A DNA stretch of 64,000 nt, taken from an uncultured Christensenellaceae bacterium (GTDB taxonomy: Bacteria > Bacillota > Clostridia > Christensenellales > UBA3700). How positions within the stretch are numbered: position 1 is the first letter of the stretch; every line of letters starts with the position of its first letter. Below are positions 1 through 64,000 of this stretch, piece after piece. The notes beneath the pieces were generated by a model. That model saw only the letters and a program-made list of their open reading frames with translations, made no database searches and had not been told where the DNA came from. The position numbers and the translations under genes were made by a program. The stretch is taken from positions 214,739 through 278,738 of the forward strand of contig CALWHJ010000001.1 in NCBI GenBank assembly GCA_944380355.1, read 5' to 3'.

Positions 1-134
1 CTCATTACACGCTCCTAAACAATATACATAAATATTGTATCATATAACTTTATAAGAGTTTTACTTTAAGACGATGATAAAATTCCGATTGTTATGTTAT
101 AATAGTAATATTATCAGGACACAGTGCAACAACT

Positions 135-1178
135 ATGAAAACACACGCAAAAACTCACTCTTTAGACATTAAATGGTATTACTTCCTGTTTCTTACTTTA
201 GCAGGCATAATCAACGCTTTCGGCGTTGTACTCTTTCTCGCTCCTTGCGGATTGTATGACGGCGGTTTTTCCGGTACGTCCATACTTCTTTCGCAGGTAA
301 CGCCGCTGCATATGAGCGTATTCCTTGTAATACTCAATTTTCCTTTCTTCTTGTTGGGATTTAAGAAGCTCGGCGGAACTTTTATAATATATTCGTTGTT
401 TACCGTAACAGTTTATTCGCTGTTCTCGTTTTTGTTTCAGTCAATAATTCCTTTCGACTTCACCGACGGCTCGCCGATTGCAGGCTCGGATATGTTGCTC
501 TGCTCTATTTTCGGCGGTATCATTTCGGGTATAGGAAGCGGCCTTACGATACGTTTCGGAGGAGCGATAGACGGTGTTGAGGTACTTGCAGTTATGTTTG
601 CGAAAAAACTGGGATTGACGGTAGGTACTTTCGTAATGATTTTCAACGTAGTGCTTTACACGATAGCCGGACTTGTTACAAAGAGTTTTCACTCCCCGCT
701 TTATTCGGTACTCGCTTATGCCGTAGGCCTTAAAGCCGTTGACTTTATGATAGAAGGTTTCGACAAGGCAAAATCGGCTTATATCATCACCGAACACGAC
801 GAAGAAGTAGCTCAACAGCTGTCGAACGTTTTCGGAAGAGGTCTTACGTTGTTCAACGCAAGAGGATATTATTCGGACAGCGAAAAAACCGTCCTTTATT
901 GCGTAGTAAACAGATTTGAGATAAATCAGCTTAAAAGCATAGTATCGTCTATTGACGGGAATGCCTTTATCGTAGTCAATGACGTAACGGATACTTTGGG
1001 AAGCGCGCTAAAATACGAACGCGTACTGAAGAGAAGGTTCAATTCGAGGAAAAACCGTACAGAACTCGGCAACGTAATACCTCCCGAACTGCTTAAAGCC
1101 GCCGAAAGTCAAAACAATAAAGCGGATGACGGCGCAGATACTGTCCCCTCCAACGATAAACCCGACAAATCGGAATAA
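135..1178 (+). CDS. YitT-family integral membrane protein with DUF2179-like C-terminal domain
   Basis: 347-aa ORF. A polytopic hydrophobic N-terminal part (LAGIINAFGVVLFLAPCGLYDGGFSG) is followed by a soluble C-terminal domain, the typical YitT layout. A hairpin terminator follows. Confidence 0.75.
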   Translation: MKTHAKTHSLDIKWYYFLFLTLAGIINAFGVVLFLAPCGLYDGGFSGTSILLSQVTPLHMSVFLVILNFPFFLLGFKKLGGTFIIYSLFTVTVYSLFSFLFQSIIPFDFTDGSPIAGSDMLLCSIFGGIISGIGSGLTIRFGGAIDGVEVLAVMFAKKLGLTVGTFVMIFNVVLYTIAGLVTKSFHSPLYSVLAYAVGLKAVDFMIEGFDKAKSAYIITEHDEEVAQQLSNVFGRGLTLFNARGYYSDSEKTVLYCVVNRFEINQLKSIVSSIDGNAFIVVNDVTDTLGSALKYERVLKRRFNSRKNRTELGNVIPPELLKAAESQNNKADDGADTVPSNDKPDKSE

Positions 1179-1200
1179 AAAATTTGACCTTTGCATAAGC

Positions 1201-1230
1201 AAAAAGCGCGACTTGTATCGCGCTTTTTTA
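1201..1230. terminator. bidirectional intrinsic terminator between convergent genes
   Basis: Stem agcgcga/tcgcgct flanked by an A-run and a T-run (aaaaagcgcgacttgtatcgcgctttttt). Confidence 0.6.
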
Positions 1231-1244
1231 TGTTTGTTGATTTA

Positions 1245-2507
1245 TCAATAACATATATCCGGAGCGAGCTTTCTCTTGTATACGTCCTTACGGCATACCT
1301 CTACGTCTTCTATCTGAGTAAAGCTTTTGCTCTTATTGTTTTGAGAATCAAGAGCGTAAACTTTTATATCGTAAGTTCCCCTCTTTACGCCGTAAAGTCT
1401 GAGCGAAACTTTTCTCTCGCCGTATCTCGGCAAAAACTCTTCTCCCTTGTAAAAATCGCTGAAGTATGTTTGCGTAGTGCCGTCGCTGAATTCGAGAAGA
1501 TAGGAATGCACGAAATCTTCGTCCGCGCCCTCGGTAAACTCGACATAAGTCGCATTACCCTCTCTGTACCAGCTTCCGTAATCTTTTGGCATAACAGGCT
1601 CGCGCGGAAAATCGGGATTGTATATATTGTTTTTCGTTTTGTCTTTGCTCAGGTCGCAAGGAATGCTTATGCGCATATCGGCTTTTTGCTCTCTGCCGTC
1701 AAGCAGATTAATTCTCAATACGTCAATATTATCCTCTCCGAAATCGAGTATCAGCCCCATAGGCGCGACGTGCGCCAAAGGAGGCACGCTGCCGTTGACT
1801 TTACCTCTCTCCAGTTCGATATACGAAACGGACTGTGTATTGAAAACTCTGTACGTTCCGTTATAATAACTTCTCTCGTCCATAAGCGAATAGTGTGAGT
1901 GTCCCGCAAAGTCGACGACGTTTTTATACTTTGAAAATACGGCTCCCAGTGTTTCGTCACCCCAGTCGTCGCTTCCGTATACGGTGTCTTTTGGCGGATG
2001 GTGAGTAATTACGAATACGGGTTTTTCGGGTGCGTCTGCGACCGCTTCGGCAAGTTCTTTATCCAACAAGTCCGTAACCTTAGAATACGCCCTGTGAAGA
2101 CTGCAACAGTCGGGAGATACTCCTATAAAATGAAAACCGTTTATAACGTAATGAGTATACGGCTTTTGTCCCAGCTCTTTTTCAAAGAGCTTTCTGGCGG
2201 AAAATGCCCCGTAATAATCGTGATTGCCCATTACGCTTATCACCAAAGGCATATCCTCCCCAAACACCAATCGAAAGGCGTCTTTGTATCTTCTGTAAGC
2301 GTATTTGCTTGCAACGTTGCAGATATCGCCCGCAAACATAATAAGATTGCATTGCAGCTTTTTCAGAGTTTTAAGCGATTGTATGAGATTACGCTGATAA
2401 GTATTTACTTTGCCGTTGGCAAAAGGAGACAGCTGTGAATCGGATATTACTCCCGCCCTGAGCTTGCCCTCGATGCTAAACTCTTTTTTCTGCACTTGGA
2501 TTTGCAT
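1245..2507 (-). CDS. calcineurin-like metallophosphoesterase with C-terminal beta-sandwich-like extension
   Basis: 420-aa ORF with metallophosphoesterase motif series (ISDSQ, FAGD, GNHDYY, ITHHPP, GHSH). Its start lies 1 nt downstream of the stop of the upstream symporter gene. Confidence 0.75.
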   Translation of the reverse strand: MQIQVQKKEFSIEGKLRAGVISDSQLSPFANGKVNTYQRNLIQSLKTLKKLQCNLIMFAGDICNVASKYAYRRYKDAFRLVFGEDMPLVISVMGNHDYYGAFSARKLFEKELGQKPYTHYVINGFHFIGVSPDCCSLHRAYSKVTDLLDKELAEAVADAPEKPVFVITHHPPKDTVYGSDDWGDETLGAVFSKYKNVVDFAGHSHYSLMDERSYYNGTYRVFNTQSVSYIELERGKVNGSVPPLAHVAPMGLILDFGEDNIDVLRINLLDGREQKADMRISIPCDLSKDKTKNNIYNPDFPREPVMPKDYGSWYREGNATYVEFTEGADEDFVHSYLLEFSDGTTQTYFSDFYKGEEFLPRYGERKVSLRLYGVKRGTYDIKVYALDSQNNKSKSFTQIEDVEVCRKDVYKRKLAPDICY

Positions 2508-2508
2508 A

Positions 2509-3897
2509 TTACACCTCCGCCTTTACAGCTTCGCCGGATACGGCATTGCGTCTGCAATCCAAATCGCAAAGTATTTTCTTTTTCTTCTCCCCCGTATAAT
2601 CGTAAAACGCCATAGGTATGAGCGAAAGCGCAAAGCCTATCGCAGGTACGAGGGTTGCCATAGCAAACATACCCGTGGTCGTAAACTCCGACTGCGCTTC
2701 TATCGCGCCCGACTCGCTGGGCTGAACGAATTTGACGAGAATAAGTCCGAGCATTACTCCGAAAGCTCCAACCGCGTTGTTGAACTTAGTAACAAACGAG
2801 TTGAGCGAAAAACATATACCTTCCATTCTCTCGCCCGTCTTCCACTCGAGGTAGTCAAGGCTGTCGCCTACCATAGGGTAAGGCAAAGTATTGTATGCCC
2901 CTAGTCCCAGTCCGCCTATAGCCATAAACGGAAGAGCAAGATAGATATTGAACATTCCGACCAAAAAGCTCGCGCCCAAAGCCAGCGCGCCTATCGCGCC
3001 GAAAATAAGGCTTGTCTTTTTGTATCCTATACGCTTGTAACTTACAGGCGTAAGCAGTATACCTCCGAACATTCCCGCACCTACTACGGCATAAAGAATG
3101 AGCAAGACCGTACCCGAAGACAGCCCGGGGATATGTACTACGTAGGTCGCGATATAAATAGCTATTACCATTATCATATATCTTGTCGAAGCCAACATCG
3201 AAGTCAGCAATGCAAGCGTCATAGGTTTGTTTTTTGCGACTACTTTGAACATCTCGCTGATTTTTATTTTTTCCGTCTTTGTCGAGAATCTCTCCTTACT
3301 GTGTCTGTAGAGATAGGTGTATGCTATAAAGGTCAGTACGCCTACGATTGCCGATATGGCAAAGTATACCCACTTCTCGGGGATAAACATCTGCAACACA
3401 AACAGCATTGCCGCGGGCAGTAATCCGCCTATCGAGCCTACAGCCACATAGAAAGACGAAAGCGACGCTCTCTCGTCCTTGTCGGGCGTAGCTACGCTGA
3501 GCATACCCATAGCAGGCACGTCAACAAACGTATATGCCAGACCGAAACCGACGTACATAACTACGGCAAAAATACTTCTCCATACCAGCGAACCGCCTAC
3601 GGGATAAAACATAAATACCGTAACTATTCCAATAAAAAATGCGCCGATCTGAACATAGGGACGCATCTTACCTTTTTTTGTGTTTGTCTTGTCAACGATA
3701 ATACCCATCATAGGGTCGGTACACATATCCAGCACTCTGCCTATAATCATAAGTACCAAAATAAATACGGGCGTAACCATAATAATATTCGTAAGATAAT
3801 AATTGACGTAGGACGAAACTATATTTGCTACCATATAGCTTCCCACGCCTGCAAACCCGTATGCAAACTTTTCTTTTCCTTTTACGTATGCGGACAT
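2509..3897 (-). CDS. GPH-family (MelB/MFSD2-like) glycoside-pentoside-hexuronide:cation symporter
   Basis: 462-aa 12-TM-like ORF with the GPH signature region (DMCTDPMMGIIVDKTNTKKGKMRPY). Confidence 0.8.
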   Translation of the reverse strand: MSAYVKGKEKFAYGFAGVGSYMVANIVSSYVNYYLTNIIMVTPVFILVLMIIGRVLDMCTDPMMGIIVDKTNTKKGKMRPYVQIGAFFIGIVTVFMFYPVGGSLVWRSIFAVVMYVGFGLAYTFVDVPAMGMLSVATPDKDERASLSSFYVAVGSIGGLLPAAMLFVLQMFIPEKWVYFAISAIVGVLTFIAYTYLYRHSKERFSTKTEKIKISEMFKVVAKNKPMTLALLTSMLASTRYMIMVIAIYIATYVVHIPGLSSGTVLLILYAVVGAGMFGGILLTPVSYKRIGYKKTSLIFGAIGALALGASFLVGMFNIYLALPFMAIGGLGLGAYNTLPYPMVGDSLDYLEWKTGERMEGICFSLNSFVTKFNNAVGAFGVMLGLILVKFVQPSESGAIEAQSEFTTTGMFAMATLVPAIGFALSLIPMAFYDYTGEKKKKILCDLDCRRNAVSGEAVKAEV

Positions 3898-3965
3898 ATA
3901 TTTCTCCTTTTCTTTTGTTTCACCTCAATTATAGGCTGTGACATTTTTACGTACAAGCGGTAGTT

Positions 3966-3991
3966 TGTAAGCGAATTGTAAAAAAACTGTA
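3966..3991. promoter_or_regulatory. three TGTAA direct repeats at 11/10-bp phasing (candidate OmpR-family response-regulator site)
   Basis: tgtaagcgaat tgtaaaaaaac tgtaagcg, with repeats starting at 3966, 3977 and 3987. The site lies in the divergent region between the symporter operon and the two-component system. Confidence 0.3.
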
Positions 3992-4145
3992 AGCGTAGAA
4001 ATGCGATTTTACTTGTAGAGTAATATATATTGATATTATAAAAATTTTGAATAATATATTTAATCTTTTATCATATTCATACGTTTGTACGATTGAAAAA
4101 TTTATAGTACAATAAAACTGTAAATACTCTCTTTGCGAGGTAGTT

Positions 4146-4808
4146 ATGAACGAATTACTTTATATCATCGAAGACGACGAAGGCGTACAGGAAGTGTACG
4201 AAAGTGCGTTTGAAGATTTTTACAATCTCAAAATTTTCTCCAACGGCAAGGACTTCTTCGAAGCCTTTAATCTTGAAAAGCCCGATTTGATTATTGTCGA
4301 CATTATGCTTCCCGATATGGACGGATACAAGATAATCTCGGATATCCGTCAGCGCGACGAACGCATTCCTATCATCGTGGTATCCGCTAAGACTGACGAG
4401 CTGAGTTTCGTCAAAGGTCTCAACAAGGGCGCGGACGATTATATGGCAAAACCTTTTTCCGTAATGGAATTGCTTGCACGCGTAAAAGCAGGTCTTAGAA
4501 GAAGCAAGCTTTTAGTAAAACATCAGGGAGATTTCGTCATCGACAAAAACAATTTCAGAATACTCTATAAGGATAAAAACCTTCAGCTTACTCCCAAGGA
4601 ATACAAACTGTTTTCTTATATGCTTTCCTGCAACGGCAGAACGATTACCCGCGAAGAGTTGTTCAAGGAAGTATGGGGTGACGAATTCATTGGCGAAACG
4701 CGTACGATAGATATGCATATCGCCGAATTGAGAATCAAGCTTTCCGACGCAGGCGCGGACAACGTAATACAGACTGTACGCGGCATAGGATACAAAGTAG
4801 AATCGTGA
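4146..4808 (+). CDS. OmpR/PhoB-family response regulator
   Basis: 220-aa ORF. The receiver domain has acidic pocket EDDE and phospho-Asp context LIIVDIMLPDMDG. The C-terminal winged-helix domain contains RTIDMHIAELRIKL and VRGIGYK. Confidence 0.9.
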   Translation: MNELLYIIEDDEGVQEVYESAFEDFYNLKIFSNGKDFFEAFNLEKPDLIIVDIMLPDMDGYKIISDIRQRDERIPIIVVSAKTDELSFVKGLNKGADDYMAKPFSVMELLARVKAGLRRSKLLVKHQGDFVIDKNNFRILYKDKNLQLTPKEYKLFSYMLSCNGRTITREELFKEVWGDEFIGETRTIDMHIAELRIKLSDAGADNVIQTVRGIGYKVES

Positions 4809-6514
4809 AAAAGCGACTTGTAATTCAAAGTTTTATCATTACGCTTATTGTGCTGATTGCGGTGTTTATCGCATCGGTATGTACTTTTTATTATATTCAG
4901 CAACAAAAACTCAAAGAAACGCTCGTCAGTCAGACTCAGCTTATAAAAACGCTTTACGAGGAAAACCCTCAAGCTCTTTTTTCTCTTTCACTTCCCGATA
5001 CGAGAATTACCGTAATTTCGCTCGAAGGTGACGTGCTCTTTGACAGCTCTAAGGAAAATACCGAGGACTTCGACAACCACATCTCAAGAGAAGAGATTGT
5101 CGCCGCTCTCAACGGCTCCCCCGAAGTCGTGAAAAGATATTCCGACACTCTCAAGCGAAATATGTTCTATTATGCCCTGACCGCCCAAAGCGCAGACTCC
5201 GAGCAAGTGCTGCTTCGTGTAGCGAAACCCGAAAGCAACGTGTGGTCGTACACGGGTACGGGAATTATCTATATCTGCATAGGCATAATTTTTGCCGTGG
5301 TCGTTTCCTATCTGCTAGCCCAAAGACTTTCTGACAAAGTCAATTCTCAACTTAAGTATTTGCAAGACAACCTCAGAAGCATCAACAGCGGTGATTACAC
5401 CGCTATTACCCCTCCCGACAAGGACGCACTCAATCTGTCAATATTGAGCGAAATGAACGAGATTGTCAAAAACCTGCAAAGAAGTTATGACGGAATGCAG
5501 AACGAAAAAACCAAGCTTTACAATATAATAGACAATATGACTCAAGGCGTAATCGTAACGGACGCCGAAGGAAAAGTTACTCTCATCAACAAAGTCGCAT
5601 CTTCCCTCTTCGGTGCGAAAGAAAATTTGACTGCGCTCAAAGACGTGTTTGACGACGAAAATCTTTTCGATGCCGTTTCGCTGGCTTTAACTGAAAAGAC
5701 CTCTTCCCCTATAGAATACGTATACAAAGACAAAGACCTCGCAATCAACACTTTCTCCATTGCCCTAAGCGGTACGGAGGACAAGCAAAACGTAATACTC
5801 ATAAGCGACGTCAGCAAGGAAAAAGAACTTTCAAGGCAAAAGAGCGTATTCTTTGCCAACGCATCGCACGAATTGAAGACTCCTTTGACTTCCGTGCAAG
5901 GCCTTAGCGAAAGTCTTCTTGCGCGTATGGACGAAAATTCTCCCTATTTCAAATATCTCAAAAGGATTTATACCGAAAGCGTGCGTCTTCATAACATAGT
6001 TATGGATATGCTGTACATAAGCAAACTCGAATCCAAAAACATTGACCGAAGCCACGAAGCCGTCAGTCTTAAAAAAGTCGTCGAGGACTCGCTTTTGAGT
6101 TATGCCACCGAAGCCGAAGAAAAATCCCTTAAGATAACTTCCGAGGGTGAAGCCGTAGTATCGGGAGACTATCACAACCTGTACGAACTGATAAACAATC
6201 TCATAGGCAATGCCGTACACTATAACAAACAAGGCGGCAGCATCGAGATATCACTCGGTCAAACACAAAACGAATGCACAATCCGCATAAGCGATACGGG
6301 CATAGGCATTGCCCCCGAACACATACCTCATATCTGCGAAAGATTTTACCGCGTTGACAAAAGCCGCTCTAAGAGTACGGGAGGCACGGGACTGGGACTT
6401 GCTATCGTCAAACACATAGTAATGCTCTACAACGGAAAACTGGATATAGAAAGCACTTTAGGAAAAGGCACCGTCGTATCCGTCGTTTTGCCTTGCGACG
6501 TAAACAACGTCTGA
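4805..6514 (+). CDS. sensor histidine kinase (two TM segments, PAS-like, HisKA, HATPase_c)
   Basis: 569-aa ORF with GTG start overlapping the regulator stop. It carries an H-box (FFANASHELKTPLT), an N-box (IGNAVHYN) and G-boxes (DTGIGI, GGTGLGLAIV). Confidence 0.9.
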   Translation: MKKRLVIQSFIITLIVLIAVFIASVCTFYYIQQQKLKETLVSQTQLIKTLYEENPQALFSLSLPDTRITVISLEGDVLFDSSKENTEDFDNHISREEIVAALNGSPEVVKRYSDTLKRNMFYYALTAQSADSEQVLLRVAKPESNVWSYTGTGIIYICIGIIFAVVVSYLLAQRLSDKVNSQLKYLQDNLRSINSGDYTAITPPDKDALNLSILSEMNEIVKNLQRSYDGMQNEKTKLYNIIDNMTQGVIVTDAEGKVTLINKVASSLFGAKENLTALKDVFDDENLFDAVSLALTEKTSSPIEYVYKDKDLAINTFSIALSGTEDKQNVILISDVSKEKELSRQKSVFFANASHELKTPLTSVQGLSESLLARMDENSPYFKYLKRIYTESVRLHNIVMDMLYISKLESKNIDRSHEAVSLKKVVEDSLLSYATEAEEKSLKITSEGEAVVSGDYHNLYELINNLIGNAVHYNKQGGSIEISLGQTQNECTIRISDTGIGIAPEHIPHICERFYRVDKSRSKSTGGTGLGLAIVKHIVMLYNGKLDIESTLGKGTVVSVVLPCDVNNV

Positions 6515-6629
6515 CTTTAAATCCTAAAAATTGAATAATTAAATCTTCTCGATATTTATCAATAATAATTCACTGATAATTAAACTCCCCTGCCAAACGG
6601 GCGGTTTAACAATTTAATTGTGATAAAAT

Positions 6630-6667
6630 AAAAACGGCAGAGATAACTCTCCGCCGTATTTTGTTTT
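6630..6667. terminator. intrinsic terminator between convergent kinase and luxS genes
   Basis: Stem acggcagag/ctctccgccgt followed by attttgtttt and preceded by an A-run. Confidence 0.5.
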
Positions 6668-6681
6668 GATTGTATTTTATT

Positions 6682-7110
6682 TTATTTGCTCAACAACACG
6701 TCGAGGTATGCCTTTATCTCTTTTTTAGCTCCCTCCAAATCGTGTTCCCTGTAATTGCCGCACTCGATAGGCTTAGTACCGGGTACATAGTCAAGCTCAA
6801 GACATTTTTTCAAACACTCGATTGTTATCTTTAGCGCTTCTTGTTCCTGCGTTTTATACAAGAGAAGATAGCAACCCGTCCTGCAGCCCATAGGTCCGAA
6901 GTACACTACTTTGTCCTTTATCTCGCTGTTACGGATTACCACGGCGAAAAGATGCTCTATCGAATGAAGCGCGGCATAAGAGATATAATCTCCCTTGTTG
7001 GGATACTTAAAACGCATATCGTAAGTATATACCCCGTTTGCCTCGCCAAGACAGTAAAATCCGGGAGTCATAGTGTTGTGGTCGAGTTCGAAAGATTTTA
7101 TATTATCCAT
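6682..7110 (-). CDS. luxS: S-ribosylhomocysteine lyase
   Basis: 142-aa ORF with the LuxS metal-site motifs HSIEHL and GCRTG in the expected spacing. Confidence 0.9.
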   Translation of the reverse strand: MDNIKSFELDHNTMTPGFYCLGEANGVYTYDMRFKYPNKGDYISYAALHSIEHLFAVVIRNSEIKDKVVYFGPMGCRTGCYLLLYKTQEQEALKITIECLKKCLELDYVPGTKPIECGNYREHDLEGAKKEIKAYLDVLLSK

Positions 7111-7127
7111 AATATACCGTGTTTTCC

Positions 7128-8048
7128 TTATGCCTTATAGAGTTCCGTCGAAAGGTATCTGCTTCCGCTGTCGGGAAGTACCGTAACGATGTTTTTGCCT
7201 TCAGTCTCTTTTGCTATTCTTATAGCCGCGTCAAGATTTGCTCCCGCGGATATGCCCGCCAAAAGTCCCTCCGTCATAGCCAGCTCTCGCGCCATCTCGT
7301 AAGCCGCATCGTTGTCGACCGTCATAAATTCGTCTATTACGCTCTTATCCAAAAGCGCGGGGACAAAATTTGCACCTATGCCCTGTATGGCGTGAGGTCC
7401 CGCGTGTCCCTGTGTTACCAAAGGAGATGCCGAAGGCTCTACCGCAACAACTTTGACGTTCTTGTTTTTGCCCTTTAAGAACTTGCCCGTACCGCTAACC
7501 GTACCGCCTGTGCCGAAAGATGCAACGAATACGTCGATTTTGCCCTCGAGGTCCTTCCATATCTCCTCGCCCGTAGTCTTTACGTGCGCCAAAGAATTTG
7601 CGGGATTGTCAAATTGAGATGCGATTATTGAATTGGGAATTTCTCTGTTGAGTTCCTCGGCTTTTGATATCGTGCCTGCCATTCCGAGTTGACCTTTCGT
7701 CAACACTACCTGAGCACCGTACGCGCTTATGAGTTTTCTTCTCTCGACGCTCATAGTCTCAGGCATTACGACTATCATTTTGAATCCCTTGACGGCACAC
7801 AGCATAGCAAGTCCTATGCCAGTATTACCCGACGTAGGCTCGATTACCGTACCGCCCTCTTTGAGTCTGCCCGACGCTATCGCGTCCTCGAGCATAAACA
7901 AAGAAGCTCTGTCTTTTACCGACCCCGAAGGATTGAGGAATTCTGCCTTTGCGTATATATCGCTTTTGAGATTGTATTTTTTCTTTATTCCGTCCAGTTT
8001 CATAAGCGGCGTATCGCCTACGAGCTGAGCTACGCTGTTATATATCAT
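7128..8048 (-). CDS. cysK: PLP-dependent cysteine synthase family enzyme (CysK, or MccA-type OAS-dependent cystathionine beta-synthase)
   Basis: Motifs NPSGSVKDR (PLP lysine), TSGNTG and GTGGT are present. I place the start at the ATG at 8048 (MIYNS) because GAGG lies 6 nt upstream. The track ORF begins at a GTG at 8060. Confidence 0.85.
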   Translation of the reverse strand: MIYNSVAQLVGDTPLMKLDGIKKKYNLKSDIYAKAEFLNPSGSVKDRASLFMLEDAIASGRLKEGGTVIEPTSGNTGIGLAMLCAVKGFKMIVVMPETMSVERRKLISAYGAQVVLTKGQLGMAGTISKAEELNREIPNSIIASQFDNPANSLAHVKTTGEEIWKDLEGKIDVFVASFGTGGTVSGTGKFLKGKNKNVKVVAVEPSASPLVTQGHAGPHAIQGIGANFVPALLDKSVIDEFMTVDNDAAYEMARELAMTEGLLAGISAGANLDAAIRIAKETEGKNIVTVLPDSGSRYLSTELYKA

Positions 8049-8079
8049 ACTCTGCCTCACGGATTGTTTTTATACGCTT

Positions 8080-8108
8080 ATTTTACTACACATATAAACC
8101 GTTGTCAA
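8080..8108 (-). promoter_or_regulatory. sigma-70-type promoter of the cysK-luxS operon
   Basis: On the minus strand, TTGACA, a 17-nt spacer, then TAAAAT. This leaves only a short leader, so there is no room for a riboswitch. Confidence 0.5.
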
Positions 8109-8182
8109 TTATGATGATTTTGACTTTTCAGGAAAATATTGTAACCCGACGTCTTAATTTTTTGCAACGCGTCGGTATATGA

Positions 8183-8219
8183 GTAATACGTTACTTATTT
8201 TTGCGTAATGCGTTACTTA
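8183..8219. promoter_or_regulatory. 15-bp direct repeat pair (candidate transcription-factor site)
   Basis: gtaatacgttactta (8183-8197) and gtaatgcgttactta (8205-8219). The starts are 22 bp apart, between the divergent promoters. Confidence 0.3.
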
Positions 8220-8267
8220 ATTTATGTACTTCAAAATGGTTATATTCGTCAAAAAGCTCAAGTTAGG

Positions 8268-8296
8268 TTGACACGCCCTATGCGATTTTATATAAT
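8268..8296 (+). promoter_or_regulatory. consensus sigma-70 promoter for the 8327 symporter operon
   Basis: TTGACA (8268-8273), a 17-nt spacer, then TATAAT (8291-8296). Confidence 0.6.
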
Positions 8297-8326
8297 GAAT
8301 TTGAACAACATAACAAAGGGGTAATT

Positions 8327-9961
8327 ATGGAAGACAATCAAAACGTGACCGCTACTCCCGCGGACGAGCAAACCTTGCCTAATACAGGCGACAAATCCAA
8401 AATGTCCAAATGGGAGATTATCGCTTACAGCGGCGGTGAAATTTACGGCGGCGGTTATGCCGCTTTGCTGGGCGTTGTGCTCACTTTCTTTTTGACCAAC
8501 CTCATTCTCGTCGGAATCAAAAACGCCGAACTCTATGCGGCAATCATTATCGTCGTATCCAAAGTATGGGACGCTATCTCCGACCCTCTTATGGGCGTGA
8601 TATCCGACAACACCCGCTCGCGCCTCGGCAGACGCAGACCCTGGATTATCATAGGCGGCGCGCTCGTGCCGGTTGCGTTTGCGATAATGTTTCTGCCTTG
8701 GGCAAAAGGTATAGAAAATCAAGGACTGAGAATAGCTTACGCTTGCTTTGCATATTTCCTTCTCTGCACGGTCAACACTATATCGCAAGTGCCTTTTATG
8801 TCCCTGAGCGCAGAGATTTCCACCGACTACAAAGAACGTAACAAAGCCAACTCCGTAAAACTTATTTTCTCCATTCTCGCTTCGGGTCTTTTCTACCTCA
8901 TACCCGCCGCGGCTACGGAAGCTTACTCTGCATACATTTCTCACGAAGAATCTATGTTCGGCACCGTCAACGAAACGGGATTCTTCCTCATCGTAGCAGT
9001 GCTTTGCGGAGTTATTTTCGGCGTGGCTACCTGCCTTACCGGTATCTTCACAAAAGAACGTACTCCTTACGACAAAAATGTCAAGAGTACTTTCTCTTTC
9101 AAAAGTTATGCGGTACCCCTCAAAAATAAGTCGTACAGATATCACCTTCTGATGTATCTTATGGCTTTCGGCTGCTACGATTTCATATCCGCACTCGTAC
9201 TCTACTACGTTACCGCGGTAGTACCTCAAATCACCATCTTCGGTATGACTATGAGTTCGCTGTTTATCGTCGCGCCTATGATGGTTATGGCTGCCGTAAC
9301 GTACCCTATCAATATGAAACTCAAATCGACTAAAGGCAAACAGTTCGCTTACCGCTGGGGACTCCCCTTCTATATCATCGGCGCGATAGGTCTTGCCGTA
9401 TTCCCCAACACTACCAATACCAACGTAAGCTGGCTGCTTTTGATTTGCTCGTGCATTATGGGTATCGGTTTCGGCGGAGCGCAGATGATGCCCTGGATGA
9501 TTTTCCCCGACACACAGGACGTAGCCGAACTTAAGACGGGCGTAAAAGATACGGGCTGTTACAGCGGACTTATGACTTTCGCTAGAAAAATAGGCACCGC
9601 GCTCGCTCAGAGCATAGTGCTCGTAGTACTCGCCTGCGTAGGCTACAGCGCATACAATGCCGAAATAATCAACAACAAAACCCTTATTGCCCAAGCCGCC
9701 GAAAAAGGAGAAGAAATCGACACTTCCGGTATGCTTCTCGCTTTCCCCGCAAAAGTAACGGTCGCAATCAGAGTTATGTTTGCCGTTGCCGTACTCGTAA
9801 TGATAAGCATAGGAATATGGGCTTCCGTAAAATATAAGGTTACGGATAAAAAACTCGCTCGCATCAAGTACTTCCTCGAGAAACAGCGTGCAGGTGAAAA
9901 CGATACTCTGACCGAAGAGGAAAAAGCCGAAAAACAAGCACTTCTGGAGGAACTCGGCTGA
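8327..9961 (+). CDS. GPH-family (MelB/MFSD2-like) cation symporter
   Basis: 544-aa polytopic ORF with the GPH signature (WDAISDPLMGVISDNTRSRLGRRRPW). Confidence 0.8.
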   Translation: MEDNQNVTATPADEQTLPNTGDKSKMSKWEIIAYSGGEIYGGGYAALLGVVLTFFLTNLILVGIKNAELYAAIIIVVSKVWDAISDPLMGVISDNTRSRLGRRRPWIIIGGALVPVAFAIMFLPWAKGIENQGLRIAYACFAYFLLCTVNTISQVPFMSLSAEISTDYKERNKANSVKLIFSILASGLFYLIPAAATEAYSAYISHEESMFGTVNETGFFLIVAVLCGVIFGVATCLTGIFTKERTPYDKNVKSTFSFKSYAVPLKNKSYRYHLLMYLMAFGCYDFISALVLYYVTAVVPQITIFGMTMSSLFIVAPMMVMAAVTYPINMKLKSTKGKQFAYRWGLPFYIIGAIGLAVFPNTTNTNVSWLLLICSCIMGIGFGGAQMMPWMIFPDTQDVAELKTGVKDTGCYSGLMTFARKIGTALAQSIVLVVLACVGYSAYNAEIINNKTLIAQAAEKGEEIDTSGMLLAFPAKVTVAIRVMFAVAVLVMISIGIWASVKYKVTDKKLARIKYFLEKQRAGENDTLTEEEKAEKQALLEELG

Positions 9962-10800
9962 TGAAAAAACAATATACCGCAGAAGACTTTCATACTCTGC
10001 CCCTTACGGGTCTTACGGGAGCGCTGTGCAAAATTATGGACATACCCGCCCCTAAGCAAAGTCAAGGCGTACTCGAAGAGCTTTGCTCTTTTGTGGACAG
10101 TAAAACGGACGGAAAAGGCGTGGACAGAATACTTATGTTCAACCCCGACGCAATAGGCACTTATACCTACCGCAAGTATTCTGCTAAATTCGACGCGGTA
10201 AAACAATACGCGCCTTTCGAGCTGAATATGCTTACCGTATTTCCGCCCAAAACTCCCGTTTGTTTCGGAAGTATGTATACGGGCGCATCTCCCGAAGTAC
10301 ACGGAATACAGCACTACGAAAAACCCGTAATTAGAATCGACACGATATTCGATGCAATGATACGCGCCGGCAAAAAGCCCTGTATAGTCGCAGTAAAAAA
10401 TTCGAGTATGGCAAAAATTTTTCTCGAGAGAGATATGGATTACTATATCGAAGACTACGACAACGAAGCCGTTACCCGCGCGCTTTCGCTCATAAAAGAA
10501 GATAAGTACGATTTGATATGCGTGTATAATCAGGAATTCGACGACGTTATGCACCGCTCTCACCCCGACTCTATGCGCTCGCAAAAAGCTATCGACCACT
10601 ACTCTCTTTCGATGTCGCTTTTGGGTGAAGCCGTAAAGACTTATTGGCAAAATCACAATACGCTAATCGGCTATGCGCCCGACCACGGTACGCACAGAGA
10701 ATGGTATCTTTTGGGACAGCACGGAAAGAATATTCCTAAAGATATGAATATCACTCATTTTTACGGTGTAATTCCCAAAACGCAAAACAGCAAAAACTGA
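9961..10800 (+). CDS. alkaline-phosphatase-superfamily phosphodiesterase (nucleotide pyrophosphatase/phosphodiesterase-like)
   Basis: 279-aa ORF whose start overlaps the symporter stop (TGATG). NPP-type motifs are present: the Thr nucleophile context FPPKTPVCFGSMYTGASPEVHGI, then EFDDVMHRSHP, then APDHGTH. Confidence 0.6.
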   Translation: MKKQYTAEDFHTLPLTGLTGALCKIMDIPAPKQSQGVLEELCSFVDSKTDGKGVDRILMFNPDAIGTYTYRKYSAKFDAVKQYAPFELNMLTVFPPKTPVCFGSMYTGASPEVHGIQHYEKPVIRIDTIFDAMIRAGKKPCIVAVKNSSMAKIFLERDMDYYIEDYDNEAVTRALSLIKEDKYDLICVYNQEFDDVMHRSHPDSMRSQKAIDHYSLSMSLLGEAVKTYWQNHNTLIGYAPDHGTHREWYLLGQHGKNIPKDMNITHFYGVIPKTQNSKN

Positions 10801-10840
10801 TATCAAACAGTTTTTCGGTTTAAAAACTGCGAATTTAAAA

Positions 10841-10866
10841 GTCCGCTTACGATGCGGGCTTTTTCT
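10841..10866 (+). terminator. intrinsic terminator
   Basis: Stem gtccgc/gcgggc followed by a T-run. Confidence 0.55.
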
Positions 10867-11064
10867 ATTGAGATAGCGTTATGCTTTGATTTTCATAGCG
10901 CAACAATGACTTATTTTGAGGCCGCAGATATCTTTCTATCAGTCGATTGTTATTTTTATAACAAGCCTTTTTGCTTTATATACCGATTTTATAGCCTTAT
11001 AAAGTACTAAAACACGTAAAAATATTAAAAAAAACACTTTGGTATTGACAAAGTTTTTGTCTTA

Positions 11065-11781
11065 ATGTTTAATAGAATTATGGAAGTGTTGTTAGGTGTT
11101 TTGATGGCGGTTTGCCTTGTAATGGGCGTTCTTAAAAGCTACTGTCGCAACAAAGAATATCTCGAATACGAACTGCTCTTCAAAACTTGCGGTTCGTTGA
11201 GTTTCGTATGTCTGGGCATTCTGGCTTTTTATATCTCGGGTACGGACAATATACAATATGCGCTGGCTGTAATAATAGCGCTCGTACTCGGACTTTTGGG
11301 CGATATCTTCTTGTGCCTTTACGATATAATCGTAATACCCAAACACAAAGACTTCGTGCAGTATGTCGGCGTAACGTTCTTTTTCCTCGGACATATATGC
11401 TATATGTTCAATTTCCTCTCGCTCGCGCCGCTCAAACTCTATCTTATTCCTTTCGTCATAATAATGCCTGCGATTTATCTCGTACTCGCTCTTACGAAAA
11501 AGGTAAAGACAAATACTCTTCAAAACGTATTTCTTACTATTTATTTTCTTGCACTGAATCTGATACTGCTCTCTTCCATAAACTTGATAATCGTAAGAGA
11601 AGATACGGTATTCCCTATTCTGGTGCTCATTGCAAGCACGCTGTTTATATCGTCGGATATAGTACTCGGACTTTCGTGGTTTGCCCCCTCGGCAAAACTG
11701 CATAAAAACTACGACCTCTATGTCATACTCAGCTACTTTGCGGCACAATGCATATACGCTATATCAATATACTTTGTATGA
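11065..11781 (+). CDS. YhhN-family membrane protein (lysoplasmalogenase family)
   Basis: 238-aa ORF with about 8 TM segments. It has the two half-repeat motifs typical of YhhN/TMEM86 (LLGDIFL and FISSDIVLG). Confidence 0.55.
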   Translation: MFNRIMEVLLGVLMAVCLVMGVLKSYCRNKEYLEYELLFKTCGSLSFVCLGILAFYISGTDNIQYALAVIIALVLGLLGDIFLCLYDIIVIPKHKDFVQYVGVTFFFLGHICYMFNFLSLAPLKLYLIPFVIIMPAIYLVLALTKKVKTNTLQNVFLTIYFLALNLILLSSINLIIVREDTVFPILVLIASTLFISSDIVLGLSWFAPSAKLHKNYDLYVILSYFAAQCIYAISIYFV

Positions 11782-11807
11782 GTATGATTGCTCCCCGACA
11801 CAACGAA

Positions 11808-11833
11808 AAGACGCCTCAAGGGCGTCTTTTTTT
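11808..11833 (+). terminator. intrinsic terminator
   Basis: Stem gacgcc/ggcgtc followed by a run of seven T. Confidence 0.7.
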
Positions 11834-11898
11834 AACCAAATTATAAACTGTTTATCTTATAAGCAGTCAAGCTCGACAGGTTAACTAACCGAAAATCC

Positions 11899-12210
11899 CT
11901 ACCGCCGAGAAGGGGTGCGAAATAGACTGTAAGCAGTGAATTTTGCGATGCTTTGTTGTACCGCTAGCGAGCGGTGCGGATAAGATTTGAGACGCGCATC
12001 TTACGGCTGTTATTTTGTTGAGGCACTTGACAATACGGCAAGTATTGCCGTCGCACCTCGCCGCATAACAACCGCAATCTGCTACTCTCAAATTGCAAGC
12101 CCCGTATTACGGCTTATCCTTACCGCTTCTTATCGGCAATGCGAAAGGAAGAAGTAATACTTGCTGTATTACGATGACGCAGAATTGAAAAGCGGAAACG
12201 CAGAATTGAC
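11899..12210 (+). repeat. copy 1 of a dispersed ~0.3-kb hairpin-rich noncoding element (5' arm plus core, no 3' arm)
   Basis: Aligns almost base-for-base with 46584-46880. It contains nested helices and has no conserved ORF. Confidence 0.8.
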
Positions 12211-12225
12211 ATATATATAAACTCA

Positions 12226-12576
12226 GTACCGCCGAGAAGGGGTGCGGGCTAGGCTGTAAACAACAGATTTTCCGATAATTTGCTTTGAGAAGGACTAAAT
12301 AATACTTAATTCACATACCAGGTACCGCCGAGAAGGGGTGCGAAATAGACTGTAAGCCGTGGATTTTGCGTTTTGTATTTAAGTAAAGTCCAACAGAATT
12401 AATAACAAAACCCGTACCGCCGAGAAGGGGGGCGGGCTAGGCTGTAAACAACAGTTTTTCCGATAATTTGCTTTGAGAAGGACGAAGTAATACTGGATGT
12501 ATTATGAGGACGCCGAAACGCAAATTACGGAAAAGATGCGTTTAGAGACAGCCCGCATCCCCTTCGAGGCGGTACC
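12226..12576 (+). repeat. tandem array of three further 5'-arm modules, ending in a 163-bp mini-element with inverted terminal arms
   Basis: The module gtaccgccgagaaggggtgcg starts at 12226, 12322 and 12414. The inverted partner agcccgcatccccttcgaggcggtacc lies at 12550-12576. Confidence 0.8.
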
Positions 12577-12578
12577 AA

Positions 12579-12899
12579 TCACATATACGCCACGCCCATT
12601 GAGAACAACGCCAGATAGCATATCAGCACAAGCAATATGACCATTAACCAGATTATAAATCCGTAAATAGCGTTTCTTGCAAGAACTTTTGAAAAGACGG
12701 GATAAGTCTTTCTGAAACAAAAACTGACTATAAGCCCCACAAAAGGCAACAATATCGCGGTCAACACAAGATACCTTGCCAAGTGAATATTGACAAGTTC
12801 TCTCGACTTTGTGTTGGGATTGTAGAGTTGCTCGCCGCAGTAAGGACAAATCACCATATCTTTATCCACTTCTCTGCCGCATTTGGGACACTGATTCAT
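12579..12899 (-). CDS. zinc-ribbon membrane protein of unknown function
   Basis: 106-aa ORF with an N-terminal CPKCG...CPYCG zinc ribbon followed by two hydrophobic helices. Confidence 0.55.
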   Translation of the reverse strand: MNQCPKCGREVDKDMVICPYCGEQLYNPNTKSRELVNIHLARYLVLTAILLPFVGLIVSFCFRKTYPVFSKVLARNAIYGFIIWLMVILLVLICYLALFSMGVAYM

Positions 12900-12984
12900 A
12901 GCTTTATTTTATCACTCTTTCTTTGCCTAGTCAATACAAAAGCCCCCTCGGCAAAGGGAGCTTTACGTGTATTTTTCTTTTGAT

Positions 12985-14712
12985 TTATTTGCAGGAATTG
13001 AGCGCGTCAAGTTCGGTCTTTATTATCTCACCGACTACATCGACAGCACTGTCGTAAGCGTACTTCTTGCTTTCCTTTGTTTTGCGGATTGTGATTTCCA
13101 CCTCGTCGGTAGCAAGACTCTTGGGAGATACTACTATACGTATAGGCATTCCCATCAAATCCGCATCGTTGAATTTGATTCCCGCAGCTACGTCTCTGTC
13201 GTCGAAAAGTACGTCGACGCCTGCCTTCTTGAGTTTGTCATACAAATCGTATGCCTTTTTTGCCACGGTTTCGTCATCGATTCTCAAAGGACACAAGTGT
13301 ACCTGCCAAGGCGCAACCGTCATAGGAAGCACAAGTCCTTTATCGTCTCCCGACTCCTGCGCTATCGAAGCTATCGCTCTGCCTACGCCTATTCCGTAGC
13401 AACCCATAATAGGATTGAAAAGCGAACCGTCCTGAGCCGCAACCGTCATACCCATAGATTTGGTGTATTTTACTCCGAGTTGGAATATATTGCCGATTTC
13501 GATACCGTTTTCTATCCTGAGTTTTCCTCCGCAAACGGGGCATCTGTCTCCCTCTCTTGCTTTGGAGATATCGTAAAACTCAGCGTCAGGCATATCCCTT
13601 TTGAAGTTAAAGCCCGTATAGTGATATTCGGGTTTGTTGGCACCTATCACGAGCGCGTTGACGTCGGCAAGCGACTTGTCGTAAACGGTAATGATACTCT
13701 TGTCGAGATTATAGGGACCTATATTTCCGCAAGCAATTACCTCGCTTACTCCGCCATCATAAGGCACGATATCCTTTTTGAGAACTTTTTTGAGTTTTGC
13801 TTCGTTGACTTCAAGGTCTCCTCTGGTGAAAGCTATAACTACTTCTTCGCTGTTGCCCTTGACCGCAAATACTACGGCTTTGCAAGAAAACTCCGCTTTC
13901 TTGTTAAGACGTCTGCATACCTCTTCGATAGTCTTGTCCTCTCCCGTAAATACCTCTCGCAAAGGCTCAATCTCGCACTCTGCAGGATTGATTTTGCCTT
14001 CGGCAACTTCCATATTCGCTCTGTAATCGCAATCGTTGCAAAGTACTATGCTGTCCTCGCCTACTTCGGTCAGAAGCATAAACTCGTGCGCTATACTGCC
14101 GCCCATCATACCGCTGTCGGATTTGATGTCTATAAAGTTTTTAAGCCCTATTCTCTTGAAAATTCTTACGTATGCGTCAAAAACCTTGTAGTAGTAATTC
14201 TCGAGGTCCTCTTTTGTGGCGTGGAAAGAATATGCGTCCTTCATAGTAAACTCTCTTACTCTTATAAGTCCGCCTCTCGCTCTCGCTTCGTCTCTGAATT
14301 TGGTCTGTATCTGATAAATCATCATAGGAAGCTGCGTATAGCTGCTTACGATATGATTAGCAAGGTGTACTGCCGCCTCTTCGTGCGTCATACCGAGGAG
14401 CATATCTCTGTTGCTTCTGTCCTTGAATCTTACCATTTCGCTGCCGATAGTGTTGTATCTGTCGGAAAGCTCCCACAATTCTTTTGGCATTACGACAGGG
14501 AAAAGCACTTCCTGACCGTCGAGCGCGTCCATCTCTTCGCGAATAATATTCTGAATCTTCTGGCTCATCTTCTGACAAGGCATCGTCATAGTGTAGATAC
14601 CTCCCGCAACCTGCTTTATATAGCCGGCTCTGGAGAGAAGAATATGGCTCTTTATTTTTGCGTCCTGGGGAGCGTCTTTAGTACGTTCGCAGACCAACTT
14701 GCTGAGTAACAT
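12985..14712 (-). CDS. proS: proline--tRNA ligase (bacterial type with editing insertion)
   Basis: 575-aa ORF with typical ProRS N-terminus (SHILLSRAGYIKQVAGGIYT), class II motifs and a C-terminal anticodon-binding domain. Confidence 0.95.
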   Translation of the reverse strand: MLLSKLVCERTKDAPQDAKIKSHILLSRAGYIKQVAGGIYTMTMPCQKMSQKIQNIIREEMDALDGQEVLFPVVMPKELWELSDRYNTIGSEMVRFKDRSNRDMLLGMTHEEAAVHLANHIVSSYTQLPMMIYQIQTKFRDEARARGGLIRVREFTMKDAYSFHATKEDLENYYYKVFDAYVRIFKRIGLKNFIDIKSDSGMMGGSIAHEFMLLTEVGEDSIVLCNDCDYRANMEVAEGKINPAECEIEPLREVFTGEDKTIEEVCRRLNKKAEFSCKAVVFAVKGNSEEVVIAFTRGDLEVNEAKLKKVLKKDIVPYDGGVSEVIACGNIGPYNLDKSIITVYDKSLADVNALVIGANKPEYHYTGFNFKRDMPDAEFYDISKAREGDRCPVCGGKLRIENGIEIGNIFQLGVKYTKSMGMTVAAQDGSLFNPIMGCYGIGVGRAIASIAQESGDDKGLVLPMTVAPWQVHLCPLRIDDETVAKKAYDLYDKLKKAGVDVLFDDRDVAAGIKFNDADLMGMPIRIVVSPKSLATDEVEITIRKTKESKKYAYDSAVDVVGEIIKTELDALNSCK

Positions 14713-14897
14713 TTTTATACCTCGCGTGTAAAATTCTTTAATTCTTTGTTATTTTAGCATATACGTCCGACAAAAGCAAGTATTAACGCATAAAGGATAA
14801 AAAAAGCGTTTTGCCTCTTTTAAAGCGGTTTACGATACGACATCTATTGTACATATGCACATATTCGCATATGCCGATATCAACATAACGGTATATG

Positions 14898-14942
14898 AAA
14901 AAATGCGCATATCTTTGTATTTGCAAAGGAAAGTATGCGCAT
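14898..14942 (-). terminator. intrinsic terminator downstream of the ferritin-like gene
   Basis: On the minus strand, a 9-bp outer stem atgcgcata/tatgcgcat encloses an inner ctttg/caaag stem. A T-run follows. Confidence 0.6.
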
Positions 14943-14967
14943 CGGTACATATTAATTTTTTGGTTTG

Positions 14968-16209
14968 TCAGGACAAGAATTCCGAGGTATTGTCCTTGTG
15001 TCTGTCCTGCAAAGCTACTACGGGGTGCTCTGCAATCTGATAGCGGTAATCAATACCCTTTTTGGCTATATAGTCTTCGATTACCCTATGGGACGGCGTA
15101 AGCTTTTTGGAGTGATTAACTATATCTTGATAGGCAAAATATTCCGCGTCGGAGGGCAAGTCCTCGACTTTTGCATACCCTTCCCTGTCCGCAGTCATAT
15201 CCACCGTGTTGCTCAGTATATTTCTGATATAGTCCTTGTGCGGACAAAATTCTATAAGAGAAGGAAACTCACCGTCGGGAATAACTTCCTCCGCGATGAT
15301 TTTGCCGTACTTTTCCAAAAGCGATTTAGCTATATTCAAATGGCACAGCTCCTCTTCGAAAAACTCCTCCCACATAAGTTTGAGCCTGTTGTCCTTTTCG
15401 CCGTTGTAACACGAATAATACAAATACGCTTCGCAGTATTCGTGCATAAGCAGATTTTCGAGAAAAGAAGGCTTGGTATCGAGAAGCGACCCGTAATGCG
15501 TGACGTGCTGTTCTTCAATCATAGCTATCTCGTTGTAAAGTTCGCGTCCCAAAGACGAACCCTCGTAAAACGCTCCCGCGTTCATATAGTAATTCATCGT
15601 CTGCTGTTCGGCGGCGGTAATGGTCATAATATGAAGCACGGTAGAGAGTTTTTCCTGTTTGTTGTCGATATGTTTTTTTATGCTGTCATAGGGATGGCGG
15701 TGTTCGGATATGGTAGGACGTCCGGGCATTATCTCGGCATATTCTCCCACAAGTCTTTGCGCCTTTACGCCTTGCTCCATTTCAAGCAAATCCGCATAGC
15801 GGTAAAGATGGTCAAAGTCTTCGAGCAGCGCAAAGTCGAGTGCTTGCTTTACATAGGGATTGCTCTCTTTGAGCGCAAGTTCTGCCGTCAAATCGACCGC
15901 AAGATGCTCGTAGCCTATAGTATGCTCGAGAATATTCTCGTTTTGAGGTTTGAGCGAGGATATACGCTTTTGCTGTTGTGCTTCGCCGCGCCTTATCGCC
16001 GCCAAAGCGCGACGTATATCGTTGTTGTCGCAAGTTCTGGAAAACCTGTGCGAAAAGTTGATAGCCTCAAATTCCGTACCGTTCATAAGTATGATTCTCA
16101 GTTTGGAATAGGGGTCTGCCGTCTCTTTGTCGTATGCCTTGGAAGTAAGCTTGGGCATTGATACGTAATAATTGTCAATAGACTTGCTCTTTATATCGAA
16201 AGGATTCAT
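14968..16209 (-). CDS. ferritin-like (di-iron carboxylate type) superfamily protein, function unknown
   Basis: 413-aa soluble ORF with repeated E...ExxH-like helices (ILEHTIGYEH, LEDFDHLYRY, AAEQQTMNYY, IEEQHVTHY, MHEYCEAY, EEELCHL). Confidence 0.4.
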   Translation of the reverse strand: MNPFDIKSKSIDNYYVSMPKLTSKAYDKETADPYSKLRIILMNGTEFEAINFSHRFSRTCDNNDIRRALAAIRRGEAQQQKRISSLKPQNENILEHTIGYEHLAVDLTAELALKESNPYVKQALDFALLEDFDHLYRYADLLEMEQGVKAQRLVGEYAEIMPGRPTISEHRHPYDSIKKHIDNKQEKLSTVLHIMTITAAEQQTMNYYMNAGAFYEGSSLGRELYNEIAMIEEQHVTHYGSLLDTKPSFLENLLMHEYCEAYLYYSCYNGEKDNRLKLMWEEFFEEELCHLNIAKSLLEKYGKIIAEEVIPDGEFPSLIEFCPHKDYIRNILSNTVDMTADREGYAKVEDLPSDAEYFAYQDIVNHSKKLTPSHRVIEDYIAKKGIDYRYQIAEHPVVALQDRHKDNTSEFLS

Positions 16210-16470
16210 TTTTCTCTCCTTGTAAGGGTATTTTTATTGAAAGTATTGACGCTTTTTAGTATTTTAGACGCGATTTTGTGAAGTTTTTAACCTACTTTTC
16301 TAAAAAATACCGCCTATGAGCCGATAACTCTATATACATTAAAAATATTGTCGTTAAAATAAAATTTATTTTACGTTTTGGTAAAATTTATGCCGAAAAC
16401 ACTTTTTATTTAATTGATTTAGTGATAGAATAAGAATGCCGTAAAGGTTAGTATTTTTCAAGGAGTAAGT

Positions 16471-17295
16471 ATGAACAGCGAAAAGTTGCAAAGTCTTCAG
16501 TCCAAAGCTCTCGATATCCGCAAACTGACTGTTGAGATGATTGGTCGTCTCGGCGTAGGTCATATCGGCGGTGCTCTCAGTATAGTGGACTTGCTGACCG
16601 TACTCTATTACGATATAGCAAACGTAGACCCTTCAAATCCCAAAAATCCCGACAGAGACAGAATCGTCCTTTCAAAAGGACACGCAGGTCCTGCGCTTTA
16701 CAGCGTGCTTGCAGACAAGGGATACTTCCCTCTCGAGGAAATCAAAACTCTCAATCAGCCCGGTACGAATCTTCCCTCGCACTGCGATATGAACAAGACC
16801 GTGGGTATAGATATGACTGCAGGTTCGTTGGGACAAGGTCTGAGCTGCGCGATAGGTATGGCTCTTGCGGCTAAAATCGACAAAAAGGACTACAAGGTAT
16901 TCTGCATTATGGGCGACGGAGAATCTCAGGAAGGACAAGTCTGGGAAGCGCTTATGTACGCAGGTAATATGGGACTTGACAACCTCGTTATTTTTATAGA
17001 CAACAACGGTATGCAAATCGACGGTATGACCAAAGATATCAACTCTATCGAACCTCTTACCGAAAAAGGCAACGCTTTCAATCTGCATACCCAGAGAATA
17101 AACGGACACGACTTCGACGCTCTCGAAAATGCGATTAATACCGCGCTCGATACCAAAGGCAAATGTTCGCTTATCATTATGGATACCGTCAAGGGTTACG
17201 GCGTAGAGTGGGTATCCAGCAAAGGCTACGGCTGCCACTCGATGTCCATCACGGAAGAACAATGGCGTAACTTCTGCCAAAAGGAGAGAGACTGA
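16471..17295 (+). CDS. transketolase, N-terminal (TPP-binding) subunit
   Basis: 274-aa ORF with GHIGGALS, SKGHAGPALY and GDGESQEG motifs. It is the first half of a split transketolase. Confidence 0.9.
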   Translation: MNSEKLQSLQSKALDIRKLTVEMIGRLGVGHIGGALSIVDLLTVLYYDIANVDPSNPKNPDRDRIVLSKGHAGPALYSVLADKGYFPLEEIKTLNQPGTNLPSHCDMNKTVGIDMTAGSLGQGLSCAIGMALAAKIDKKDYKVFCIMGDGESQEGQVWEALMYAGNMGLDNLVIFIDNNGMQIDGMTKDINSIEPLTEKGNAFNLHTQRINGHDFDALENAINTALDTKGKCSLIIMDTVKGYGVEWVSSKGYGCHSMSITEEQWRNFCQKERD

Positions 17296-18233
17296 TGCAA
17301 GATACTTTTGAGATGAGAGAGATATACTGCCAATCTCTTATAGAAGAAGCTAAGACCAACAAGGATATCGTGGTCGTAGAGGCAGACCTTATGAACTGCA
17401 TAAAGACTGGTCCTTTCAAAAAGGAATATCCCGACAGATTTTTCAACGTAGGTATCGCAGAGGCAAATATGGTAGGCGTTTCGGCAGGACTTGCTACCTG
17501 CGGAAAAATTCCCTTCTGCTCTTCTTTCGGCACTTTTGCTACCAGAAGATGCTTTGACCAGGTTTTCATAAGCGTAGCTTACAGCAAGCAGAACGTGAAA
17601 ATCGTAGGTACCGACCCCGGTATTTGCGCGGAAATCAACGGCGGTACTCATATGCCCCTCGAGGATATGGGTATAATGAGAGGTATTCCCGATATGCTTT
17701 GCGTAGAACCTACCGACAGTACTATGCTCAAAGCTCTTATGCCTCAGATAATTGCTTACAAGGGCGCAACTTACATAAGACTTCAGAGAAAGAAAGCCGA
17801 GACTGTATATCAGAAAGGCGAAAAGTTTGACCTCTTTAAAGCAAAGAAAATCGCTTCGGGAAAAGACGCGACGATCATTGCTTCGGGCATTATGGTAAGC
17901 AAGGCTCTTCAAGCGAGAGAAGAACTCAAAAAACAAGGTCTTGACGTAGGCGTACTCAACGTATTTACGTGGAAGCCTATCGACAAAGAAGCTATTATCG
18001 AATGTGCTAAAGAAAGCGGTGCCATTGTCGTAGCAGAAAATCACAACGTGCACAACGGACTCTACTCTGCCGTATCCGAAGTGATAGTTGCCAACAAGCC
18101 CGTCCCTATGGAAAGCGTAGCGGTAATGGACGAATTCGGCGAAGTAGGAAAAATGCCTTATCTGGCAAAGAAATTCCATATTACCGAAGAGGATATTGTA
18201 GAAAAAACCCTCAAAGTAATCGGCAGAAAATAA
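17295..18233 (+). CDS. transketolase, C-terminal (pyrimidine-binding) subunit
   Basis: 312-aa ORF whose start overlaps the upstream stop (TGATG). It has the FFNVGIAEANMVG motif. Confidence 0.9.
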   Translation: MQDTFEMREIYCQSLIEEAKTNKDIVVVEADLMNCIKTGPFKKEYPDRFFNVGIAEANMVGVSAGLATCGKIPFCSSFGTFATRRCFDQVFISVAYSKQNVKIVGTDPGICAEINGGTHMPLEDMGIMRGIPDMLCVEPTDSTMLKALMPQIIAYKGATYIRLQRKKAETVYQKGEKFDLFKAKKIASGKDATIIASGIMVSKALQAREELKKQGLDVGVLNVFTWKPIDKEAIIECAKESGAIVVAENHNVHNGLYSAVSEVIVANKPVPMESVAVMDEFGEVGKMPYLAKKFHITEEDIVEKTLKVIGRK

Positions 18234-18254
18234 TTAAGGTAATATAAAATACAA

Positions 18255-18285
18255 AAAGCGTTTCCTGACAGGAGACGCTTTTTTT
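18255..18285 (+). terminator. intrinsic terminator
   Basis: 9-bp stem agcgtttcc/ggagacgct followed by a T-run. Confidence 0.65.
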
Positions 18286-18475
18286 GATGATAATCATAGT
18301 TTTATCGTTTTATGCTCACAGGTTTTTACTTTGTGGGAATATATTTGACGTGCTTTCTAATGTGCTTTTTTAGTCCCTTATATCCCTCAGCCATAAAAGC
18401 CCTTATATTGCTTTGAGAAAACATATCCTGCTTAGCCGTGTTCAACAAGTGAATACTGCCTATTAAAACGTTATC

Positions 18476-19651
18476 TCACTTGTTCGCGCTCTTGTAGACT
18501 TCGTAAAGAGCTTTTTCGTCAAGCCGGCTGAATTCTCCTACCACTCTCGTACGGTTGCGCGAACATTTATCAGCAAGAGTTTTAAGCGTTTCGTCACTCT
18601 GCTCACCTACAAGGTCTTTAAGCCCTACGGGCATATCCAAACTCGAAAAATACTTTTCCGTAGCCTCTATTCCTTTAAGTGCGGCTTGACGTCCCTCGCC
18701 CGTGACGTGCCATACTTTTTTAGCATATCGTTCAAAGCGCGCTACGTCTTTGTCAAGCACGTATCTTGCCCAGCTTCCCCACACAGCCGAAAGACTTGCG
18801 CCGTGCGCTACGTCAAACATTGCGCTCAGCTCGTGTCCCAGCTGATGTACTGCAAATTCTCTTCCTCCGCCCAGTCCCGTAAGATTGTTGTGTGACAGAC
18901 TGCCCGCCCACATAAGCTCGCTCATACTCTCGTAATCGCATTTTTCGTATGCGCGTTTACCGTACTCGATAACGGTACGCAACAAACTTTCGCTTATGCC
19001 GTCAGTCATAGCGTTGGATTGCAAACAGGGCTGATAAAAATATCTGTCCAACGTATGCATCATAATGTCAACCACCCCGCAAGCTATCTGATATCCGGGA
19101 AGAGTGAGCGTAAATTCGGGATTCATTATTGCAAACGAGCATATAAATTTATCGCTCGAGTGTCCGCGCTTGTCAGATAGCAAATCGTTGGTAAGCACCG
19201 CGCTGTCGCTCGTTTCGCTTCCCGCCGCAGGTATGGTGAGTATGCACCCTACTTTGAGTGCGCGTGTTTCTTTTATCTTGTAACACCATATATCCCACAA
19301 GTCGCCCTCGTTTACCGCGCCTATGGCTATCGCCTTAGCGGTATCTATCACGCTTCCTCCGCCTATTGCCAAAAGACAGTCGGGATTGTACTCCCTTGCA
19401 ATTTTTACGCCCTCAAGCGCGTGGGTATATCTGGGATTTGCCTGCGCTCCGCCGAAAAGTATATACTCTTTTTTGCTCTTTTCAAGCAATCCTTCTACTC
19501 TTGAAAGAAGTCCGCTTTTGCGTATTCTGTCGGAGCCGTAACATATCATAATTTTTCTTGCGCCGATTTTATCGAGTTCGGCGGGCAAAGCGTCAAGCGC
19601 GCTTTTGCCGAAATTTATCGAAGTAGGAATTGAAAATCTGAAATCTCTCAT
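18476..19651 (-). CDS. iron-containing (group III) alcohol dehydrogenase, butanol-dehydrogenase-like
   Basis: 391-aa ORF with GGGSVIDTAK and the His-rich metal site region (HQLGHELSAMFDVAHG). Confidence 0.85.
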   Translation of the reverse strand: MRDFRFSIPTSINFGKSALDALPAELDKIGARKIMICYGSDRIRKSGLLSRVEGLLEKSKKEYILFGGAQANPRYTHALEGVKIAREYNPDCLLAIGGGSVIDTAKAIAIGAVNEGDLWDIWCYKIKETRALKVGCILTIPAAGSETSDSAVLTNDLLSDKRGHSSDKFICSFAIMNPEFTLTLPGYQIACGVVDIMMHTLDRYFYQPCLQSNAMTDGISESLLRTVIEYGKRAYEKCDYESMSELMWAGSLSHNNLTGLGGGREFAVHQLGHELSAMFDVAHGASLSAVWGSWARYVLDKDVARFERYAKKVWHVTGEGRQAALKGIEATEKYFSSLDMPVGLKDLVGEQSDETLKTLADKCSRNRTRVVGEFSRLDEKALYEVYKSANK

Positions 19652-20358
19652 ACGCTCTCCTTTTTTGCGAGTTTATCAATAAGCCTCGTCAGCTCGCGGT
19701 AATTTTTAACTTGATAATCAGGCACTACGTCCTTTATTTGCTTGTTCTCTCTGTTGAAAAGTACTGTCTTTATTCCCGCGTTTATGCCGCCCTGAATATC
19801 CGAGCTCAAGGAATCGCCGATAATATACACGTCTTCTTTTTGCGTTATGCCTATGTCCTTGAGTACATAATCGAAAAAGTCCTTGTTGGGTTTTTGCAGT
19901 CCTATCTCCTGCGATATGTATATCTTTTTGAAAAACTTATCGAGCCCGGTGTTTTTAAACCTCATTTTCTGCGTGCGCGTAACGCCGTTTGTTACGCAGT
20001 AGAGGTCGTGCTCACAAACCGTCCTCTCGAGAAAGGCTCTCGCTCCGCGTATCACGCACGTGCTCTCAGCTACGTTTTCCCTGTAAGCGTCACCCACTAG
20101 TGTTACGTCTTTACCCTCTATGCCGAATTTGTCGAACAGCTCGTAAAAACGCGTATAAAAAATCTCCTCGCGCGTTATCTCACCTCTTTCGAACATATCC
20201 CACATACGCCTGTTGATTCGCTTGAATTCCTGTGCGATTGCGTCACCGTCTCCCAAAGAATAATCCTCAGCAAGTTTAACTACCGCTTGGTATTCGCTTG
20301 CGTTGAAGTCGAGTACGGTATCGTCCGCGTCTATCAATAATGTCAGTCTCTTTGCCAT
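19648..20358 (-). CDS. HAD-IA family hydrolase (YjjG-like nucleotidase type)
   Basis: Motif I is DADDT and the late motif is GDSLSSDIQGG. I place the start at the internal ATG at 20358 (MAKRLTLLIDADDT) rather than the track start at 20433. The stop overlaps the start of the alcohol dehydrogenase gene. Confidence 0.7.
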   Translation of the reverse strand: MAKRLTLLIDADDTVLDFNASEYQAVVKLAEDYSLGDGDAIAQEFKRINRRMWDMFERGEITREEIFYTRFYELFDKFGIEGKDVTLVGDAYRENVAESTCVIRGARAFLERTVCEHDLYCVTNGVTRTQKMRFKNTGLDKFFKKIYISQEIGLQKPNKDFFDYVLKDIGITQKEDVYIIGDSLSSDIQGGINAGIKTVLFNRENKQIKDVVPDYQVKNYRELTRLIDKLAKKESV

Positions 20359-20472
20359 AGATAAATAATACCACGTATCCTGTCTTTTTTCAACCTCACC
20401 GATAAAATTGTCGCGTACTTTTGCACGCGACAATCCATAAACCGTATATTAAGTATTTTAATCTGCACCCGC

Positions 20473-22791
20473 TTATACGTCGTATTTAGACAGTATCTCC
20501 ACGGGCGTCTTTCTCGTAAACGACAATATCGGCAACAGCGATACTATCATCATACAGCCTGCAATACCCGCTATCGCCGTAAAAAACAGCCACAGGGGGA
20601 AGTACAAAAGCGTGCCGTCGGAGAATATAAGTACAGGCAATCCTATCACGACGAATACCGACACTACGCATATCAGTATAAGCGCGAGAGATTCGACGAA
20701 AAATTTGTATACGATATTCTTTGTCGATACGCCTATTGCTCTGTAAAGTCCTATCTCCTTGGCTTTGCCGGACAATGCCGAATAAAACATCAGTGCCGCC
20801 GACACAAGCATAATCGCTATCAGTATAGCAACTACTATTACGAATTTTATTATTTCTTCCTTTACTTCGTCCATAGCTTGCTTATACATTATATTTTTGG
20901 TCTTTATGTTTGAAAACATGCCTGTCTCAATCAATGTGTCCGCAAGTTTGTTTGCGTCTGGAGTAAGTATGCAGTATTCTCTGTAATTTTCGAATCTGTC
21001 TTCAAGCGCACGCATTTCGTTTTCGTTGATTACCCAACCGATTACTTTGTCGGAATTTCTGACAACGAATTTTTTTCCGAATATATCGACTACTCTTCCG
21101 TCTTCGTAATTCCATCCCGGTGATAAAAGTACCTCGCCGTCTTTAGCTTCTTCTCCGAAGTAACTGTCGGGGGAATATCCGAAAATTACGTCAATCCAGA
21201 GCAAATCCTCCATATAAGCGTACGATTCGTCCTCGTCCACTACGCCGACTATCTTGACGGTCTTTGTTCTGTCCATCTTTACGGTCGCGTTGTAAAGTAT
21301 CTCATAGCCTACGCCGTTTACTTTTGCTTCGTGAAGCCAGCTGGAGAGAATATCGTCGGCAAGTCCCTTGCTTATGACAATCCTGTCGTAAGCCGTCAAA
21401 TCGTCGGGAGTGCCGTATATCCATTTCATATTTTTTACCTTTTCGATATCGTTGAAAGTATAATCCAAGAATGACCAGTATATAGTTTCGAGTGTCTCGA
21501 ATCCAGCAATACCGACTTCCATACGCGACGAAAAGTTGCTTACGTAAGCGTACTCCACATCGTAGCCTTTTTGGGCGATTATATTATCGACTTCCTTTTT
21601 ATCGCTTGCTCCGTTTACGGCGACTCTAATCAGATTTTCATTAAAATCGCTGCCGATATTATCGTATTTAAAAATCTTCGAACCGAGTACACCTACAAAA
21701 ATAACGATTGCTATCATAAACACAAAGACAGATACCGTAAAAAGAGTAAATCTCTTCTTTTTGTTGAATATCGACTTCACGCCCGACACAAACGCGCTTT
21801 TGAAAGAGAATACCTTACCCGTCTTGCCCGTCTGCACATTGCTGAGAAAATTCATCGCACCGTGCGCCTTGACGCGTTGTTCTTCCAAAAACTCCTTTTC
21901 CGTCTTGTCTTCGAATTTTATCTCCGACTTCTCGTCGATTAGCCTTACGTTTTTGTCAGTCGTCTTGAGATAAATCTTTCCGCCTTCGTTGACAAGCATC
22001 AGATTTACGGGCAAAGCTTCGCCGTAATAGTCTATGTTTACGTTGTCTACGGTAAGTCTGTTTTTCTTTTTGTCTCCGAGAAAAACTCTCGTCTTGTCGG
22101 ACGTACCGTGAGAGATTTTTCCTCCCTCGCTGAGATTTTCTATCCTGCCGTCCTTTATCTGTATTACGCTGTCGGCATACTTCTCTATCAAATCGCCTTC
22201 GTGCGTTACCACTATCACAAGACAGTTGGTACTCAATGCCTTCAACAGCTCCATTACCGTTCGAGTGTTCAGCTCGTCAAGATTGCCCGTCGGCTCGTCC
22301 GCAAGTATTATCCTGGCTCCCTTGACCATTGCTCGCGCTATCGCTACTCTCTGCTGCTGTCCTCCCGACAGCGTTGTCACGTTGCGCTTGTAATAGTCCC
22401 TCATTCCTACGTTATCGAGTGCAGTCATTACCCTGTCGAATATAACCTCTTCGTCCTTTACTCCGACAGTTCTCAGTCCCTGCGCTACGTTTTGGTATAC
22501 GTCCAGTCTTTCGTCCAGAAGATAGTTCTGGAATATATACCCTATATTCTCTATCCTGTACTTATCGTCTACGCTGCTCTTGTAGACGTTGCCGTTCATT
22601 ATTATCTCTCCGCCGTCGAATTTGTCCAATCCGCCCAGCGCGTTCATAAACGTAGTCTTTCCCGAACCGCTCGCACCGTATATGGCTACAAGTCCTTTCT
22701 CGGGAAACTCCACGCTCACGTCGTTGACGGCGCGTACTTCGTTTGCCTTGTTCTTGTTGAAAATCTTGAGAAGATTGTTAACCTTTATCAT
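20473..22791 (-). CDS. fused ABC transporter ATP-binding domain plus FtsX-type permease (MacB-like architecture)
   Basis: 772-aa ORF. N-terminal Walker A (GASGSGKT), signature (LSGGQQQR) and Walker B (ILADEPT). A TM helix and a large extracytoplasmic region follow, then a C-terminal FtsX-like 3-TM bundle. Confidence 0.8.
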   Translation of the reverse strand: MIKVNNLLKIFNKNKANEVRAVNDVSVEFPEKGLVAIYGASGSGKTTFMNALGGLDKFDGGEIIMNGNVYKSSVDDKYRIENIGYIFQNYLLDERLDVYQNVAQGLRTVGVKDEEVIFDRVMTALDNVGMRDYYKRNVTTLSGGQQQRVAIARAMVKGARIILADEPTGNLDELNTRTVMELLKALSTNCLVIVVTHEGDLIEKYADSVIQIKDGRIENLSEGGKISHGTSDKTRVFLGDKKKNRLTVDNVNIDYYGEALPVNLMLVNEGGKIYLKTTDKNVRLIDEKSEIKFEDKTEKEFLEEQRVKAHGAMNFLSNVQTGKTGKVFSFKSAFVSGVKSIFNKKKRFTLFTVSVFVFMIAIVIFVGVLGSKIFKYDNIGSDFNENLIRVAVNGASDKKEVDNIIAQKGYDVEYAYVSNFSSRMEVGIAGFETLETIYWSFLDYTFNDIEKVKNMKWIYGTPDDLTAYDRIVISKGLADDILSSWLHEAKVNGVGYEILYNATVKMDRTKTVKIVGVVDEDESYAYMEDLLWIDVIFGYSPDSYFGEEAKDGEVLLSPGWNYEDGRVVDIFGKKFVVRNSDKVIGWVINENEMRALEDRFENYREYCILTPDANKLADTLIETGMFSNIKTKNIMYKQAMDEVKEEIIKFVIVVAILIAIMLVSAALMFYSALSGKAKEIGLYRAIGVSTKNIVYKFFVESLALILICVVSVFVVIGLPVLIFSDGTLLYFPLWLFFTAIAGIAGCMMIVSLLPILSFTRKTPVEILSKYDV

Positions 22792-25124
22792 TTGTTTGCC
22801 CTCCTCAATCCTTTTCTTATCTTTTGTTTGTATATAAGCTTATTGTACGAGCCTGCCAGAATCAGCAGTATTATCGTCATTCCCAGTACTATCATAAATA
22901 CCGCTTCCCAGCCCATATATTGAAGTACCGCACCTATAGGAGCAAAGTACATAATCAATACCAAAATCACGCACAAAATCAGTGCTGGTACAAGTGCTAA
23001 AAACAGCTGTACGAAAGTCGACGCTTTGACTGTCGAATCGGCAATACCCATAGTCCTGAATACCGACACGTCTTTTCTGCCTAGCGACATAAGTTTTATG
23101 AGCGTAACTACCACAACAAGAGATACTGCTACCGAGAAGGCAAGACTTATGAGCGTCGTGGAAAAGAAGTCGATTAGTTTTTCGATAAAGGAAAGATTTG
23201 ACATAATATTAATATCCCTGGCGCGTATGGAACTGTAACCGTCACGCGTCATTTTATCGACTGCCACACTCGCTTTTTTGTTGTTTTCAAAGATAAGCGA
23301 TATCTGCTTACTCTCTTCGGTAAAATAATCTTTGAATACCTCAGGACTTACGCTGAAAACTATGCAAGAAGCATCGTAAAGCGAAGATATAAAGGGCTTT
23401 AAATCCTCATTGTATTTTACGTCCGTAAAAAGCACTGCCGCAGATACTGCTTTTCTTATATAAAGTCCCTCGTTGTTATCTATCAACGCATTGGTTTCCA
23501 CAACCTTGCCTTGCAAATCGAAGTTAATCTGAAATACCGCGTCTTTCATATAACGGCTGTCTAAGAAATTGCCTTCCTCGTCCTCGATTACGGGAAAACC
23601 TTCTGCGTCAACCTCGACTATCGCGCCGCTCAAAGGAGGTAAATTCAGCCTCTGAAACTGAGAATAATACTCGTATCCTTCCGTTGTAAAGCACGCAGTC
23701 ACGGGCTTTCTGTTGTCGACATAATAATCAATACCCGAGATGACGTAAACCATACCCTGATTGTTTGTATCGTCAACTCTGGAATCGTAATTTACGTTGA
23801 ACATCTCAAGCTTTTGACCTACGCTGTACTCTTTTGCGTAATTGTAAGGAATACGAAGCAATACCTCGTCGGCTCTTTGGGGCAGCCTGCCCTTGTCTGC
23901 TTTTTTGCCGTCAAGCCTATCCAAGCGGAAATATTCAAAATTTTTGACAGTATCTCCTTCCATTACCACGAGCGCGGATGCGTCGAAATAGATATCGTGC
24001 ATAATAAAGGACGATGCTCCGTATTTATCCGCAAGCTCTTGCGCGCTTTGCTCGGTGTAATAATCGTCGCGGGTAGCGACCCCGTTACGCTGTTTAACGT
24101 CGTCGTGTCCACTTTGCTCGGTGTAATAATCGTCGCGGGTAGCGACCAGTACTCTGCCTTCCATATCGTTGACAGCGAAAGTTACAGGATAAAATCCCAG
24201 GTTGCTCACCAAGGATATGGAAAGAATAATACCGCTTAGCGCGATAAACAAAACAACAGATATCAGAATATTCTGTCTAGGACGGGTGCAAAACCTCTTC
24301 CAGCCCAGTATGAACTTATCTCTCGCGTCAGTACGTCTGTCTTCTTTTGAACGCTTGCTTTTTTTGCGACGCGTTTTGAAAACGTACTGTCTTTCTTTTT
24401 CGTAAAGACCTTCCCTCTCCTCTACGTCTTCGGAGCTTTTTACTCTCTCGAAAATTTCGTCGCTTTCAATTCCGCCGTCATATACGCGAATATGCCTGGT
24501 TGCGTATTCCTTAACGTCCTCGTAATTGTGCGTTACCACTATCACGAGCTTGTCTTTAGACACCTCTTTCAAAAGTGCGAGTATGCTCTTTGCGTTGACG
24601 CTGTCAAGATTGCCCGTAGGCTCGTCTGCCAGTATGACGGGACTGTCTTTTGCTATCGCTCTCGCGATGACCGTTCGCTGTTTCTCGCCGCCCGAAAGCT
24701 TAACCCCTTTTGTGTTGAGTCTGTCCTTCAGTCCTACTCTTTCGGCTATCTCCAGCGCACGACGTTTTCTCTCTTTAAGGTCCTTGACCGACGTCAATGC
24801 AAATTCAATATTCTCGAATACCGTAAAGCTTTCGAGTATGTTGTAGTCCTGAAAAATAAAGGACACGTACTTTGCCACGTATTCGTCCCAGTCGGCCTTT
24901 ATGTAATGAGAAGTGGGCTTGCCCTCTATATACATCTCCCCTTCTTCATAGCTGTCAAGTCCGCCTATTACGTTGAGAAGCGTGGTTTTACCGCTTCCCG
25001 ACTTGCCCGTAACCGCGACGAATTCTCCTTTGTCAAAAGACAAATTTACTTTGCGTATACCGACTGCTACGTTGTTTTCGCTAGAGTAAATCTTGCCTAT
25101 GTCAGACAATCTCAAAAATGCCAT
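22788..25124 (-). CDS. fused ABC transporter ATP-binding domain plus FtsX-type permease (paralogous partner)
   Basis: 778-aa ORF with GKSGSGKT, LSGGEKQR and ILADEPT, and the same downstream architecture. Its stop overlaps the start of the downstream gene by 4 nt. Confidence 0.8.
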   Translation of the reverse strand: MAFLRLSDIGKIYSSENNVAVGIRKVNLSFDKGEFVAVTGKSGSGKTTLLNVIGGLDSYEEGEMYIEGKPTSHYIKADWDEYVAKYVSFIFQDYNILESFTVFENIEFALTSVKDLKERKRRALEIAERVGLKDRLNTKGVKLSGGEKQRTVIARAIAKDSPVILADEPTGNLDSVNAKSILALLKEVSKDKLVIVVTHNYEDVKEYATRHIRVYDGGIESDEIFERVKSSEDVEEREGLYEKERQYVFKTRRKKSKRSKEDRRTDARDKFILGWKRFCTRPRQNILISVVLFIALSGIILSISLVSNLGFYPVTFAVNDMEGRVLVATRDDYYTEQSGHDDVKQRNGVATRDDYYTEQSAQELADKYGASSFIMHDIYFDASALVVMEGDTVKNFEYFRLDRLDGKKADKGRLPQRADEVLLRIPYNYAKEYSVGQKLEMFNVNYDSRVDDTNNQGMVYVISGIDYYVDNRKPVTACFTTEGYEYYSQFQRLNLPPLSGAIVEVDAEGFPVIEDEEGNFLDSRYMKDAVFQINFDLQGKVVETNALIDNNEGLYIRKAVSAAVLFTDVKYNEDLKPFISSLYDASCIVFSVSPEVFKDYFTEESKQISLIFENNKKASVAVDKMTRDGYSSIRARDINIMSNLSFIEKLIDFFSTTLISLAFSVAVSLVVVVTLIKLMSLGRKDVSVFRTMGIADSTVKASTFVQLFLALVPALILCVILVLIMYFAPIGAVLQYMGWEAVFMIVLGMTIILLILAGSYNKLIYKQKIRKGLRRANK
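24046..24147 (-). repeat. in-frame 66-bp-period tandem duplication inside the ABC/FtsX gene
   Basis: The 36-nt string ctttgctcggtgtaataatcgtcgcgggtagcgacc occurs at 24046-24081 and 24112-24147. It encodes VATRDDYYTEQS twice. Confidence 0.9.
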
Positions 25125-25236
25125 AAAATTTCCTCCGATTTTATTATAGCAAATAATCTTCTCTTTTGCAATACTAAAATTTATAACTGATATGCTTCTA
25201 CTACACCGCTGTAACGCGCTTTGTATCGCACAATAA

Positions 25237-25268
25237 AAAAAGAGAACCTTTTGAGTCCTCTTTTTTTC
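25237..25268 (-). terminator. intrinsic terminator downstream of the SNF transporter gene
   Basis: Imperfect 7-bp stem agagaac/gtcctct flanked by an A-run and a T-run. Confidence 0.45.
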
Positions 25269-25292
25269 TTCGATTAATGTTATTGATTTGAA

Positions 25293-27035
25293 TTATTTAT
25301 CCGCTTTTTCAGAAACCGCTTTTTTCGTGTTTCTCGTCTTAGGCTTGACGACTTCTTGTTCTGTTACGGCGTCCTGCATAACGGCTGTATCTAGCAAAAC
25401 CCCATCCGCTTTAACGCTTTCTTCAACGATTTCGACGGGAGTATCTGCTTGCTGCGCTTTTGCCTCAGCTTCCTCTTCGTCAAGCTGTTCCCACGTCTTG
25501 AATTTCTGCTCGGCGTGCCAAGCCAAAGCTCTCAAACGAGGATTGAACTTCGTGATGAGTTTTACTATAAATCCCGACATAAACGCAAGGAACGTGATTA
25601 TCCAACCAACTATATTTGCGTAAAGAGGATAGCCTCCGTACAAACCGTCGTTTTGGGCAATAAGAATATAAATGTTCCATACCGTAAGTCCGAGCAATGC
25701 CAAAGGAGCTATTACCATTACGGCAGCGTAAAACCAGAATGCGGGCATCTTGAGTTTGTTGGTGTTTTTGTTGATTTCCTTGAGCACCTTCTTGGGCTTG
25801 AAAAACCAACCTACAAGCACGCACTCGAGTACGCCGACGATAAGCAGATTGTATTGGTTTGTCCAGTTGTCGACTATATCCAACCACGCTACGCCCGAAC
25901 CTGTTACGTATATGAGCGATATTACCGCCGCCACGAGTATTATGCCCACGGTAGTCTTTTTCTTGCTTATGCCGTACTTGTCGGAGATACTTGCCGATAT
26001 ACCCTCGACAATGGAGAATGCCGAGTCTATCGTAAGAGTGATAAGCATCATATAGAATATAAATCCGAATACTGCGTTTATCCAGCCTACGTCCGTCAGC
26101 TGTACTATCGCCATAGGATAGATGAGGAATGCCGTAGAGATACCTGAAGCGGACATATCGTCTACCGTCATACCGCAACCGTACATGGTCGTAAAGAGCA
26201 CGATACCCGAAAGCACGCTAGTCAAGAAGTCGCTTATTGCGATAATCATAACGTCTTCTACGATATTTGACTTATCGTCAAGGAAGGAGCCGTAAGCAAT
26301 CATTATAGCCATCATAATCGAAAGGCTGTAGAATGCTTGTCCGATTGCGTCTACCCAAATGGTAGGCTCTTTGAAAGCCTCGAATTTAGGAACGAACAGT
26401 GCCTTCATTGCCGCGCCCGTATTGCCCATAGTAAAACCTCTTAATGCAAGAATTACAAGCAAGATAACGGGAATGAAAACTGTATATTTTACTACCTTAG
26501 ATACCGAGCTTGCGCCGTCTTTGATACAGTAGTATATAGCAAACCAAGCAATGGCAAGGCTTATGAGCAAAAGCAAAGGAATTTGACTTCCCTGTCCGAA
26601 AAGCGAAGTACCCCACGTGGTATTGATGGAATTTGCCCACAGATTTTCGGCCTGTTCGATACCCGTAGAAGTACCTGTCATCGAAGCAAACTTAAAGCTC
26701 AGAAGTGCCATAAGTATTACCCACGCAAAAACAGCGGCATAATACGTAACTATTACGAATGCGTTTGCCGTAGCTGCCCAACCTATATACTCGCCGCCCT
26801 TTCTGAGACCTTTGAGCGCGACGGGAGAACCCGCTTTCATCTTTCTGCCTATGGAAAGCTCCATCATAAGCAAAGGCATACCTATAACGACCATCGCTAT
26901 GATATATGCAAACAAAAATGCGCCGCCGCCGTGCTTTGCGGCAAGACCGGGAAAACGCCAAGCGTTTCCGAGTCCTACTGCCGAACCGATTGACGCAAGA
27001 ATAAACGTAAACCTCGAGGGCCACTTGTCTCTCAT
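25293..27035 (-). CDS. sodium-dependent transporter, SNF (neurotransmitter:sodium symporter) family
   Basis: N-terminal signature WPSRFTFILASIGSAVGLGNAWRFP, 11-12 TM segments and an acidic C-terminal tail. I place the start at the ATG at 27035 (MRDKW), which has GAGGAG upstream, rather than the track start at 27077. Confidence 0.9.
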   Translation of the reverse strand: MRDKWPSRFTFILASIGSAVGLGNAWRFPGLAAKHGGGAFLFAYIIAMVVIGMPLLMMELSIGRKMKAGSPVALKGLRKGGEYIGWAATANAFVIVTYYAAVFAWVILMALLSFKFASMTGTSTGIEQAENLWANSINTTWGTSLFGQGSQIPLLLLISLAIAWFAIYYCIKDGASSVSKVVKYTVFIPVILLVILALRGFTMGNTGAAMKALFVPKFEAFKEPTIWVDAIGQAFYSLSIMMAIMIAYGSFLDDKSNIVEDVMIIAISDFLTSVLSGIVLFTTMYGCGMTVDDMSASGISTAFLIYPMAIVQLTDVGWINAVFGFIFYMMLITLTIDSAFSIVEGISASISDKYGISKKKTTVGIILVAAVISLIYVTGSGVAWLDIVDNWTNQYNLLIVGVLECVLVGWFFKPKKVLKEINKNTNKLKMPAFWFYAAVMVIAPLALLGLTVWNIYILIAQNDGLYGGYPLYANIVGWIITFLAFMSGFIVKLITKFNPRLRALAWHAEQKFKTWEQLDEEEAEAKAQQADTPVEIVEESVKADGVLLDTAVMQDAVTEQEVVKPKTRNTKKAVSEKADK

Positions 27036-27282
27036 TTTTCTAACTCCTCTTTCTGTTATTCCGATAATCTGGCACATAATTCTTACGCGCCGTGATAATA
27101 CTTTTTAATTTTATAATATTTTTACATTATTTACAAGCATTTTATACGATTAAAAGGATTATGCGCGATTTTTGCAGAATAATTATGATTTATTTTATTT
27201 TTTTCGGGATAAATCAAATATAAACGTAATTGAAATATGTATTCTGCTGTAGTTGCGATGCTTAATTAACGGTTTTTTCCAT

Positions 27283-27315
27283 AAAAAAAAGACGCCGACG
27301 GCGTCTTTTCTTTTA
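27283..27315. terminator. bidirectional intrinsic terminator
   Basis: aaaaaaaagacgccgacggcgtcttttctttt. Confidence 0.7.
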
Positions 27316-27334
27316 ATATTCGATTGGTTTGTGA

Positions 27335-27490
27335 TTATTCGGCAGAGAAATCGTCCTTGCCTACACCGCACAAAGGGCATACGAAATCGTCAGCTACGTC
27401 TTCCCACTTGGTGCCGGCGGGGATATCGCACTCGGCGCAGCCTACTTCTTCGTCGTATTCCCAACCGCAAACGTTGCATACGTACTTCAT
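27335..27490 (-). CDS. rubredoxin
   Basis: Two CxxC pairs (CNVCGWEY and CPLCG) in rubredoxin spacing. The start is the ATG at 27490, preceded by AAAGGAGG. The track ORF is N-terminally over-extended. Confidence 0.9.
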   Translation of the reverse strand: MKYVCNVCGWEYDEEVGCAECDIPAGTKWEDVADDFVCPLCGVGKDDFSAE

Positions 27491-27602
27491 AACAATACCT
27501 CCTTTGAATTTTCTTCTTACATTATAGACCATAGTGTGAAAAAAGTAAACAGCGATTGCTCAAATTTTTGACTATTCGCACAAATTATAGTATGATTGAG
27601 TT

Positions 27603-28331
27603 ATGCAGGATATTTTTCGCACCGACGATTTGGAGTGCAAGGGCTTGAAAATCAAACAATACAGAGAGGGATACCGCTTTTCTTCGGACGCGGTATTGCT
27701 TGCAAATACAGTCCGCTGCAAGCGCGGGGACACGATTGTGGACTTCGGTTGCGGCAACGGAGTTATTTCTCTTTTGCTCACCGCCAAAACCCCCTGTAAA
27801 AAAGTTATCGGCATAGAGGTACAAAAAGACGTAGCAGAACTTGCAAAACAAAACGTCGAACTCAACAATCTAAGCGAAAAAGTACAAGTGCTTTGTTTGG
27901 ATATACTGGACGCGCCCGCTGTCTTGGGCAAAGAGAGCGTAGAAACCGTAGTGTGCAATCCGCCATTTTTCACACCCTCGTCCGGAGATAAACGCGAAAA
28001 CCCTCAGGTCGCCCTCTCCCGTCACGAGTCCACGTGCGATTTAAAAAACCTTATGCGCTGCGCCGGCGAGATACTCAAATTCGGCGGAGAGTTGTACATA
28101 ATCCACAAGACTCAGCGTATGGCAGAAGCCATCTTGCACGCTTACGAGGCAAAACTCACGCCCAAAGTACTGACGCTAGTCTACCCTAAACTCTCAAAGC
28201 CTGCCGATACGTTTATTCTCAAATGCAAAAAATGCTCTCCCGACGGACTGACGGTAGACAGAATAGTCGTTTATGACGAAAAGGGCGAGATGACTGAGCA
28301 AGCCAAATCGCTTTACAACAAAACTCTGTGA
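27603..28331 (+). CDS. class I SAM-dependent methyltransferase, tRNA (adenine-N6) TrmN6/YfiC-like
   Basis: 242-aa ORF with SAM motif VDFGCGNG and the N6-adenine catalytic tetrapeptide NPPF. Confidence 0.7.
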   Translation: MQDIFRTDDLECKGLKIKQYREGYRFSSDAVLLANTVRCKRGDTIVDFGCGNGVISLLLTAKTPCKKVIGIEVQKDVAELAKQNVELNNLSEKVQVLCLDILDAPAVLGKESVETVVCNPPFFTPSSGDKRENPQVALSRHESTCDLKNLMRCAGEILKFGGELYIIHKTQRMAEAILHAYEAKLTPKVLTLVYPKLSKPADTFILKCKKCSPDGLTVDRIVVYDEKGEMTEQAKSLYNKTL

Positions 28332-28420
28332 GATTTTTGTTGTATCGACTGACTTAACTAAACGGTAGAATATCAAATTAAAGCTTTCAATCCTAACTCA
28401 AAAATTTAAAATCGATAAAT

Positions 28421-28447
28421 AAAAAAGAGGGTATACCCTCTTTTTTA
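28421..28447. terminator. bidirectional intrinsic terminator
   Basis: aaaaaagagggtataccctctttttt. Confidence 0.7.
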
Positions 28448-28474
28448 ACATAACTTTCTAAAATTCGGCTATTA

Positions 28475-28681
28475 TTACTCGTTGTCTTTGAGACCAAGCA
28501 TATAATCAGTCGATTTTCCGAACAAATTGCTAAGGTCGATAAGTGCCTGATAGCTAGGCTCCTTTACACCTCTTTCCCAGTTGCTGATACTAACCTGAGA
28601 TACCTGCATGTACTTTGCGAGATACTCCTGGTTATATCCGTTACGCAACCTTTGTTCCTTCAATCTTTCTGCAAACTTCAT
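28475..28681 (-). CDS. XRE-family helix-turn-helix protein
   Basis: 68-aa ORF with a typical HTH_3 core (QEYLAKYMQVSQVSISNWERG). Confidence 0.85.
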   Translation of the reverse strand: MKFAERLKEQRLRNGYNQEYLAKYMQVSQVSISNWERGVKEPSYQALIDLSNLFGKSTDYMLGLKDNE

Positions 28682-28723
28682 TTTACAATACCTCCTATAT
28701 TGTATTTTATAAAATTTATAAAA

Positions 28724-29395
28724 CTAGATTAGCTTGTGCCAATCTACACCGTTTTCCTGAAACTGAGTGAGCGTATCGAGCATCATCTCTACGTCCTTGC
28801 CGTCTCTCGATTTTTCTTTTCGTTTTTTGAGCGATGCGCTTATCTCGTTGATTATGTCAATGAGCTTGAGCCTAGAGCACTCGAGAAGCTTGTCTATAAA
28901 AGGATAACTGTCGTAATATTCTCCTACGCTGTTGACGAGTGCGTAAGATATTGCACTTGCTACGTCCTCGTATGGCATACCGTTGTCTACGCTGGAAAAA
29001 TCTACTCCGATTATTCTTCCGTCCTTGATTACGTAATTCTTGAAATCTATCTCCTTCATTACGCAATCAGTAAAAGAATATATAATCTGTAAAAATATCG
29101 CAAGTCTTGTGGCAAGCAATTGCATTGTCTGCTTGTCGTCGAGCATCGTCGCGTTTCTGAAAGCATCGTGAAGATTCTCTCCCTCGATATACTCGTATAC
29201 GGCCTTGTTGCCTTCGTGTTCTATCACCTGAGGCGCGTATCCCGTCAACGCTATTTTGCCCACCGCAAGCACTTCTTTTGTCTTTGCCGTCTCGTCGGGA
29301 TATTCTTTGAGTATGTAAAATACGCCTTCCGACTCTACTTTAAATACCTTTTTATCCTTTGACGACAGTTCGCTTACGACTTTATAATCTTTCAT
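28724..29395 (-). CDS. small protein-kinase-like fold protein (RIO/aminoglycoside-phosphotransferase-like), function unknown
   Basis: 223-aa ORF. The N-lobe pattern has the beta-3 Lys in FYILKEY, and the hinge is YEYIEGENL. The catalytic-loop-like string is EIDFKNYVI and the DFG-like string is GVDFSS. Confidence 0.4.
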   Translation of the reverse strand: MKDYKVVSELSSKDKKVFKVESEGVFYILKEYPDETAKTKEVLAVGKIALTGYAPQVIEHEGNKAVYEYIEGENLHDAFRNATMLDDKQTMQLLATRLAIFLQIIYSFTDCVMKEIDFKNYVIKDGRIIGVDFSSVDNGMPYEDVASAISYALVNSVGEYYDSYPFIDKLLECSRLKLIDIINEISASLKKRKEKSRDGKDVEMMLDTLTQFQENGVDWHKLI

Positions 29396-29685
29396 ACTTT
29401 ACCTATAGTATTATACCTTGCCTACAAAATAATAGTCAACATATATCGTAAAAATTTTAGCAAAAATTTACCGCTCTCCTTAAAATATCGCTAAAATACC
29501 CAGGTTTTTTGTAATCCTTATTTATGTTCAGACTACCATTGTCTATTTTATAACCGTTTTGATTTTGTGTCAAACGATTTTTTGTCCTGTTTTTTGACAA
29601 TATTTGCTATTATTATAAAAGACGTCATATTGACTTATATGACGCCTTTATATTAGTTATTTATATTATTAACAATTATTATACC

Positions 29686-31866
29686 TTATACTTTTGCCTT
29701 TTCTTTGCGCTTATCCCCTTTTATTCTGAGAGTACGCATACTGTTGAATATAGCCAATAGACATACACCTACGTCAGCGACTACTGCCAGCCACATAAGA
29801 GGAGACACAAACAGACAGATTATCATTATCGCAAACTTCAATCCCAAAGCCATAGCTATGTTTTGTATGATGATTTTCTTTGTCTTTTTTGCTACCTTGA
29901 ATGCGTCATCTAGCTGAGTCAGTTTTCCGCCGACAAGCACTACGTCGCTTGCCTCTACGCTGGCATCGTTGCCCATACCGCCTATGCATACGCCTATGGT
30001 CGCGCTTTTGATTGCGGGTGCGTCATTGAGTCCGTCTCCCACAAACATAACCTTTTTGCCTTCTTCCACGCAAGCCTTTACGTAATCGCATTTATCCTGA
30101 GGCAAAAGCCCTGCTTTGTATTCGTCTATTCCTACCTTAGACGCGACTTTATTCGCTACGGCCTCGTTGTCGCCCGTAAGCATTACCGTGCGTATTCCTC
30201 TTTGCTTAAGCCCGTCAACAGTTTTGTCTACGCCCTCTCTTATGCTGTCCTCGAGCGTAATGTCGCCTAAATATTTGCCGTCATACGCTACGTATACCCT
30301 CGTCAAGCCGTCCTGCTTTTCGGCAGCCTCTATACCGTAATCGCGCATAAGTTTTATATTGCCGAGCAAAGCGACTTTGCCTTTGTATTCGCAGACTAAT
30401 CCTTTGCCTGCTATTTCTTTGCCCGAATCTGCCCTGTCCTTTACCGCGCAATATTCGCTTATGCAATCGGCAATCGGATGATTGGATAACTTCTCGCACG
30501 CGCCCGCTACTTCTACAACTTTTTGTCTATCCTCAGCATCGATAGACGCTACTTTGAGTTTTCCTTCGGTAATCGTACCCGTCTTGTCAAAACATATCTC
30601 GTCAATATTGTTGAGAATTTCGAGATAATTTCCGCCCTTGACCAGTATACCTCTTCTGGACGCGCTGCCTATTCCGCCGAAGTAAGTGAGCGGTGTAGAT
30701 ATGACAAGTGCGCAAGGACAGGATATTACCAAAAATACCAGACCTTTGGCAATCGACTCCGTATACGTCATACCGAGTGCCTTTATCAAAGGCGCGAAGA
30801 CAGCTATGATAAGCGCAACCGCAAACACCGCAGGAGTATAAATCCTTGCAAACTTTCTGACGAATTTTTCGGCTGACGGCTTATTATGTTGAGCTTCTTC
30901 GACAAGACGCAGAATTTTCGATACCGTACTGTCACTGTACTCTTTACTGACCTCTATGATGACGCTGCTCTCTAGATTTAGAGTACCTGCAAGTATTTCT
31001 TCTCCCGTCTTCAGCTCTACGGGTACGCTTTCGCCAGTAAGTTTGGAATAATCGAAAGAAGACTGCCCCTGTACTATTTTACCGTCTACGGGGACTTTTT
31101 CGCCTACGTTGACGATAACTCTGTCGCCTACCTTAAGTAAAGACGTATCGACAAGCTTTTCGCTTCCGTCGCTCTCTATACGCAAAGATTTGTCTACTCT
31201 TATGTCGAGAAGCTGACCGATGCTTTTCTTTGACTTTCTGACGGATATGCCCTGTATAATCTCTCCTATCGTATACAGTAGCATTACCGCTACGCCTTCC
31301 TCAAACTCTCCTATACAAAAAGCACCTATCGAGGCAACGTTCATAAGTGTGTTTTCATTGAAAAAGTCCTTTTCCTTAAGTCCTCTGAATCCCTCGGCAA
31401 AACTCTCGATTGCCACGAGAAGATATGCGACTATATATACGGGAAGATAACCCCAAAAGAGTTTTTCTCCTCCGAAATGCTCCATACAAAAAGCCGCGAC
31501 CAAAAGCACTGCCGACAGTATGACAAGCACAAGCTGTTTTTTATCGACCTGCCATACTTTCTGGTCTTTGTCTATCTTCACGGGAGTATCGTCGCAACAA
31601 GCGCAACCGTGTCCGTGCCCCTCGTGTCCGTGATGATGACCGCACGCGCACTTTTCGGTATGCGAATGACTGTGCCCGCAACATTCGTCTTTGTGTGAGT
31701 GACTATGAGTGTGATTATGGCAATCGTGCTCTCCCTCTTCGTGATTATGATTACACTCTTCTTCGTGACAGTGTATGTCGCACTCTAAGCTATGCTCTTT
31801 TCTTAACAAATTCAAGTCTTCGCAAACTTGCGAATTTATGTCTGCGTTTTTATTTTTTTCTTTCAT
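29686..31866 (-). CDS. heavy-metal translocating P1B-type ATPase, Zn/Cd/(Co) subtype, with His/Cys-rich N-terminus
   Basis: 726-aa ORF with CPC in SCPCALVISTP, DKTGT and GDGLNDAP. The late-TM Lys (ALGLKFAI) and ADVG motif are typical of the ZntA/CadA class. The N-terminus has HxH and CC runs. Confidence 0.9.
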   Translation of the reverse strand: MKEKNKNADINSQVCEDLNLLRKEHSLECDIHCHEEECNHNHEEGEHDCHNHTHSHSHKDECCGHSHSHTEKCACGHHHGHEGHGHGCACCDDTPVKIDKDQKVWQVDKKQLVLVILSAVLLVAAFCMEHFGGEKLFWGYLPVYIVAYLLVAIESFAEGFRGLKEKDFFNENTLMNVASIGAFCIGEFEEGVAVMLLYTIGEIIQGISVRKSKKSIGQLLDIRVDKSLRIESDGSEKLVDTSLLKVGDRVIVNVGEKVPVDGKIVQGQSSFDYSKLTGESVPVELKTGEEILAGTLNLESSVIIEVSKEYSDSTVSKILRLVEEAQHNKPSAEKFVRKFARIYTPAVFAVALIIAVFAPLIKALGMTYTESIAKGLVFLVISCPCALVISTPLTYFGGIGSASRRGILVKGGNYLEILNNIDEICFDKTGTITEGKLKVASIDAEDRQKVVEVAGACEKLSNHPIADCISEYCAVKDRADSGKEIAGKGLVCEYKGKVALLGNIKLMRDYGIEAAEKQDGLTRVYVAYDGKYLGDITLEDSIREGVDKTVDGLKQRGIRTVMLTGDNEAVANKVASKVGIDEYKAGLLPQDKCDYVKACVEEGKKVMFVGDGLNDAPAIKSATIGVCIGGMGNDASVEASDVVLVGGKLTQLDDAFKVAKKTKKIIIQNIAMALGLKFAIMIICLFVSPLMWLAVVADVGVCLLAIFNSMRTLRIKGDKRKEKAKV

Positions 31867-31877
31867 ATTCCGACCTC

Positions 31878-32159
31878 TTAAATTTTCGAATAGTATTCAA
31901 CAGCAGTGGTAAGCTTGGAAAGTATCTCTGAGTCACCCTTCTTTATACCGTCTGCCACACAGTGATTTATATGGTGATAAAGCACGTCGCGCGCTACGCT
32001 TTCGACCGCCTTTGTGACAGCGGCAAGTTGTACGAGTACGTCCTCGCACGTTCTGTCTTCCTGCACCATTTTGCTTATGCCTCTTACCTGTCCTTCTATT
32101 CTGCTGAGTTTGTCGGTAAGCTTTTTAGTCAAGTCGCAACCTTCGTGTCTGCAATCCAT
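31878..32159 (-). CDS. CsoR/RcnR-family metal-sensing transcriptional repressor
   Basis: DUF156 fold signature LSRIEGQVRGI with Cys (RTCED) and HxxxC (HINHC) ligand positions. The start is set at ATG 32159 (MDCRH), 9 nt after AAAGGAG. The track start at 32204 would run through the operator. Confidence 0.85.
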   Translation of the reverse strand: MDCRHEGCDLTKKLTDKLSRIEGQVRGISKMVQEDRTCEDVLVQLAAVTKAVESVARDVLYHHINHCVADGIKKGDSEILSKLTTAVEYYSKI

Positions 32160-32177
32160 TTTCATTACTCCTTTCAT

Positions 32178-32194
32178 ATACCCCCTAGGGGTAT
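32178..32194. promoter_or_regulatory. CsoR-type operator (GC-tract palindrome)
   Basis: ATACCCCCTAGGGGTAT lies between the promoter and the csoR-family start codon. It resembles known CsoR/RcnR G/C-tract operators. Confidence 0.55.
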
Positions 32195-32208
32195 CTGTTT
32201 TCATCTAT

Positions 32209-32237
32209 ATTATATGCCCGATATTAACGTTTGTCAA
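32209..32237 (-). promoter_or_regulatory. consensus sigma-70 promoter of the repressor-ATPase operon
   Basis: On the minus strand, TTGACA, a 17-nt spacer, then TATAAT. Confidence 0.6.
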
Positions 32238-32418
32238 CAGTTTTTTCAAACTTTTATTAAAATTTTGCAGACGTCTATCTTGCTTCTTTATATGAAAATT
32301 CGCGTTTTGTTTTTATTATTTAGTTTAATTATTTCTTACTCTGTCTTTTATAAACGCAAAAAAAATATACGGCTGAAAACAGCCGTATATCTAAACAAAT
32401 ATCGTTTGTTTTATTGAA

Positions 32419-33786
32419 TTAATCTACCTTAGGAAGCGAATCGAAACCTTTTTGCAAATCTTCATCGGTAGGAATATAGTCGGTCATTCTGCCCGCAAGG
32501 AAGTCTCCGTAAGCGGTCATATCGAAGTAACCCGTACCGGTGAGACCGAAGAGAATAGTCTTGCTCTCGCCAGATTCCTTGCACTTGAGAGCTTCGTCTA
32601 TTGCGCCCTTGATTGCGTGCGCGGATTCGGGAGCAGGCAATATCGTCTCGCACTTAGCAAACTTGACCGCTGCGTCGAATACCTTGGTCTGCTCGTAAGA
32701 TACCGCCTCCATATATCCGTCGTGATAGAGCTTTGAAAGTATAGGAGACATACCGTGATATCTCAGTCCTCCTGCGTGGTTTGCCGAAGGGATAAATCCG
32801 CTGCCGAGCGTGTACATCTTTGCAAGAGGAGTAATCTTACCCGTATCGCAATAATCGTATGCGTACATACCTCTTGTAAGCGAAGGACAAGAAGCAGGCT
32901 CTACTGCTACGAATCTCGTCTTGGTCTTTCCTTCGAGTCTGTCTTTCATAAACGCGCCGATAAGTCCGCCAAGGTTGGAACCACCGCCGGCACATCCTAC
33001 TATTACGTCGGGATATTCGTCGAGCATCTCCATTGCTTTTTTACTCTCAAGACCTATTACGGACTGATGCAAAAGCACCTGATTGAGTACGCTGCCGAGT
33101 ACGTATCTGCAGTTGGGAGTGGTCATAGCCTTTTCGATAGCTTCGGATATAGCGCATCCGAGCGAACCCGTCGTGTTGGGTTTGTCCTGCAAAATCTTTC
33201 TGCCTACGTCGGTAGTGTTGGAAGGGCTGGGAATTACGTTACCGTCGAAAACCTGCATAACAGCCTTTCTGAAAGGTTTCTGCTGATACGAACCTTTTAC
33301 CATAAATATGTCGAGTCCGAGTCCGAAGTACGAACAAGCTTCAGACAAAGCAGTACCCCATTGCCCTGCACCCGTTTCGGTAGTTACCGAAGTCAAGCCC
33401 TGAGCCTTTGCGTAATATGCCTGAGCAAGCGCGGAGTTAAGCTTGTGACTTCCCGAGGTATTGTTGCCCTCGAATTTGTAGTAAATCTTAGCGGGCGTGC
33501 CCAACGCTTTTTCCAGATTGTATGCCCTGCAAAGAGGAGAAGGTCTGTAAAGTTTATACATCTCCATTATAGGCTCGGGGATATCGATATATCTGGTCGT
33601 CGCATCCATCTCCTGATGTGCAAGCTCTTTGCAGAAAATAGGATACAAATCCTCTTCCTTTATAGGCTGCAACGTAACCGGATTGAGAAGTGCGTCGGGT
33701 TGAGATTTCATATCTGCGCGGAGGTTGTACCATTGTTTGGGCAATTGCTCCTCGGTCAAATAAAATCTGTAAGGTACTTTTGTCAT
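32419..33786 (-). CDS. trpB: TrpB2-type tryptophan synthase beta-like PLP enzyme
   Basis: 455-aa ORF with the TrpB2-type N-terminal extension (LPKQWYNLRAD), the PLP-lysine context (NNTSGSHKLN) and GGGSN. Confidence 0.85.
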   Translation of the reverse strand: MTKVPYRFYLTEEQLPKQWYNLRADMKSQPDALLNPVTLQPIKEEDLYPIFCKELAHQEMDATTRYIDIPEPIMEMYKLYRPSPLCRAYNLEKALGTPAKIYYKFEGNNTSGSHKLNSALAQAYYAKAQGLTSVTTETGAGQWGTALSEACSYFGLGLDIFMVKGSYQQKPFRKAVMQVFDGNVIPSPSNTTDVGRKILQDKPNTTGSLGCAISEAIEKAMTTPNCRYVLGSVLNQVLLHQSVIGLESKKAMEMLDEYPDVIVGCAGGGSNLGGLIGAFMKDRLEGKTKTRFVAVEPASCPSLTRGMYAYDYCDTGKITPLAKMYTLGSGFIPSANHAGGLRYHGMSPILSKLYHDGYMEAVSYEQTKVFDAAVKFAKCETILPAPESAHAIKGAIDEALKCKESGESKTILFGLTGTGYFDMTAYGDFLAGRMTDYIPTDEDLQKGFDSLPKVD

Positions 33787-33831
33787 TTTTCCATCCTCCT
33801 ATTGAAAAATTTTTTTCTGTTTTTATTTTAT

Positions 33832-34062
33832 AAAAAAAATCTTGTCCCCTTAAAAGGGACAAGACATTGTTATCTTGCTTGTAAGCCACCCTACGTGCCA
33901 TCACACGTTTTCCCACTCACGAGGGGATTCCGTCAGACATTACTCTGCCCTCAAAAGCCCATTCACTATAACACTGCTCGCTGCCTCTCACCTACTGCAA
34001 CTCTCTGTAAAGCCGCTACATATAGTTACTCTTCTTTATCAACGGTTTGCTATTCAATTGTA
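33832..34062 (-). promoter_or_regulatory. T-box riboswitch leader with Trp (UGG) specifier
   Basis: The minus strand reads UGAUAAAGAAGAGUA (GA motif), then AGAGAG and GGUGAGAG. The specifier-loop string AGUGAA-UGG-G follows, with the codon at plus-strand 33959-33961. The T-box-like string is GUAGGGUGGCUUACAAG. The terminator is cttgtccc-ttttaa-ggggacaag plus a U-run (33832-33863). Confidence 0.65.
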
Positions 34063-34069
34063 TGATAAT

Positions 34070-34098
34070 ATATTACATTACAGCGTGCTTTTTGTCAA
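34070..34098 (-). promoter_or_regulatory. sigma-70 promoter driving the T-box leader
   Basis: On the minus strand, TTGACA, a 17-nt spacer, then TAATAT. Confidence 0.5.
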
Positions 34099-34147
34099 CG
34101 GTTTTTAAAAAATTTCAAAAAATTTATCTTTCATTGTCCCTACTCGG

Positions 34148-35188
34148 TCAGGACATAGGAATTCTTACTACAAAGGTCGTACCCTTGCCCTCCTCGCTTT
34201 CAACCTCTATAGTACAGTGCGAGATATCCAGTATTTTCTTTACAAGCGCAAGTCCCAGACCGCTTCCCTCTTTTGCGCGGGAAGTATCCCCCTGATAAAA
34301 TTTGTCGAAAATTCTTTCCTGCACTTCCTTGGACATTCCTATGCCCTCGTCCTTTATTGTCAATACCGCATCCTGTCCGTACTGTTTGAGTATAATATTT
34401 ATATCCCCGCCGTCATTGCTGAATTTGATTGCATTGGAGATAAGATTGAGCCATACCTGCAAAAACAACGCTTCGTCACTGCATATCGTGATTTCGTCGA
34501 GGTCGAGATTTAAATTGATATTTTTTTCTTCCCACTTATTTTCAAGCAGTATGATTGCTTGTCTTATCTGCTCGTCAGCCCTGAATTCGCTTGCTTCGAG
34601 TATGACGTGATTTTCGAGTTTACTCAATCTCAGAATGTTGGAAGTAAGATTCGAAAGGTTGTCTGCCGCCTCTATTATATTGTCGCAATACTCCTTTATC
34701 GCCTTGGGGTCTTTGCACTTCTTGATAATCTCGGCGTGTCCTTTGATGTTTGCCAAAGGCGTCTTGAATTCGTGCGATACGTTTGTCACGAAATCGCTCT
34801 TCAAAATCTTGTTTTTGTCAAGCTCGTGCACCATTACGTTAAAGTTGTGCGTAAGCACGGACATTTCGTCTTTTTTGAGCTCGCCGTTTTTCTTGGTATG
34901 CTCTTTGAGTTGGACGGAAAAATCCCCTTCGGCTACGCGTTTTGTAACGTTAACCAATTCATTGATAGGATTAAGAAAAACTATATTCATTATTGTAGAA
35001 AGCGTGATGCCTATAATAATACTCGATATGGTTGCTATTATTACCGTCCACCACAAATCCTCTATCTTTACTTCAAGCAATAACAAAATCGAATACAGCC
35101 CCGAAAAAATCGCCGACGCCGCTATTATCGTAACAAAGCTGGCTATACTTAATTTGAGCAAAAGCTCCTTTTTGGGTTTTTGTTTCAT
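34148..35188 (-). CDS. sensor histidine kinase with a minimal extracellular loop (intramembrane-sensing type)
   Basis: 346-aa ORF. Two N-terminal TM helices are separated by only a few residues. A HAMP-like linker, H-box (VSHEFKTPLA), N-box and G-box (GSGLGLALV) follow. Confidence 0.85.
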   Translation of the reverse strand: MKQKPKKELLLKLSIASFVTIIAASAIFSGLYSILLLLEVKIEDLWWTVIIATISSIIIGITLSTIMNIVFLNPINELVNVTKRVAEGDFSVQLKEHTKKNGELKKDEMSVLTHNFNVMVHELDKNKILKSDFVTNVSHEFKTPLANIKGHAEIIKKCKDPKAIKEYCDNIIEAADNLSNLTSNILRLSKLENHVILEASEFRADEQIRQAIILLENKWEEKNINLNLDLDEITICSDEALFLQVWLNLISNAIKFSNDGGDINIILKQYGQDAVLTIKDEGIGMSKEVQERIFDKFYQGDTSRAKEGSGLGLALVKKILDISHCTIEVESEEGKGTTFVVRIPMS

Positions 35189-35232
35189 ATTTGCTCCTGT
35201 GTCTGCGAATATTACGCACTTATATTTAGTGA

Positions 35233-35910
35233 TTATTTTTGCTTTTTGACCGCCTTGTATCCCAGCCCTCTTATCGTAACGATTTCAAAATCTTCGTTAT
35301 TCTTAAACTTGTCTCTTATACGGGTGATATGCACGTCTACCGTACGCTCTGCCGAGTCGCTGTCCGCGCCCCAAAATTCCTCCATAAGTTGACTTCTGGT
35401 GAAGATTTTTCCGGGATATGAAAGCAGTTTGTACAAAATATAAAACTCCTTTTGAGGAAGTTCTATTTCTCCTTCAGGCGTGGTAGCCGTCAAAGAATCG
35501 TATGCCAGTACAGTATTGCCTACCACGAGTTTTCTCTCGCTTACTATCTGACTGCGGCGCAACAACGCCCCTACGCGCAAAAGAAGTTCTTGCGTATCTA
35601 TAGGTTTGACCATATAATCGTCGATACCCAGTTCGTAGCCTCTTTTCTTTGCCTCGAAGTCATCCATAGCAGTCATAAAGAGTATCGGCACGTTTGCATT
35701 TAATTCTCTCACCTCTTCGGCAAGCGCAAATCCGTCTTTGACAGGCATCATTATGTCGGATATTATCAAATCGTAATGGTCCTCTTTGAACATCTGAAGC
35801 GCGCTGTCGGCATTGAGTGCCATATAAGCGTCATACCCCTCTTCTTCGAGAGCTTTCCTGACAAGCTTATTGAGTTTGATATCGTCTTCCACTACAAGGA
35901 TTTTAATCAT
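35233..35910 (-). CDS. OmpR-family response regulator
   Basis: 225-aa ORF with a receiver domain (VVEDD, LIISDIMMPVKDG) and a winged-helix domain (RTVDVHITRIRDKF, IRGLGYK). Confidence 0.9.
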   Translation of the reverse strand: MIKILVVEDDIKLNKLVRKALEEEGYDAYMALNADSALQMFKEDHYDLIISDIMMPVKDGFALAEEVRELNANVPILFMTAMDDFEAKKRGYELGIDDYMVKPIDTQELLLRVGALLRRSQIVSERKLVVGNTVLAYDSLTATTPEGEIELPQKEFYILYKLLSYPGKIFTRSQLMEEFWGADSDSAERTVDVHITRIRDKFKNNEDFEIVTIRGLGYKAVKKQK

Positions 35911-36079
35911 ACTCTATCTTTCCTTACTTTCCTTAAAATTTTTAACGTATAATATTATACCACTTTTAAGCGATATTGTAAATAGTTGACTTGAGTTATC
36001 GTATATCCTTATAAACCGTGCCATAACGCGGATTCGATTCCCAAAGCGTTTCGCTTACACATAATAAAGTCTGTAAAAA

Positions 36080-36110
36080 TAAAAAAGAGCTTCGAAAGCT
36101 CTTTTTTATT
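36080..36110. terminator. bidirectional intrinsic terminator
   Basis: aaaaaagagcttcgaaagctctttttt. Confidence 0.65.
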
Positions 36111-36132
36111 TTTACAGTATAGCTTATTGATT

Positions 36133-37113
36133 CTATCTGTCCTCTCTGTAATAGTTCAAACCTATCGCAGTAGGCTCGTCGGGCACTTTTTTCTTTCTTA
36201 CCGACGATATGATAAGTACGAGTGCCGTGATGATAAAAGGCAACGCCTTGTAAAACTCTATCGGTATCTTGCTGAGCCAGCCGAGCGCATTGGGGAACGA
36301 TTCAACAAAAATACCGCGATAAACTTGCAACGTATTGAAGAAACCGAATACAAAAGTGCCAGCGATTGCCCAAAGAGGATTCCATTTGGCGAATATTACA
36401 AGTGCTATAGCTATCCAACCGTAACCGTTTATCCAACAGTTACTGCCTTCAAAAGTTCCGCCCATATTGAGACCCATGCACAATCCACCAACACCCATAA
36501 TTCCGGCACCTATAATAATATTGATATATTTATACGCATTAACGTTAATACCCGCCGCATCTGCCGCCGCAGGATTTTCTCCGATTGCTCTCGTCTTAAG
36601 TCCTGCTTTAGTCTTATACAGATAAATAAAAGCCAATATTGCTATCACAATGCCGAGATATACAAAAATATTATAAGAGAAAAGTTTTTCTCCCACAACA
36701 GGAATTTTAGAAAGCAAAGGAATACCTATAGAATTGTCATAAACTTTTTTGAAGTTACCTCCTAACGTTATCCAGTTACTACTGCAAGCCTTACCTATAA
36801 AGAAGTAGAAGCCTAGGCCGAAAGTCGTTATGGTAAGACCCGTTACGTTTTGGTTTGCCTTGAGCGTAACCGTAAGGAAAGCAAACAATAAACCGAGCAT
36901 TGCCGCCGAAACAAAAGCAAACAGCATAGCAACAAACATACTGTCAGCTTTGCTTCCCACGAGATAGCCTATAATTGCGCCGACCGCCATAATGCCTTCT
37001 ACGCCGAGGTTAAGACTACCCGACTTTTCTGTCATAATTTCACCGACTGTCGCATACAAAAGAGGAATTCCGTAAAGAATTACACTGGCTATAAATAAGC
37101 TTAAAATTTCCAT
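36133..37113 (-). CDS. ABC transporter permease (BMP/nucleoside, CUT2-type)
   Basis: 326-aa polytopic ORF, translationally coupled to the upstream permease gene. Confidence 0.8.
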   Translation of the reverse strand: MEILSLFIASVILYGIPLLYATVGEIMTEKSGSLNLGVEGIMAVGAIIGYLVGSKADSMFVAMLFAFVSAAMLGLLFAFLTVTLKANQNVTGLTITTFGLGFYFFIGKACSSNWITLGGNFKKVYDNSIGIPLLSKIPVVGEKLFSYNIFVYLGIVIAILAFIYLYKTKAGLKTRAIGENPAAADAAGINVNAYKYINIIIGAGIMGVGGLCMGLNMGGTFEGSNCWINGYGWIAIALVIFAKWNPLWAIAGTFVFGFFNTLQVYRGIFVESFPNALGWLSKIPIEFYKALPFIITALVLIISSVRKKKVPDEPTAIGLNYYREDR

Positions 37114-38453
37114 TATTCCTTACCTCCTTCAATTTGCTTGCCAATTTCCGCACAGACTTTAGTTTCTGCAAGTGATTCAGACTCATCGTCAGCATTATGA
37201 CTGACTTCAACAACATTATCCGAATCTTCTGATTTACCGCTTGAGTTTTTATTGAGAGTCAAATCTATAATTTCAAAACCTTGTAATTTTAATTTTGCAA
37301 TTTTTTTAGCTTTAAACTTATCGGTATTGACAACAATCTTATAATTGATAAGGAAGTGTACAGCCAATACGGCAAACAAAATAACACCTTGTAATAGATC
37401 GGCAAAGTTTGCATCGAGATTAGAGTGAGTTGATGATGCAGTCGATATTCCAAATTGCAATACAGCCAGCAAAAATGCAACTAATAATATCCCTAAAGGA
37501 CTTAATTGTCCAAGCCAAGCAACTACTATACCGGTCCAACCTACATCACCTGTAATACTGTCTGACAAAGTATGAGCAGAAGAAGTAATCTTAAATGCAC
37601 CGGCAAGTCCTACGATAAACGCCGAAAGAAATACCGTACGGAGGATTATTCTAGAGACGTTCATACCTGCATATTTTGCGGTATTGTGACTGTCACCTAC
37701 TACACTTATTTCATAGCCCTGCTTGGTTTTCTTGTAATAGATAAAAAGCAAAACTACCAATATAATTCCGATGATAAGCGTCAAATTAATATCGAGTTTA
37801 CCCAGTTTAATACTCCACATTTCAGCATTTTCACTGATTGATGCGTATTTAGGACGTTCGGATTCTTTGTCCAACAAAATATTCCAGCCGCCCTTATTTT
37901 GTCCGAAAAATACTAGCAAATACAACGCGATATAGTTGAACATAAGGGTCAAAAGCGTTTCACTTGTTCCGAACTTAACTTTGAATACCGCAGTGATAAG
38001 TCCGTATATACCAGCGCTGATACCACCCATAAGACACATAAGTATTACAAGGAAAAAACCGTTGATCTTGTCTCCCAACCCTATACCTATACTTGTAGCA
38101 ACAATTGCACCTATTATAAATTGTCCTTCGCCGCCGATATTCCAGAACTTCATTTTGAAAGCAAGCGAAAGTCCCAAAGATGTAATAAGCAAAGGTACAA
38201 AAGTATTTATAAAATTGCTTATAATAGTGGCAGGAATTTTGTTGCCTATTAATCCGATAGTAAAAGTATTGAGATAAAATTCAAACGGATTTACTTTAAG
38301 AAAAGCAAGCAGTATCGCACCTATTATCAACGCTACCAAAATTGCGCCGATATATAAAAGTACAATTTTCCATTTGTCGAGGTTATCACGCTTGGTAACT
38401 CTGAAAAGAGGCTCACTTCTGTGTTTGAGCGAATAGTCAACCTGTTTAGTCAT
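37113..38453 (-). CDS. ABC transporter permease (BMP/nucleoside, CUT2-type) with acidic C-terminal extension
   Basis: 446-aa polytopic ORF whose start overlaps the ATPase gene end. It has a ~70-aa hydrophilic tail. Confidence 0.8.
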   Translation of the reverse strand: MTKQVDYSLKHRSEPLFRVTKRDNLDKWKIVLLYIGAILVALIIGAILLAFLKVNPFEFYLNTFTIGLIGNKIPATIISNFINTFVPLLITSLGLSLAFKMKFWNIGGEGQFIIGAIVATSIGIGLGDKINGFFLVILMCLMGGISAGIYGLITAVFKVKFGTSETLLTLMFNYIALYLLVFFGQNKGGWNILLDKESERPKYASISENAEMWSIKLGKLDINLTLIIGIILVVLLFIYYKKTKQGYEISVVGDSHNTAKYAGMNVSRIILRTVFLSAFIVGLAGAFKITSSAHTLSDSITGDVGWTGIVVAWLGQLSPLGILLVAFLLAVLQFGISTASSTHSNLDANFADLLQGVILFAVLAVHFLINYKIVVNTDKFKAKKIAKLKLQGFEIIDLTLNKNSSGKSEDSDNVVEVSHNADDESESLAETKVCAEIGKQIEGGKE

Positions 38454-40833
38454 TGTCAGCCTCCTTTGTTACGTTCGTTTTCTTTGCCGCTACCGTTTTC
38501 TTTTGACCTGTCTGTGTCTTAACCGTGCTTTTCTTTGCAGTAGCGGTCTTGGCAGTTGTGCCTTTCTTTGTCTGAACGGCTGTCTTAGCTGTTACCGCTT
38601 TTACAGTGCTTGTAGAAGTCTTTTTTACAGACGCAGATTTGACCGACAAATTATTTGTCGAATTAGCCTTCTTACTTTGAGCCGTCGAAGCCTCACTCTT
38701 TGTTTTAGATTTTTTAACGTTTGCCGAGGCTGTCTTCTTCGCCGCGGTGCTCTTTGCTCCGTTTTTTGCCGATGCTGTCTTGGCTTTAATCTCTTTAGCA
38801 GACTTATCTTCCTGCGCTTCTGCGCTCTCGGTTTCCCCCTTTGTTTCTTGTGTCGCGCCTTCGTTCTCGGACGTATCGGATTGCTCTTCTGCGCTCTTTA
38901 CGCCCTCGGTGATTACGCCGTTTTCCTTTTGCTCTGAAAGCTTAGCCGCCTCGGTGTTTTGTCCTTCGTCTTTTTTCTCACCGCCTAAAGATTGTTTGTC
39001 AGGTTCCTTTTTCTCTTCTTCGGTAAGCTGTCCGTCCTCGACTACAGCCTCGGGAATATCTTTGAAAGCCTCGCTCGCAAACATACCCGTCATCATAAGA
39101 CCCAGTCTTTCTTTTGTAGCCATTGCGCCCTCGACAATACCCGTAACTCTTCCGTGACAAAGCACAAGTATTTTATCGCACAGCTGAAGCATTACGTCCA
39201 AGTCCTCGCCTACGAAAAGTATGCCTACGCCGTCCTGCTTCTGTTTATTGAGAATATCGTATATGAGATATGACGAATTGATATCCAAACCTCTTACGGG
39301 ATAAGCCGTAACGATTACCTGAGGAGTCGTTTCGATTTCTCTTCCGAGTAGCACTTTCTGAACGTTACCGCCCGAAAGTCTTCTTACAGGCGTCTTGTCC
39401 GTATCGGGCGTCTGCACGTCGAGCTTTTCGACTACACCCTTTGCCATTGCGCCCGCTTTCTTTCTGTCGACGAAAGGATTGAATTTGTTTCCCCTGTAAG
39501 TCTTGAGCATCATATTGTCGGTGATGTTAAGACTGCCCGCAAGTCCCATACCCAATCTGTCTTCGGGTATAAAAGACATTGCTATGCCGAGATTGATGAT
39601 ATCCAAAGGACTTTTGCCTGATATGGTCTGTCCCATAAATTCTATCGTACCCGACTTGATTTTCTCAAGTCCGGCAATAGCTTCGCACAATTCTTTCTGT
39701 CCGCTTCCCGATATTCCCGCAACGCCGAGAATTTCTCCGCGCCTTACCTTGAAAGACACGTTGTCTATAGCACGCAGATTGTTGGAATTGTTTACGCATA
39801 CGTTTTTGAGTACGAGCATATCCTCGTCAAAATGCGTAACGGGTCTGTCGATATGCAAATCGACTTTTTTGCCTACCATCATTTCGGTAAGCTCCGCCTC
39901 ATTGGTTTCGGAAGTATTGACCGTGCCGATATACTCGCCCTTTCTCAATATGGAAACTCTGTCGCTTATCGACATAACTTCGTTGAGTTTGTGAGTAATA
40001 ATGATAATCGAACAACCTTTCTCTTTCATATTTTTGAGAATAGAGAAAAGTTTTTGAATTTCCTGCTCGGTAAGTACGGCGGTAGGCTCGTCGAGAATAA
40101 GTACCTTTGCACCGTAGAAAAGCACCTTTACTATTTCTACCGTCTGCTTTTCGCTGACAGCCATATCGCAGATACGTTTTTTGGGGTCTATGTCAAAACC
40201 GTAACTCTTGGCAAACTCCTCTATCTTCGTATATCTCGATTTTGTCAAAAATACTTTTTTGCAAACTTTTTTTATGTATTTTCCGCAAGCAACGAAAAAC
40301 TTTTTAAAATTTTCTTTGGCAGTACCGCTTTTTTGCTCCTGCGCGTCTTGTATTATATCGTTTTCTTTGTCAGCGGGATTTGCTTCTGCCAACAAATCGT
40401 TGTTTTCATCTTTAACGGTTTGAGAATTCTCTTGGCAAACGGCTGTTATGCCCTCTTGCTCATTTACTCTCTCCTGATTTTCTTTAGACTTTCCGTCTTC
40501 GTCCGGCTGATGGTATCCCAGCCAAATATTATCCGCTACCGAAAACTTTTCAATAAGCTTGTAATGCTGGTGTACCATACCAATACCCAGCCTTTTACTG
40601 TCCTCGGGGGAATCTATATATACCTTTTTACCGTCAATAAAAATCTGACCTTTGTCGGGACGGTATATGCCCGACAGCATATTCATAAGCGTAGTCTTAC
40701 CGCTTCCGTTTTCGCCAAGCAAAGCCAAAATCTCGCCCTTTTTAAGGTCGAGGTTTATGTTGCTGTTGGCTACTACGCTACCGAATGTCTTGGTAATGCC
40801 CTTTAACTGTATAGCATACTCTTCCTGTGCCAT
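38446..40833 (-). CDS. tandem-domain ABC ATPase (CUT2/nucleoside type) with an internal low-complexity insertion and a long Lys/Ala/Thr-rich C-terminal tail
   Basis: 795-aa ORF. Its motifs are GENGSGKT, ILDEPT, GISGSGQ, LSGGNVQK and VGEDLD. It has an ~80-aa acidic insertion in domain 1 and a ~200-aa low-complexity tail. Confidence 0.9.
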   Translation of the reverse strand: MAQEEYAIQLKGITKTFGSVVANSNINLDLKKGEILALLGENGSGKTTLMNMLSGIYRPDKGQIFIDGKKVYIDSPEDSKRLGIGMVHQHYKLIEKFSVADNIWLGYHQPDEDGKSKENQERVNEQEGITAVCQENSQTVKDENNDLLAEANPADKENDIIQDAQEQKSGTAKENFKKFFVACGKYIKKVCKKVFLTKSRYTKIEEFAKSYGFDIDPKKRICDMAVSEKQTVEIVKVLFYGAKVLILDEPTAVLTEQEIQKLFSILKNMKEKGCSIIIITHKLNEVMSISDRVSILRKGEYIGTVNTSETNEAELTEMMVGKKVDLHIDRPVTHFDEDMLVLKNVCVNNSNNLRAIDNVSFKVRRGEILGVAGISGSGQKELCEAIAGLEKIKSGTIEFMGQTISGKSPLDIINLGIAMSFIPEDRLGMGLAGSLNITDNMMLKTYRGNKFNPFVDRKKAGAMAKGVVEKLDVQTPDTDKTPVRRLSGGNVQKVLLGREIETTPQVIVTAYPVRGLDINSSYLIYDILNKQKQDGVGILFVGEDLDVMLQLCDKILVLCHGRVTGIVEGAMATKERLGLMMTGMFASEAFKDIPEAVVEDGQLTEEEKKEPDKQSLGGEKKDEGQNTEAAKLSEQKENGVITEGVKSAEEQSDTSENEGATQETKGETESAEAQEDKSAKEIKAKTASAKNGAKSTAAKKTASANVKKSKTKSEASTAQSKKANSTNNLSVKSASVKKTSTSTVKAVTAKTAVQTKKGTTAKTATAKKSTVKTQTGQKKTVAAKKTNVTKEADND

Positions 40834-40847
40834 ATCATCCTCTTAAA

Positions 40848-40884
40848 AAAATTGCTATACTACCCGAAAATTCGGGTAGTATAG
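40848..40884 (-). terminator. intra-operon hairpin/partial terminator between the binding-protein gene and the ATPase gene
   Basis: A 14-bp perfect stem ctatactacccgaa/ttcgggtagtatag is followed on the minus strand by caattttttt and then the ATPase RBS. Confidence 0.55.
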
Positions 40885-40906
40885 TGTGCATCCTAATTAA
40901 TTTATT

Positions 40907-42091
40907 TTAGGAAACTTCTTTTACGCCTTCTACAAGGTAATTCATTGTACCTGTGATAACACTGTCATCAACAGATGCGCCGCCGGCTTCCACGATAACT
41001 ACACCGGCATTGGTCTTCAAAGCTGCATCAGTCTTAGTAATGGTACCGTCTGAAGCGATAGAAAGTTTAACGCCGCTGAATACATCCCATTCACCATTGA
41101 TGATAAGTTCTGTAACAGCGTCAATAGCTTCTTGAGTTCCGTCTGCACAGTTATCTGACAATGCCGAAACACCTACGAGACCGTCTGTAAGGCCCTTATA
41201 ATATACTTTACCTACTTTTTCCATAAAGTTTTCTTTACCAGACATAGCTTCTTTTATGGCAGTAGTATAGTAAACATCCCAATGCCATACAGTAGCCGTC
41301 AAGTGAGCTTTAGGAGCGTCTTTTGTCATATCAGAGTTATATCCACAACCGAAAGCACCTCTGTCCTGAGCAGCAATTTGAGGTTGTGCGCTGTCACAGT
41401 GCTGAGAAATTACTCCGCAACCCAAATCCAACAAAGCGTCAGCAGTTTTTCTTTCAAGGTCAATGTTACCCCAAGTACCCAAAGATTTTGCATATACTTC
41501 AGCTTCAGGATATACTGATTGAGCACCCATAGCAAATGCATTGATACCGCTTGCAGTTTCAGCCGTTGCGGTTGTGAAAGCAGCTACATAACCGATTTTA
41601 TTATTGTTAATTTCTTTTGCCTTAAGACCTGCGGCAATACCTGCAAGATATCTTGCCTGATATATTCTGCCGAAGTAATTGTTGAAGTTGGTGTCGTTGG
41701 ACTTATAACCCGTAGCGTGAGTAAATATTACATCGGGGTACTTTTCTGCAGCCTCTTCCATAGCGTCCATGTAGCCATACGATATACCTATAATCATATC
41801 GCAACCTTTACCTACCAAGTTGTCGATAGCGGTTCTTGTAGCATCCATATCGGTATCAGGAATATTGTCCTCAATAATGAGCTGGCTGTCTTTCAACCCG
41901 AGAGTTTCCATTGCCTTCTTGATTCCAGAATGATGCGCATAAGTGTATCCGGTATCTTCGTTTTGGCTGGTAATGTAAACCGCACCAATTGTAAATTCGT
42001 CTTCGCCGTCAAAATCGCAACCTGCAAAAACAATAGCCATTGAAGCTACCATTGCGACTACCAACAACGAAATGATGATTGTCTTTTTCAT
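40907..42091 (-). CDS. BMP-family (PnrA/TmpC-like) ABC substrate-binding lipoprotein
   Basis: The start is set at ATG 42091 (MKKTIII), with AGGAGG upstream. It has the lipobox VFAGC and BMP-family sequence character. The track ORF is N-terminally over-extended. Confidence 0.8.
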   Translation of the reverse strand: MKKTIIISLLVVAMVASMAIVFAGCDFDGEDEFTIGAVYITSQNEDTGYTYAHHSGIKKAMETLGLKDSQLIIEDNIPDTDMDATRTAIDNLVGKGCDMIIGISYGYMDAMEEAAEKYPDVIFTHATGYKSNDTNFNNYFGRIYQARYLAGIAAGLKAKEINNNKIGYVAAFTTATAETASGINAFAMGAQSVYPEAEVYAKSLGTWGNIDLERKTADALLDLGCGVISQHCDSAQPQIAAQDRGAFGCGYNSDMTKDAPKAHLTATVWHWDVYYTTAIKEAMSGKENFMEKVGKVYYKGLTDGLVGVSALSDNCADGTQEAIDAVTELIINGEWDVFSGVKLSIASDGTITKTDAALKTNAGVVIVEAGGASVDDSVITGTMNYLVEGVKEVS

Positions 42092-42113
42092 ATTGTGCCT
42101 CCTAAAAATTTTA

Positions 42114-42146
42114 ATAAAAAAAGTGGCAGTATAAAGAATACTGTCA
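42114..42146 (-). terminator. leader terminator (attenuator candidate) just upstream of the binding-protein RBS
   Basis: On the minus strand, gtgacagta-ttctttA-tactgccac (8 of 9 pairs) plus a run of seven U, about 25 nt before the RBS. Confidence 0.5.
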
Positions 42147-42346
42147 CAGATTTTCCTTATCGGTTGCAATAAAGCGTAGAATACGCTCCGTGAGCTATGT
42201 TGTGATTATACGCGATACTTTCTGTCGTATCGGCAGAAAAGGCGTGCTTGTCAAAAGAGCGTTTGCCAACGCTTGTCGCAAAGATAATATAACTGTCCGA
42301 CAAAAATGCTCTTCCCACAGCCGTCCCTCTTTTGTGTTCTGATATA

Positions 42347-42375
42347 ATTTTACTTAAATTATATAAAGAAGTCAA
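42347..42375 (-). promoter_or_regulatory. sigma-70 promoter of the nucleoside ABC operon
   Basis: On the minus strand, TTGACT, a 17-nt spacer, then TAAAAT. This implies a ~250-nt leader. Confidence 0.45.
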
Positions 42376-42408
42376 CCTATTGACGACAATTGCAATAAAT
42401 TGTATTTG

Positions 42409-43956
42409 TCAAAACTCTATATCGAAAACTTTGTCGCAGAGTTTTTCGGCATACATAGGTTCGTGGCTGACGAGAATAATCGCGCCTTCGTATTGCTCCA
42501 AAGCCTCGAACAAGGCTTCCTTAGCCGACACGTCGAGGTGGTTTGTAGGCTCGTCGAGTATGAGAATATTGCTCTCCTTCTGCATAAGCGCGCACAGCTT
42601 TATTTTTACTTGCTCGCCTCCCGAAAGATTGCCTACGCTCTTGGTGGCAAGGTCGTTTTTTATTCCTACTCTGGCAAGCTGATTTCTTATCTCCTTTTGC
42701 GACATCTTGGGATAGGTTTCGTTCATAAAAGTTATCGCGTTGATTTCCTTGCTTCTGAAGACAAGGTCCTGCTCGATATAATTTACCTTTGCGCTGGGAT
42801 TAAAGGAAAATCCACCTTTTATGGCGGGAAGACGGCGCATTATCGTCTTTAGTATGGTGGTTTTTCCCAGACCGTTAGTACCTCTCAGCCACATTTTATC
42901 GGTGCTTGAAAGCTCAAACGATATAGGAGGCAAAATTGCTTTGCCGTCATATCCCACTTCGAGATTTTTGACATCGAGAAGATGCTTCGTAACAAGCAAA
43001 GTATAGGGAAAATCGAATGTGGGTTTTTCAAACGAAACGGGCTTTTGCATTACGTCCATTCTGTCGAGCATTTTCTTGCGGCTGTTTGCCATACCGGCGG
43101 TAGCCGCTCTTGCCTTGTTACGCGCAATATAGTCTTCCATCTTTTTGATTTCTCTCTGCTGACGCTCGTAACTGTCCGCATACTGCTTGGCATTCTGCTC
43201 GTGCTGAAGCAAAAATTCGTCGTAATTTCCCCAGTATTTTTTAATCATACCGTTTTCGATATTGACTATTATTTTGCACACGCTGTTGAGGAAAGACGTA
43301 TCGTGCGATATGAGTATAAAAGTACCTTTGAAAGTATCGAGATACTTTCTCAGCCATTCTATCTGCTCAAGGTCGAGGAAGTTGGTAGGCTCGTCGAGAA
43401 GCATTACGTCAAGCTCTTCGAGAAGAAGTTTTGCAAGCATAAGTTTTGCTCTCTGACCGCCGCTCAGATGAGATATGACCGTGTCGTATCCGAAATTATT
43501 GACGCCCAGTCCGTTGGCAACTTTTTTTATCTGCGAATCCAAATCGTAAAATCCGCTCTCGTCGAGTTTTTCCTGCATAGCCGCCGAGCGGTTTACCATT
43601 TTATCGAGCTTATCCATATCCTCTTCGGTAGCCATATCGGTATAAAGTTTTTCGAGTTTTTCGTTGAGCTCGTAAAGATAATCGAAAGCGGTGCGCAAAT
43701 ACTGCATAACCGTCTGCGACCTGTCAATATTAGCGTGCTGGTCAAGATAACCCCAACGAATTCCGCTCAGCCACTTGACTTCGCCCGCGTCCTGCGACAG
43801 CTTGCCCGTAACTATATTCATAAAAGTGGATTTACCCGCACCGTTAAGACCTACTATGCCTACGTGTTCGCCGTTGTTTATCGACAAATCGGCATCGTTG
43901 AAAAGCGTCTTGGAATCGAATATGTGCGTCAATCCTTTTATTGTAAGTACACTCAT
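42409..43956 (-). CDS. ABC-F family ATPase (no transmembrane domain)
   Basis: 515-aa ORF with two ABC domains (GLNGAGKST, LSGGQRAK; GTNGLGKTT, LSGGEQVK) joined by a charged linker. Confidence 0.85.
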   Translation of the reverse strand: MSVLTIKGLTHIFDSKTLFNDADLSINNGEHVGIVGLNGAGKSTFMNIVTGKLSQDAGEVKWLSGIRWGYLDQHANIDRSQTVMQYLRTAFDYLYELNEKLEKLYTDMATEEDMDKLDKMVNRSAAMQEKLDESGFYDLDSQIKKVANGLGVNNFGYDTVISHLSGGQRAKLMLAKLLLEELDVMLLDEPTNFLDLEQIEWLRKYLDTFKGTFILISHDTSFLNSVCKIIVNIENGMIKKYWGNYDEFLLQHEQNAKQYADSYERQQREIKKMEDYIARNKARAATAGMANSRKKMLDRMDVMQKPVSFEKPTFDFPYTLLVTKHLLDVKNLEVGYDGKAILPPISFELSSTDKMWLRGTNGLGKTTILKTIMRRLPAIKGGFSFNPSAKVNYIEQDLVFRSKEINAITFMNETYPKMSQKEIRNQLARVGIKNDLATKSVGNLSGGEQVKIKLCALMQKESNILILDEPTNHLDVSAKEALFEALEQYEGAIILVSHEPMYAEKLCDKVFDIEF

Positions 43957-44011
43957 TTATCTCTCCGTCAAAAAGGGCTTTTGTAATAGCAAAAGTCCTT
44001 TAATGTTGATA

Positions 44012-45817
44012 TCAGTCTTGTTTGTTTTCTTCCGTTTGATTATCCTCAATCGCGCTTGAGGTATCGGACTGCTCCCGCTCATCGGACTGCGCGCTTACGT
44101 CTTTACGCTTCTCCGCCCCGCGCGCTTTTTTTCTCTTGGGTTTGTCTGTCTTTTCCGCAGAAGGTTCGTTTTTGACAAGATGAGTGATATACTCAACCGT
44201 CTCTTTATAATTCATACTCTCGACTGCGATAGTAAGCTTGTCACCCTCTTGCAGTACCGTTTCTCCGTCGGGAACTATGCTCTCTCCGTCGCTCTTCACT
44301 ATTTCCGTAACAAGTCCGTTGGCAGGCCAGATTATATCCTTTATTCTTCTGCCTATTACAAAAGCACCTTGTTCTACAAGCACGCCGAAACTGCGCTTTA
44401 CTGTCTTTTCGTCCTCGTTGTTCTGCTCTCTCAATCTCTCGAGCAAGCTGTCGTACAAAGGCGTATTGCCCATAAGTTCCGCCACAAGAAAGGCAGTAAA
44501 TATCGCTATACCGGTAGGAAGAAAATCCGAATTGTATCCCGACAATTCTACTATCAGAACTATTGCCGTGATAGGCGCTCTTACGCTCGCTCCGAAAAAC
44601 GTAGTCATTGCAATCAACACAAGCGCGGGGAAATATTCTTCGTTCATTCCCATAGCTATAAACATCTTGCCCAGTACCGCACCTGACAGCGCGCCCATAG
44701 CGAGCATAGGTATGAACAGTCCGCCCGTTGCTCCCGCGTTGAAACACAACAGCATAAGAATCATACGCACGAAAATTATCAGCAACAGCAAAAGCACAGA
44801 ATACTTAAGACCGTTGTGACAAAGCTCGTCAATCATAGAGTGTCCGCCCGTATTAACGAATGCAAAACCGTCCTCGAAAAACTTTGTAAAAATAAGTCCG
44901 AATACGCCCGTCATTACAAAAGCGATAACCAGTCTTGCCCAGTAAGGAAACTGCTTGACATACTTGTCTGTAAATTTCTGCGACCTTACCAAAAGGACAT
45001 TGAATACGACTGCGAGTACGCCGAGGATTATTCCCATAAGCGCAAGCATACCCATAACTCCTGCAAACTCTCCCCATGCGCTGAGTTCGTTGAGATTTCC
45101 CAAGGGCATAAGACCCTCGATATTGAAAAGCATAGTCGTGCTCGACCATTTGAGGTCCTTGATAATCATACCTAGCGTTCGGAAAGTAGCCGTACCGAAA
45201 ATTACCGCCGACGAACCGCACAAAAGCGTAATAGGCGACAATCTCTTCTGACACTCTTCCATAGCGAAGATTATACCTGTGAGCGGCGCGTTGAACGCGA
45301 CGGCTATACCTGCTCCTGCACCGCCTGCCATTACGTATCTGCGCCAGGTAAGTTTGGCTTTCAGAAGTTGAGTAATTCCCTGCGAACCCATCGCGCCTAT
45401 CTGTACGCTAGGACCTTCGCTTCCCAAAGGCAATCCTGCGATATAGCTCATGAACGAGCCTATGAAAGTACCTAAAAGCGTTCTGCCGCTTCTGTAGGAA
45501 AGATAACCTCTTACGCTTCCCTCTACGTTGGGGATACCGCTTCCGCGGACATTGGGAATATATTTATGCAATAGTGCCATTAAAAACGCAAGCCCTATGA
45601 GTCCCGCAAAAAAGAGCGGAATAGCCCAAAGATGTTCGAGAACGCCTTTGTAAATAGTCTCTGACCATTGAATGAGATACCTTGCGAAATAGTTGAAAAA
45701 GCCTACGAGAATACCCGAGATAATACCCGCAATACCGCCGTAAGCGATTACGGGCAGTACGATATTTTTCATTCTCTCTCCCATCTTTTTCAATCTGTCT
45801 TTAGTACTCTGTTGCAT
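44012..45817 (-). CDS. ClC-family chloride channel/antiporter with C-terminal TrkA-C (RCK_C)-like domain
   Basis: 601-aa ORF with GSGIPNVEG, GSEGPSVQIG and GLFIPML selectivity motifs. A soluble beta-rich domain and a charged tail follow. Confidence 0.9.
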   Translation of the reverse strand: MQQSTKDRLKKMGERMKNIVLPVIAYGGIAGIISGILVGFFNYFARYLIQWSETIYKGVLEHLWAIPLFFAGLIGLAFLMALLHKYIPNVRGSGIPNVEGSVRGYLSYRSGRTLLGTFIGSFMSYIAGLPLGSEGPSVQIGAMGSQGITQLLKAKLTWRRYVMAGGAGAGIAVAFNAPLTGIIFAMEECQKRLSPITLLCGSSAVIFGTATFRTLGMIIKDLKWSSTTMLFNIEGLMPLGNLNELSAWGEFAGVMGMLALMGIILGVLAVVFNVLLVRSQKFTDKYVKQFPYWARLVIAFVMTGVFGLIFTKFFEDGFAFVNTGGHSMIDELCHNGLKYSVLLLLLIIFVRMILMLLCFNAGATGGLFIPMLAMGALSGAVLGKMFIAMGMNEEYFPALVLIAMTTFFGASVRAPITAIVLIVELSGYNSDFLPTGIAIFTAFLVAELMGNTPLYDSLLERLREQNNEDEKTVKRSFGVLVEQGAFVIGRRIKDIIWPANGLVTEIVKSDGESIVPDGETVLQEGDKLTIAVESMNYKETVEYITHLVKNEPSAEKTDKPKRKKARGAEKRKDVSAQSDEREQSDTSSAIEDNQTEENKQD

Positions 45818-45926
45818 ATTCTTTTCCTATAGACGCGCAACGCGTCCTATATAAATATAAACCAAAAACCTTATTGCCGTCAAGTCAAACCCCGATCACC
45901 TAATCAAAGAGGGTACAAAACGGCAA

Positions 45927-45958
45927 TAAAAGACGGGGGGATTGGTAAATCCCCCCGC
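45927..45958 (-). terminator. intrinsic terminator
   Basis: On the minus strand, gcgggggg-atttaccaat-cccccc followed by gtctttt. Confidence 0.6.
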
Positions 45959-45975
45959 TAAAATAATTGTTTTGC

Positions 45976-46311
45976 TTAACCCAAACTAATTGCGTGTCCC
46001 AAAATCATCATTACCCAGTATATACCGATACATACATAAATAACGACTTTGAACTCTGTCTTTTTGCTTCTTGCAAAATAATAAGCAGACAACGTAACTA
46101 CGAGACCCAAAGCAATATCTTTGATAAGATTGAGTGCTCCCATAACTTTGCCGTAAGCTGCTCCGTCAACCAATTCGAGTATCAAATTAATGACAAAAAG
46201 AACTATTGCCAAAATCAAAACTACGCAAGAGCAAATTCCGATAAAGGCATTCATATTGGACCTTACGGACCTATCTTCGATTTTTTTACCTGTCGATTTT
46301 TTCTGTGCCAT
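45976..46311 (-). CDS. small membrane protein, unknown function
   Basis: 111-aa ORF with a basic N-terminus and three predicted TM helices. GGAGGG lies upstream of the start. Confidence 0.45.
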   Translation of the reverse strand: MAQKKSTGKKIEDRSVRSNMNAFIGICSCVVLILAIVLFVINLILELVDGAAYGKVMGALNLIKDIALGLVVTLSAYYFARSKKTEFKVVIYVCIGIYWVMMILGHAISLG

Positions 46312-46583
46312 AAAAAAATCCCTCCTTTTTATTGCAATTATATTATATGCTCACTGCTCTTCAAAGTCAATTATTTACAAAAAAATTAATTACGTTTAAT
46401 CCGAAAACGGCAAAATCTAACAAAAAATCCCTGCGCTAATAGCTGAGCAAACCAAACTGCAGGCAGCGTTTTGCAAAAGATTTTCAAAGTCGCAAAAGCG
46501 CGAAAACGCGGAACCGGGAGGTAATAATAAAAATGTCCGCTTACCTTTGCAGGCAAGACGGATAGAATAATTAGCCAAAAATC

Positions 46584-46931
46584 AGTACCGCCTAGAAGGG
46601 GTGCAAACTAGGCTGTAAGCCGTGGATTTTGCGATGCTTTGTTTGTACCGCTACTCAAAGGCGCGGATAATATTTGAGAGGCGCATCTTTGGGCTGTTAT
46701 TTTGTTGAGGCACTTGACAATACGGCAAGTATTGCCGTCGCACCTCGCCGCATAACAGCCGCAATCTGCTACTCTCAAATTGCAAGCACCGCTTTATACG
46801 GCTTATCCTTACCGTTTCGTATCGGCAACGCGAAAGGAAGAAGTAATACTTGCCGTATTACGATGACGCCGAATTGAAAAGCGCGGAAAAGACACGCTCA
46901 CAGCCAGCGAGCACTCCTACGAGACGGTACT
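46584..46931 (+). repeat. copy 2 of the dispersed hairpin-rich noncoding element (complete, with both arms)
   Basis: Near base-for-base match to 11899-12210. The terminal arms 46584-46604 and 46911-46931 pair at 18 of 21 positions. Confidence 0.8.
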
Positions 46932-48236
46932 AAACCACTCGTCGTATTCCTCTGCGCTTATTTCGGGGCGCGAATCGAATATGCTGCCGAAATTTTCTAT
47001 TCTCTCTTCGCGCAAAGATTCAATTTTAGATACGACTTCGTTATATAACGTAACGAGTTCGTCCTTAATTTTTGTGTACAACTCGCTGTCCACAAGATTT
47101 ACATAATCTAGAATAACGTTTATCACTATGCTATCGGCAATGCCGTTTTTTATCTCGCCTAAAAGATTTCTGATATCTTCTATTATGTTGTATTTGATAA
47201 GATAAGCGTCCAAAGCCAGTATGCTCGAAACCGTAATATCGTACTCGAGAAGCTGCTTTCTCACTTCGTCGGCCTGAGCAATAAGCTGTTTGACATTATC
47301 GGAAAGACTTGCTCCCCAGATTATGCTGTCCGCCATCAGTTTGCAATCCCAGTAATTTTTACCGCTTTCCTTTTCTATCTCGGTATTAAGCTCGTCGAGT
47401 CTGTCCAAAAGCACATTGATATTTTCCAGTCTTTCTACAAAAGCGTCTACCTCGGTAAGGATATCGTTGAGAGCTCCTCCGCCGATACTCCCCGCTCTGT
47501 AATAGATGAACTCGTTTTTTATATCTTCAATATAAGAATCAATCTTATCGCCTACGTATTGCCAGCCTTTTCCGTGGACAAATTCTTCGACGGCATAAGT
47601 AGTAGCACTGACTATACCGAATATGTCAATTTCTTTGAGATAATTCTGCAAGCTAGAAGCCGTTTGCTTTGCAAGACGGTTGACTTTTGAGGATTTCTCG
47701 CCGCTTATGACGCTGACATTGATTTTATTGTCTTTAGCGGTACAGTCTATAAACCCCAGCTTAGCCGATTCGAGAATAAACGTCTGCATACACTCCTCTG
47801 CATTCATATCGGTATAATTGTCAAAAGCCTTGCCCGACAGCACTATATCCGCATCCTCGTTTTGCGCGGCAATATGAATGACGTTTCCGTCCTTGTCCGC
47901 AGTAATCAATACGGAAGGATTTATGTCAACCTCGTAGCAGGTCGTTTCCAACGTCACTACGGGCTGATTGGACAGATTGGTAAAGTATACTCCGCACACG
48001 CTTGCTGCTATAACGACCACAAGTATGCTTGCCACTACGCTGACCCACGTAATTATCGTTTTTTTGTTCTTTACAGCAGTACTGTTTTTGCCGAATGACA
48101 AAGACTTCTTTTTGTCGGTTTCGGGAAAATAGTTGTCCTTAGTATTGATAGGAGTAGAGAGTATCTTTTTAGTGAGTTTGGGCGTCTTCTTATCCAAACT
48201 CATATTCAAAAGATTTTGAATATCTTTCTTTTTCAT
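46917..48236 (-). CDS. single-pass membrane protein co-transcribed with the ECF sigma factor (putative anti-sigma factor)
   Basis: 439-aa ORF whose start overlaps the sigma gene stop (ATGA). It has a short cytoplasmic N-terminus, one TM helix (WVSVVASILVVVIAASV) and a large extracytoplasmic region. The role is inferred from context only. Confidence 0.45.
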   Translation of the reverse strand: MKKKDIQNLLNMSLDKKTPKLTKKILSTPINTKDNYFPETDKKKSLSFGKNSTAVKNKKTIITWVSVVASILVVVIAASVCGVYFTNLSNQPVVTLETTCYEVDINPSVLITADKDGNVIHIAAQNEDADIVLSGKAFDNYTDMNAEECMQTFILESAKLGFIDCTAKDNKINVSVISGEKSSKVNRLAKQTASSLQNYLKEIDIFGIVSATTYAVEEFVHGKGWQYVGDKIDSYIEDIKNEFIYYRAGSIGGGALNDILTEVDAFVERLENINVLLDRLDELNTEIEKESGKNYWDCKLMADSIIWGASLSDNVKQLIAQADEVRKQLLEYDITVSSILALDAYLIKYNIIEDIRNLLGEIKNGIADSIVINVILDYVNLVDSELYTKIKDELVTLYNEVVSKIESLREERIENFGSIFDSRPEISAEEYDEWFSTVS

Positions 48237-48763
48237 AGTCCGTACTCCTCCTTTATAATCTTCTGCAAAGTCTTAATAGCTTTGTTGTATCTCCACAGCA
48301 CCGTACCGAGCGGTATTCCCAAATCCGATGCTATTTCCCTGTGCTTAAATCCGCCCGACAAGTGCATCAGCACTATTTTTCTGTCCGTTTCCTCCAGCCG
48401 CGTGCCTATCAATTCCAGCACCGGCACATTTGACTCGTCTATTCGGTAACTTCCCGTCTTATCGCGTTCGCCGAAGTCTGTAGGAATTACGCGTTTTCTT
48501 TTGTTTATCTCGTTGTAGGCGGTGTTTTTTGCTATCTGCATTATCCAAGCAAAAGCATTGCCCGATTGATATTTATCGACGTTTTGTCTGACCTTTATAA
48601 ATGTATCCTGCGTCAAGTCCTGTGCCGAATGATAATTGCCGACTATGGACAGCAAGTAGGCAAACACTTTTCTGCTTGTCATACCGTACAGCTCTTCAAA
48701 AGCCTTTTCCTCGCCGAATTTCATACGGCAAAGCAATCCGTCCAACACTTCGTTATCCGTCAC
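48233..48763 (-). CDS. ECF-subfamily sigma-70 factor
   Basis: 176-aa ORF with a GTG start. Region 2 reads AQDLTQDTFIKV and the region 4 HTH reads REIASDLGIPLGTVLWRYNKA. Confidence 0.85.
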   Translation of the reverse strand: MTDNEVLDGLLCRMKFGEEKAFEELYGMTSRKVFAYLLSIVGNYHSAQDLTQDTFIKVRQNVDKYQSGNAFAWIMQIAKNTAYNEINKRKRVIPTDFGERDKTGSYRIDESNVPVLELIGTRLEETDRKIVLMHLSGGFKHREIASDLGIPLGTVLWRYNKAIKTLQKIIKEEYGL

Positions 48764-48792
48764 AACAACCTCTTTTGTTTAATAAACAGCTT

Positions 48793-48822
48793 ATTACGCT
48801 GTTTTATTGTACTTTTGGTTAC
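48793..48822 (-). promoter_or_regulatory. ECF-type promoter candidate (autoregulation)
   Basis: On the minus strand, GTAACC, an 18-nt spacer, then CGTAAT. This resembles the AAC...CGT pattern of ECF promoters. Confidence 0.35.
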
Positions 48823-49147
48823 TTTTTTATCAATTTTTTAAGTTGTATATAAATATAAAAGGATTATAAATATATTTATCTTGATTCCTTATACCTTAAG
48901 ATCAATAATATATACAAGATAGTATTGATATAATTATTATAATATACTTTCTATTACAAAGCAACTTGCAAAAAGCAAGTACCTCTTTTGGCCGACAAAT
49001 CTTTTGCTGTACGTATCGAATACCTCACTCCTCTGTTTTTTCTTTTAAAGCTCCACCCTTAATATAAATAAAGCGTCATTCTTTGTCAATTCTGTTGCTT
49101 TGCAGGTTTATCGTTAATTTATTGGCAATCTTTTTTTTAACTTTGTC

Positions 49148-49163
49148 ACACAATATATCAAGA
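49148..49163. promoter_or_regulatory. distal NrdR-box-like half site
   Basis: In acacaatatatcaaga the left half matches the NrdR box consensus acaCwAtATaTwGtgt. The right half is degenerate. Confidence 0.3.
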
Positions 49164-49265
49164 GGTAAGAAGGCTAAAATTTTTAAGATTGGATAGCCCA
49201 AGTTTATTTATCCGCGATAAATACCCTGTATGTGTTGATTTTACCGTTAATAAATATTTGTTATA

Positions 49266-49313
49266 ACACATTATATTGAGAAAAATTTTTTATAAAAATA
49301 CAATATATTGTGG
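49266..49313. promoter_or_regulatory. pair of NrdR boxes upstream of nrdD
   Basis: acacattatattgaga (49266-49281) and atacaatatattgtgg (49298-49313). The centres are 32 bp apart, which is the classical tandem NrdR arrangement. Confidence 0.7.
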
Positions 49314-49364
49314 TTTGTCAAGCATTTTGTCAAAACTTTTTTTATAAATTTTTTGCTTTTTGTC

Positions 49365-49393
49365 TTGCATACCGATAGTCAGTGTGGTATAAT
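49365..49393 (+). promoter_or_regulatory. sigma-70 promoter proximal to nrdD
   Basis: TTGCAT, a 17-nt spacer, then TATAAT. A weaker TTGAGA-18-TACAAT candidate (49276-49305) overlaps the NrdR boxes. Confidence 0.5.
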
Positions 49394-49425
49394 CTACTTT
49401 GCAATAATTCAATGGAGATGATATT

Positions 49426-51543
49426 ATGTACGTTATTAAAAAGGATGGAACAAAAGAAGAATACAACGTTCAGAAAGTCGTTACGGCAGTCAATAAATCG
49501 GCTTTCCGCGCGCTTGTAAAGTTCAGCGACGAAGATATTCAGTTTATCTGCGATTTCGTAAACAAAAAAGTCGCTAGTATGAACAAGGAGTTCATTACTA
49601 TAAGCGAAATGCACAATATCGTAGAATACGCGCTCGAATCGCTTAACCCTGCTGTTGCGAAAAGCTATAAGGATTACCGCAACTACAAGCAGGACTTCGT
49701 GCATATGCTCGACGAAGTTTACAAAAAGAGTCAGGCTATTATGTACATCGGAGACAAGGAAAACTCCAACTCCGACAGCGCGCTCGTTTCCACGAAGAGA
49801 AGTCTTATCTTCAATCAGCTCAATAAAGAGTTGTACCAAAAGTTCTTCCTTACAAAAGAAGAGTTGCAGGCTTGCCGCGACGGATATATCTACGTTCACG
49901 ATATGTCTGCCCGCCGCGATACTATGAACTGCTGCCTCTTCGACGTTGCTACCGTACTCAAGGGCGGTTTTGAAATGGGTAACATCTGGTACAACGAGCC
50001 CAAAACCCTCGACGTAGCTTTTGACGTAATCGGTGATATCGTACTCTCTGCCGCAAGTCAGCAGTACGGCGGTTTTACCGTACCTCAGGTAGACAAAATA
50101 CTCGAACCCTATGCCGAAAAGACTTTCAAGAGACAGTATGACAGATATACCTCTCTCGGTCTTTCGCCCGAAAAAGCCGAAGAAGAAGCTCTCAAGGACG
50201 TAAGAAAAGATATGCTCCAAGGCTTCCAGGGCTGGGAATACAAGTTTAATACCGTTGCTTCCTCCAGAGGAGACTACCCTTTCATCACCATTACCGGCGG
50301 TCTCGGCACATCGCGCTTCGCCAAGATGGCTAACATCTGTATGCTCGAAGTAAGAAAAGGCGGTCAAGGTAAGAAAGAGTGCAAAAAACCCGTACTCTTC
50401 CCCAAAATCGTATTCCTTTACGACGAAAATCTCCACGGCCCCGGCAAAGAACTCGAAGACGTATTCGAAGCAGGTCTGGAATGTTCCGCTAAGACTATGT
50501 ACCCCGACTGGCTCTCTTTGACGGGCGAAGGCTACGTTGCAAGCATATACAAAAAATACGGCGAAGTAATCTCCCCTATGGGCTGTCGTGCTTTCCTCTC
50601 GCCTTGGTATGAAAGAGGCGGTATGTACCCCGCAGACGAAAACGATAAACCCGTATTCGTCGGCAGATTCAATATCGGCGCAGTAAGCTTGCACCTGCCT
50701 ATGATTTACGCTAAGGCTAAGCAAGAGTCCAAAGACTTCTACGAAGTCCTCGACTACTACCTCAACCTTATCCGTCAGCTCCACTTGCGTACTTATGAGT
50801 ACCTCGGAGAAATGAGAGCTTCCACCAACCCTCTCGCTTACTGCGAAGGCGGCTTCTACGGCGGACACCTCAAGTACAGAGACAAAATCGCTCCCCTTCT
50901 CAAAGCAGCTACCGCGTCTTTCGGTATTACCGCACTCAACGAGTTGCAGGAGATACACAACAAAAAGTCTATCGCCGAAGACGGTCAGTTCGCTCTCGAA
51001 GTTATGGAATACATCAACAAGAAGGTCAACGAGTTCAAGGAAGAAGACCACGTACTCTACGCTCTTTACGGCACGCCTGCTGAAAGCCTCTGCGGTCTGC
51101 AAATCGAACAGTTCAAGAAAATGTACGGCAACGTAAAGAACGTCAGCGACAGACCTTACGTAACCAACTCCTTCCACTGCCACGTAACCGAGGATATCTC
51201 CCCTATCCAGAAGCAGGACCTCGAAAACAGATTCTGGAACCTTATGAACGGCGGCAAAATACAGTACGTCAAGTATCCTATCGACTACAATAAGGACGCT
51301 ATACGTTCGCTTATAAGACGTGCTATGAAGATGGGCTTCTACGAGGGCGTAAACCTTTCCCTCGCATACTGCGACGACTGCGGACATCAGGAACTCAATA
51401 TGGACGTATGCCCTAAGTGCGGCAGTAAAAATCTTACAAAAATCGAGAGAATGAACGGCTATCTCTCCTACTCCAGAGTAAAAGGCGATACACGACTCAA
51501 CGCCGCTAAGATGGCAGAAATTGCAGACAGGAAGAGTATGTAA
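49426..51543 (+). CDS. nrdD: anaerobic ribonucleoside-triphosphate reductase (class III)
   Basis: 705-aa ORF with an N-terminal ATP-cone. A C-terminal Zn ribbon (CDDCGH...CPKCGS) precedes the glycyl-radical motif region (RMNGYLSY). Confidence 0.95.
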   Translation: MYVIKKDGTKEEYNVQKVVTAVNKSAFRALVKFSDEDIQFICDFVNKKVASMNKEFITISEMHNIVEYALESLNPAVAKSYKDYRNYKQDFVHMLDEVYKKSQAIMYIGDKENSNSDSALVSTKRSLIFNQLNKELYQKFFLTKEELQACRDGYIYVHDMSARRDTMNCCLFDVATVLKGGFEMGNIWYNEPKTLDVAFDVIGDIVLSAASQQYGGFTVPQVDKILEPYAEKTFKRQYDRYTSLGLSPEKAEEEALKDVRKDMLQGFQGWEYKFNTVASSRGDYPFITITGGLGTSRFAKMANICMLEVRKGGQGKKECKKPVLFPKIVFLYDENLHGPGKELEDVFEAGLECSAKTMYPDWLSLTGEGYVASIYKKYGEVISPMGCRAFLSPWYERGGMYPADENDKPVFVGRFNIGAVSLHLPMIYAKAKQESKDFYEVLDYYLNLIRQLHLRTYEYLGEMRASTNPLAYCEGGFYGGHLKYRDKIAPLLKAATASFGITALNELQEIHNKKSIAEDGQFALEVMEYINKKVNEFKEEDHVLYALYGTPAESLCGLQIEQFKKMYGNVKNVSDRPYVTNSFHCHVTEDISPIQKQDLENRFWNLMNGGKIQYVKYPIDYNKDAIRSLIRRAMKMGFYEGVNLSLAYCDDCGHQELNMDVCPKCGSKNLTKIERMNGYLSYSRVKGDTRLNAAKMAEIADRKSM

Positions 51544-51544
51544 T

Positions 51545-52033
51545 ATGCGCTATCATAACATAACAAAAGACGATATGCTCAACGGCGACGGCCTCAGAGT
51601 CGTGCTGTGGGTTGCCGGTTGCACGCATAAATGTAAAGAATGTCAGAATCCCATTACCTGGGACATCAACGGCGGTCTCGAATTCGGAGAAAGCGAAAAG
51701 AAAGAGATTTTCGACCAGCTCGACGAATCGTACATATCGGGTATTACTTTCTCGGGCGGAGACCCTCTCCACCCTCAGAACAGACAGCCCGTATACGAGC
51801 TCGCAAAGGAAATCAAAGAAAAATATCCCGACAAGACGATATGGCTGTATACGGGTTTCCTATGGGAAGAGATAAAGGATTTGCCTATAATCTCCTATCT
51901 TGACGTAATCGTAGACGGAGAGTTCAAAATCGAACTTCTCGACCCTCAGCTCTATTGGAAAGGCTCGAGCAATCAGCGCGTAATAGACGTTCCCGCCACG
52001 CTTAAGAAAGGCGAAGTCGTACTTCACGCGTAA
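51545..52033 (+). CDS. nrdG: anaerobic ribonucleotide reductase activating protein (radical SAM)
   Basis: Cluster motif CTHKCKEC. The start is set at ATG 51545 (MRYHNITKDD), immediately after the nrdD stop. Confidence 0.9.
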   Translation: MRYHNITKDDMLNGDGLRVVLWVAGCTHKCKECQNPITWDINGGLEFGESEKKEIFDQLDESYISGITFSGGDPLHPQNRQPVYELAKEIKEKYPDKTIWLYTGFLWEEIKDLPIISYLDVIVDGEFKIELLDPQLYWKGSSNQRVIDVPATLKKGEVVLHA

Positions 52034-52044
52034 TAATATCCCTA

Positions 52045-52075
52045 AAAAAGGAAGCGGTTGTCGCTTCTTTTTTTA
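52045..52075 (+). terminator. intrinsic terminator
   Basis: Stem gaagcg/cgcttc followed by a T-run. Confidence 0.65.
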
Positions 52076-52332
52076 TTCAACAGTATTATAAAAACAATGC
52101 CCTAAAGGCTTTTTGTTTTGGTTTCTGAATGCAACGTCGAACGGTCAAAGCTTATTGAAAACAGGCTTTATACGAATCTTCGGGCAATGACGGATTTTGC
52201 GTAGGCAAATACGTCTTCTGAATTAAAAAACTATTCGCTGTTTAAGTTATGCCGTCATAAGCCGATATTGACTAAAAGAAAACAGTGTGATATAATTAAT
52301 ATGAATAAAACTTATAAACATTAGAGGGCATT

Positions 52333-52764
52333 ATGTTCAAAAAATCTGACGACAACTTTTTCTCTATGGTCGATATTATTCAAAAAGTTATCATATTCTT
52401 TATATTAGCAAGCCTTGCGGGCGGAATAATACTGATATGTTTTGTAGACTTTACGGCGGGAATTCTTATGGCGACAATACTGCCTGTACTTCTTATAGTG
52501 CTTTCTCTGATACTGTATGCGATGACTTATGTTGCGATAGACGCAAAAATAGCGCGCAACAAAGCTTGCGGAGAGGACTACTCTTACCTTACGGACTTGC
52601 TCGACCTCAAAAAACCTCAACCTGAGAAGCCCAACCCCAACCAAAAATACATAGATAAAATAATGGCAAAATCAACGGAAGATTGCGATAGCGAACAGGA
52701 CGTAAAATTTGTAGAGTACGGAAAGAAAAAAGACAAAACCAAGAAAGACAACACTCCCGATTAA
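52333..52764 (+). CDS. small membrane protein, unknown function
   Basis: 143-aa ORF with two long hydrophobic helices and a charged C-terminal tail. A TTGACT-17-TATAAT promoter lies upstream. Confidence 0.45.
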   Translation: MFKKSDDNFFSMVDIIQKVIIFFILASLAGGIILICFVDFTAGILMATILPVLLIVLSLILYAMTYVAIDAKIARNKACGEDYSYLTDLLDLKKPQPEKPNPNQKYIDKIMAKSTEDCDSEQDVKFVEYGKKKDKTKKDNTPD

Positions 52765-52872
52765 ACTTTGCAAAAAAGCATTTACGCCTTGTGAAAACAA
52801 GTGAAAACCTCCTCATTCAAATCGGTAAAAGCCCTTAATAGGGCTTTTACTCATAGTAAAATTTTGTGAAAT

Positions 52873-53418
52873 ATGAACTGGTATGACGAAGTAAAACTCA
52901 ATCTCAAAAAAAAGCGGGCAATACTTTTCTCTAAGTCGAGCGAGTGTCTGTTGCCCTTGCAAAGTCAGCTCGAAGATACCGACAAAAGGACGGCGGTATT
53001 GTGGTCGCTTTATTTTGCCGAAGAAGCGTTCAATTTACTGTCTGCCCGATATCCCGACGAAAGCGCGCCTTGCGACGCACTCGCGCTTACTAAGTTGTGG
53101 GCACAGGGCAAAGTCAAAATGCCTGAGGCAAAAAGAGCTATACTCGAGTGCCACGCAATGGCAAAACGATTGTCTTCTCCCGAAGATATTGCGCTTTGTC
53201 ACGCAATCGGTCAAGCGTGCGGCTGCGTGCACGCAAAGGGGCACGCAATAGGTTTTCCTGTATACGAATTGACCGCTATCGTAAGAAGATACGGCATCGA
53301 AGCCTGTAAAGACGCGATAGAAAGACGACTCGACGAATATCGGGAAAAACTACTTGAGTTAAACTCCTCTCGCCAAGCCGATAAGTATGAGTGGGCAAAG
53401 TTTTTAAAATCAAACTAA
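52873..53418 (+). CDS. all-alpha protein resembling Imm5-like putative immunity proteins
   Basis: 181-aa ORF. The pattern (AEEAFNLL...P.D..P..AL...KLWAQGKV....AKRAILECHAMAK......A..HAIGQA...VH...HA) recalls that family from memory only. No search was run. Confidence 0.3.
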   Translation: MNWYDEVKLNLKKKRAILFSKSSECLLPLQSQLEDTDKRTAVLWSLYFAEEAFNLLSARYPDESAPCDALALTKLWAQGKVKMPEAKRAILECHAMAKRLSSPEDIALCHAIGQACGCVHAKGHAIGFPVYELTAIVRRYGIEACKDAIERRLDEYREKLLELNSSRQADKYEWAKFLKSN

Positions 53419-53533
53419 GCAATATACGAGATTAGCGACAACATATCAAGCCTTTATGCCGGACGATTTTTACTGACAACAAAACTCAGAATTCGCACGC
53501 AGTACGGCATTTTATTCCCTCAAAATTTTATCG

Positions 53534-53567
53534 AAAAAGACAGCCTTTTGAGCTGTCTTCTTTTTTG
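53534..53567. terminator. bidirectional intrinsic terminator
   Basis: aaaaagacagccttttgagctgtcttctttttt. Confidence 0.7.
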
Positions 53568-53600
53568 ATTTTCTTTTGCTTTTCAGATATTGTTATACCG

Positions 53601-54113
53601 TCAATTCTTTTTTGTCGTGGAGCCGAATCCGCCGTCGCGCTTTTCGCTCACCTCATCGTCAAACGTAATACCGTATTCGACAAATATACCCTGTGCGAAG
53701 CCTTCGCCCGCCTTAACGCTTACGGTCTTTCCTTCATTGGTATCGTTGGTAATCTTAATGAAAATATGTCCCTCGTTGGAAGAGCCGTAGTAGTCGCTGT
53801 CGATTATACCTACGGTATTGTTGAGCTGAAGTCTGAATTTGAATCCGAGTCCGCTTCTGGGATAAACCTTGAGCACCCAGTTGTCGAGAATCTTTACGCG
53901 GATACCCGTGGGAATTTTCGCCGTTTCCCCCGCTTTAAGCTCGATATCTACAGGCGCGTAAAAATCGTATCCCGCTGAGCCTGAAGTTGCTCTTTTGGGA
54001 AGCTTTATACTCTCGTATACCGCATTTACGTCGTACTTGTCGCCATAGGTGTCTTTGAAGTCCTTGTCAAATTGATTAAAGGAAACTTTTTCGAATTGTG
54101 CTACTCTCTGCAT
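53601..54113 (-). CDS. dut: dUTP diphosphatase (trimeric dUTPase family)
   Basis: 170-aa ORF with motifs GSAGYDFYA, PRSG, GIIDSDY and the C-terminal GGFGSTT. Confidence 0.85.
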   Translation of the reverse strand: MQRVAQFEKVSFNQFDKDFKDTYGDKYDVNAVYESIKLPKRATSGSAGYDFYAPVDIELKAGETAKIPTGIRVKILDNWVLKVYPRSGLGFKFRLQLNNTVGIIDSDYYGSSNEGHIFIKITNDTNEGKTVSVKAGEGFAQGIFVEYGITFDDEVSEKRDGGFGSTTKKN

Positions 54114-54177
54114 AGTTTTCTCCGTTTTGTCGTATTTTGTTTATTCCGCGCAGACCGCGCGAGTTGTTATTTGATAA

Positions 54178-55122
54178 TCAATAGAATGTCGCAAGTTCCT
54201 GTTCGGGCTTGTCCGTCTTTTGAAGTTCGAGCGCACTGAACACAGGACCTACCCCGTCATATACGTCGTGTCTTTTGAAGTGTATCTTGCCCGTAAGCAT
54301 TACCCAGTCGCGCTTCTTAAGCGGAATATTCTGCGAATATTCGCATACGAATGCACCGTAAAAGATATCTGCTTCGCAACACGTCATTATATGTCTGCCT
54401 ACTACCATTGTACCTTTGGGCAACGTATCGTCAATTGCGATTATACCTCTGAATTTGACAGTCTTTCCCTCGTACTTTCTGCCGTCCTCAACCAAGTCGC
54501 GGTAAAATTCCGCGTAATCGGTATCCTTGATTTCTATAACAGGCGCATTGATATCGAAAGGCAAAGGGTCCTGAATATTGTCAGGCTCGACGTGTCCGTC
54601 TTTGTACTCGTAGAGTATCTCTATTCTTCTGCCCGCCGCACGAACTATTTTGTGAAACTCGTTTTTATTGAAAGAGTTGTCAAAACGGTTGAATATTACC
54701 GCTTCGCTTGCCTGCATTTTATCGAATGTAAGCTGACGCATATTTGCGTTGTAATTCATAAACGTGGTAGCGTCGGCAAGCATAAGCGTCTGCGCGATCA
54801 CCCAATTCGACGGCATAGCGTCAAAGAATTTTCCTACCTCAGCCATACCGTTGTACTCTACGATTACCCTTTGCGCGCCGTACTTCTTTTCGAGCACCGT
54901 GAGCATACTTTCGTTGAGCTCGTCTATATCGGCATACTCTACGTGCACGTTGTTGCCGCCGCCCGCAAAATACTGAGGCTTATACTCTTCTTCGCCCTCT
55001 TCAAACACAAGCAAAAGCGTACGCTCTCCCTCGTTAAAGCGGTCGTCCGTCATCATCTCCTGTATAAATCGCGTCTTGCCGCTCTCCAAAAATCCCGTAA
55101 AAAGATATACAGGTACTTCCAT
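54178..55122 (-). CDS. fusion of a CobW-like P-loop domain (no CxCC) with a DUF1980/TIGR03943-like C-terminal domain
   Basis: 314-aa soluble ORF. The N-terminal half has Walker A (GFLESGKT) and COG0523-like strands (LLLVFEEGEE, VIVEYNGMAE, IFNRFD). The C-terminal half has GKTVKFRG and the hallmark IMTCCEADI string. Confidence 0.5.
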   Translation of the reverse strand: MEVPVYLFTGFLESGKTRFIQEMMTDDRFNEGERTLLLVFEEGEEEYKPQYFAGGGNNVHVEYADIDELNESMLTVLEKKYGAQRVIVEYNGMAEVGKFFDAMPSNWVIAQTLMLADATTFMNYNANMRQLTFDKMQASEAVIFNRFDNSFNKNEFHKIVRAAGRRIEILYEYKDGHVEPDNIQDPLPFDINAPVIEIKDTDYAEFYRDLVEDGRKYEGKTVKFRGIIAIDDTLPKGTMVVGRHIMTCCEADIFYGAFVCEYSQNIPLKKRDWVMLTGKIHFKRHDVYDGVGPVFSALELQKTDKPEQELATFY

Positions 55123-55145
55123 ATCTGTCTCCTCTCAGTATTCAA

Positions 55146-56366
55146 TCAAAGCAAAAAGAGTTTTGCGAGTTTTTCTTCGTCAAGCTTACAGCCTATTACG
55201 CATATTCTGCCGATAACCTCGCTGCTGCCCGTCCTTACGTCAGGCTCGCCGGGTACGAAATCGTAGTGAAGCCACTTACCGTCCTCTCCCGCAACTATGC
55301 CTTTTGCTCTCAAAACAGTGCCGTATTCTCCGCTGTCCAGCGCGGTAAGAATATCTTTGATTTGCTCTTTGGTATAGACGTTGACAGTCTCTCTTCCCCA
55401 GCTGGAGAAAACCTCGTCGGCATCGTGTCCGTGGTGGTGATGATGGTGATGTCCTTCGTGGTCGTGATGACAGCACTCTCCCTCATGGTGGTGTTCGTGC
55501 TCATCGTGGTCGTGATGACAGCACTCTCCCTCGTGGTGGTGTCCGTGCTCATCGTGGTCGTGGTGACAGCACTCTCCCTCGTGGTGATGTTCGTGCTCAT
55601 CGTGGTCGTGGTGACAGCACTCTCCCTCGTGGTGATGTTCGTGCTCGTCATGGTCGTGGTGACAGCACTCTCCCTCGTGGTGATGTTCGTGCTCACCGTG
55701 GTGATGATGATGTCCGCATACAGGGCAGATATCTTCCTCTTCCTGAAGCTTTTCAAGTTCTGCTTGGAGCGAAGACACGTTGTTCATAGCTTCAAAAAGC
55801 TTTTCTCCCGAAAGCTCTTCCCACGGCGTGGTAACGACTACCGCGTCGGGATTGAGACTTCTGACCGTATCCAGACAGAATTCAAGCTTTTCTTTGTCAA
55901 TTCCCGTCGTGTGACTGAGAATGATGCACTTTGCTTCCTCTATCTGGTTTTTATAAAACTCACCAAAGTTCTTGAGATACATTTTGCACTTCTTGGCGTC
56001 AACTACGGTAGTAAGAGAAGATACCTCGCTGTCGGGCAACTGAGCAGACAAAACCGCTTTCAATACGTCGCTGAGTTTGCCTACGCCCGACGGCTCTATG
56101 AGTATTCTGTCGGGAGCGTATTCGGTATAAACTTTGTTGAGCGCCTTTTTGAAGTCGCCTACGAGGGAACAACATATACAACCGCTGTTCATCTCGTTGA
56201 TTTGTATGCCCGCTTCTTTGAGGAAGCCGCCGTCAATGCCTATATCTCCGAATTCGTTTTCAATGAGGACTATCTTTTGTCCTTTCAAAGCCGAGGAAAG
56301 AAGTTTTTTGATTAGGGTCGTCTTTCCCGCACCCAAAAAACCTGATATGATATCTATCTTTAACAT
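55146..56366 (-). CDS. COG0523 (CobW/YjiA/ZigA-type) metallochaperone GTPase with an expanded His/Cys-rich repeat insert
   Basis: 406-aa ORF with Walker A (GFLGAGKTT), the metal motif CICCSL, and IEPSG. A long H/E/C/D repeat lies between the GTPase domain and the CobW_C domain. Confidence 0.85.
   Translation of the reverse strand: MLKIDIISGFLGAGKTTLIKKLLSSALKGQKIVLIENEFGDIGIDGGFLKEAGIQINEMNSGCICCSLVGDFKKALNKVYTEYAPDRILIEPSGVGKLSDVLKAVLSAQLPDSEVSSLTTVVDAKKCKMYLKNFGEFYKNQIEEAKCIILSHTTGIDKEKLEFCLDTVRSLNPDAVVVTTPWEELSGEKLFEAMNNVSSLQAELEKLQEEEDICPVCGHHHHHGEHEHHHEGECCHHDHDEHEHHHEGECCHHDHDEHEHHHEGECCHHDHDEHGHHHEGECCHHDHDEHEHHHEGECCHHDHEGHHHHHHHGHDADEVFSSWGRETVNVYTKEQIKDILTALDSGEYGTVLRAKGIVAGEDGKWLHYDFVPGEPDVRTGSSEVIGRICVIGCKLDEEKLAKLFLL
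55458..55700 (-). repeat. five tandem 48-bp coding repeats (16-aa unit, approximately EGECCHHDHDEHEHHH)
   Basis: Unit starts are at 55458, 55506, 55554, 55602 and 55650. Units differ from each other by only 1-3 nt. Confidence 0.95.
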
Positions 56367-56524
56367 TTTATCACCTCTCGTACCTGAAGTACGTTTTATA
56401 TTTGATTAAACGGTTATCAAACCTTATATATTCTACCACTTTCAAGCCTATTTTTCAAGGCTTTTGCAATTATGTAAGGTATTTTATAATTATTTTACGC
56501 TTACCTTGCACAAATAAATCCAAA

Positions 56525-56552
56525 CTGAAAACCCCGACTTGCGTCGGGGCTT
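56525..56552 (-). terminator. intrinsic terminator downstream of the GH30 cluster
   Basis: On the minus strand, ccccgac-gcaa-gtcgggg followed by ttttc. Confidence 0.65.
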
Positions 56553-56556
56553 TGAA

Positions 56557-58206
56557 TTATTTACTGAAAACGTAAGTCGCTATCGAATTGGCGGGTATCG
56601 TTACGCTTCCCGTATTCGAGTATTCGCTTGTCTTCCAGTTTTCCTCTTCGGTAGTGAGTATCTCTGTTACGTTGGCGTATCCGCCCTCGATATTAATTTT
56701 GTGGCTTCTAGAGCTGTCGTTGATTACTACCAAAGCTATACTGCCGTCAGTCTTCTTGAATGCTACGCACTCCACTCCGTTGAATGCCAAAGTATCGCTG
56801 TAACTTGCGTCTATTCTTACGCTTCCCGACTCGATAAACTTGGAGAAGTGACCCATTGCGTAATATCTTTTATAGCTTTTGATTACGTCTTGTCCGTCCA
56901 CGTTGTTCCAGTATATAAGTCCGTCTTCGTAATCTCCCTTGGATATAGAAAGCCAGTAATTCCAGTTGACGGCGTCAAGCATAGCCAAATCGCGCATAAT
57001 TACCTGAGCCGAGAAAATACCCATATCCATAGTGGGGTCTACGCCGAATTCGAGTACGCAATACTCGGTAATGCTTATCTTGAGGTCGGAATAGTATTTA
57101 TCCATATATTCCGAGAAGAGCGTACGGTGGAATTTAGAGGTATCTGCGCCGTAGGAATGTGCGGATATGTTGGTAACGCTTTCAAAGAAAGGATATTTTT
57201 CAAACTCCGTCATATACTCGTTTACTCTTGCGGAAGATGCAACCATCATATACTTTCCGCACTCGAATATATCCATTTCGAAGTTTGTGCCGTTGGTCTC
57301 GTTGAACGCATTCAGCGTGGTATAGAATTGCTGATAGAATTTTGCGAGAGCTTCGGGCTCGTAGTGACAACCCTCTTGCGTAGCGCCCTCGCCGCCCCAC
57401 TTCCATTGAGGCTCGTTGACGGGGCTGATTATTACCTTGATATCCTTGTCGTACTTGCAGATTATGTTTTCGTACAAATAATCCGTGATTACCATAAGAT
57501 AATCGCTGAACGCTTCGTAACACTCCTCTTTGAGATTGTCGACATTGATTTGCTCGCCGTGAGTCTTGCCGTTGAGGGTCATCGTATAGTGAGGCGAATT
57601 GGCAAAGAATACTACCTGCTCGATATTGCCCTTGGAAAGCGCGAGCTCGAAAAGTTCTCTCACCGCGGCATCCTTGGTAAAATCGTAATTGGACGCGTCC
57701 TTGAATACAGAGTAATCTCCCTTGAAGTTTTCGGCTACGAAAAAGCTCTCCGCTCCTCTCAATTCGTCTCCGTAAGAAGCGACTTCGATACCGCCTCCGC
57801 CGATATTGTATCTAAAGGTATTGAGTTTAAGCCCGCTGTCCCCGTAAAGCATTTCCATTGCCTGTTCTTTGATTTGGGGATTGTCGAGTTTTCCGAAGTC
57901 CTGATAAATCCACGCGGACGACGCACCGAAACCTTCCATTGTCTGATAGGTCTTGCTCTCGTCGAGAGTTATGGTCGTAGTGCCGTATATTACTGCCGCC
58001 GAATATATTCCGAAAAACGCACCGAGCGCAACCACTACCGACAACACTACCGCTAAAGCGATGACGAGCTTTTTCTTGCGCGGCATACCCTTTTTGCCTG
58101 CAGGCTTTTGCTCGACGTCTGCACCGATTGCGGTGTTTTCTTGCGTCTGCAAAGTATCTGGGTGAGTTTCGCTGACTGCTTCAATCTGCTTGTTTTCTTC
58201 TTTCAT
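56557..58206 (-). CDS. membrane-anchored clan GH-A glycoside hydrolase, GH30-like (paralog 1)
   Basis: 549-aa ORF. An N-terminal hydrophilic region and a TM anchor precede MEGFGASSAW. It has the acid/base NEP (SPVNEPQW), the nucleophile context SITEYC and a C-terminal beta-sandwich-like region. Confidence 0.6.
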   Translation of the reverse strand: MKEENKQIEAVSETHPDTLQTQENTAIGADVEQKPAGKKGMPRKKKLVIALAVVLSVVVALGAFFGIYSAAVIYGTTTITLDESKTYQTMEGFGASSAWIYQDFGKLDNPQIKEQAMEMLYGDSGLKLNTFRYNIGGGGIEVASYGDELRGAESFFVAENFKGDYSVFKDASNYDFTKDAAVRELFELALSKGNIEQVVFFANSPHYTMTLNGKTHGEQINVDNLKEECYEAFSDYLMVITDYLYENIICKYDKDIKVIISPVNEPQWKWGGEGATQEGCHYEPEALAKFYQQFYTTLNAFNETNGTNFEMDIFECGKYMMVASSARVNEYMTEFEKYPFFESVTNISAHSYGADTSKFHRTLFSEYMDKYYSDLKISITEYCVLEFGVDPTMDMGIFSAQVIMRDLAMLDAVNWNYWLSISKGDYEDGLIYWNNVDGQDVIKSYKRYYAMGHFSKFIESGSVRIDASYSDTLAFNGVECVAFKKTDGSIALVVINDSSRSHKINIEGGYANVTEILTTEEENWKTSEYSNTGSVTIPANSIATYVFSK

Positions 58207-58231
58207 ATCTTTTCCCTTCTATTCACCGTTT

Positions 58232-59761
58232 TTATTTTGACAAAACGTAAGTAGCTATAGATTTTGCAGGGATAGTAACGTCTGCGCCCTTTTCGTACTC
58301 ATTGCTCTTCCAGTTGTTTTCCGCGTCGGTATAAGTCTCCTGCACGTTGTACGCGCTTCCGAAGTTGACCTTGCTCGCGTCAGAATTATTGATGATTACA
58401 ACGGTTACGGTACCGTCGGGATTTTTGAAAGCTGCTCCCTCGAGGTCGCGTGAATTCACACTGCTTGCAAAACTCAAATCAACTCTTACGCTTCCCCTCT
58501 GTACAAACTTTGAGAATTGTCCCATTGCGTAGTATCTCTTTTCTGCGCTCAGACTTTCTTCTCCGTCCGCAGCGTTCATATTCCAGTTGACCAGACCGTC
58601 CTCGTAATCGTATACGGATACGGACAGCCAGAAGTTCCAGCATATAGCGTCAATCATAGTCAAGTCGCGCATTATTACGGTAGCAGAGAACAATCCCATA
58701 TCTATCGAGGAGTCGATACCTCCCTGCATTACGCAGTACTCGGTAACGCTGACCTTAAGGTCGGGATAATTCTCGTCCATAAACTTGCTGAAATTGTTAC
58801 GTATTCTCTCTTCCGTATCGGCTGAATACGAGTGTACGGAGATATTGGTAATACTATCGAAGAAAGGATATTTTTTGAATTCTGCCAAATAATTCTTTAC
58901 GCTGGCAGTGAGATAGTTACCGCTCTCGAAAATATCCATTTCGAAAGACGTGCCGTTGGCGGTGTTGTAGGCGTTGAGAGTGGTATAAAATTGCTGATAG
59001 AATTTCGCCAGCTCTTCAGGCTCGTAGTGACAGCCCTCTTGCGTAGCGTTCTCTCCGCCCCAGTCCCACTGAGGTTCGTTGACGGGACTGATTATTACTT
59101 CGATATTCTCGTCATACTTGCAGATTATGTTTTCGTACAAATAATCCGTGATTACCATAAGATAATCGCTGAACGCTTCGTAACACTCTTCTTTAAGATT
59201 GTTCTGCTGCTCTACTGCTCCGTGCGTCTTACCGCTCACGGTCATTGTGTAGTAAGGAGAATTGGCAAAAAATACGACTCTCTTTATGTTGCCCTTGGAA
59301 AGCGCGAGCTCGAAAAGTTCTCTCACTCCCTCATCGCGCGTAAAATCGTAATTGTCCGCGTCCTTGAATACAGAATAATCTCCCGTAAAATTCTCGGCTA
59401 CGAAATAGCTTTGAGCTCCTCTCAAAGGGTCTGGGTATCCCGATACCTCTGTACCGCCTCCGCCGATATTGTATCTGAAAGTGTCGAGCTTGAGTCCGCT
59501 GTCGCCGTATAGCATTTCCATTGCCTGCTCTTTGACTTCTTCGTCCTCAATTGCTCCCAGCGCCTGATAGGTCCATGCGGACGACGCGCCGAAACCTTCC
59601 ATTGTCTGGTATGTCTTGTCGGTATCTACAATTGCTGTCGCACCGTCGTTTGTGTTGTTGTCGCAAGCGACAAACAATGTACCTATAGCGAGTACCGTTA
59701 CGGTCAAAAGCGCAATCGCGATTGCAGTCTTTTTAGTAAAATACATTTTTCCTTTTTCCAT
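58232..59761 (-). CDS. GH30-like glycoside hydrolase lipoprotein (paralog 2)
   Basis: 509-aa ORF with a signal peptide and lipobox (LFVAC). It has the same catalytic motifs (VNEPQW, VTEYC). Confidence 0.6.
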   Translation of the reverse strand: MEKGKMYFTKKTAIAIALLTVTVLAIGTLFVACDNNTNDGATAIVDTDKTYQTMEGFGASSAWTYQALGAIEDEEVKEQAMEMLYGDSGLKLDTFRYNIGGGGTEVSGYPDPLRGAQSYFVAENFTGDYSVFKDADNYDFTRDEGVRELFELALSKGNIKRVVFFANSPYYTMTVSGKTHGAVEQQNNLKEECYEAFSDYLMVITDYLYENIICKYDENIEVIISPVNEPQWDWGGENATQEGCHYEPEELAKFYQQFYTTLNAYNTANGTSFEMDIFESGNYLTASVKNYLAEFKKYPFFDSITNISVHSYSADTEERIRNNFSKFMDENYPDLKVSVTEYCVMQGGIDSSIDMGLFSATVIMRDLTMIDAICWNFWLSVSVYDYEDGLVNWNMNAADGEESLSAEKRYYAMGQFSKFVQRGSVRVDLSFASSVNSRDLEGAAFKNPDGTVTVVIINNSDASKVNFGSAYNVQETYTDAENNWKSNEYEKGADVTIPAKSIATYVLSK

Positions 59762-59838
59762 CTTCCTCTCCGTTTGTTTTAATATTGTAAGTAACGCGCT
59801 TTATGCAAAACGCTTAATAATTTTTACCGTTTAAAATT

Positions 59839-61377
59839 TCACTTGGTGAATATGTAAGTTGCTATCGAATTGGCGGGGATAGTTATACTTCCCGTATTTT
59901 CGTATTCGCTTGTCTTCCAGTTTTCCTCTTCGGTAGTGAGTACCTCTGTTACGTCGGCGTATCCGCCCTCGATATTGATTTTGTGACTTCTCGAGCTGTC
60001 GTTGATTACTACCAAAGCTATACTGCCGTCAGTCTTCTTGAATGCTACGCACTCCACTCCGTTGAATGCCAAAGTATCGCTGTAACTTGCGTCTATTCTT
60101 ACGCTTCCTGCCTCAACAAACTTTGAAAATTGTCCCATTGCGTAATATCTCTTTTCTGCACTGAGACTTTCTTCTCCGTCCGCAGCGTTCATATTCCAGT
60201 TGACAAGTCCGTCCTCGTAATCGTATACGGATACGGACAACCAGTAATTCCAGCTTACCGCGTCAATCATAGTCAAATCGCGCATTATTACCTGAGCCGA
60301 ATACAAGCCCATATCCATAGACTTATCTATGCCGCCCTCGAAAACGCAGTACTCGGTAACGCTGATTTTAAGGTCGGGATACTTTCTGTTCATATAGTTG
60401 TCGAAAAGCGTACGCAAAAGCTTATCCGTGTCCGTGCCGTAAGAATGTACGGATATATTGTCGAGACTTTCAAAGAAGGGGTACTCTGCAAACGCCTTCA
60501 TATACTTGTCAAAGCGCGTACCCGAATCGCCTATGAGTTTATAGTTACCGCTCTCGAAAATATCCATTTCGAAAGACGTGCCGTTGGCGGCGTTGTAGGC
60601 ATTGAGAGTGGTATAAAATTGCTGATAGAATTTCGCCAGCTCTTCAGGCTCGTAGTGACAGCCCTCTTGCGTAGCGTTCTCTCCGCCCCAGTCCCACTGA
60701 GGTTCGTTGACGGGACTGATTATTACTTCGATATTCTCGTCATACTTGCAGATTATGTTTTCGTACAAATAATCCGTGATTACCATAAGATAATCGCTGA
60801 ACGCTTCGTAACACTCTTCTTTAAGATTGTTCTGCTGCTCTACTGCTCCGTGCGTCTTACCGCTCACGGTCATTGTGTAGTAAGGAGAATTGGCAAAAAA
60901 TACGACTCTCTTTATGTTGCCCTTGGAAAGCGCGAGCTCGAAAAGTTCTCTCACTCCCTCATCGCGCGTAAAATCGTAATTGTCCGCGTCCTTGAATACA
61001 GAATAATCTCCCGTAAAATTCTCGGCTACGAAATAGCTTTGAGCTCCTCTCAAAGGGTCTGGGTATCCCGATACCTCTGTACCGCCTCCGCCGATATTGT
61101 ATCTGAAAGTGTCGAGCTTGAGTCCGCTGTCGCCGTATAGCATTTCCATTGCCTGCTCTTTGACTTCTTCGTCCTCAATTGCTCCCAGCGCCTGATAGGT
61201 CCATGCGGACGACGCGCCGAAACCTTCCATTGTCTGATATGTCTTGCTCTCGTCGAGAGTAATAGTCGTAGTGCCGTAGATTACCGCAAGCGAATATATT
61301 CCGAGAGCCGCGCCTACTACAAGCACGACTATCAAAAGTCCGACAAGCGTAACCAACGCTACCTTTTTTCTGTCCAT
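59839..61377 (-). CDS. membrane-anchored GH30-like glycoside hydrolase (paralog 3, mosaic of 1 and 2)
   Basis: 512-aa ORF. The ends resemble paralog 1. The ~695-bp core is nearly identical to paralog 2. Confidence 0.6.
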   Translation of the reverse strand: MDRKKVALVTLVGLLIVVLVVGAALGIYSLAVIYGTTTITLDESKTYQTMEGFGASSAWTYQALGAIEDEEVKEQAMEMLYGDSGLKLDTFRYNIGGGGTEVSGYPDPLRGAQSYFVAENFTGDYSVFKDADNYDFTRDEGVRELFELALSKGNIKRVVFFANSPYYTMTVSGKTHGAVEQQNNLKEECYEAFSDYLMVITDYLYENIICKYDENIEVIISPVNEPQWDWGGENATQEGCHYEPEELAKFYQQFYTTLNAYNAANGTSFEMDIFESGNYKLIGDSGTRFDKYMKAFAEYPFFESLDNISVHSYGTDTDKLLRTLFDNYMNRKYPDLKISVTEYCVFEGGIDKSMDMGLYSAQVIMRDLTMIDAVSWNYWLSVSVYDYEDGLVNWNMNAADGEESLSAEKRYYAMGQFSKFVEAGSVRIDASYSDTLAFNGVECVAFKKTDGSIALVVINDSSRSHKINIEGGYADVTEVLTTEEENWKTSEYENTGSITIPANSIATYIFTK

Positions 61378-61628
61378 AATTCTCTCCGATTATTTTGCTG
61401 TAAATATATTTTATCATAAACCCAACCTTTTTGTCTATACTTTATACCTATTTTATATTTGCTCAAAAACTCCGCTGCTTTATATTATAAATAAAAGGAC
61501 AAAAACAATGTATAGTTATTTTTGCACCGTTTTTAATATATATTTTCCCGTTTTATCCATAAATTATATTTTATGCAATTACCTTTGGACATAAATGACC
61601 TCTTTCTGTATCTCTCAAACTTTTTCGA

Positions 61629-61657
61629 TTGACAAAAAGGCTTAACGAATGTAAACT
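61629..61657 (+). promoter_or_regulatory. sigma-70 promoter of xpt
   Basis: TTGACA, a 17-nt spacer, then TAAACT. The leader is short. Confidence 0.45.
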
Positions 61658-61687
61658 TAAATTGTTAATTTTATCGGCAGGTGAAAT

Positions 61688-62260
61688 ATGAAACTTCTTG
61701 AAGATTACATATCCGAAAAAGGCAGACTCGTAGGCAAAGACATAGTTAAGGTAGACAGCTTCCTCAACCATCAGGTTGACCCCCTGCTTATGCAGGCTAT
61801 GGGCAAAGAGATAAAACGTCTTTTTGCTGACACGGAGATTACCAAAATACTCACTATCGAGGCTTCGGGCATAGCTATTGCCGTTATGGCGGCACTCGAG
61901 CTTAACGTGCCTATGGTTTTTGCAAAAAAGAACGCTACGAAAAACCTCTCTTCCGACGTATACTCGACTACGATTACGTCTTTTACGCACGGCAGAGATT
62001 ACGACGTACGCGTAGCAAAGGATTTTCTCGGCAAAGACGATAAAATATTGATTATTGACGACTTCCTCGCCAACGGCGCCGCTCTTCAAGGTCTTATAGA
62101 AATCGTAAACCAAAGCGGAGCAAGCGTAGCCGGATGCGCGATAGCAATCGAAAAGGGCTTTCAGGACGGAGGCAAAAAACTGAGAGAAAAAGGCTATCGC
62201 ATAGAAAGTCTTGCGATTATAGAAGGCTTTGCCGACAACAAAGTGCTTTTCAAAAAATAA
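61688..62260 (+). CDS. xpt: xanthine phosphoribosyltransferase
   Basis: 190-aa ORF with typical Xpt N-terminus (MKLLEDYI..G......VKVDSFLNHQVDP) and PRPP motif ILIIDDFLANG. Confidence 0.9.
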   Translation: MKLLEDYISEKGRLVGKDIVKVDSFLNHQVDPLLMQAMGKEIKRLFADTEITKILTIEASGIAIAVMAALELNVPMVFAKKNATKNLSSDVYSTTITSFTHGRDYDVRVAKDFLGKDDKILIIDDFLANGAALQGLIEIVNQSGASVAGCAIAIEKGFQDGGKKLREKGYRIESLAIIEGFADNKVLFKK

Positions 62261-62360
62261 TAAGATAAGGCGAATAAACTTTTTATCGATTTTTATCAGA
62301 ACAAAGTATTTATTATTATATACATTATCAATATCTATACTGCTTTTCAATGCGGTATCT

Positions 62361-62386
62361 CAGCCCCTTTTCAGGGGCATTTTTTA
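62361..62386 (+). terminator. intrinsic terminator
   Basis: gcccc-ttttca-ggggc followed by a T-run. Confidence 0.65.
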
Positions 62387-62538
62387 TTGCCGTGAATTTA
62401 TACGGAATTCTTTTGAAATCTCAGACTTTTTACCCTGTCGGTTGCCAAACTTTTCTCACGCAAAAATTCCCTCTTTTCAACGCTAAAAATCCTTGCAAAA
62501 TTTTTTGAAAATATTTGTAAAAAAATACGTGTATTCGT

Positions 62539-62567
62539 TTGACAAACATATAGCAAAATCATATAAT
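62539..62567 (+). promoter_or_regulatory. consensus sigma-70 promoter of the XRE-cupin regulator/potA operon
   Basis: TTGACA, a 17-nt spacer, then TATAAT. Confidence 0.6.
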
Positions 62568-62697
62568 ACTCTTGTTTAATAATTCTAAACTCAATGTTTA
62601 TTGCCACAAAACTTCATAAAAATTAAGTTTAGAAATACTAAACTCAGCACTTTCGGGCTTCGCCCTTATATATAGACTACTAAAAAAGGAGACGGGT

Positions 62698-63231
62698 ATG
62701 GATTTCGGTATAAAATTGAAACAACTGCGCTTGCAATGCTCGCTTACGCAAGAGGAACTTGCCGACAGATGCGAGTTGACCAAGGGCTATATCTCTCAGC
62801 TCGAAAACAACCTGACCTCGCCCTCTATCGCAACGCTTACTGACATACTTGCGGTACTCGGAAGCGACCTCAAGTCGTTTTTCGACGAGGACGTCGAAGA
62901 AAAAATCGTATTCGACGAAAACGACTTCTTCGAGAAAGAAGACGACGGAGAAACGATTACGTGGCTGGTACCAAACAGTCTTAAAAACGAGATGGAACCG
63001 ATATTGCTCACTCTGCTTCCCGGCGTAGATACGACAGTAGATATGCCCCACGAAGGTGAAGAATTCGGATACGTGCTGTCAGGTGAAGCCGTACTCCACA
63101 TAGGCAAAAAGAGTTATACGATAAAGCAAGGCAATTCTTTTTACTTTACGTCCAACAAACGTCACTATATAGAAAACAAGGGCAACGAAACGGCAAAGAT
63201 TCTGTGGGTATCCAGCCCTCCTACGTTCTGA
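62698..63231 (+). CDS. XRE-family HTH plus cupin-domain transcriptional regulator (PuuR-like architecture)
   Basis: 177-aa ORF with an N-terminal HTH_3 domain (QEELADRCELTKGYISQLEN) and a C-terminal cupin domain (HEGEEFGYVLSGEA...). Confidence 0.85.
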   Translation: MDFGIKLKQLRLQCSLTQEELADRCELTKGYISQLENNLTSPSIATLTDILAVLGSDLKSFFDEDVEEKIVFDENDFFEKEDDGETITWLVPNSLKNEMEPILLTLLPGVDTTVDMPHEGEEFGYVLSGEAVLHIGKKSYTIKQGNSFYFTSNKRHYIENKGNETAKILWVSSPPTF

Positions 63232-63266
63232 TAACGTCTTAAAATTATTCGGGAGATTAGATTACT

Positions 63267-64000
63267 ATGGAAAAAGAGACTAAAAAAACAACATCGGCAA
63301 AGAAAAACGAAATAAAGAGCGAGAGGGAGGAAAAGTCCGTCAAAAAGCAACCCGCAAAAACGGCTGATAAAAAAACCGCTCAGAAACCCGCTGCTAAAAA
63401 AGACTCTGCCAAATCCGCTCAAAAGGCTTCTGCCGCTAAGCCCAAAAAGGATAATTTTATAAAAGAACTTATCAAAGAAGTTTCCAAGAAGAATACCAAA
63501 ACGGTCGAAGAAAATCCCAGCGAATACATTATCGAGCTTCAGGGACTGACCAAACAGTACGGCAACAAAACCGTAGTCAACGATATGAATCTCAAAATCA
63601 AAAAAGGAGAGTTCGTAACTTTCCTCGGCCCCTCCGGCTGCGGTAAGACGACTACCCTCAGAATGATTGCGGGATTTGAGATTCCTACCTCGGGAAAGGT
63701 GCTTTTCGACGGAAAGGATATAGCTAAGCTTCCTCCTCACAAAAGACCCGTCAATACCGTATTCCAAAAATACGCGCTCTTCCCTCATCTCAACGTTTTC
63801 AACAATATAGCGTTCGGTCTCAAACTCAAGAAAATCGACGTTACTTACACAAAGAAGACGGGCGAAAAGGCAATCTGCCAGGTAAAACTCAAAAACTTCC
63901 TCGTTGACCCTGCTACGGGCGTACCCGATTTTTCCATTGCCGATAAGGATTATTTCTCCTATGCCGACAAGGGTTACGTAAAACTCTGCAAAGTCAAAAA
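63267..64000 (+). CDS. potA: spermidine/putrescine-type ABC importer ATPase (PotA-like), 3'-truncated by the window end, with a Lys-rich N-terminal extension
   Basis: The reading frame is open from ATG 63267 to the window edge and is not in the ORF track because it has no stop. Walker A is GPSGCGKTT, with RMIAGFE and [10 protein letters not shown]. It is preceded by ~90 aa of K/A/T/S-rich sequence. Confidence 0.8.

Follow-up and report, generated by a model that had tools for sequence, protein, structure and literature searches.

What kind of element recurs, almost unchanged, in two intergenic clusters lying 34 kb apart in the genome of an uncultured Christensenellaceae bacterium? Within the window, as we call the whole 64,000-nucleotide stretch of DNA analyzed here, positions 11899-12197 and 46585-46883 are ~92% identical over ~300 nt (alignment A1; repeat families D7-D9), which confirms the near-identity of two ~0.3-kb stretches reported by an earlier note on this sequence. 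That note left a choice between a novel structured noncoding RNA and a modular repeat of the BOX or MITE kind. We consider it probable that both stretches are long-form copies of a non-autonomous, MITE-like foldback family belonging to a narrow Christensenellaceae lineage.

When 11880-12230 was aligned with 46566-46940, the shared part ran up to ...GAATTGAAAAGCG, and the blocks previously quoted as shared carry no change between the first and second stretch, hereafter copy 1 and copy 2. The 20-mer that opens both copies, TACCGCCGAGAAGGGGTGCG, has five occurrences in the window when up to 3 mismatches are allowed (0 expected), and the predicted folds of the elements have z-scores of -6 to -10 on either strand; recurrence and fold scores together exclude chance as the source of the repeat. 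Fold energies favor neither strand consistently in either element. The helices ACGGCAA/TTGCCGT, GAGG/CCTC and GTAATAC/GTATTAC, as well as GGCTGTTAT/ATAACAGCC with its C-A mismatch in copy 1, are present both in the sequence and in the predicted folds, as had been read by eye. The open reading frames noted in the two copies are real and lie on opposite strands (11885-12091 minus, 68 aa; 46674-46877 plus, 67 aa), none is common to both, and the view that no reading frame is conserved stands. A conserved small ORF was also considered for the family and rejected, the short ORFs differing by strand and by the sequence types (A and B) described below.

The helices belong to a larger structure, of which the 36-nt arms, the outer rod and three units that follow copy 1 had been overlooked. 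Cluster a, in the intergenic region between a YhhN gene and a zinc-ribbon gene, consists of four tandem units (11899-12575), with copy 1 as the first and a right arm in the last unit only:

11834..11898, plus strand: AT-rich upstream module with a small hairpin at 11848-11866
11899..12225, plus strand: unit U1 (copy 1), long form, with left arm, body, nested core and apical hairpin
11956..12140, plus strand: nested hairpin module of U1, 185 nt, the core of the earlier note, aligned with three other copies in alignment A3
12154..12172, plus strand: apical hairpin of the outer rod, GTAATAC-TTGCT-GTATTAC (alignment columns 74-92, 98.6% paired)
12226..12321, plus strand: unit U2, a B-type left arm and half a body, truncated in the apical hairpin
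12322..12413, plus strand: unit U3, an A-type left arm and short body, then a remnant of the upstream module
12414..12575, plus strand: unit U4, a complete short B-type rod of 162 nt, with its right arm at 12540-12575

The arm motif GTACCGCCGAGAAGGGGTGCG recurs at 12227, 12323 and 12415, and the inverted partner of copy 1's left arm is found only at 12540-12575, beyond U2, U3 and U4; U1 itself has no right arm and ends in an AT-rich junction. The truncation junction of U2, which is 92% identical to U4, is found again at a related locus (L004, 5049-5146). U4 is a nearly perfect 162-nt rod (-82.2 kcal/mol, z -10.2; covariance-model score 175.9 bits) whose right arm stops 3 nt short of the stop codon of the zinc-ribbon gene (12579-12899, minus strand). 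The module hairpin at 11848-11866 reads CTGTTTAT-CTT-ATAAGCAG, and the module is homologous to one of the form TCCGCTTGCC..GGCAAGTCGGA-(C/T)AGAATAA that precedes units at other loci. Both copies had been placed directly 3' of minus-strand genes. That is not so for copy 1, because three further units intervene, and copy 1 itself sits just past the terminator of the plus-strand YhhN gene; the description fits the four-unit cluster as a whole. With 36-nt left arms that follow one another at intervals of 327, 96 and 92 nt, cluster a was also considered as a CRISPR array. This reading was rejected because the would-be spacers are homologous to one another.

Cluster b lies at the 3' end of an RsgI-like gene and contains a single unit:

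46536..46584, plus strand: upstream module, comprising a hairpin (46536-46562), then TAGAAT (46563-46568) and an A-rich spacer
46585..46930, plus strand: copy 2, a complete long-form unit of 346 nt with both inverted arms (left arm 46585-46620; nested core 46642-46829; apical hairpin 46843-46861; right arm 46896-46930)
46917..46930, minus strand: last four codons (S-T-V-S) and TAG stop of the RsgI-like gene (ORF 46917-48236)

Copy 2 is a complete element because the inverted complement of its left arm is present, in degenerate form, at 46896-46930. The module hairpin reads TCCGCTTACC-TTTGC-AGGCAAGACGGA, and on the minus strand the module presents a hairpin (-15.6 kcal/mol) followed by CAUUUUUAUUAUU. 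The right arm overlaps the end of the RsgI-like gene, the stop region of which is encoded by a locus-specific right-arm variant, CTCGTAGGAG as against the consensus CTCGAAGGGG. Comparison of the C-termini with those of orthologues at empty sites (L016 and L017) showed that in element-bearing genomes the gene terminates within the right arm and takes its TAG from the arm variant.

Together, the window and related loci supplied 13 complete and ~14 truncated units, from which a general anatomy can be drawn. The basic element is a rod of ~135-162 nt, paired along almost its full length, whose outer part is formed by 36-nt imperfect inverted arms (GTACCGCCGAGAAGGGGTGCG... / ...GCACCCCTTCGAGGCGGTAC) in which the sequence GTACCGCC-GA-GAAGGGGTGCG...CTGTAAGC pairs with its complement, and whose apex is the GTAATAC/GTATTAC hairpin. 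In the long form, a second hairpin module of 185-188 nt is nested in an internal loop of an outer rod of ~160 nt; units accordingly come as 66 nt (arms only), 135-162 nt (short form) or 346 nt (long form). An upstream module of ~55-80 nt accompanies the rod on its left and is made up of a hairpin (TCCGCTTGCC-loop-GGCAAGTCGGA), the motif (T/C)AGAATAA and an A-rich spacer. The imperfect inverted arms are found in 13/13 complete units, as is a TA at both tips, nearly always as G-TA...TA-C (a GTAC...GTAC context). The conserved G that precedes the left TA, and likewise the C that follows the right one, may belong to the element itself and not to a GTAC target. The arms start with GTAC, contain internal palindromes of at most 3 bp and have no GTAG-type REP head, and the left and right ends show a conserved asymmetry, GA versus TC. 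Sequences of two subfamilies (A and B) and of a third type of body (C) combine as mosaics, and both the mosaic modules and identical truncation junctions reappear at unrelated loci. The arrays are polar, with 8 of 12 truncated units broken just before the right arm.

Standard pairs make up 96.3% of the pair cells across ten complete short rods, compared with 33-49% in slid controls, and nine pairs are changed on both sides, essentially between subfamilies A and B; full-length pairing of the rod is therefore maintained. These compensatory changes are equally expected for the inverted repeats of a mobile element and so do not separate RNA from DNA. A tandem G.A/A.G mismatch in the outer stem is invariant among the aligned complete rods (A2). 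The remaining rod mismatches include 15 G.U cells versus 7 C.A cells, in roughly equal numbers as independent events; assigning a strand from this ratio was tried and proved uninformative once the cells were reduced to such events.

The core is a nested module. Relative to a short A-type rod, the long form has 185-188 extra nt, placed between GCTTTG and GCGAAAGG. This segment folds as a hairpin in its own right; at its 5' end, GTACCGCTAGCGAGCGGTGCGGATAAGA is similar to a left arm, and the covariance model of the rod weakly matches the core on the opposite strand. It is cleanly gained or lost between strains: L006 and L018, which represent the same locus in one species, with flanks 98.9-99.3% identical and a locus-specific right arm in common, differ by exactly the core, with 189 nt in the former and TCC in the latter. 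This indel carries no TA duplication and may represent gene conversion rather than transposition. When the compensatory-change check suggested by the earlier note was run on the core, 0 of 61 predicted pairs were changed on both sides and 8 cells were broken, in a test whose power is low because it draws on only 4 near-identical copies, from two species, with ~94% mean column identity. The substitutions that do occur break helices rather than compensate. The central part of the core, at least 66 nt, is invariant in the four copies from the two species (alignment A3), and this invariance could reflect constraint.

The family is confined to a narrow Christensenellaceae clade. We searched for the exact left-arm 20-mer in representative genomes, one each for 185,579 species, and only two of them match, in 8 stretches in total; both are metagenome-assembled genomes (MAGs) of uncultured Christensenella or Christensenellaceae. 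One MAG (CASERZ01) holds at least 7 loci on 5 contigs by the exact 20-mer alone, the other a single locus. The window is 93.7% identical over 7.7 kb to one of the 20-mer-bearing MAGs and 100% identical over 8.7 kb to ENA ERZ28614065 scaffold_5. Viral contigs gave 0 matches to either arm sequence, and a 19-mer search of metagenome contigs gave 3 matches, all of them chance hits inside a high-GC actinobacterial coding region. In blastn searches of plasmids and phages the full unit had no match and the left arm chance matches only (E=3). Scans with the covariance model (R1) detected no copy in ~80 kb of DNA from the empty-site species or in the 10 kb that precede the window.

A search of the whole window against Rfam 15, as the earlier note had advised, gave 0 matches at the gathering threshold and, within both elements at E<=10, only CRISPR-DR57 (16 bits, E=1); on 8 related loci just tRNAs, RNase P and a cobalamin riboswitch were found, all outside the rods. 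A 6S, Y-RNA-like or other rod RNA was likewise rejected, there being no covariance-model signal for one. With no Rfam match, mixed orientation to genes and 0 compensatory pairs among the four core copies, the novel structured RNA reading is not supported, though it is not refuted either. Neither an autonomous element nor a transposase with matching ends turned up in the window, the related loci examined, plasmids or phages, and inspection of ORFs showed no RAYT-like gene adjoining the clusters. The earlier note had looked to copies that consistently flank a transposase as the mark of a plain MITE. No such gene was found, and copies that flank a transposase make a composite transposon; a MITE is by definition without one. 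In the literature we found no described Christensenellaceae repeat and no Firmicutes REPINs.

Evidence for mobility comes from related genomes in which the same sites are empty, as is the case in relatives for both sites in the window. At locus a, the site of cluster a, ~797 nt separate the convergent genes in the window, but only 42 nt and 20 nt do so in two relatives (L012 and L013, whose ProRS is 90% and 84% identical to that of the window), where the shared terminator alone is left in the gap. The inserted block begins right past the YhhN terminator and therefore includes the upstream module at 11834..11898, which is missing from both empty sites. Because the block thus includes ~65 nt to the left of the arm, the mobile unit is not simply bounded by its two arms. 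A putative ACCAA direct repeat flanks the locus-a block, at a site whose empty counterpart has diverged. At locus b, the site of cluster b, L016 and L017 have a native terminator each and gaps of 189 nt and 233 nt, respectively; the gap measures 557-605 nt in element-bearing genomes (605 nt in the window), in which the element has replaced that terminator. A GTAC does occur close to the stop codon at the empty site of L016, but it is 5 nt out of register and was set aside as evidence for a GTAC target at this locus. A target-site duplication is putative: TA is present at the tips of all complete units, and the empty sites compared are too diverged to define one.

These comparisons show that both sites in the window acquired their blocks once relatives ~77% identical in DNA at locus a (L012) had split off, that the blocks decay to fragments in other lineages, and that the number and type of units vary between close relatives. 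The last two points are illustrated by three genomes at locus a:

L020, 95% nucleotide identity: a different array, made up of a B-truncated unit, a C-type unit, a module and a short A unit
L022, 82% nucleotide identity: a degenerate right arm only
L023, 81% nucleotide identity: the right half of a long unit only

The right junction of the L020 array contains a 15-nt duplication. Presence and absence at the same sites in related genomes indicate that the element behaves as an ordinary miniature mobile repeat and not as a new RNA gene. The BOX/MITE-like reading of the earlier note is supported by dispersed copies, mosaic modules, empty sites and decayed remnants, and further by the strain-level indel of the core and by inverted terminal arms with TA tips.

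Relative to neighboring genes, the orientation of the element is mixed. At ~5 loci a convergent gene has its 3' end next to the right arm; at ~4 the arm adjoins the leader or ribosome-binding site of a gene running in the same direction, as at typA in two MAGs (L003 and L007), a 540-aa gene (L008) and a cobalamin riboswitch (L001). At these four loci the rod must be transcribed, because the right arm ends directly at the ribosome-binding site or riboswitch. Right arms lie 0-15 nt from gene ends at 8 loci, and the neighboring genes are functionally unrelated (a ProRS-adjacent zinc-ribbon gene, an anti-sigma gene, typA, a B12-riboswitch gene). Read on the plus strand, the upstream module could be taken as a weak sigma-70 promoter (TTGyCT, N14-17, (T/C)AGAAT), with hexamers that by eye match at no more than 8/12 positions and a spacing of 14-17; a consensus promoter scan did not call it in either window copy. 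On the minus strand it presents a hairpin of -9 to -21 kcal/mol, followed by a good U-run in ~5/12 copies; a terminator scan did not call the module, and there is no terminator downstream of the rod. Promoter-like and terminator-like roles of the module are candidate readings from sequence, neither of them established.

Full-length pairing, a promoter-like module and insertion beside genes are features that could also be explained in other ways. An independently transcribed family of rod-shaped noncoding RNAs, with the core as an optional extra domain, would have the upstream module as a promoter ~20-45 nt before the rod and might yield an RNase III substrate or a protein-binding or sponge RNA. 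Such a family would account for the -35-like and -10-like hexamers in the conserved module that precedes most first units, for the nine compensatory pairs that keep the rod paired, for the invariant tandem G.A/A.G mismatch, which is stable on the plus strand only, for the invariant core center in four copies, and for the four loci (L003, L007, L008 and L001) at which the rod must be transcribed. Yet the hexamers are poor (up to 8/12, spacing 14-17) and the promoter scan was negative, no terminator follows the rod, many units are truncated, decayed or without a right arm, sites are empty in relatives and orientation to genes is mixed, G.U versus C.A mismatches give no strand signal, and the core, with 0 compensatory pairs and helices broken by substitutions, has no Rfam relative; we regard this explanation as unlikely. 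Retention as a cis-regulatory cassette for neighboring genes, in which the minus-strand hairpin and T-run would act as a terminator with the rod as an mRNA stabilizer, and the plus-strand rod as a regulated 5' leader, seems highly improbable to us. The neighbors have no function in common, both orientations occur, relatives manage without the element, the terminator scan was negative and more than half of the copies have no convincing U-run. These observations outweigh the placement of right arms 0-15 nt from gene ends at 8 loci, the module hairpins of -9 to -21 kcal/mol with a good U-run in ~5/12 copies, and the replacement by the element of the native locus b terminator of L016 and L017.

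It is also conceivable, if rather improbable, that the element moves as a single-stranded hairpin through an HUH Y1 transposase, in the manner of REPIN/RAYT or IS200/IS605 (PATE) elements. Polar insertion beside a specific sequence could explain head-to-tail arrays that share one right arm, and tandem clustering, the 8/12 truncated units of these polar arrays that break just before that arm, the GA versus TC asymmetry of the ends, the 15-nt duplication at the L020 right junction and whole-length pairing held by compensation, as in REPINs, are all in keeping with such a route. Against it, single arms are not palindromic REP units and have no GTAG-type REP head, TA tips and 36-nt inverted arms are more like the terminal inverted repeats (TIRs) of DDE-type elements, and no Y1 transposase gene was noticed by ORF inspection in the loci examined. 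A more elaborate scheme, to which we give little credence, has the arrays built not by random insertion but by a polar, site-specific process in which a new module, left arm and body are added each time directly in front of a right arm that stays fixed; every unit would be transcribed from its own promoter-like module, and the whole would be a mobile, self-extending RNA or single-stranded DNA switch cassette. Were this true, a single right arm could pair alternatively with several left arms, the cassette would rewire 5' leaders and 3' ends, and the mobilization mechanism would be one undescribed for bacterial MITEs.

We therefore return to a non-autonomous, MITE-like foldback family as the reading to be preferred. 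Its copies may have spread by trans-mobilization through a transposase encoded elsewhere, and the TA tips, set in GTAC, are reminiscent of RUP, Correia and ERIC with their TA-duplicating, IS630/Tc1-mariner style. Dispersed copies would then have been reshuffled through recombination or gene conversion among themselves. Arrays with many left arms and one right arm, which are contrary to the prediction of simple cut-and-paste, could arise if new units insert or recombine directly before a right arm already present and the resulting tandem right arms then collapse to one per array. Full-length pairing would be kept since the element acts as a hairpin or inverted repeat, whether in transposition or as a stem in transcripts, and effects on neighboring genes would be a by-product. 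Candidate by-products include a 3' hairpin or terminator-like module behind convergent genes, a stem in the leaders of typA and of the cobalamin riboswitch, and the C-terminal codons of the RsgI-like gene. Simple cut-and-paste leaves the polar arrays, the module outside the left arm and the invariant core center unexplained.

Several known repeats invite comparison. REPIN and BIME elements form full-length hairpins with compensatory pairing, occur in tandem intergenic clusters and are moved by RAYT. The Christensenellaceae element is like them in the first three respects; it differs in that its arms do not form GTAG-headed REP palindromes, no RAYT was seen, and its host belongs to the Clostridia and not the Proteobacteria. 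BOX elements of the pneumococcus are modular, non-coding mosaics with a variable number of internal modules and potential for stable RNA structure. The comparison with BOX, proposed by the earlier note, holds insofar as both are non-coding mosaics of a few modules; boxA, boxB and boxC, however, are arranged linearly with boxB repeated, whereas here hairpins are nested, the arrays repeat the left part of the unit, and there is no sequence similarity. Longer variants of ERIC were reportedly traced by Wilson and Sharp in 2006 to insertions at fixed internal sites, and the present element resembles ERIC/IRU in having longer variants as well as an imperfect palindrome with TA termini. ERIC/IRU elements of enterobacteria are ~127 bp imperfect palindromes with TA termini, are co-transcribed with neighboring genes and have orientation-dependent effects on mRNA (PMC2229807). 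The host phylum differs from theirs and there is no sequence similarity, and ERIC has very short perfect TIRs (7 bp) and mostly solitary copies, in contrast to the arrays described here.

There are close parallels with accepted bacterial MITEs, for which TIRs, TA termini, long stem-loop transcripts, size variants produced by internal segments, putative promoters and gene fusions have all been published, and many of which have no known partner insertion sequence (PMC2229807). Correia/NEMIS elements of Neisseria have 24-26 bp inverted arms, TA termini and size classes of 107 and 155 bp (PMC2229807). Like them, the element is non-coding, has TA termini, would form a long stem-loop if transcribed, occurs in size classes set by an internal segment, carries putative promoters and is often beside or fused with genes (PMC2229807). 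It is unlike Correia/NEMIS in its 36-nt arms, in pairing over the entire element, in an internal segment that is a 185-188-nt hairpin module of its own, in polar arrays that share one right arm and in the extra module outside the left arm, and the two have no sequence similarity. RUP of Streptococcus pneumoniae is an IS630-Spn1-dependent MITE with TIRs and TA insertion, whose highly conserved copies suggest recent spread (PMC2229807). RUP, too, is found in Firmicutes and has TIRs and TA ends, TA duplication being putative in our case, but it has a partner insertion sequence with matching TIRs, and none was found here. Since its features match those published for Correia, ERIC and RUP, we file the element as a new family of that kind; on present evidence, no new class of RNA or mobile element is opened.

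The family is a previously undescribed repeat of the Christensenellaceae, a gut lineage known mostly from MAGs. It rewrites gene ends, as at the C-terminus of the RsgI-like protein, and puts long hairpins into the leaders of typA and of a B12 riboswitch. The nested core and polar arrays are possible strain-typing markers, and could help trace the transposase or recombination route by which foldback elements are moved in Clostridia. The repeat is also a source of strain-level structural variation and breaks short-read assemblies, with many contigs ending inside it; tandem units may be collapsed or wrongly joined in such scaffolds. Among the short-read contigs themselves, several end in or beside the element.

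At two loci the arms of the foldback repeat overlap or adjoin a neighboring gene or riboswitch. The open reading frame for the RsgI-like anti-sigma protein has its 3′ end within the right arm of the repeat (window 46917-46930, minus strand), and its TAG stop codon is supplied by an arm sequence particular to this locus, CTCGTAGGAG, as against CTCGAAGGGG in the consensus; RsgI-like orthologues at empty sites have C-termini that differ from that of the window ORF. In L001, a locus from a related genome, the last base of a mini element meets the first base of a cobalamin riboswitch, and transcription of this riboswitch must pass through, or start from, the repeat cluster. A consensus scan also placed a promoter-like site within the nested core of the repeat in both window copies. 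The features concerned are as follows.

Window 11987-12016, plus strand: promoter-like site in the nested core, from the consensus scan
Window 46674-46703, plus strand: promoter-like site in the nested core, from the consensus scan
L001:4186-4435, minus strand: region with the mini element (66 nt, arms only) and the cobalamin riboswitch that it abuts

The promoter-like site reads TTGAGA, N18, TATTTT with an upstream TG and matches the consensus at 9 of 12 positions, a call that is not evidence of function.

Window 7065-15781 is identical to L033:1-8717 (100% over 8717 nt), which derives from ENA ERZ28614065, ONAT22-1_SAMEA6814651_METAG-scaffold_5 (562,586 bp), the probable origin of the window, and the repeat is the end point of many Logan and ENA short-read contigs covering this region. 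Strain-level variation was found elsewhere: ∼540 nt of L006:6723-7260 (window ∼53028-53574), comprising the 3′ part of a gene and its terminator, are cleanly missing from L018 and L019, loci that are otherwise 99% identical to L006. The orthologue of this gene in L016 and L017, two relatives with empty sites, is Imm5-like.

Directly upstream of a three-unit repeat cluster in L004, a further comparison locus, lies a 5-kb stretch (L004:1-5050, CASERZ010000016.1) with a GC content of 27-38%, in which there is no ORF >93 aa and an Rfam search returned no match; a non-coding stretch of this length is unusual for its genome.

Paralogues and internal repeats are also present in the window. Three tandem paralogous ORFs of ∼1.65 kb each (56557-61377; 549, 509 and 512 aa) share 67-99% DNA identity; Glyco_hydr_30_2 domains are present in the orthologous proteins of L017 and L018. 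Two adjacent minus-strand ORFs of ∼775 aa each (20473-25124), which have short conserved DNA blocks in common at an offset of 2327 nt (repeat families D11 and D13), are probably tandem paralogues. Within ORF 55146-56366, a 48-nt tandem repeat of ∼7 copies (55389-55758) probably encodes a variable-length linker, since the orthologues, cobW-family proteins, are 357-396 aa long versus 406 aa for the window protein.

Follow-up and report, generated by a model that had tools for sequence, protein, structure and literature searches.

Locus 1 (units at positions 11899–12575) of the window, the whole 64,000-nucleotide stretch of DNA analyzed here, is one variable allele of an undescribed non-coding hairpin repeat family. 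So far, the family is confined to uncultured Christensenellaceae, a lineage of abundant, heritable and hard-to-culture gut bacteria. The region looks like a mobile, recombining DNA element and not like a proven RNA switch. The explanation favored here, to which we give an even chance, is a family of non-autonomous, modular, recombining, hairpin-forming DNA elements (BOX/REPIN/MITE-like) with a role at the DNA level. The genomes and transcripts of bacteria are shaped by small hairpin repeats (REP, BOX and MITEs, for example), and for most of them we know of no established mode of movement.

Architecture of the Array at Locus 1

A complete element consists, in this order, of a leader (U1 or U2), a 5′ rod strand, an interior and a 3′ rod strand. 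The two rod strands pair on the sense strand as a long series of short Watson–Crick helices with tandem G.A loops in between. The following features were assigned at locus 1.

11806..11833, plus strand: intrinsic terminator of a YhhN-family gene (AAAAGACGCC..GGCGTCTTTTTTT), read from the sequence, with homologues in L106, L108 and L110
11848..11898, plus strand: degenerate U1-like leader with a small hairpin, TCGACAGGTTAAC and an A-rich tail, by comparison with other U1 modules
11899..12194, plus strand: unit 1, a long-form copy with alpha-type 5′ rod strand (BLAST, alignment)
11985..12094, minus strand: nested inverted hairpin relative inside unit 1 (covariance model R1, 21.4 bits)
12195..12225, plus strand: AT-rich U2 linker (GAAACGCAGAATTGACATATATATAAACTCA), by comparison of the linker family across loci
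12226..12321, plus strand: unit 2, a beta-type 5′ rod strand with a decayed half apical hairpin and without 3′ rod strand (alignment, BLAST)
12322..12413, plus strand: unit 3, an alpha-type 5′ rod strand (49 nt) without 3′ rod strand (alignment, BLAST)
12414..12575, plus strand: unit 4, a beta-type mini and the sole complete element of locus 1 (folds, pair counts; R1, 176 bits), comprising on the plus strand a 5′ rod strand (~12414–12473), an apical hairpin (12487–12505) and a 3′ rod strand (~12519–12575)
12579..12899, minus strand: gene of a zinc-ribbon membrane protein of 106 aa (ORF; Pfam Zn_ribbon_3 and DUF7575)

The sequence-only reading had described four direct copies of a module beginning with GTACCGCCGAGAAGGGG. 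These were located on the plus strand at 11899, 12226, 12322 and 12414, with successive starts 327, 96 and 92 nt apart. The longer string GTACCGCCGAGAAGGGGTGCG occurred at the same four positions (with one mismatch each at 11899 and 12414) and at 46585 on the plus strand, i.e., five matches in the window compared to 0.01 expected from shuffles. The two alternating subtypes were likewise recovered, with GCGAAATAGACTGTAAGC at 11899 and 12322 and GCGGGCTAGGCTGTAAAC at 12226 and 12414, and members of the second subtype, said to share about 35 nt more, were 92% identical across 88 nt. As had been claimed, locus 1 contained a single inverted arm (12554–12575). The mini-element 12414–12575 was indeed complete; its pairing, described before as terminal arms of 25/26 nt, spanned the full 162 nt (61 pairs, ΔG of −81.1 kcal/mol). 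The 3′ arm adjoins the stop codon of the zinc-ribbon gene as noted before, with a small shift in coordinates: the arm ends at 12575, and the stop codon (12579–12581) lies 3 nt beyond.

In a BLAST comparison with 46585–46932 (348-nt query), unit 1 showed 90.6% identity over 298 nt (query positions 2–299); it stops immediately ahead of where the 3′ rod strand would begin. The U2 linker takes the place of the 3′ rod strand between units, and members of its family were present at other loci and in other genomes (L013, L018, L093, L095, L002, L015 and L012). The unit 2 type also occurred in L002, L004 and L015. Unit 3, whose type was present twice in L003, has a hairpin of its own (GTTTTGT..ACAAAAC, 12370–12411). 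For the nested relative in the interior of unit 1, folding favored the minus strand (−66.9 vs. −47.8 kcal/mol for the plus strand), where its loops are purine-rich. Upstream of the units, the U1-like leader sits ahead of the first 5′ unit. To judge from its homologues in the three relatives, whose sites are empty or near-empty, the terminator at 11806–11833 is ancestral and common to the convergent gene pair, and it marks the left limit of the inserted array.

A Long-Form Element at Locus 2

A second locus in the window carried the following features.

46537..46584, plus strand: U1 module, hairpin CCGCTTACC-TTTGCA-GGCAAGACGG followed by TAGAATAATTAGCCAAAAATCA (comparison across loci)
46585..46930, plus strand: complete long-form element of 346 nt with both rod strands (folds)
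46647..46802, minus strand: nested inverted hairpin relative inside the long form (R1, 24.6 bits, full model length)
46917..48236, minus strand: RsgI-like anti-sigma gene (ORF; Pfam RsgI_M)

The long form at 46585 carries its own, diverged 3′ arm, and its nested relative again folded better on the minus strand (−63.8 vs. −52.3 kcal/mol for the plus strand). The U1 module recurred 5′ of units in L002, L095, L099, L016, L017, L020, L014, L019 and L011. At this locus, the 3′ arm of the element encodes the last four codons and the TAG stop of the RsgI-like gene, so that the C-terminus reads ..EWFSTVS* here, compared to ..EFLSSVR* in L103, a relative without the element; in the L095 allele, the protein comprises 459 aa.

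A Conserved Single-Strand Fold

When both strands of 11897–12578 were folded, the plus strand was favored (−234.8 kcal/mol, z of −8.7, vs. −218.8 kcal/mol, z of −6.4), so that the folding test named in the earlier reading, in which the plus strand had to surpass the minus strand and shuffled sequence, was passed. The same held for all 17 minis and type-B copies, in which the plus strand was more stable by 5–18 kcal/mol. The GTAATAC-N5-GTATTA hairpin was present at 12487–12505, 12154–12172 and 46843–46861, and its reported closure by G.U in the mini was found in 4 of the 14 minis. The GA opposite GA noted in the arm pairing (12422–12423/12567–12568) was invariant in all 14. Altogether, five tandem GA/GA loops were conserved on the sense (plus) strand, and they persisted in the alpha, beta and type-B lineages even as the flanking pairs covaried. 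A K-turn was considered and rejected, as the tandem G.A loops come without an adjacent 3-nt bulge.

The asymmetry extended over the rod as a whole. On the sense strand, 97.5% of the alignment cells were paired, G.U cells outnumbered A.C cells (23 vs. 7), and unpaired columns were mostly purine (39, vs. 12 pyrimidine). In arm alignments of 16 complete units, 218 purine–purine mismatches (157 G.A/A.G, 44 A.A and 17 G.G) were counted compared to 47 pyrimidine–pyrimidine mismatches. Compensatory double changes affected 11 of 53 pairs (7.2 ± 1.1 in shuffles), and the covariation score of 0.160 (0.090 in shuffles) was reached by none of 500 shuffles. The terminal arm has the layout of a box, an unpaired 2-nt spacer and a second box (GTACCGCC-GA-GAAGGGG). 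The best reading of these data places the sense strand under constraint in its single-stranded state, be it as ssDNA or as RNA; the G.U excess and the covariation are equally compatible with RNA. The proposed strand-asymmetric single-strand fold, as opposed to a mere DNA inverted repeat, was borne out, while the claim that the folded molecule is RNA was not.

It had also been suggested that four 5′ partners compete for the one 3′ arm. Only the two beta-type units matched the 3′ strand well (−75.8 kcal/mol for 12226 and −74.1 kcal/mol for 12414, vs. −48 and −58 kcal/mol for the alpha-type units), and competition would therefore involve two good partners instead of four. A structured plus-strand RNA, in which alternative 5′ strands compete for one 3′ strand in mutually exclusive helices as a switch or regulator, is an unlikely explanation of the array. 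It would fit the favored and conserved plus-strand fold with its tandem G.A loops and G.U excess, the two near-isoenergetic partners, and the minimum free energy structure of 11897–12578, in which the 3′ strand is joined to the unit at 12226, skipping the nearest one. In addition, 5′ units other than the terminal one were 94% conserved over their first 17 nt, U1 contains a weak promoter-like pair (TTACCT/TTGYCT, 16–17 nt, TAGAAT/TAAAAT), and the elements of L014, L019 and L020 lie within the 5′ leader of a plus-strand gene. However, scans revealed neither a consensus sigma-70-like promoter before the units on the plus strand, nor support for such promoters in the linkers, nor a terminator after the 3′ arm. 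At both window loci, the plus strand is antisense to, or convergent with, the neighbors and runs antisense into the neighboring gene; a same-strand 5′ leader with a terminator or RBS helix, as in riboswitches and attenuators, was found at neither. Moreover, no Rfam family corresponds to the element, and an RNA gene family always oriented head-on to replication would be unusual. The free variation in unit number and type among near-identical strains, single-unit alleles included, also argues against a tuned switch.

Family Distribution and Variation Between Strains

That the array belongs to a dispersed, modular and hypervariable repeat family had escaped the sequence-only reading. The family occurs in three forms that have the arms in common: the 346-nt long form, minis of about 160 nt and the 189-nt type B. 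In addition to the window, it was found at at least 11 loci across three MAG species, with at least eight loci in a single MAG. The terminal inverted repeat (5′ GTACCGCCGAGAAGGGG.., 3′ ..CCCCTTCGAGGCGGTAC) extends over about 50 nt with fixed mismatches and usually ends in GTAC, with CTAC at 11899 and GTAG in L020 as rare variants.

Searches for known relatives gave the following picture. Against Rfam 15, the window had no match at the gathering score, and 11700–12800 gave chance-level matches only at E up to 10. No tRNA or tmRNA was detected in the window, the phage and plasmid collections yielded no match to the element, and nothing was found in the literature on the element sequence or on Christensenella repeats. 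A 17-mer scan of JGI metagenomes returned 71 matches (one viral), which were treated as chance because none combined a 5′ and a 3′ arm in the element arrangement. Type III toxin–antitoxin repeats and CRISPR were rejected on account of unit size, context and the lack of partner genes. Coding potential was rejected as well, since only short, unconserved ORFs occur and several copies have lost the integrity of a GUG..UAA mini-ORF located in the 5′ strand.

The comparison of orthologous loci proposed earlier was carried out, and at both window loci unit number and type were found to vary between strains (flanks 96–99.5% identical overall) while the arm pairing was kept. At locus 1, alleles had one to four units between flanks of 98.7–100% identity. 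Locus 2 alleles (flanks 96–98% identical) contained the long form, a mini (161 nt in L099) or arrays of two or three units, all with the identical right-hand junction GGCGGTAC|TAAACCACTC. The L095 mini at locus 2 differed by 1 nt from the window mini at locus 1, the arm of L097 was chimeric, and 15-nt tandem duplications were present at the junction. The alleles reshuffle quickly between fixed outer junctions. Empty sites with canonical terminators were observed in related species (L103–L105 for locus 2 and L106–L108 for locus 1). No within-species empty site was seen, and movement of the element is therefore inferred rather than observed. Comparing the flanks with the empty sites of related species allowed no target-site duplication to be defined; it is possible that a TA duplication is concealed in the GTAC ends.

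All 27 alleles obeyed the same polarity, with one to four 5′ units and exactly one 3′ strand, which was always last. Nested insertion as the origin of the arrays was rejected, as it predicts another 3′ arm behind the final one, which was not observed. Unit ends fell into a 12-nt zone after AAAGCGCGG(AAAA), followed by the conserved linker family. It is extremely unlikely that there is no constraint at all and that replication slippage on a palindrome, with regularities due to shared recent ancestry, produced these alleles. The copy number variation between strains and the tandem duplications at the junction would be expected from slippage, and many copies are closely related, because of which counts are not independent. 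Yet the GA/GA loops are kept in three lineages amid covarying flanking pairs, independent loci from different genomes obey the rules of polarity and orientation, and linkers recur at different loci.

Orientation Relative to Genes and Replication

The elements occupy intergenic DNA directly 3′ of genes, where their insertion replaced native terminators and even last codons. The minus-sense 3′ UTR of the upstream gene was considered as the functional entity: the rod with the U-rich sequence behind it, or the U1 hairpin with its U-run, would terminate transcription or shield the mRNA against 3′ exonucleases, and extra units would be back-up terminators. This explanation is improbable, although several features agree with it. 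The 3′ arm abuts or overlaps a minus-strand stop codon at 6 of about 10 loci, and the locus 2 element and its U1 stand where the canonical terminator of the relatives was. On the minus strand, U1 reads CCGTCTTGCC-TGCAAA-GGTAAGCGG and then ACATTTTTATT, and the A-rich tracts ahead of the 5′ units become U-rich tracts after the rod. Furthermore, REP, BIME, BOX and ERIC sequences were reported as terminators or protectors of mRNA 3′ ends (PMC3049150). On the other hand, the structure is optimized on the opposite strand, the minus-strand loops being tandem U.C and the minis weaker by 5–18 kcal/mol; the U-tracts, some of them poor, begin 2–4 nt past the stem, and the rods were not called by the terminator scan. 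Finally, L014, L019, L020, L015 and L011b have no upstream minus-strand gene, and their orientation is unchanged.

At every locus, the sense strand was on the C-rich (lagging) strand, regardless of the direction of the flanking genes. All 12 sequences examined had a negative GC skew on this strand. The skew's replication component, with replication direction derived from the GC skew and gene bias of short contigs and not from a mapped origin, was negative in the window and at all eight computable loci (weakly so at L016, −0.009), including L014, L019 and L020, whose neighboring genes point the opposite way. Thus, the orientation of the elements tracks the replication strand and not transcription, which indicates a DNA-level constraint and favors a DNA-level role over a dedicated RNA switch.

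Guide motifs of SpoIIIE/FtsK were considered in this context. The motif-like GAGAAGGG in the 5′ box and GAAGAAG in the apex are on the lagging strand at all loci, which is the non-permissive orientation, and the window has few other copies of the octamer. This candidate was rejected and the sequences were treated as a polypurine coincidence.

Comparison with Known Repeat and Recombination Systems

BOX elements are composite, intergenic, non-coding repeats whose end modules pair and whose insertions modify neighboring genes and transcripts (PMC3049150). The present family resembles BOX of Streptococcus pneumoniae (boxA-(boxB)n-boxC) in being modular, with variable internal tandem copies between strains and paired ends. 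The tandem unit of BOX excludes the ends, whereas here it contains the 5′ end module, so that 5′ arms multiply and the 3′ arm stays single; sequence similarity to BOX was neither seen nor expected. To our knowledge, tandem G.A loops and a fixed replication-strand orientation are not features of BOX.

REP, BIME and REPIN sequences are abundant extragenic palindromes in mosaic clusters, the hairpin doublet being likely mobile and processed as ssDNA, and a REP is defined by a short self-folding hairpin that has a GTAG or GTGG tetranucleotide 0–2 nt to its 5′ side (PMC6006769). The clustering of palindromes and the CTAC/GTAG variant ends recall REP/REPIN, which are mobilized by RAYT (TnpA-REP) Y1 transposases. 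Here, however, the usual end is GTAC, the 5′ arm does not self-fold and has the distant 3′ arm as its sole pairing partner, and arrays are direct while BIMEs alternate in orientation. A RAYT gene was not found in the window.

With MITEs (Correia, ERIC, RUP, Nezha), the family has in common that it is small, non-coding and dispersed, with terminal inverted repeats, that presence or absence varies between related genomes and that copies nest in one another; like MITEs, the elements would be co-transcribed with their neighbors as stable hairpins. They differ by non-identical ends (GA on one arm vs. TC on the other at five sites), polar arrays and an orientation locked to the replication strand, and by having neither a target-site duplication nor a parent IS among the sequences compared. 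No transposase, recombinase, autonomous copy or parent insertion sequence was present in the window and the 8-kb flanks, and the window contained ordinary housekeeping genes only. Mobility genes beside the MAG arrays were likewise rejected, the neighbors resembling, by eye from their translations, sigma factors, a TypA/BipA-type GTPase, an aminopeptidase and an alpha-galactosidase.

Like the attC sites of sedentary chromosomal integrons, the elements are imperfect palindromes with one folded strand, boxes and an unpaired spacer. It is very unlikely that leader, 5′ strand and interior are added singly as cassette-like units beside a fixed 3′ strand by strand-specific, site-specific recombination. 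The strict polarity with many 5′ units and one terminal 3′ strand, the clustered unit ends with conserved linkers, the box–spacer–box arm, the folding strand on the leading-strand template (like attC bottom strands) and the identical or nearly identical units at different loci, such as the two minis mentioned above, would be in line with such a process. However, the arms contain no GTTRRRY core, breakpoints vary instead of falling on one exact nucleotide, and an integrase or other recombinase is absent from the 64 kb and the inspected flanks, as is attI from the window; the units are non-coding, and every attC retains both arms whereas here the last unit alone does. Homologous recombination between copies would suffice to move units without a special enzyme.

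Palindromic elements derived from IS200/IS605 are also strand-specific, hairpin-dependent, replication-coupled and strongly biased in orientation (PMC6006769). They have separate subterminal hairpins at the left and right ends and no terminal inverted repeat, whereas here the ends pair with each other. In IS200/IS605-type ssDNA transposons, the active strand belongs to the lagging-strand template (PMC6006769). The present family would be the opposite, provided that its G.A strand is active, and this counts against the favored explanation.

Proposed Mechanism and Consequences

Under the favored explanation of a recombining DNA element, ectopic recombination or gene conversion among dispersed copies, together with unequal exchange between direct 5′ units, would yield arrays of one to four units, long and mini forms at one site and inverted copies nested in others. 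It may be as single strands that the G.A-punctuated rod and the conserved terminal box of 17 nt are recognized or required, and the replication fork may be coupled to insertion or survival, the leading-strand template carrying the strand that folds. Many 5′ strands and one 3′ strand could result from polar copying or recombination, or from the purging of internal 3′ strands; we know of no transposition mechanism that explains this rule. Combined with the one-strand G.A loops and the replication-strand lock, the rule indicates a strand-specific, single-strand mechanism. A more specific proposal, namely polar, replication-strand-specific assembly on the folded strand, in which units join one fixed 3′ strand and for which no enzyme is known, is quite unlikely. 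Recognition would then rest on the G.A-punctuated rod together with the 17-nt box, in a cassette-like or copy-choice process; if true, this would be a new route to repeat arrays in bacteria.

Effects on the host are presumably by-products, such as changed protein C-termini and the presence of a large hairpin in an untranslated region (3′ or 5′) of neighbors. The arrays rewrite gene 3′ ends, as in the RsgI-like anti-sigma factor, and constitute hypervariable strain markers. They also break short-read assemblies; several orthologous contigs end about 100–400 nt from the zinc-ribbon gene.

Organization of the Arrays

The 21-mer GTACCGCCGAGAAGGGGTGCG was found on the plus strand at 11899, 12226, 12322, 12414 and 46585, i.e., five matches in the window against 0.01 expected. 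The first four mark the 5' units (leader-preceded 5' rod strand plus interior) of locus 1, the array beside a minus-strand zinc-ribbon gene, with start-to-start distances of 327, 96 and 92 nt; the fifth begins the long form at locus 2, beside an RsgI-like anti-sigma gene. Units with alpha (GCGAAATAGACTGTAAGC) and beta (GCGGGCTAGGCTGTAAAC) 5' strands alternate at locus 1, and its beta units were 92% identical across 88 nt. The inverted partner, the 3' arm, was present once at this locus (12554–12575) and ends 3 nt from the TGA of the zinc-ribbon gene. The stretch 12414–12575 folds into a 162-nt rod of 61 pairs (-81.1 kcal/mol), and the hairpin GTAATAC-N5-GTATTA was found at 12154, 12487 and 46843. 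Thus, the sequence-only reading of locus 1 was confirmed in its modules, spacing, subtypes, single inverted arm, hairpin and gene-end position.

Pieces of the locus 1 array, from BLAST and alignment against the reference window 46585–46932 (q1–348; the complete long element is 346 nt, 46585–46930)
11899–12194, plus: long copy minus only its 3' rod strand (q2–299)
12195–12225, plus: U2 linker, AT-rich
12226–12321, plus: beta 5' strand and decayed half of the apical hairpin
12322–12413, plus: alpha 5' strand (49 nt) and an unrelated hairpin
12414–12575, plus: complete mini, q1–56 fused to q245–348

Besides the mini (about 160 nt) and the long form, type B (189 nt) is a third interior class, having only the arms and an AATAC-N5-GTATT hairpin in common with the others.

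In a scripted listing of 27 alleles, one to four direct 5' units were accompanied by exactly one 3' strand, invariably the last piece. The exception was the locus 1 remnant of a related species (L110; 5':3' of 0:1), which lacks the 5' strand and retains just the 3' rod strand and some of the interior. The ends of upstream units fall within roughly 12 nt, just 5' of the 3' rod strand, and next comes U2 or U1, two leader modules recurring 5' of 5' strands. Nested insertion was ruled out as the origin of the arrays, a second 3' arm after the last one never being present. Cassette-like, site-specific assembly would account for the polarity, but an enzyme for it is not in view, and we consider it very unlikely. 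Since nt 1–17 of non-terminal 5' units were 94% conserved compared with 65% for nt 18–50, this 17-nt box seems to be under constraint of its own.

Four 5' units facing one 3' strand had suggested a plus-strand RNA switch with competing 5' partners. The MFE structure of the whole array joins the 3' strand to the unit at 12226, and the beta units are near-isoenergetic partners (-75.8 and -74.1 kcal/mol), the alpha units reaching only -48 and -58 kcal/mol. However, no promoter or terminator supports a plus-strand transcript and alleles with a single unit are common, which leaves such a switch improbable.

The U1 module comprises a hairpin (CCGCTTACC..GGCAAGWCGG), AYAGAATAA and an A-rich tail. The U2 linkers form a family of AT-rich sequences, about 30 nt long, with the end ..TATAATATTAAC(C)TCA. 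U1 is also a repeat by itself, found at 46537–46584 and 5' of units in the sequences L002, L011, L014, L016, L017, L019, L020 and L095. The hairpin and U-run of U1 could terminate minus-strand transcription, or the module could act as a weak plus-strand promoter (TTACCT/TTGYCT, 16–17 nt, TAGAAT/TAAAAT). Changes of both G.U and A.C type occur in its stem, with no readable strand preference.

A G.A-Punctuated Rod with Strand Asymmetry

The rod was characterized in alignment A2 of 14 complete minis, in which paired cells amounted to 97.5%. Two-sided changes occurred in 11 of 53 pairs versus 7.2 ± 1.1 in shuffles, and the covariation score was 0.160 versus 0.090 and was reached by none of 500 shuffles, with many of the paired changes splitting the alpha from the beta lineage and thus representing few independent events. 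The rod contains five 2x2 loops in which 5'-GA-3' faces 5'-GA-3'.

Loops of the rod in alignment A2
Columns 9–10 with 164–165: GA/GA in 14/14 minis
Columns 21–22 with 151–152: GA/GA in the alpha subtype only; GG with CC in three beta minis
Columns 41–42 with 122–123: GA or AA on the 5' side in 12/14, GA opposite in 12/14
Columns 62–63 with 102–103: GA/GA; 5' side in 12/14 (gap in 2), 3' side in 14/14
Columns 68–69 with 96–97: GA/GA in 14/14 minis

Unpaired rod columns were purine in 39 and pyrimidine in 12 cases, and the arm alignments of 16 complete units held 218 purine-purine versus 47 pyrimidine-pyrimidine mismatches. G.U cells numbered 23 and A.C cells 7. The plus strand folded better in all 17 mini and type-B copies, by 5–18 kcal/mol; the only exceptions were one 66-nt remnant and the long forms, which are nested composites. 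The earlier proposal of a folded plus strand is thus supported by the GA/GA loops, the covariation, the G.U excess and the fold energies. Since RNA and DNA both accommodate tandem G.A and G.T, the fold fits RNA and single-stranded DNA alike. The position of the element and the hairpin and U-run of U1 would suit a minus-sense terminator or stabiliser, but the structure is optimised on the other strand, so that this function is improbable.

Covariance model R1, trained on minis only, matched long-form interiors on the opposite strand (46647–46802, minus, 24.6 bits; 11985–12094, minus, 21.4 bits), and the long-form interior showed the better fold and purine-rich loops on the minus strand. Thus, the long form is a composite, i.e., a mini holding a nested, inverted relative. 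Since the nested copy repeats the fold asymmetry on its own strand, the asymmetry belongs to the element and not to local base composition. The apical loop of the nested relative (GGCAA, plus strand) is complementary to that of the host element (TTGCC); therefore, the two hairpins could kiss or make a 15-bp alternative duplex (12032–12046/12156–12170, 93% complementary).

Orientation Relative to Replication

Total GC skew, read along the direction of the element, was negative in 12 of 12 sequences. In the window, gene skew averaged -0.023 on the plus and -0.106 on the minus strand, giving a coding-independent component of about -0.064, with which third-position skew agreed. This component was negative at all eight loci with both gene orientations, weakly at L016 (-0.009). 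Each contig showed one orientation (CASERZ010000005 with three loci carrying four arrays, CASERZ010000002 with two loci and the window with two). The 3' arm adjoins a minus-strand gene end at about six loci and at L014, L019 and L020 it precedes a plus-strand gene, 11–20 nt 5' of its RBS and ATG; the gene at L014 and L019 presumably resembles a TypA/BipA-type GTPase, by our reading of its N-terminal sequence. Since the skew is negative throughout while gene context is mixed, element orientation goes with the replication strand rather than with transcription, with replication direction taken from skew and gene bias. On the same basis, the strand bearing the G.A loops has the lagging-strand sequence and is thus the leading-strand template. 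The attC bottom strand in sedentary chromosomal integrons is a published parallel to this placement, whereas the strand arrangement of IS200/IS605 elements is the opposite (PMC6006769).

The SpoIIIE recognition octamer of Bacillus subtilis, GAGAAGGG, lies in the 5' box (11907–11914, 12234–12241, 12330–12337 and 12422–12429); outside the elements, the window holds none on the plus and one on the minus strand. Since the arms differ (GA vs. TC), it occurs on the sense strand only; at every locus this strand is the lagging one, i.e., the non-permissive orientation. GAAGAAG, the KOPS heptamer of Lactococcus lactis (PMC3384302), lies in the apex region of alpha-type and long units (e.g., 46833–46845); in the locus 1 mini, the apex is at 12474–12486. 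With elements masked, several 7-mers of the window were extremely strand-skewed, such as CTCTCCC (14 vs. 0) and TGCTCTC (17 vs. 0) on the plus strand, and their leading-strand equivalents, GGGAGAG and GAGAGCA, are candidate polar guide motifs of the organism.

Variation between Strains and Species

Strain contigs were selected by an exactly identical zinc-ribbon protein and an identical 111-aa protein. Both window loci are hypervariable between strains. At locus 1, with flanks 98.7–100% identical, alleles included the window arrangement, another four-unit array (L002), a three-unit array with type B last (L003) and more. Several orthologous contigs stop within about 100–400 nt of the zinc-ribbon gene, inside the array, as would be the case if short-read assembly broke down at the repeats. 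At locus 2 (flanks 96–98% identical), the alleles included the long form of the window, arrays of two (L093, L094) or three units (L095) and, at junctions identical to those of the window, a 161-nt mini (L099). The right-hand junction GGCGGTAC|TAAACCACTC was common to all of them, and L097 carries a chimeric 3' arm. Ectopic recombination or gene conversion among copies would produce this pattern.

In more distant relatives (L103–L105, RsgI 73–51% identical), locus 2 is empty and comprises 190–240 nt with a canonical terminator. The RsgI C-terminus reads ..EFLSSVR* in element-free relatives and ..EWFSTVS* in the window, where the 3' arm supplies the final four codons and the TAG stop (46917–46932). 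In L095, a different arm deletes this stop, extending the protein from 439 to 459 aa. Locus 1 consists of only 49 nt with a bidirectional terminator in L106 and L107 and of 150 nt with the element absent in L108. Given these empty sites, the elements are insertions that displaced terminators and gene ends. In a related species (L111; GCA_965305465.1), locus 1 holds a long pyrimidine-rich tract followed by a degenerate arm, CCCCTTTTTTTGGCGGTAC. At the junction of 3' arm and zinc-ribbon stop (orthologous to 12568–12590), GGCGGTACCCATCAC occurs twice in L002, L005, L007 and L112 as a 15-nt tandem duplication, and L007 and L009 show further 3-nt variants.

Distribution and Classification

When one genome per species was scanned for the pattern, the module turned up only in three uncultured Christensenellaceae MAGs, one with at least eight loci; the copies are related and come from few metagenome-assembled genomes, so that counts overstate independence. 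The 71 matches in a JGI metagenome scan were treated as chance since none pairs 5' and 3' arms in the element arrangement. A single match lay on a viral contig. Phage and plasmid collections and Rfam gave no match to the element, and no description of it was found in the literature.

In a membership test, REP/REPIN, BOX, attC, IS200/IS605 derivatives, Rfam families and riboswitch-type attenuators each failed at least one defining feature. Terminal inverted repeats and dispersal are shared with MITEs; comparison of the flanks with the empty sites of related species defined no target-site duplication, and one of TA could be hidden in the GTAC ends. We file the element under the known kind of bacterial interspersed hairpin repeats, within which it is distinguished by the polarity rule, periodic G.A loops and the replication-strand lock. 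In the best-supported reading, about as likely as not, it is a modular, non-autonomous repeat that forms hairpins and is akin to BOX, REPIN/BIME or MITE elements. Under it, copies would recombine mutually and vary through unequal exchange, and the sense-strand fold and 17-nt box would be constrained as a single strand, presumably at the DNA level because orientation is locked to the replication strand. Host effects, i.e., a large hairpin in neighbouring 3'/5' UTRs, loss of native terminators and altered C-termini, would be side effects.

The 64-kb window contains ordinary chromosomal genes only, and transposase, recombinase and reverse transcriptase are all absent. Its other genes include three tandem paralogous GH30 glycoside hydrolase genes (56557–61377, minus), a gene for an Imm5-like immunity protein (52873–53418, plus), for which no toxin partner is obvious, and two neighbouring ABC-ATPase proteins of about 775 aa each (20473–25124, minus), with an FtsX permease domain detected in the first.
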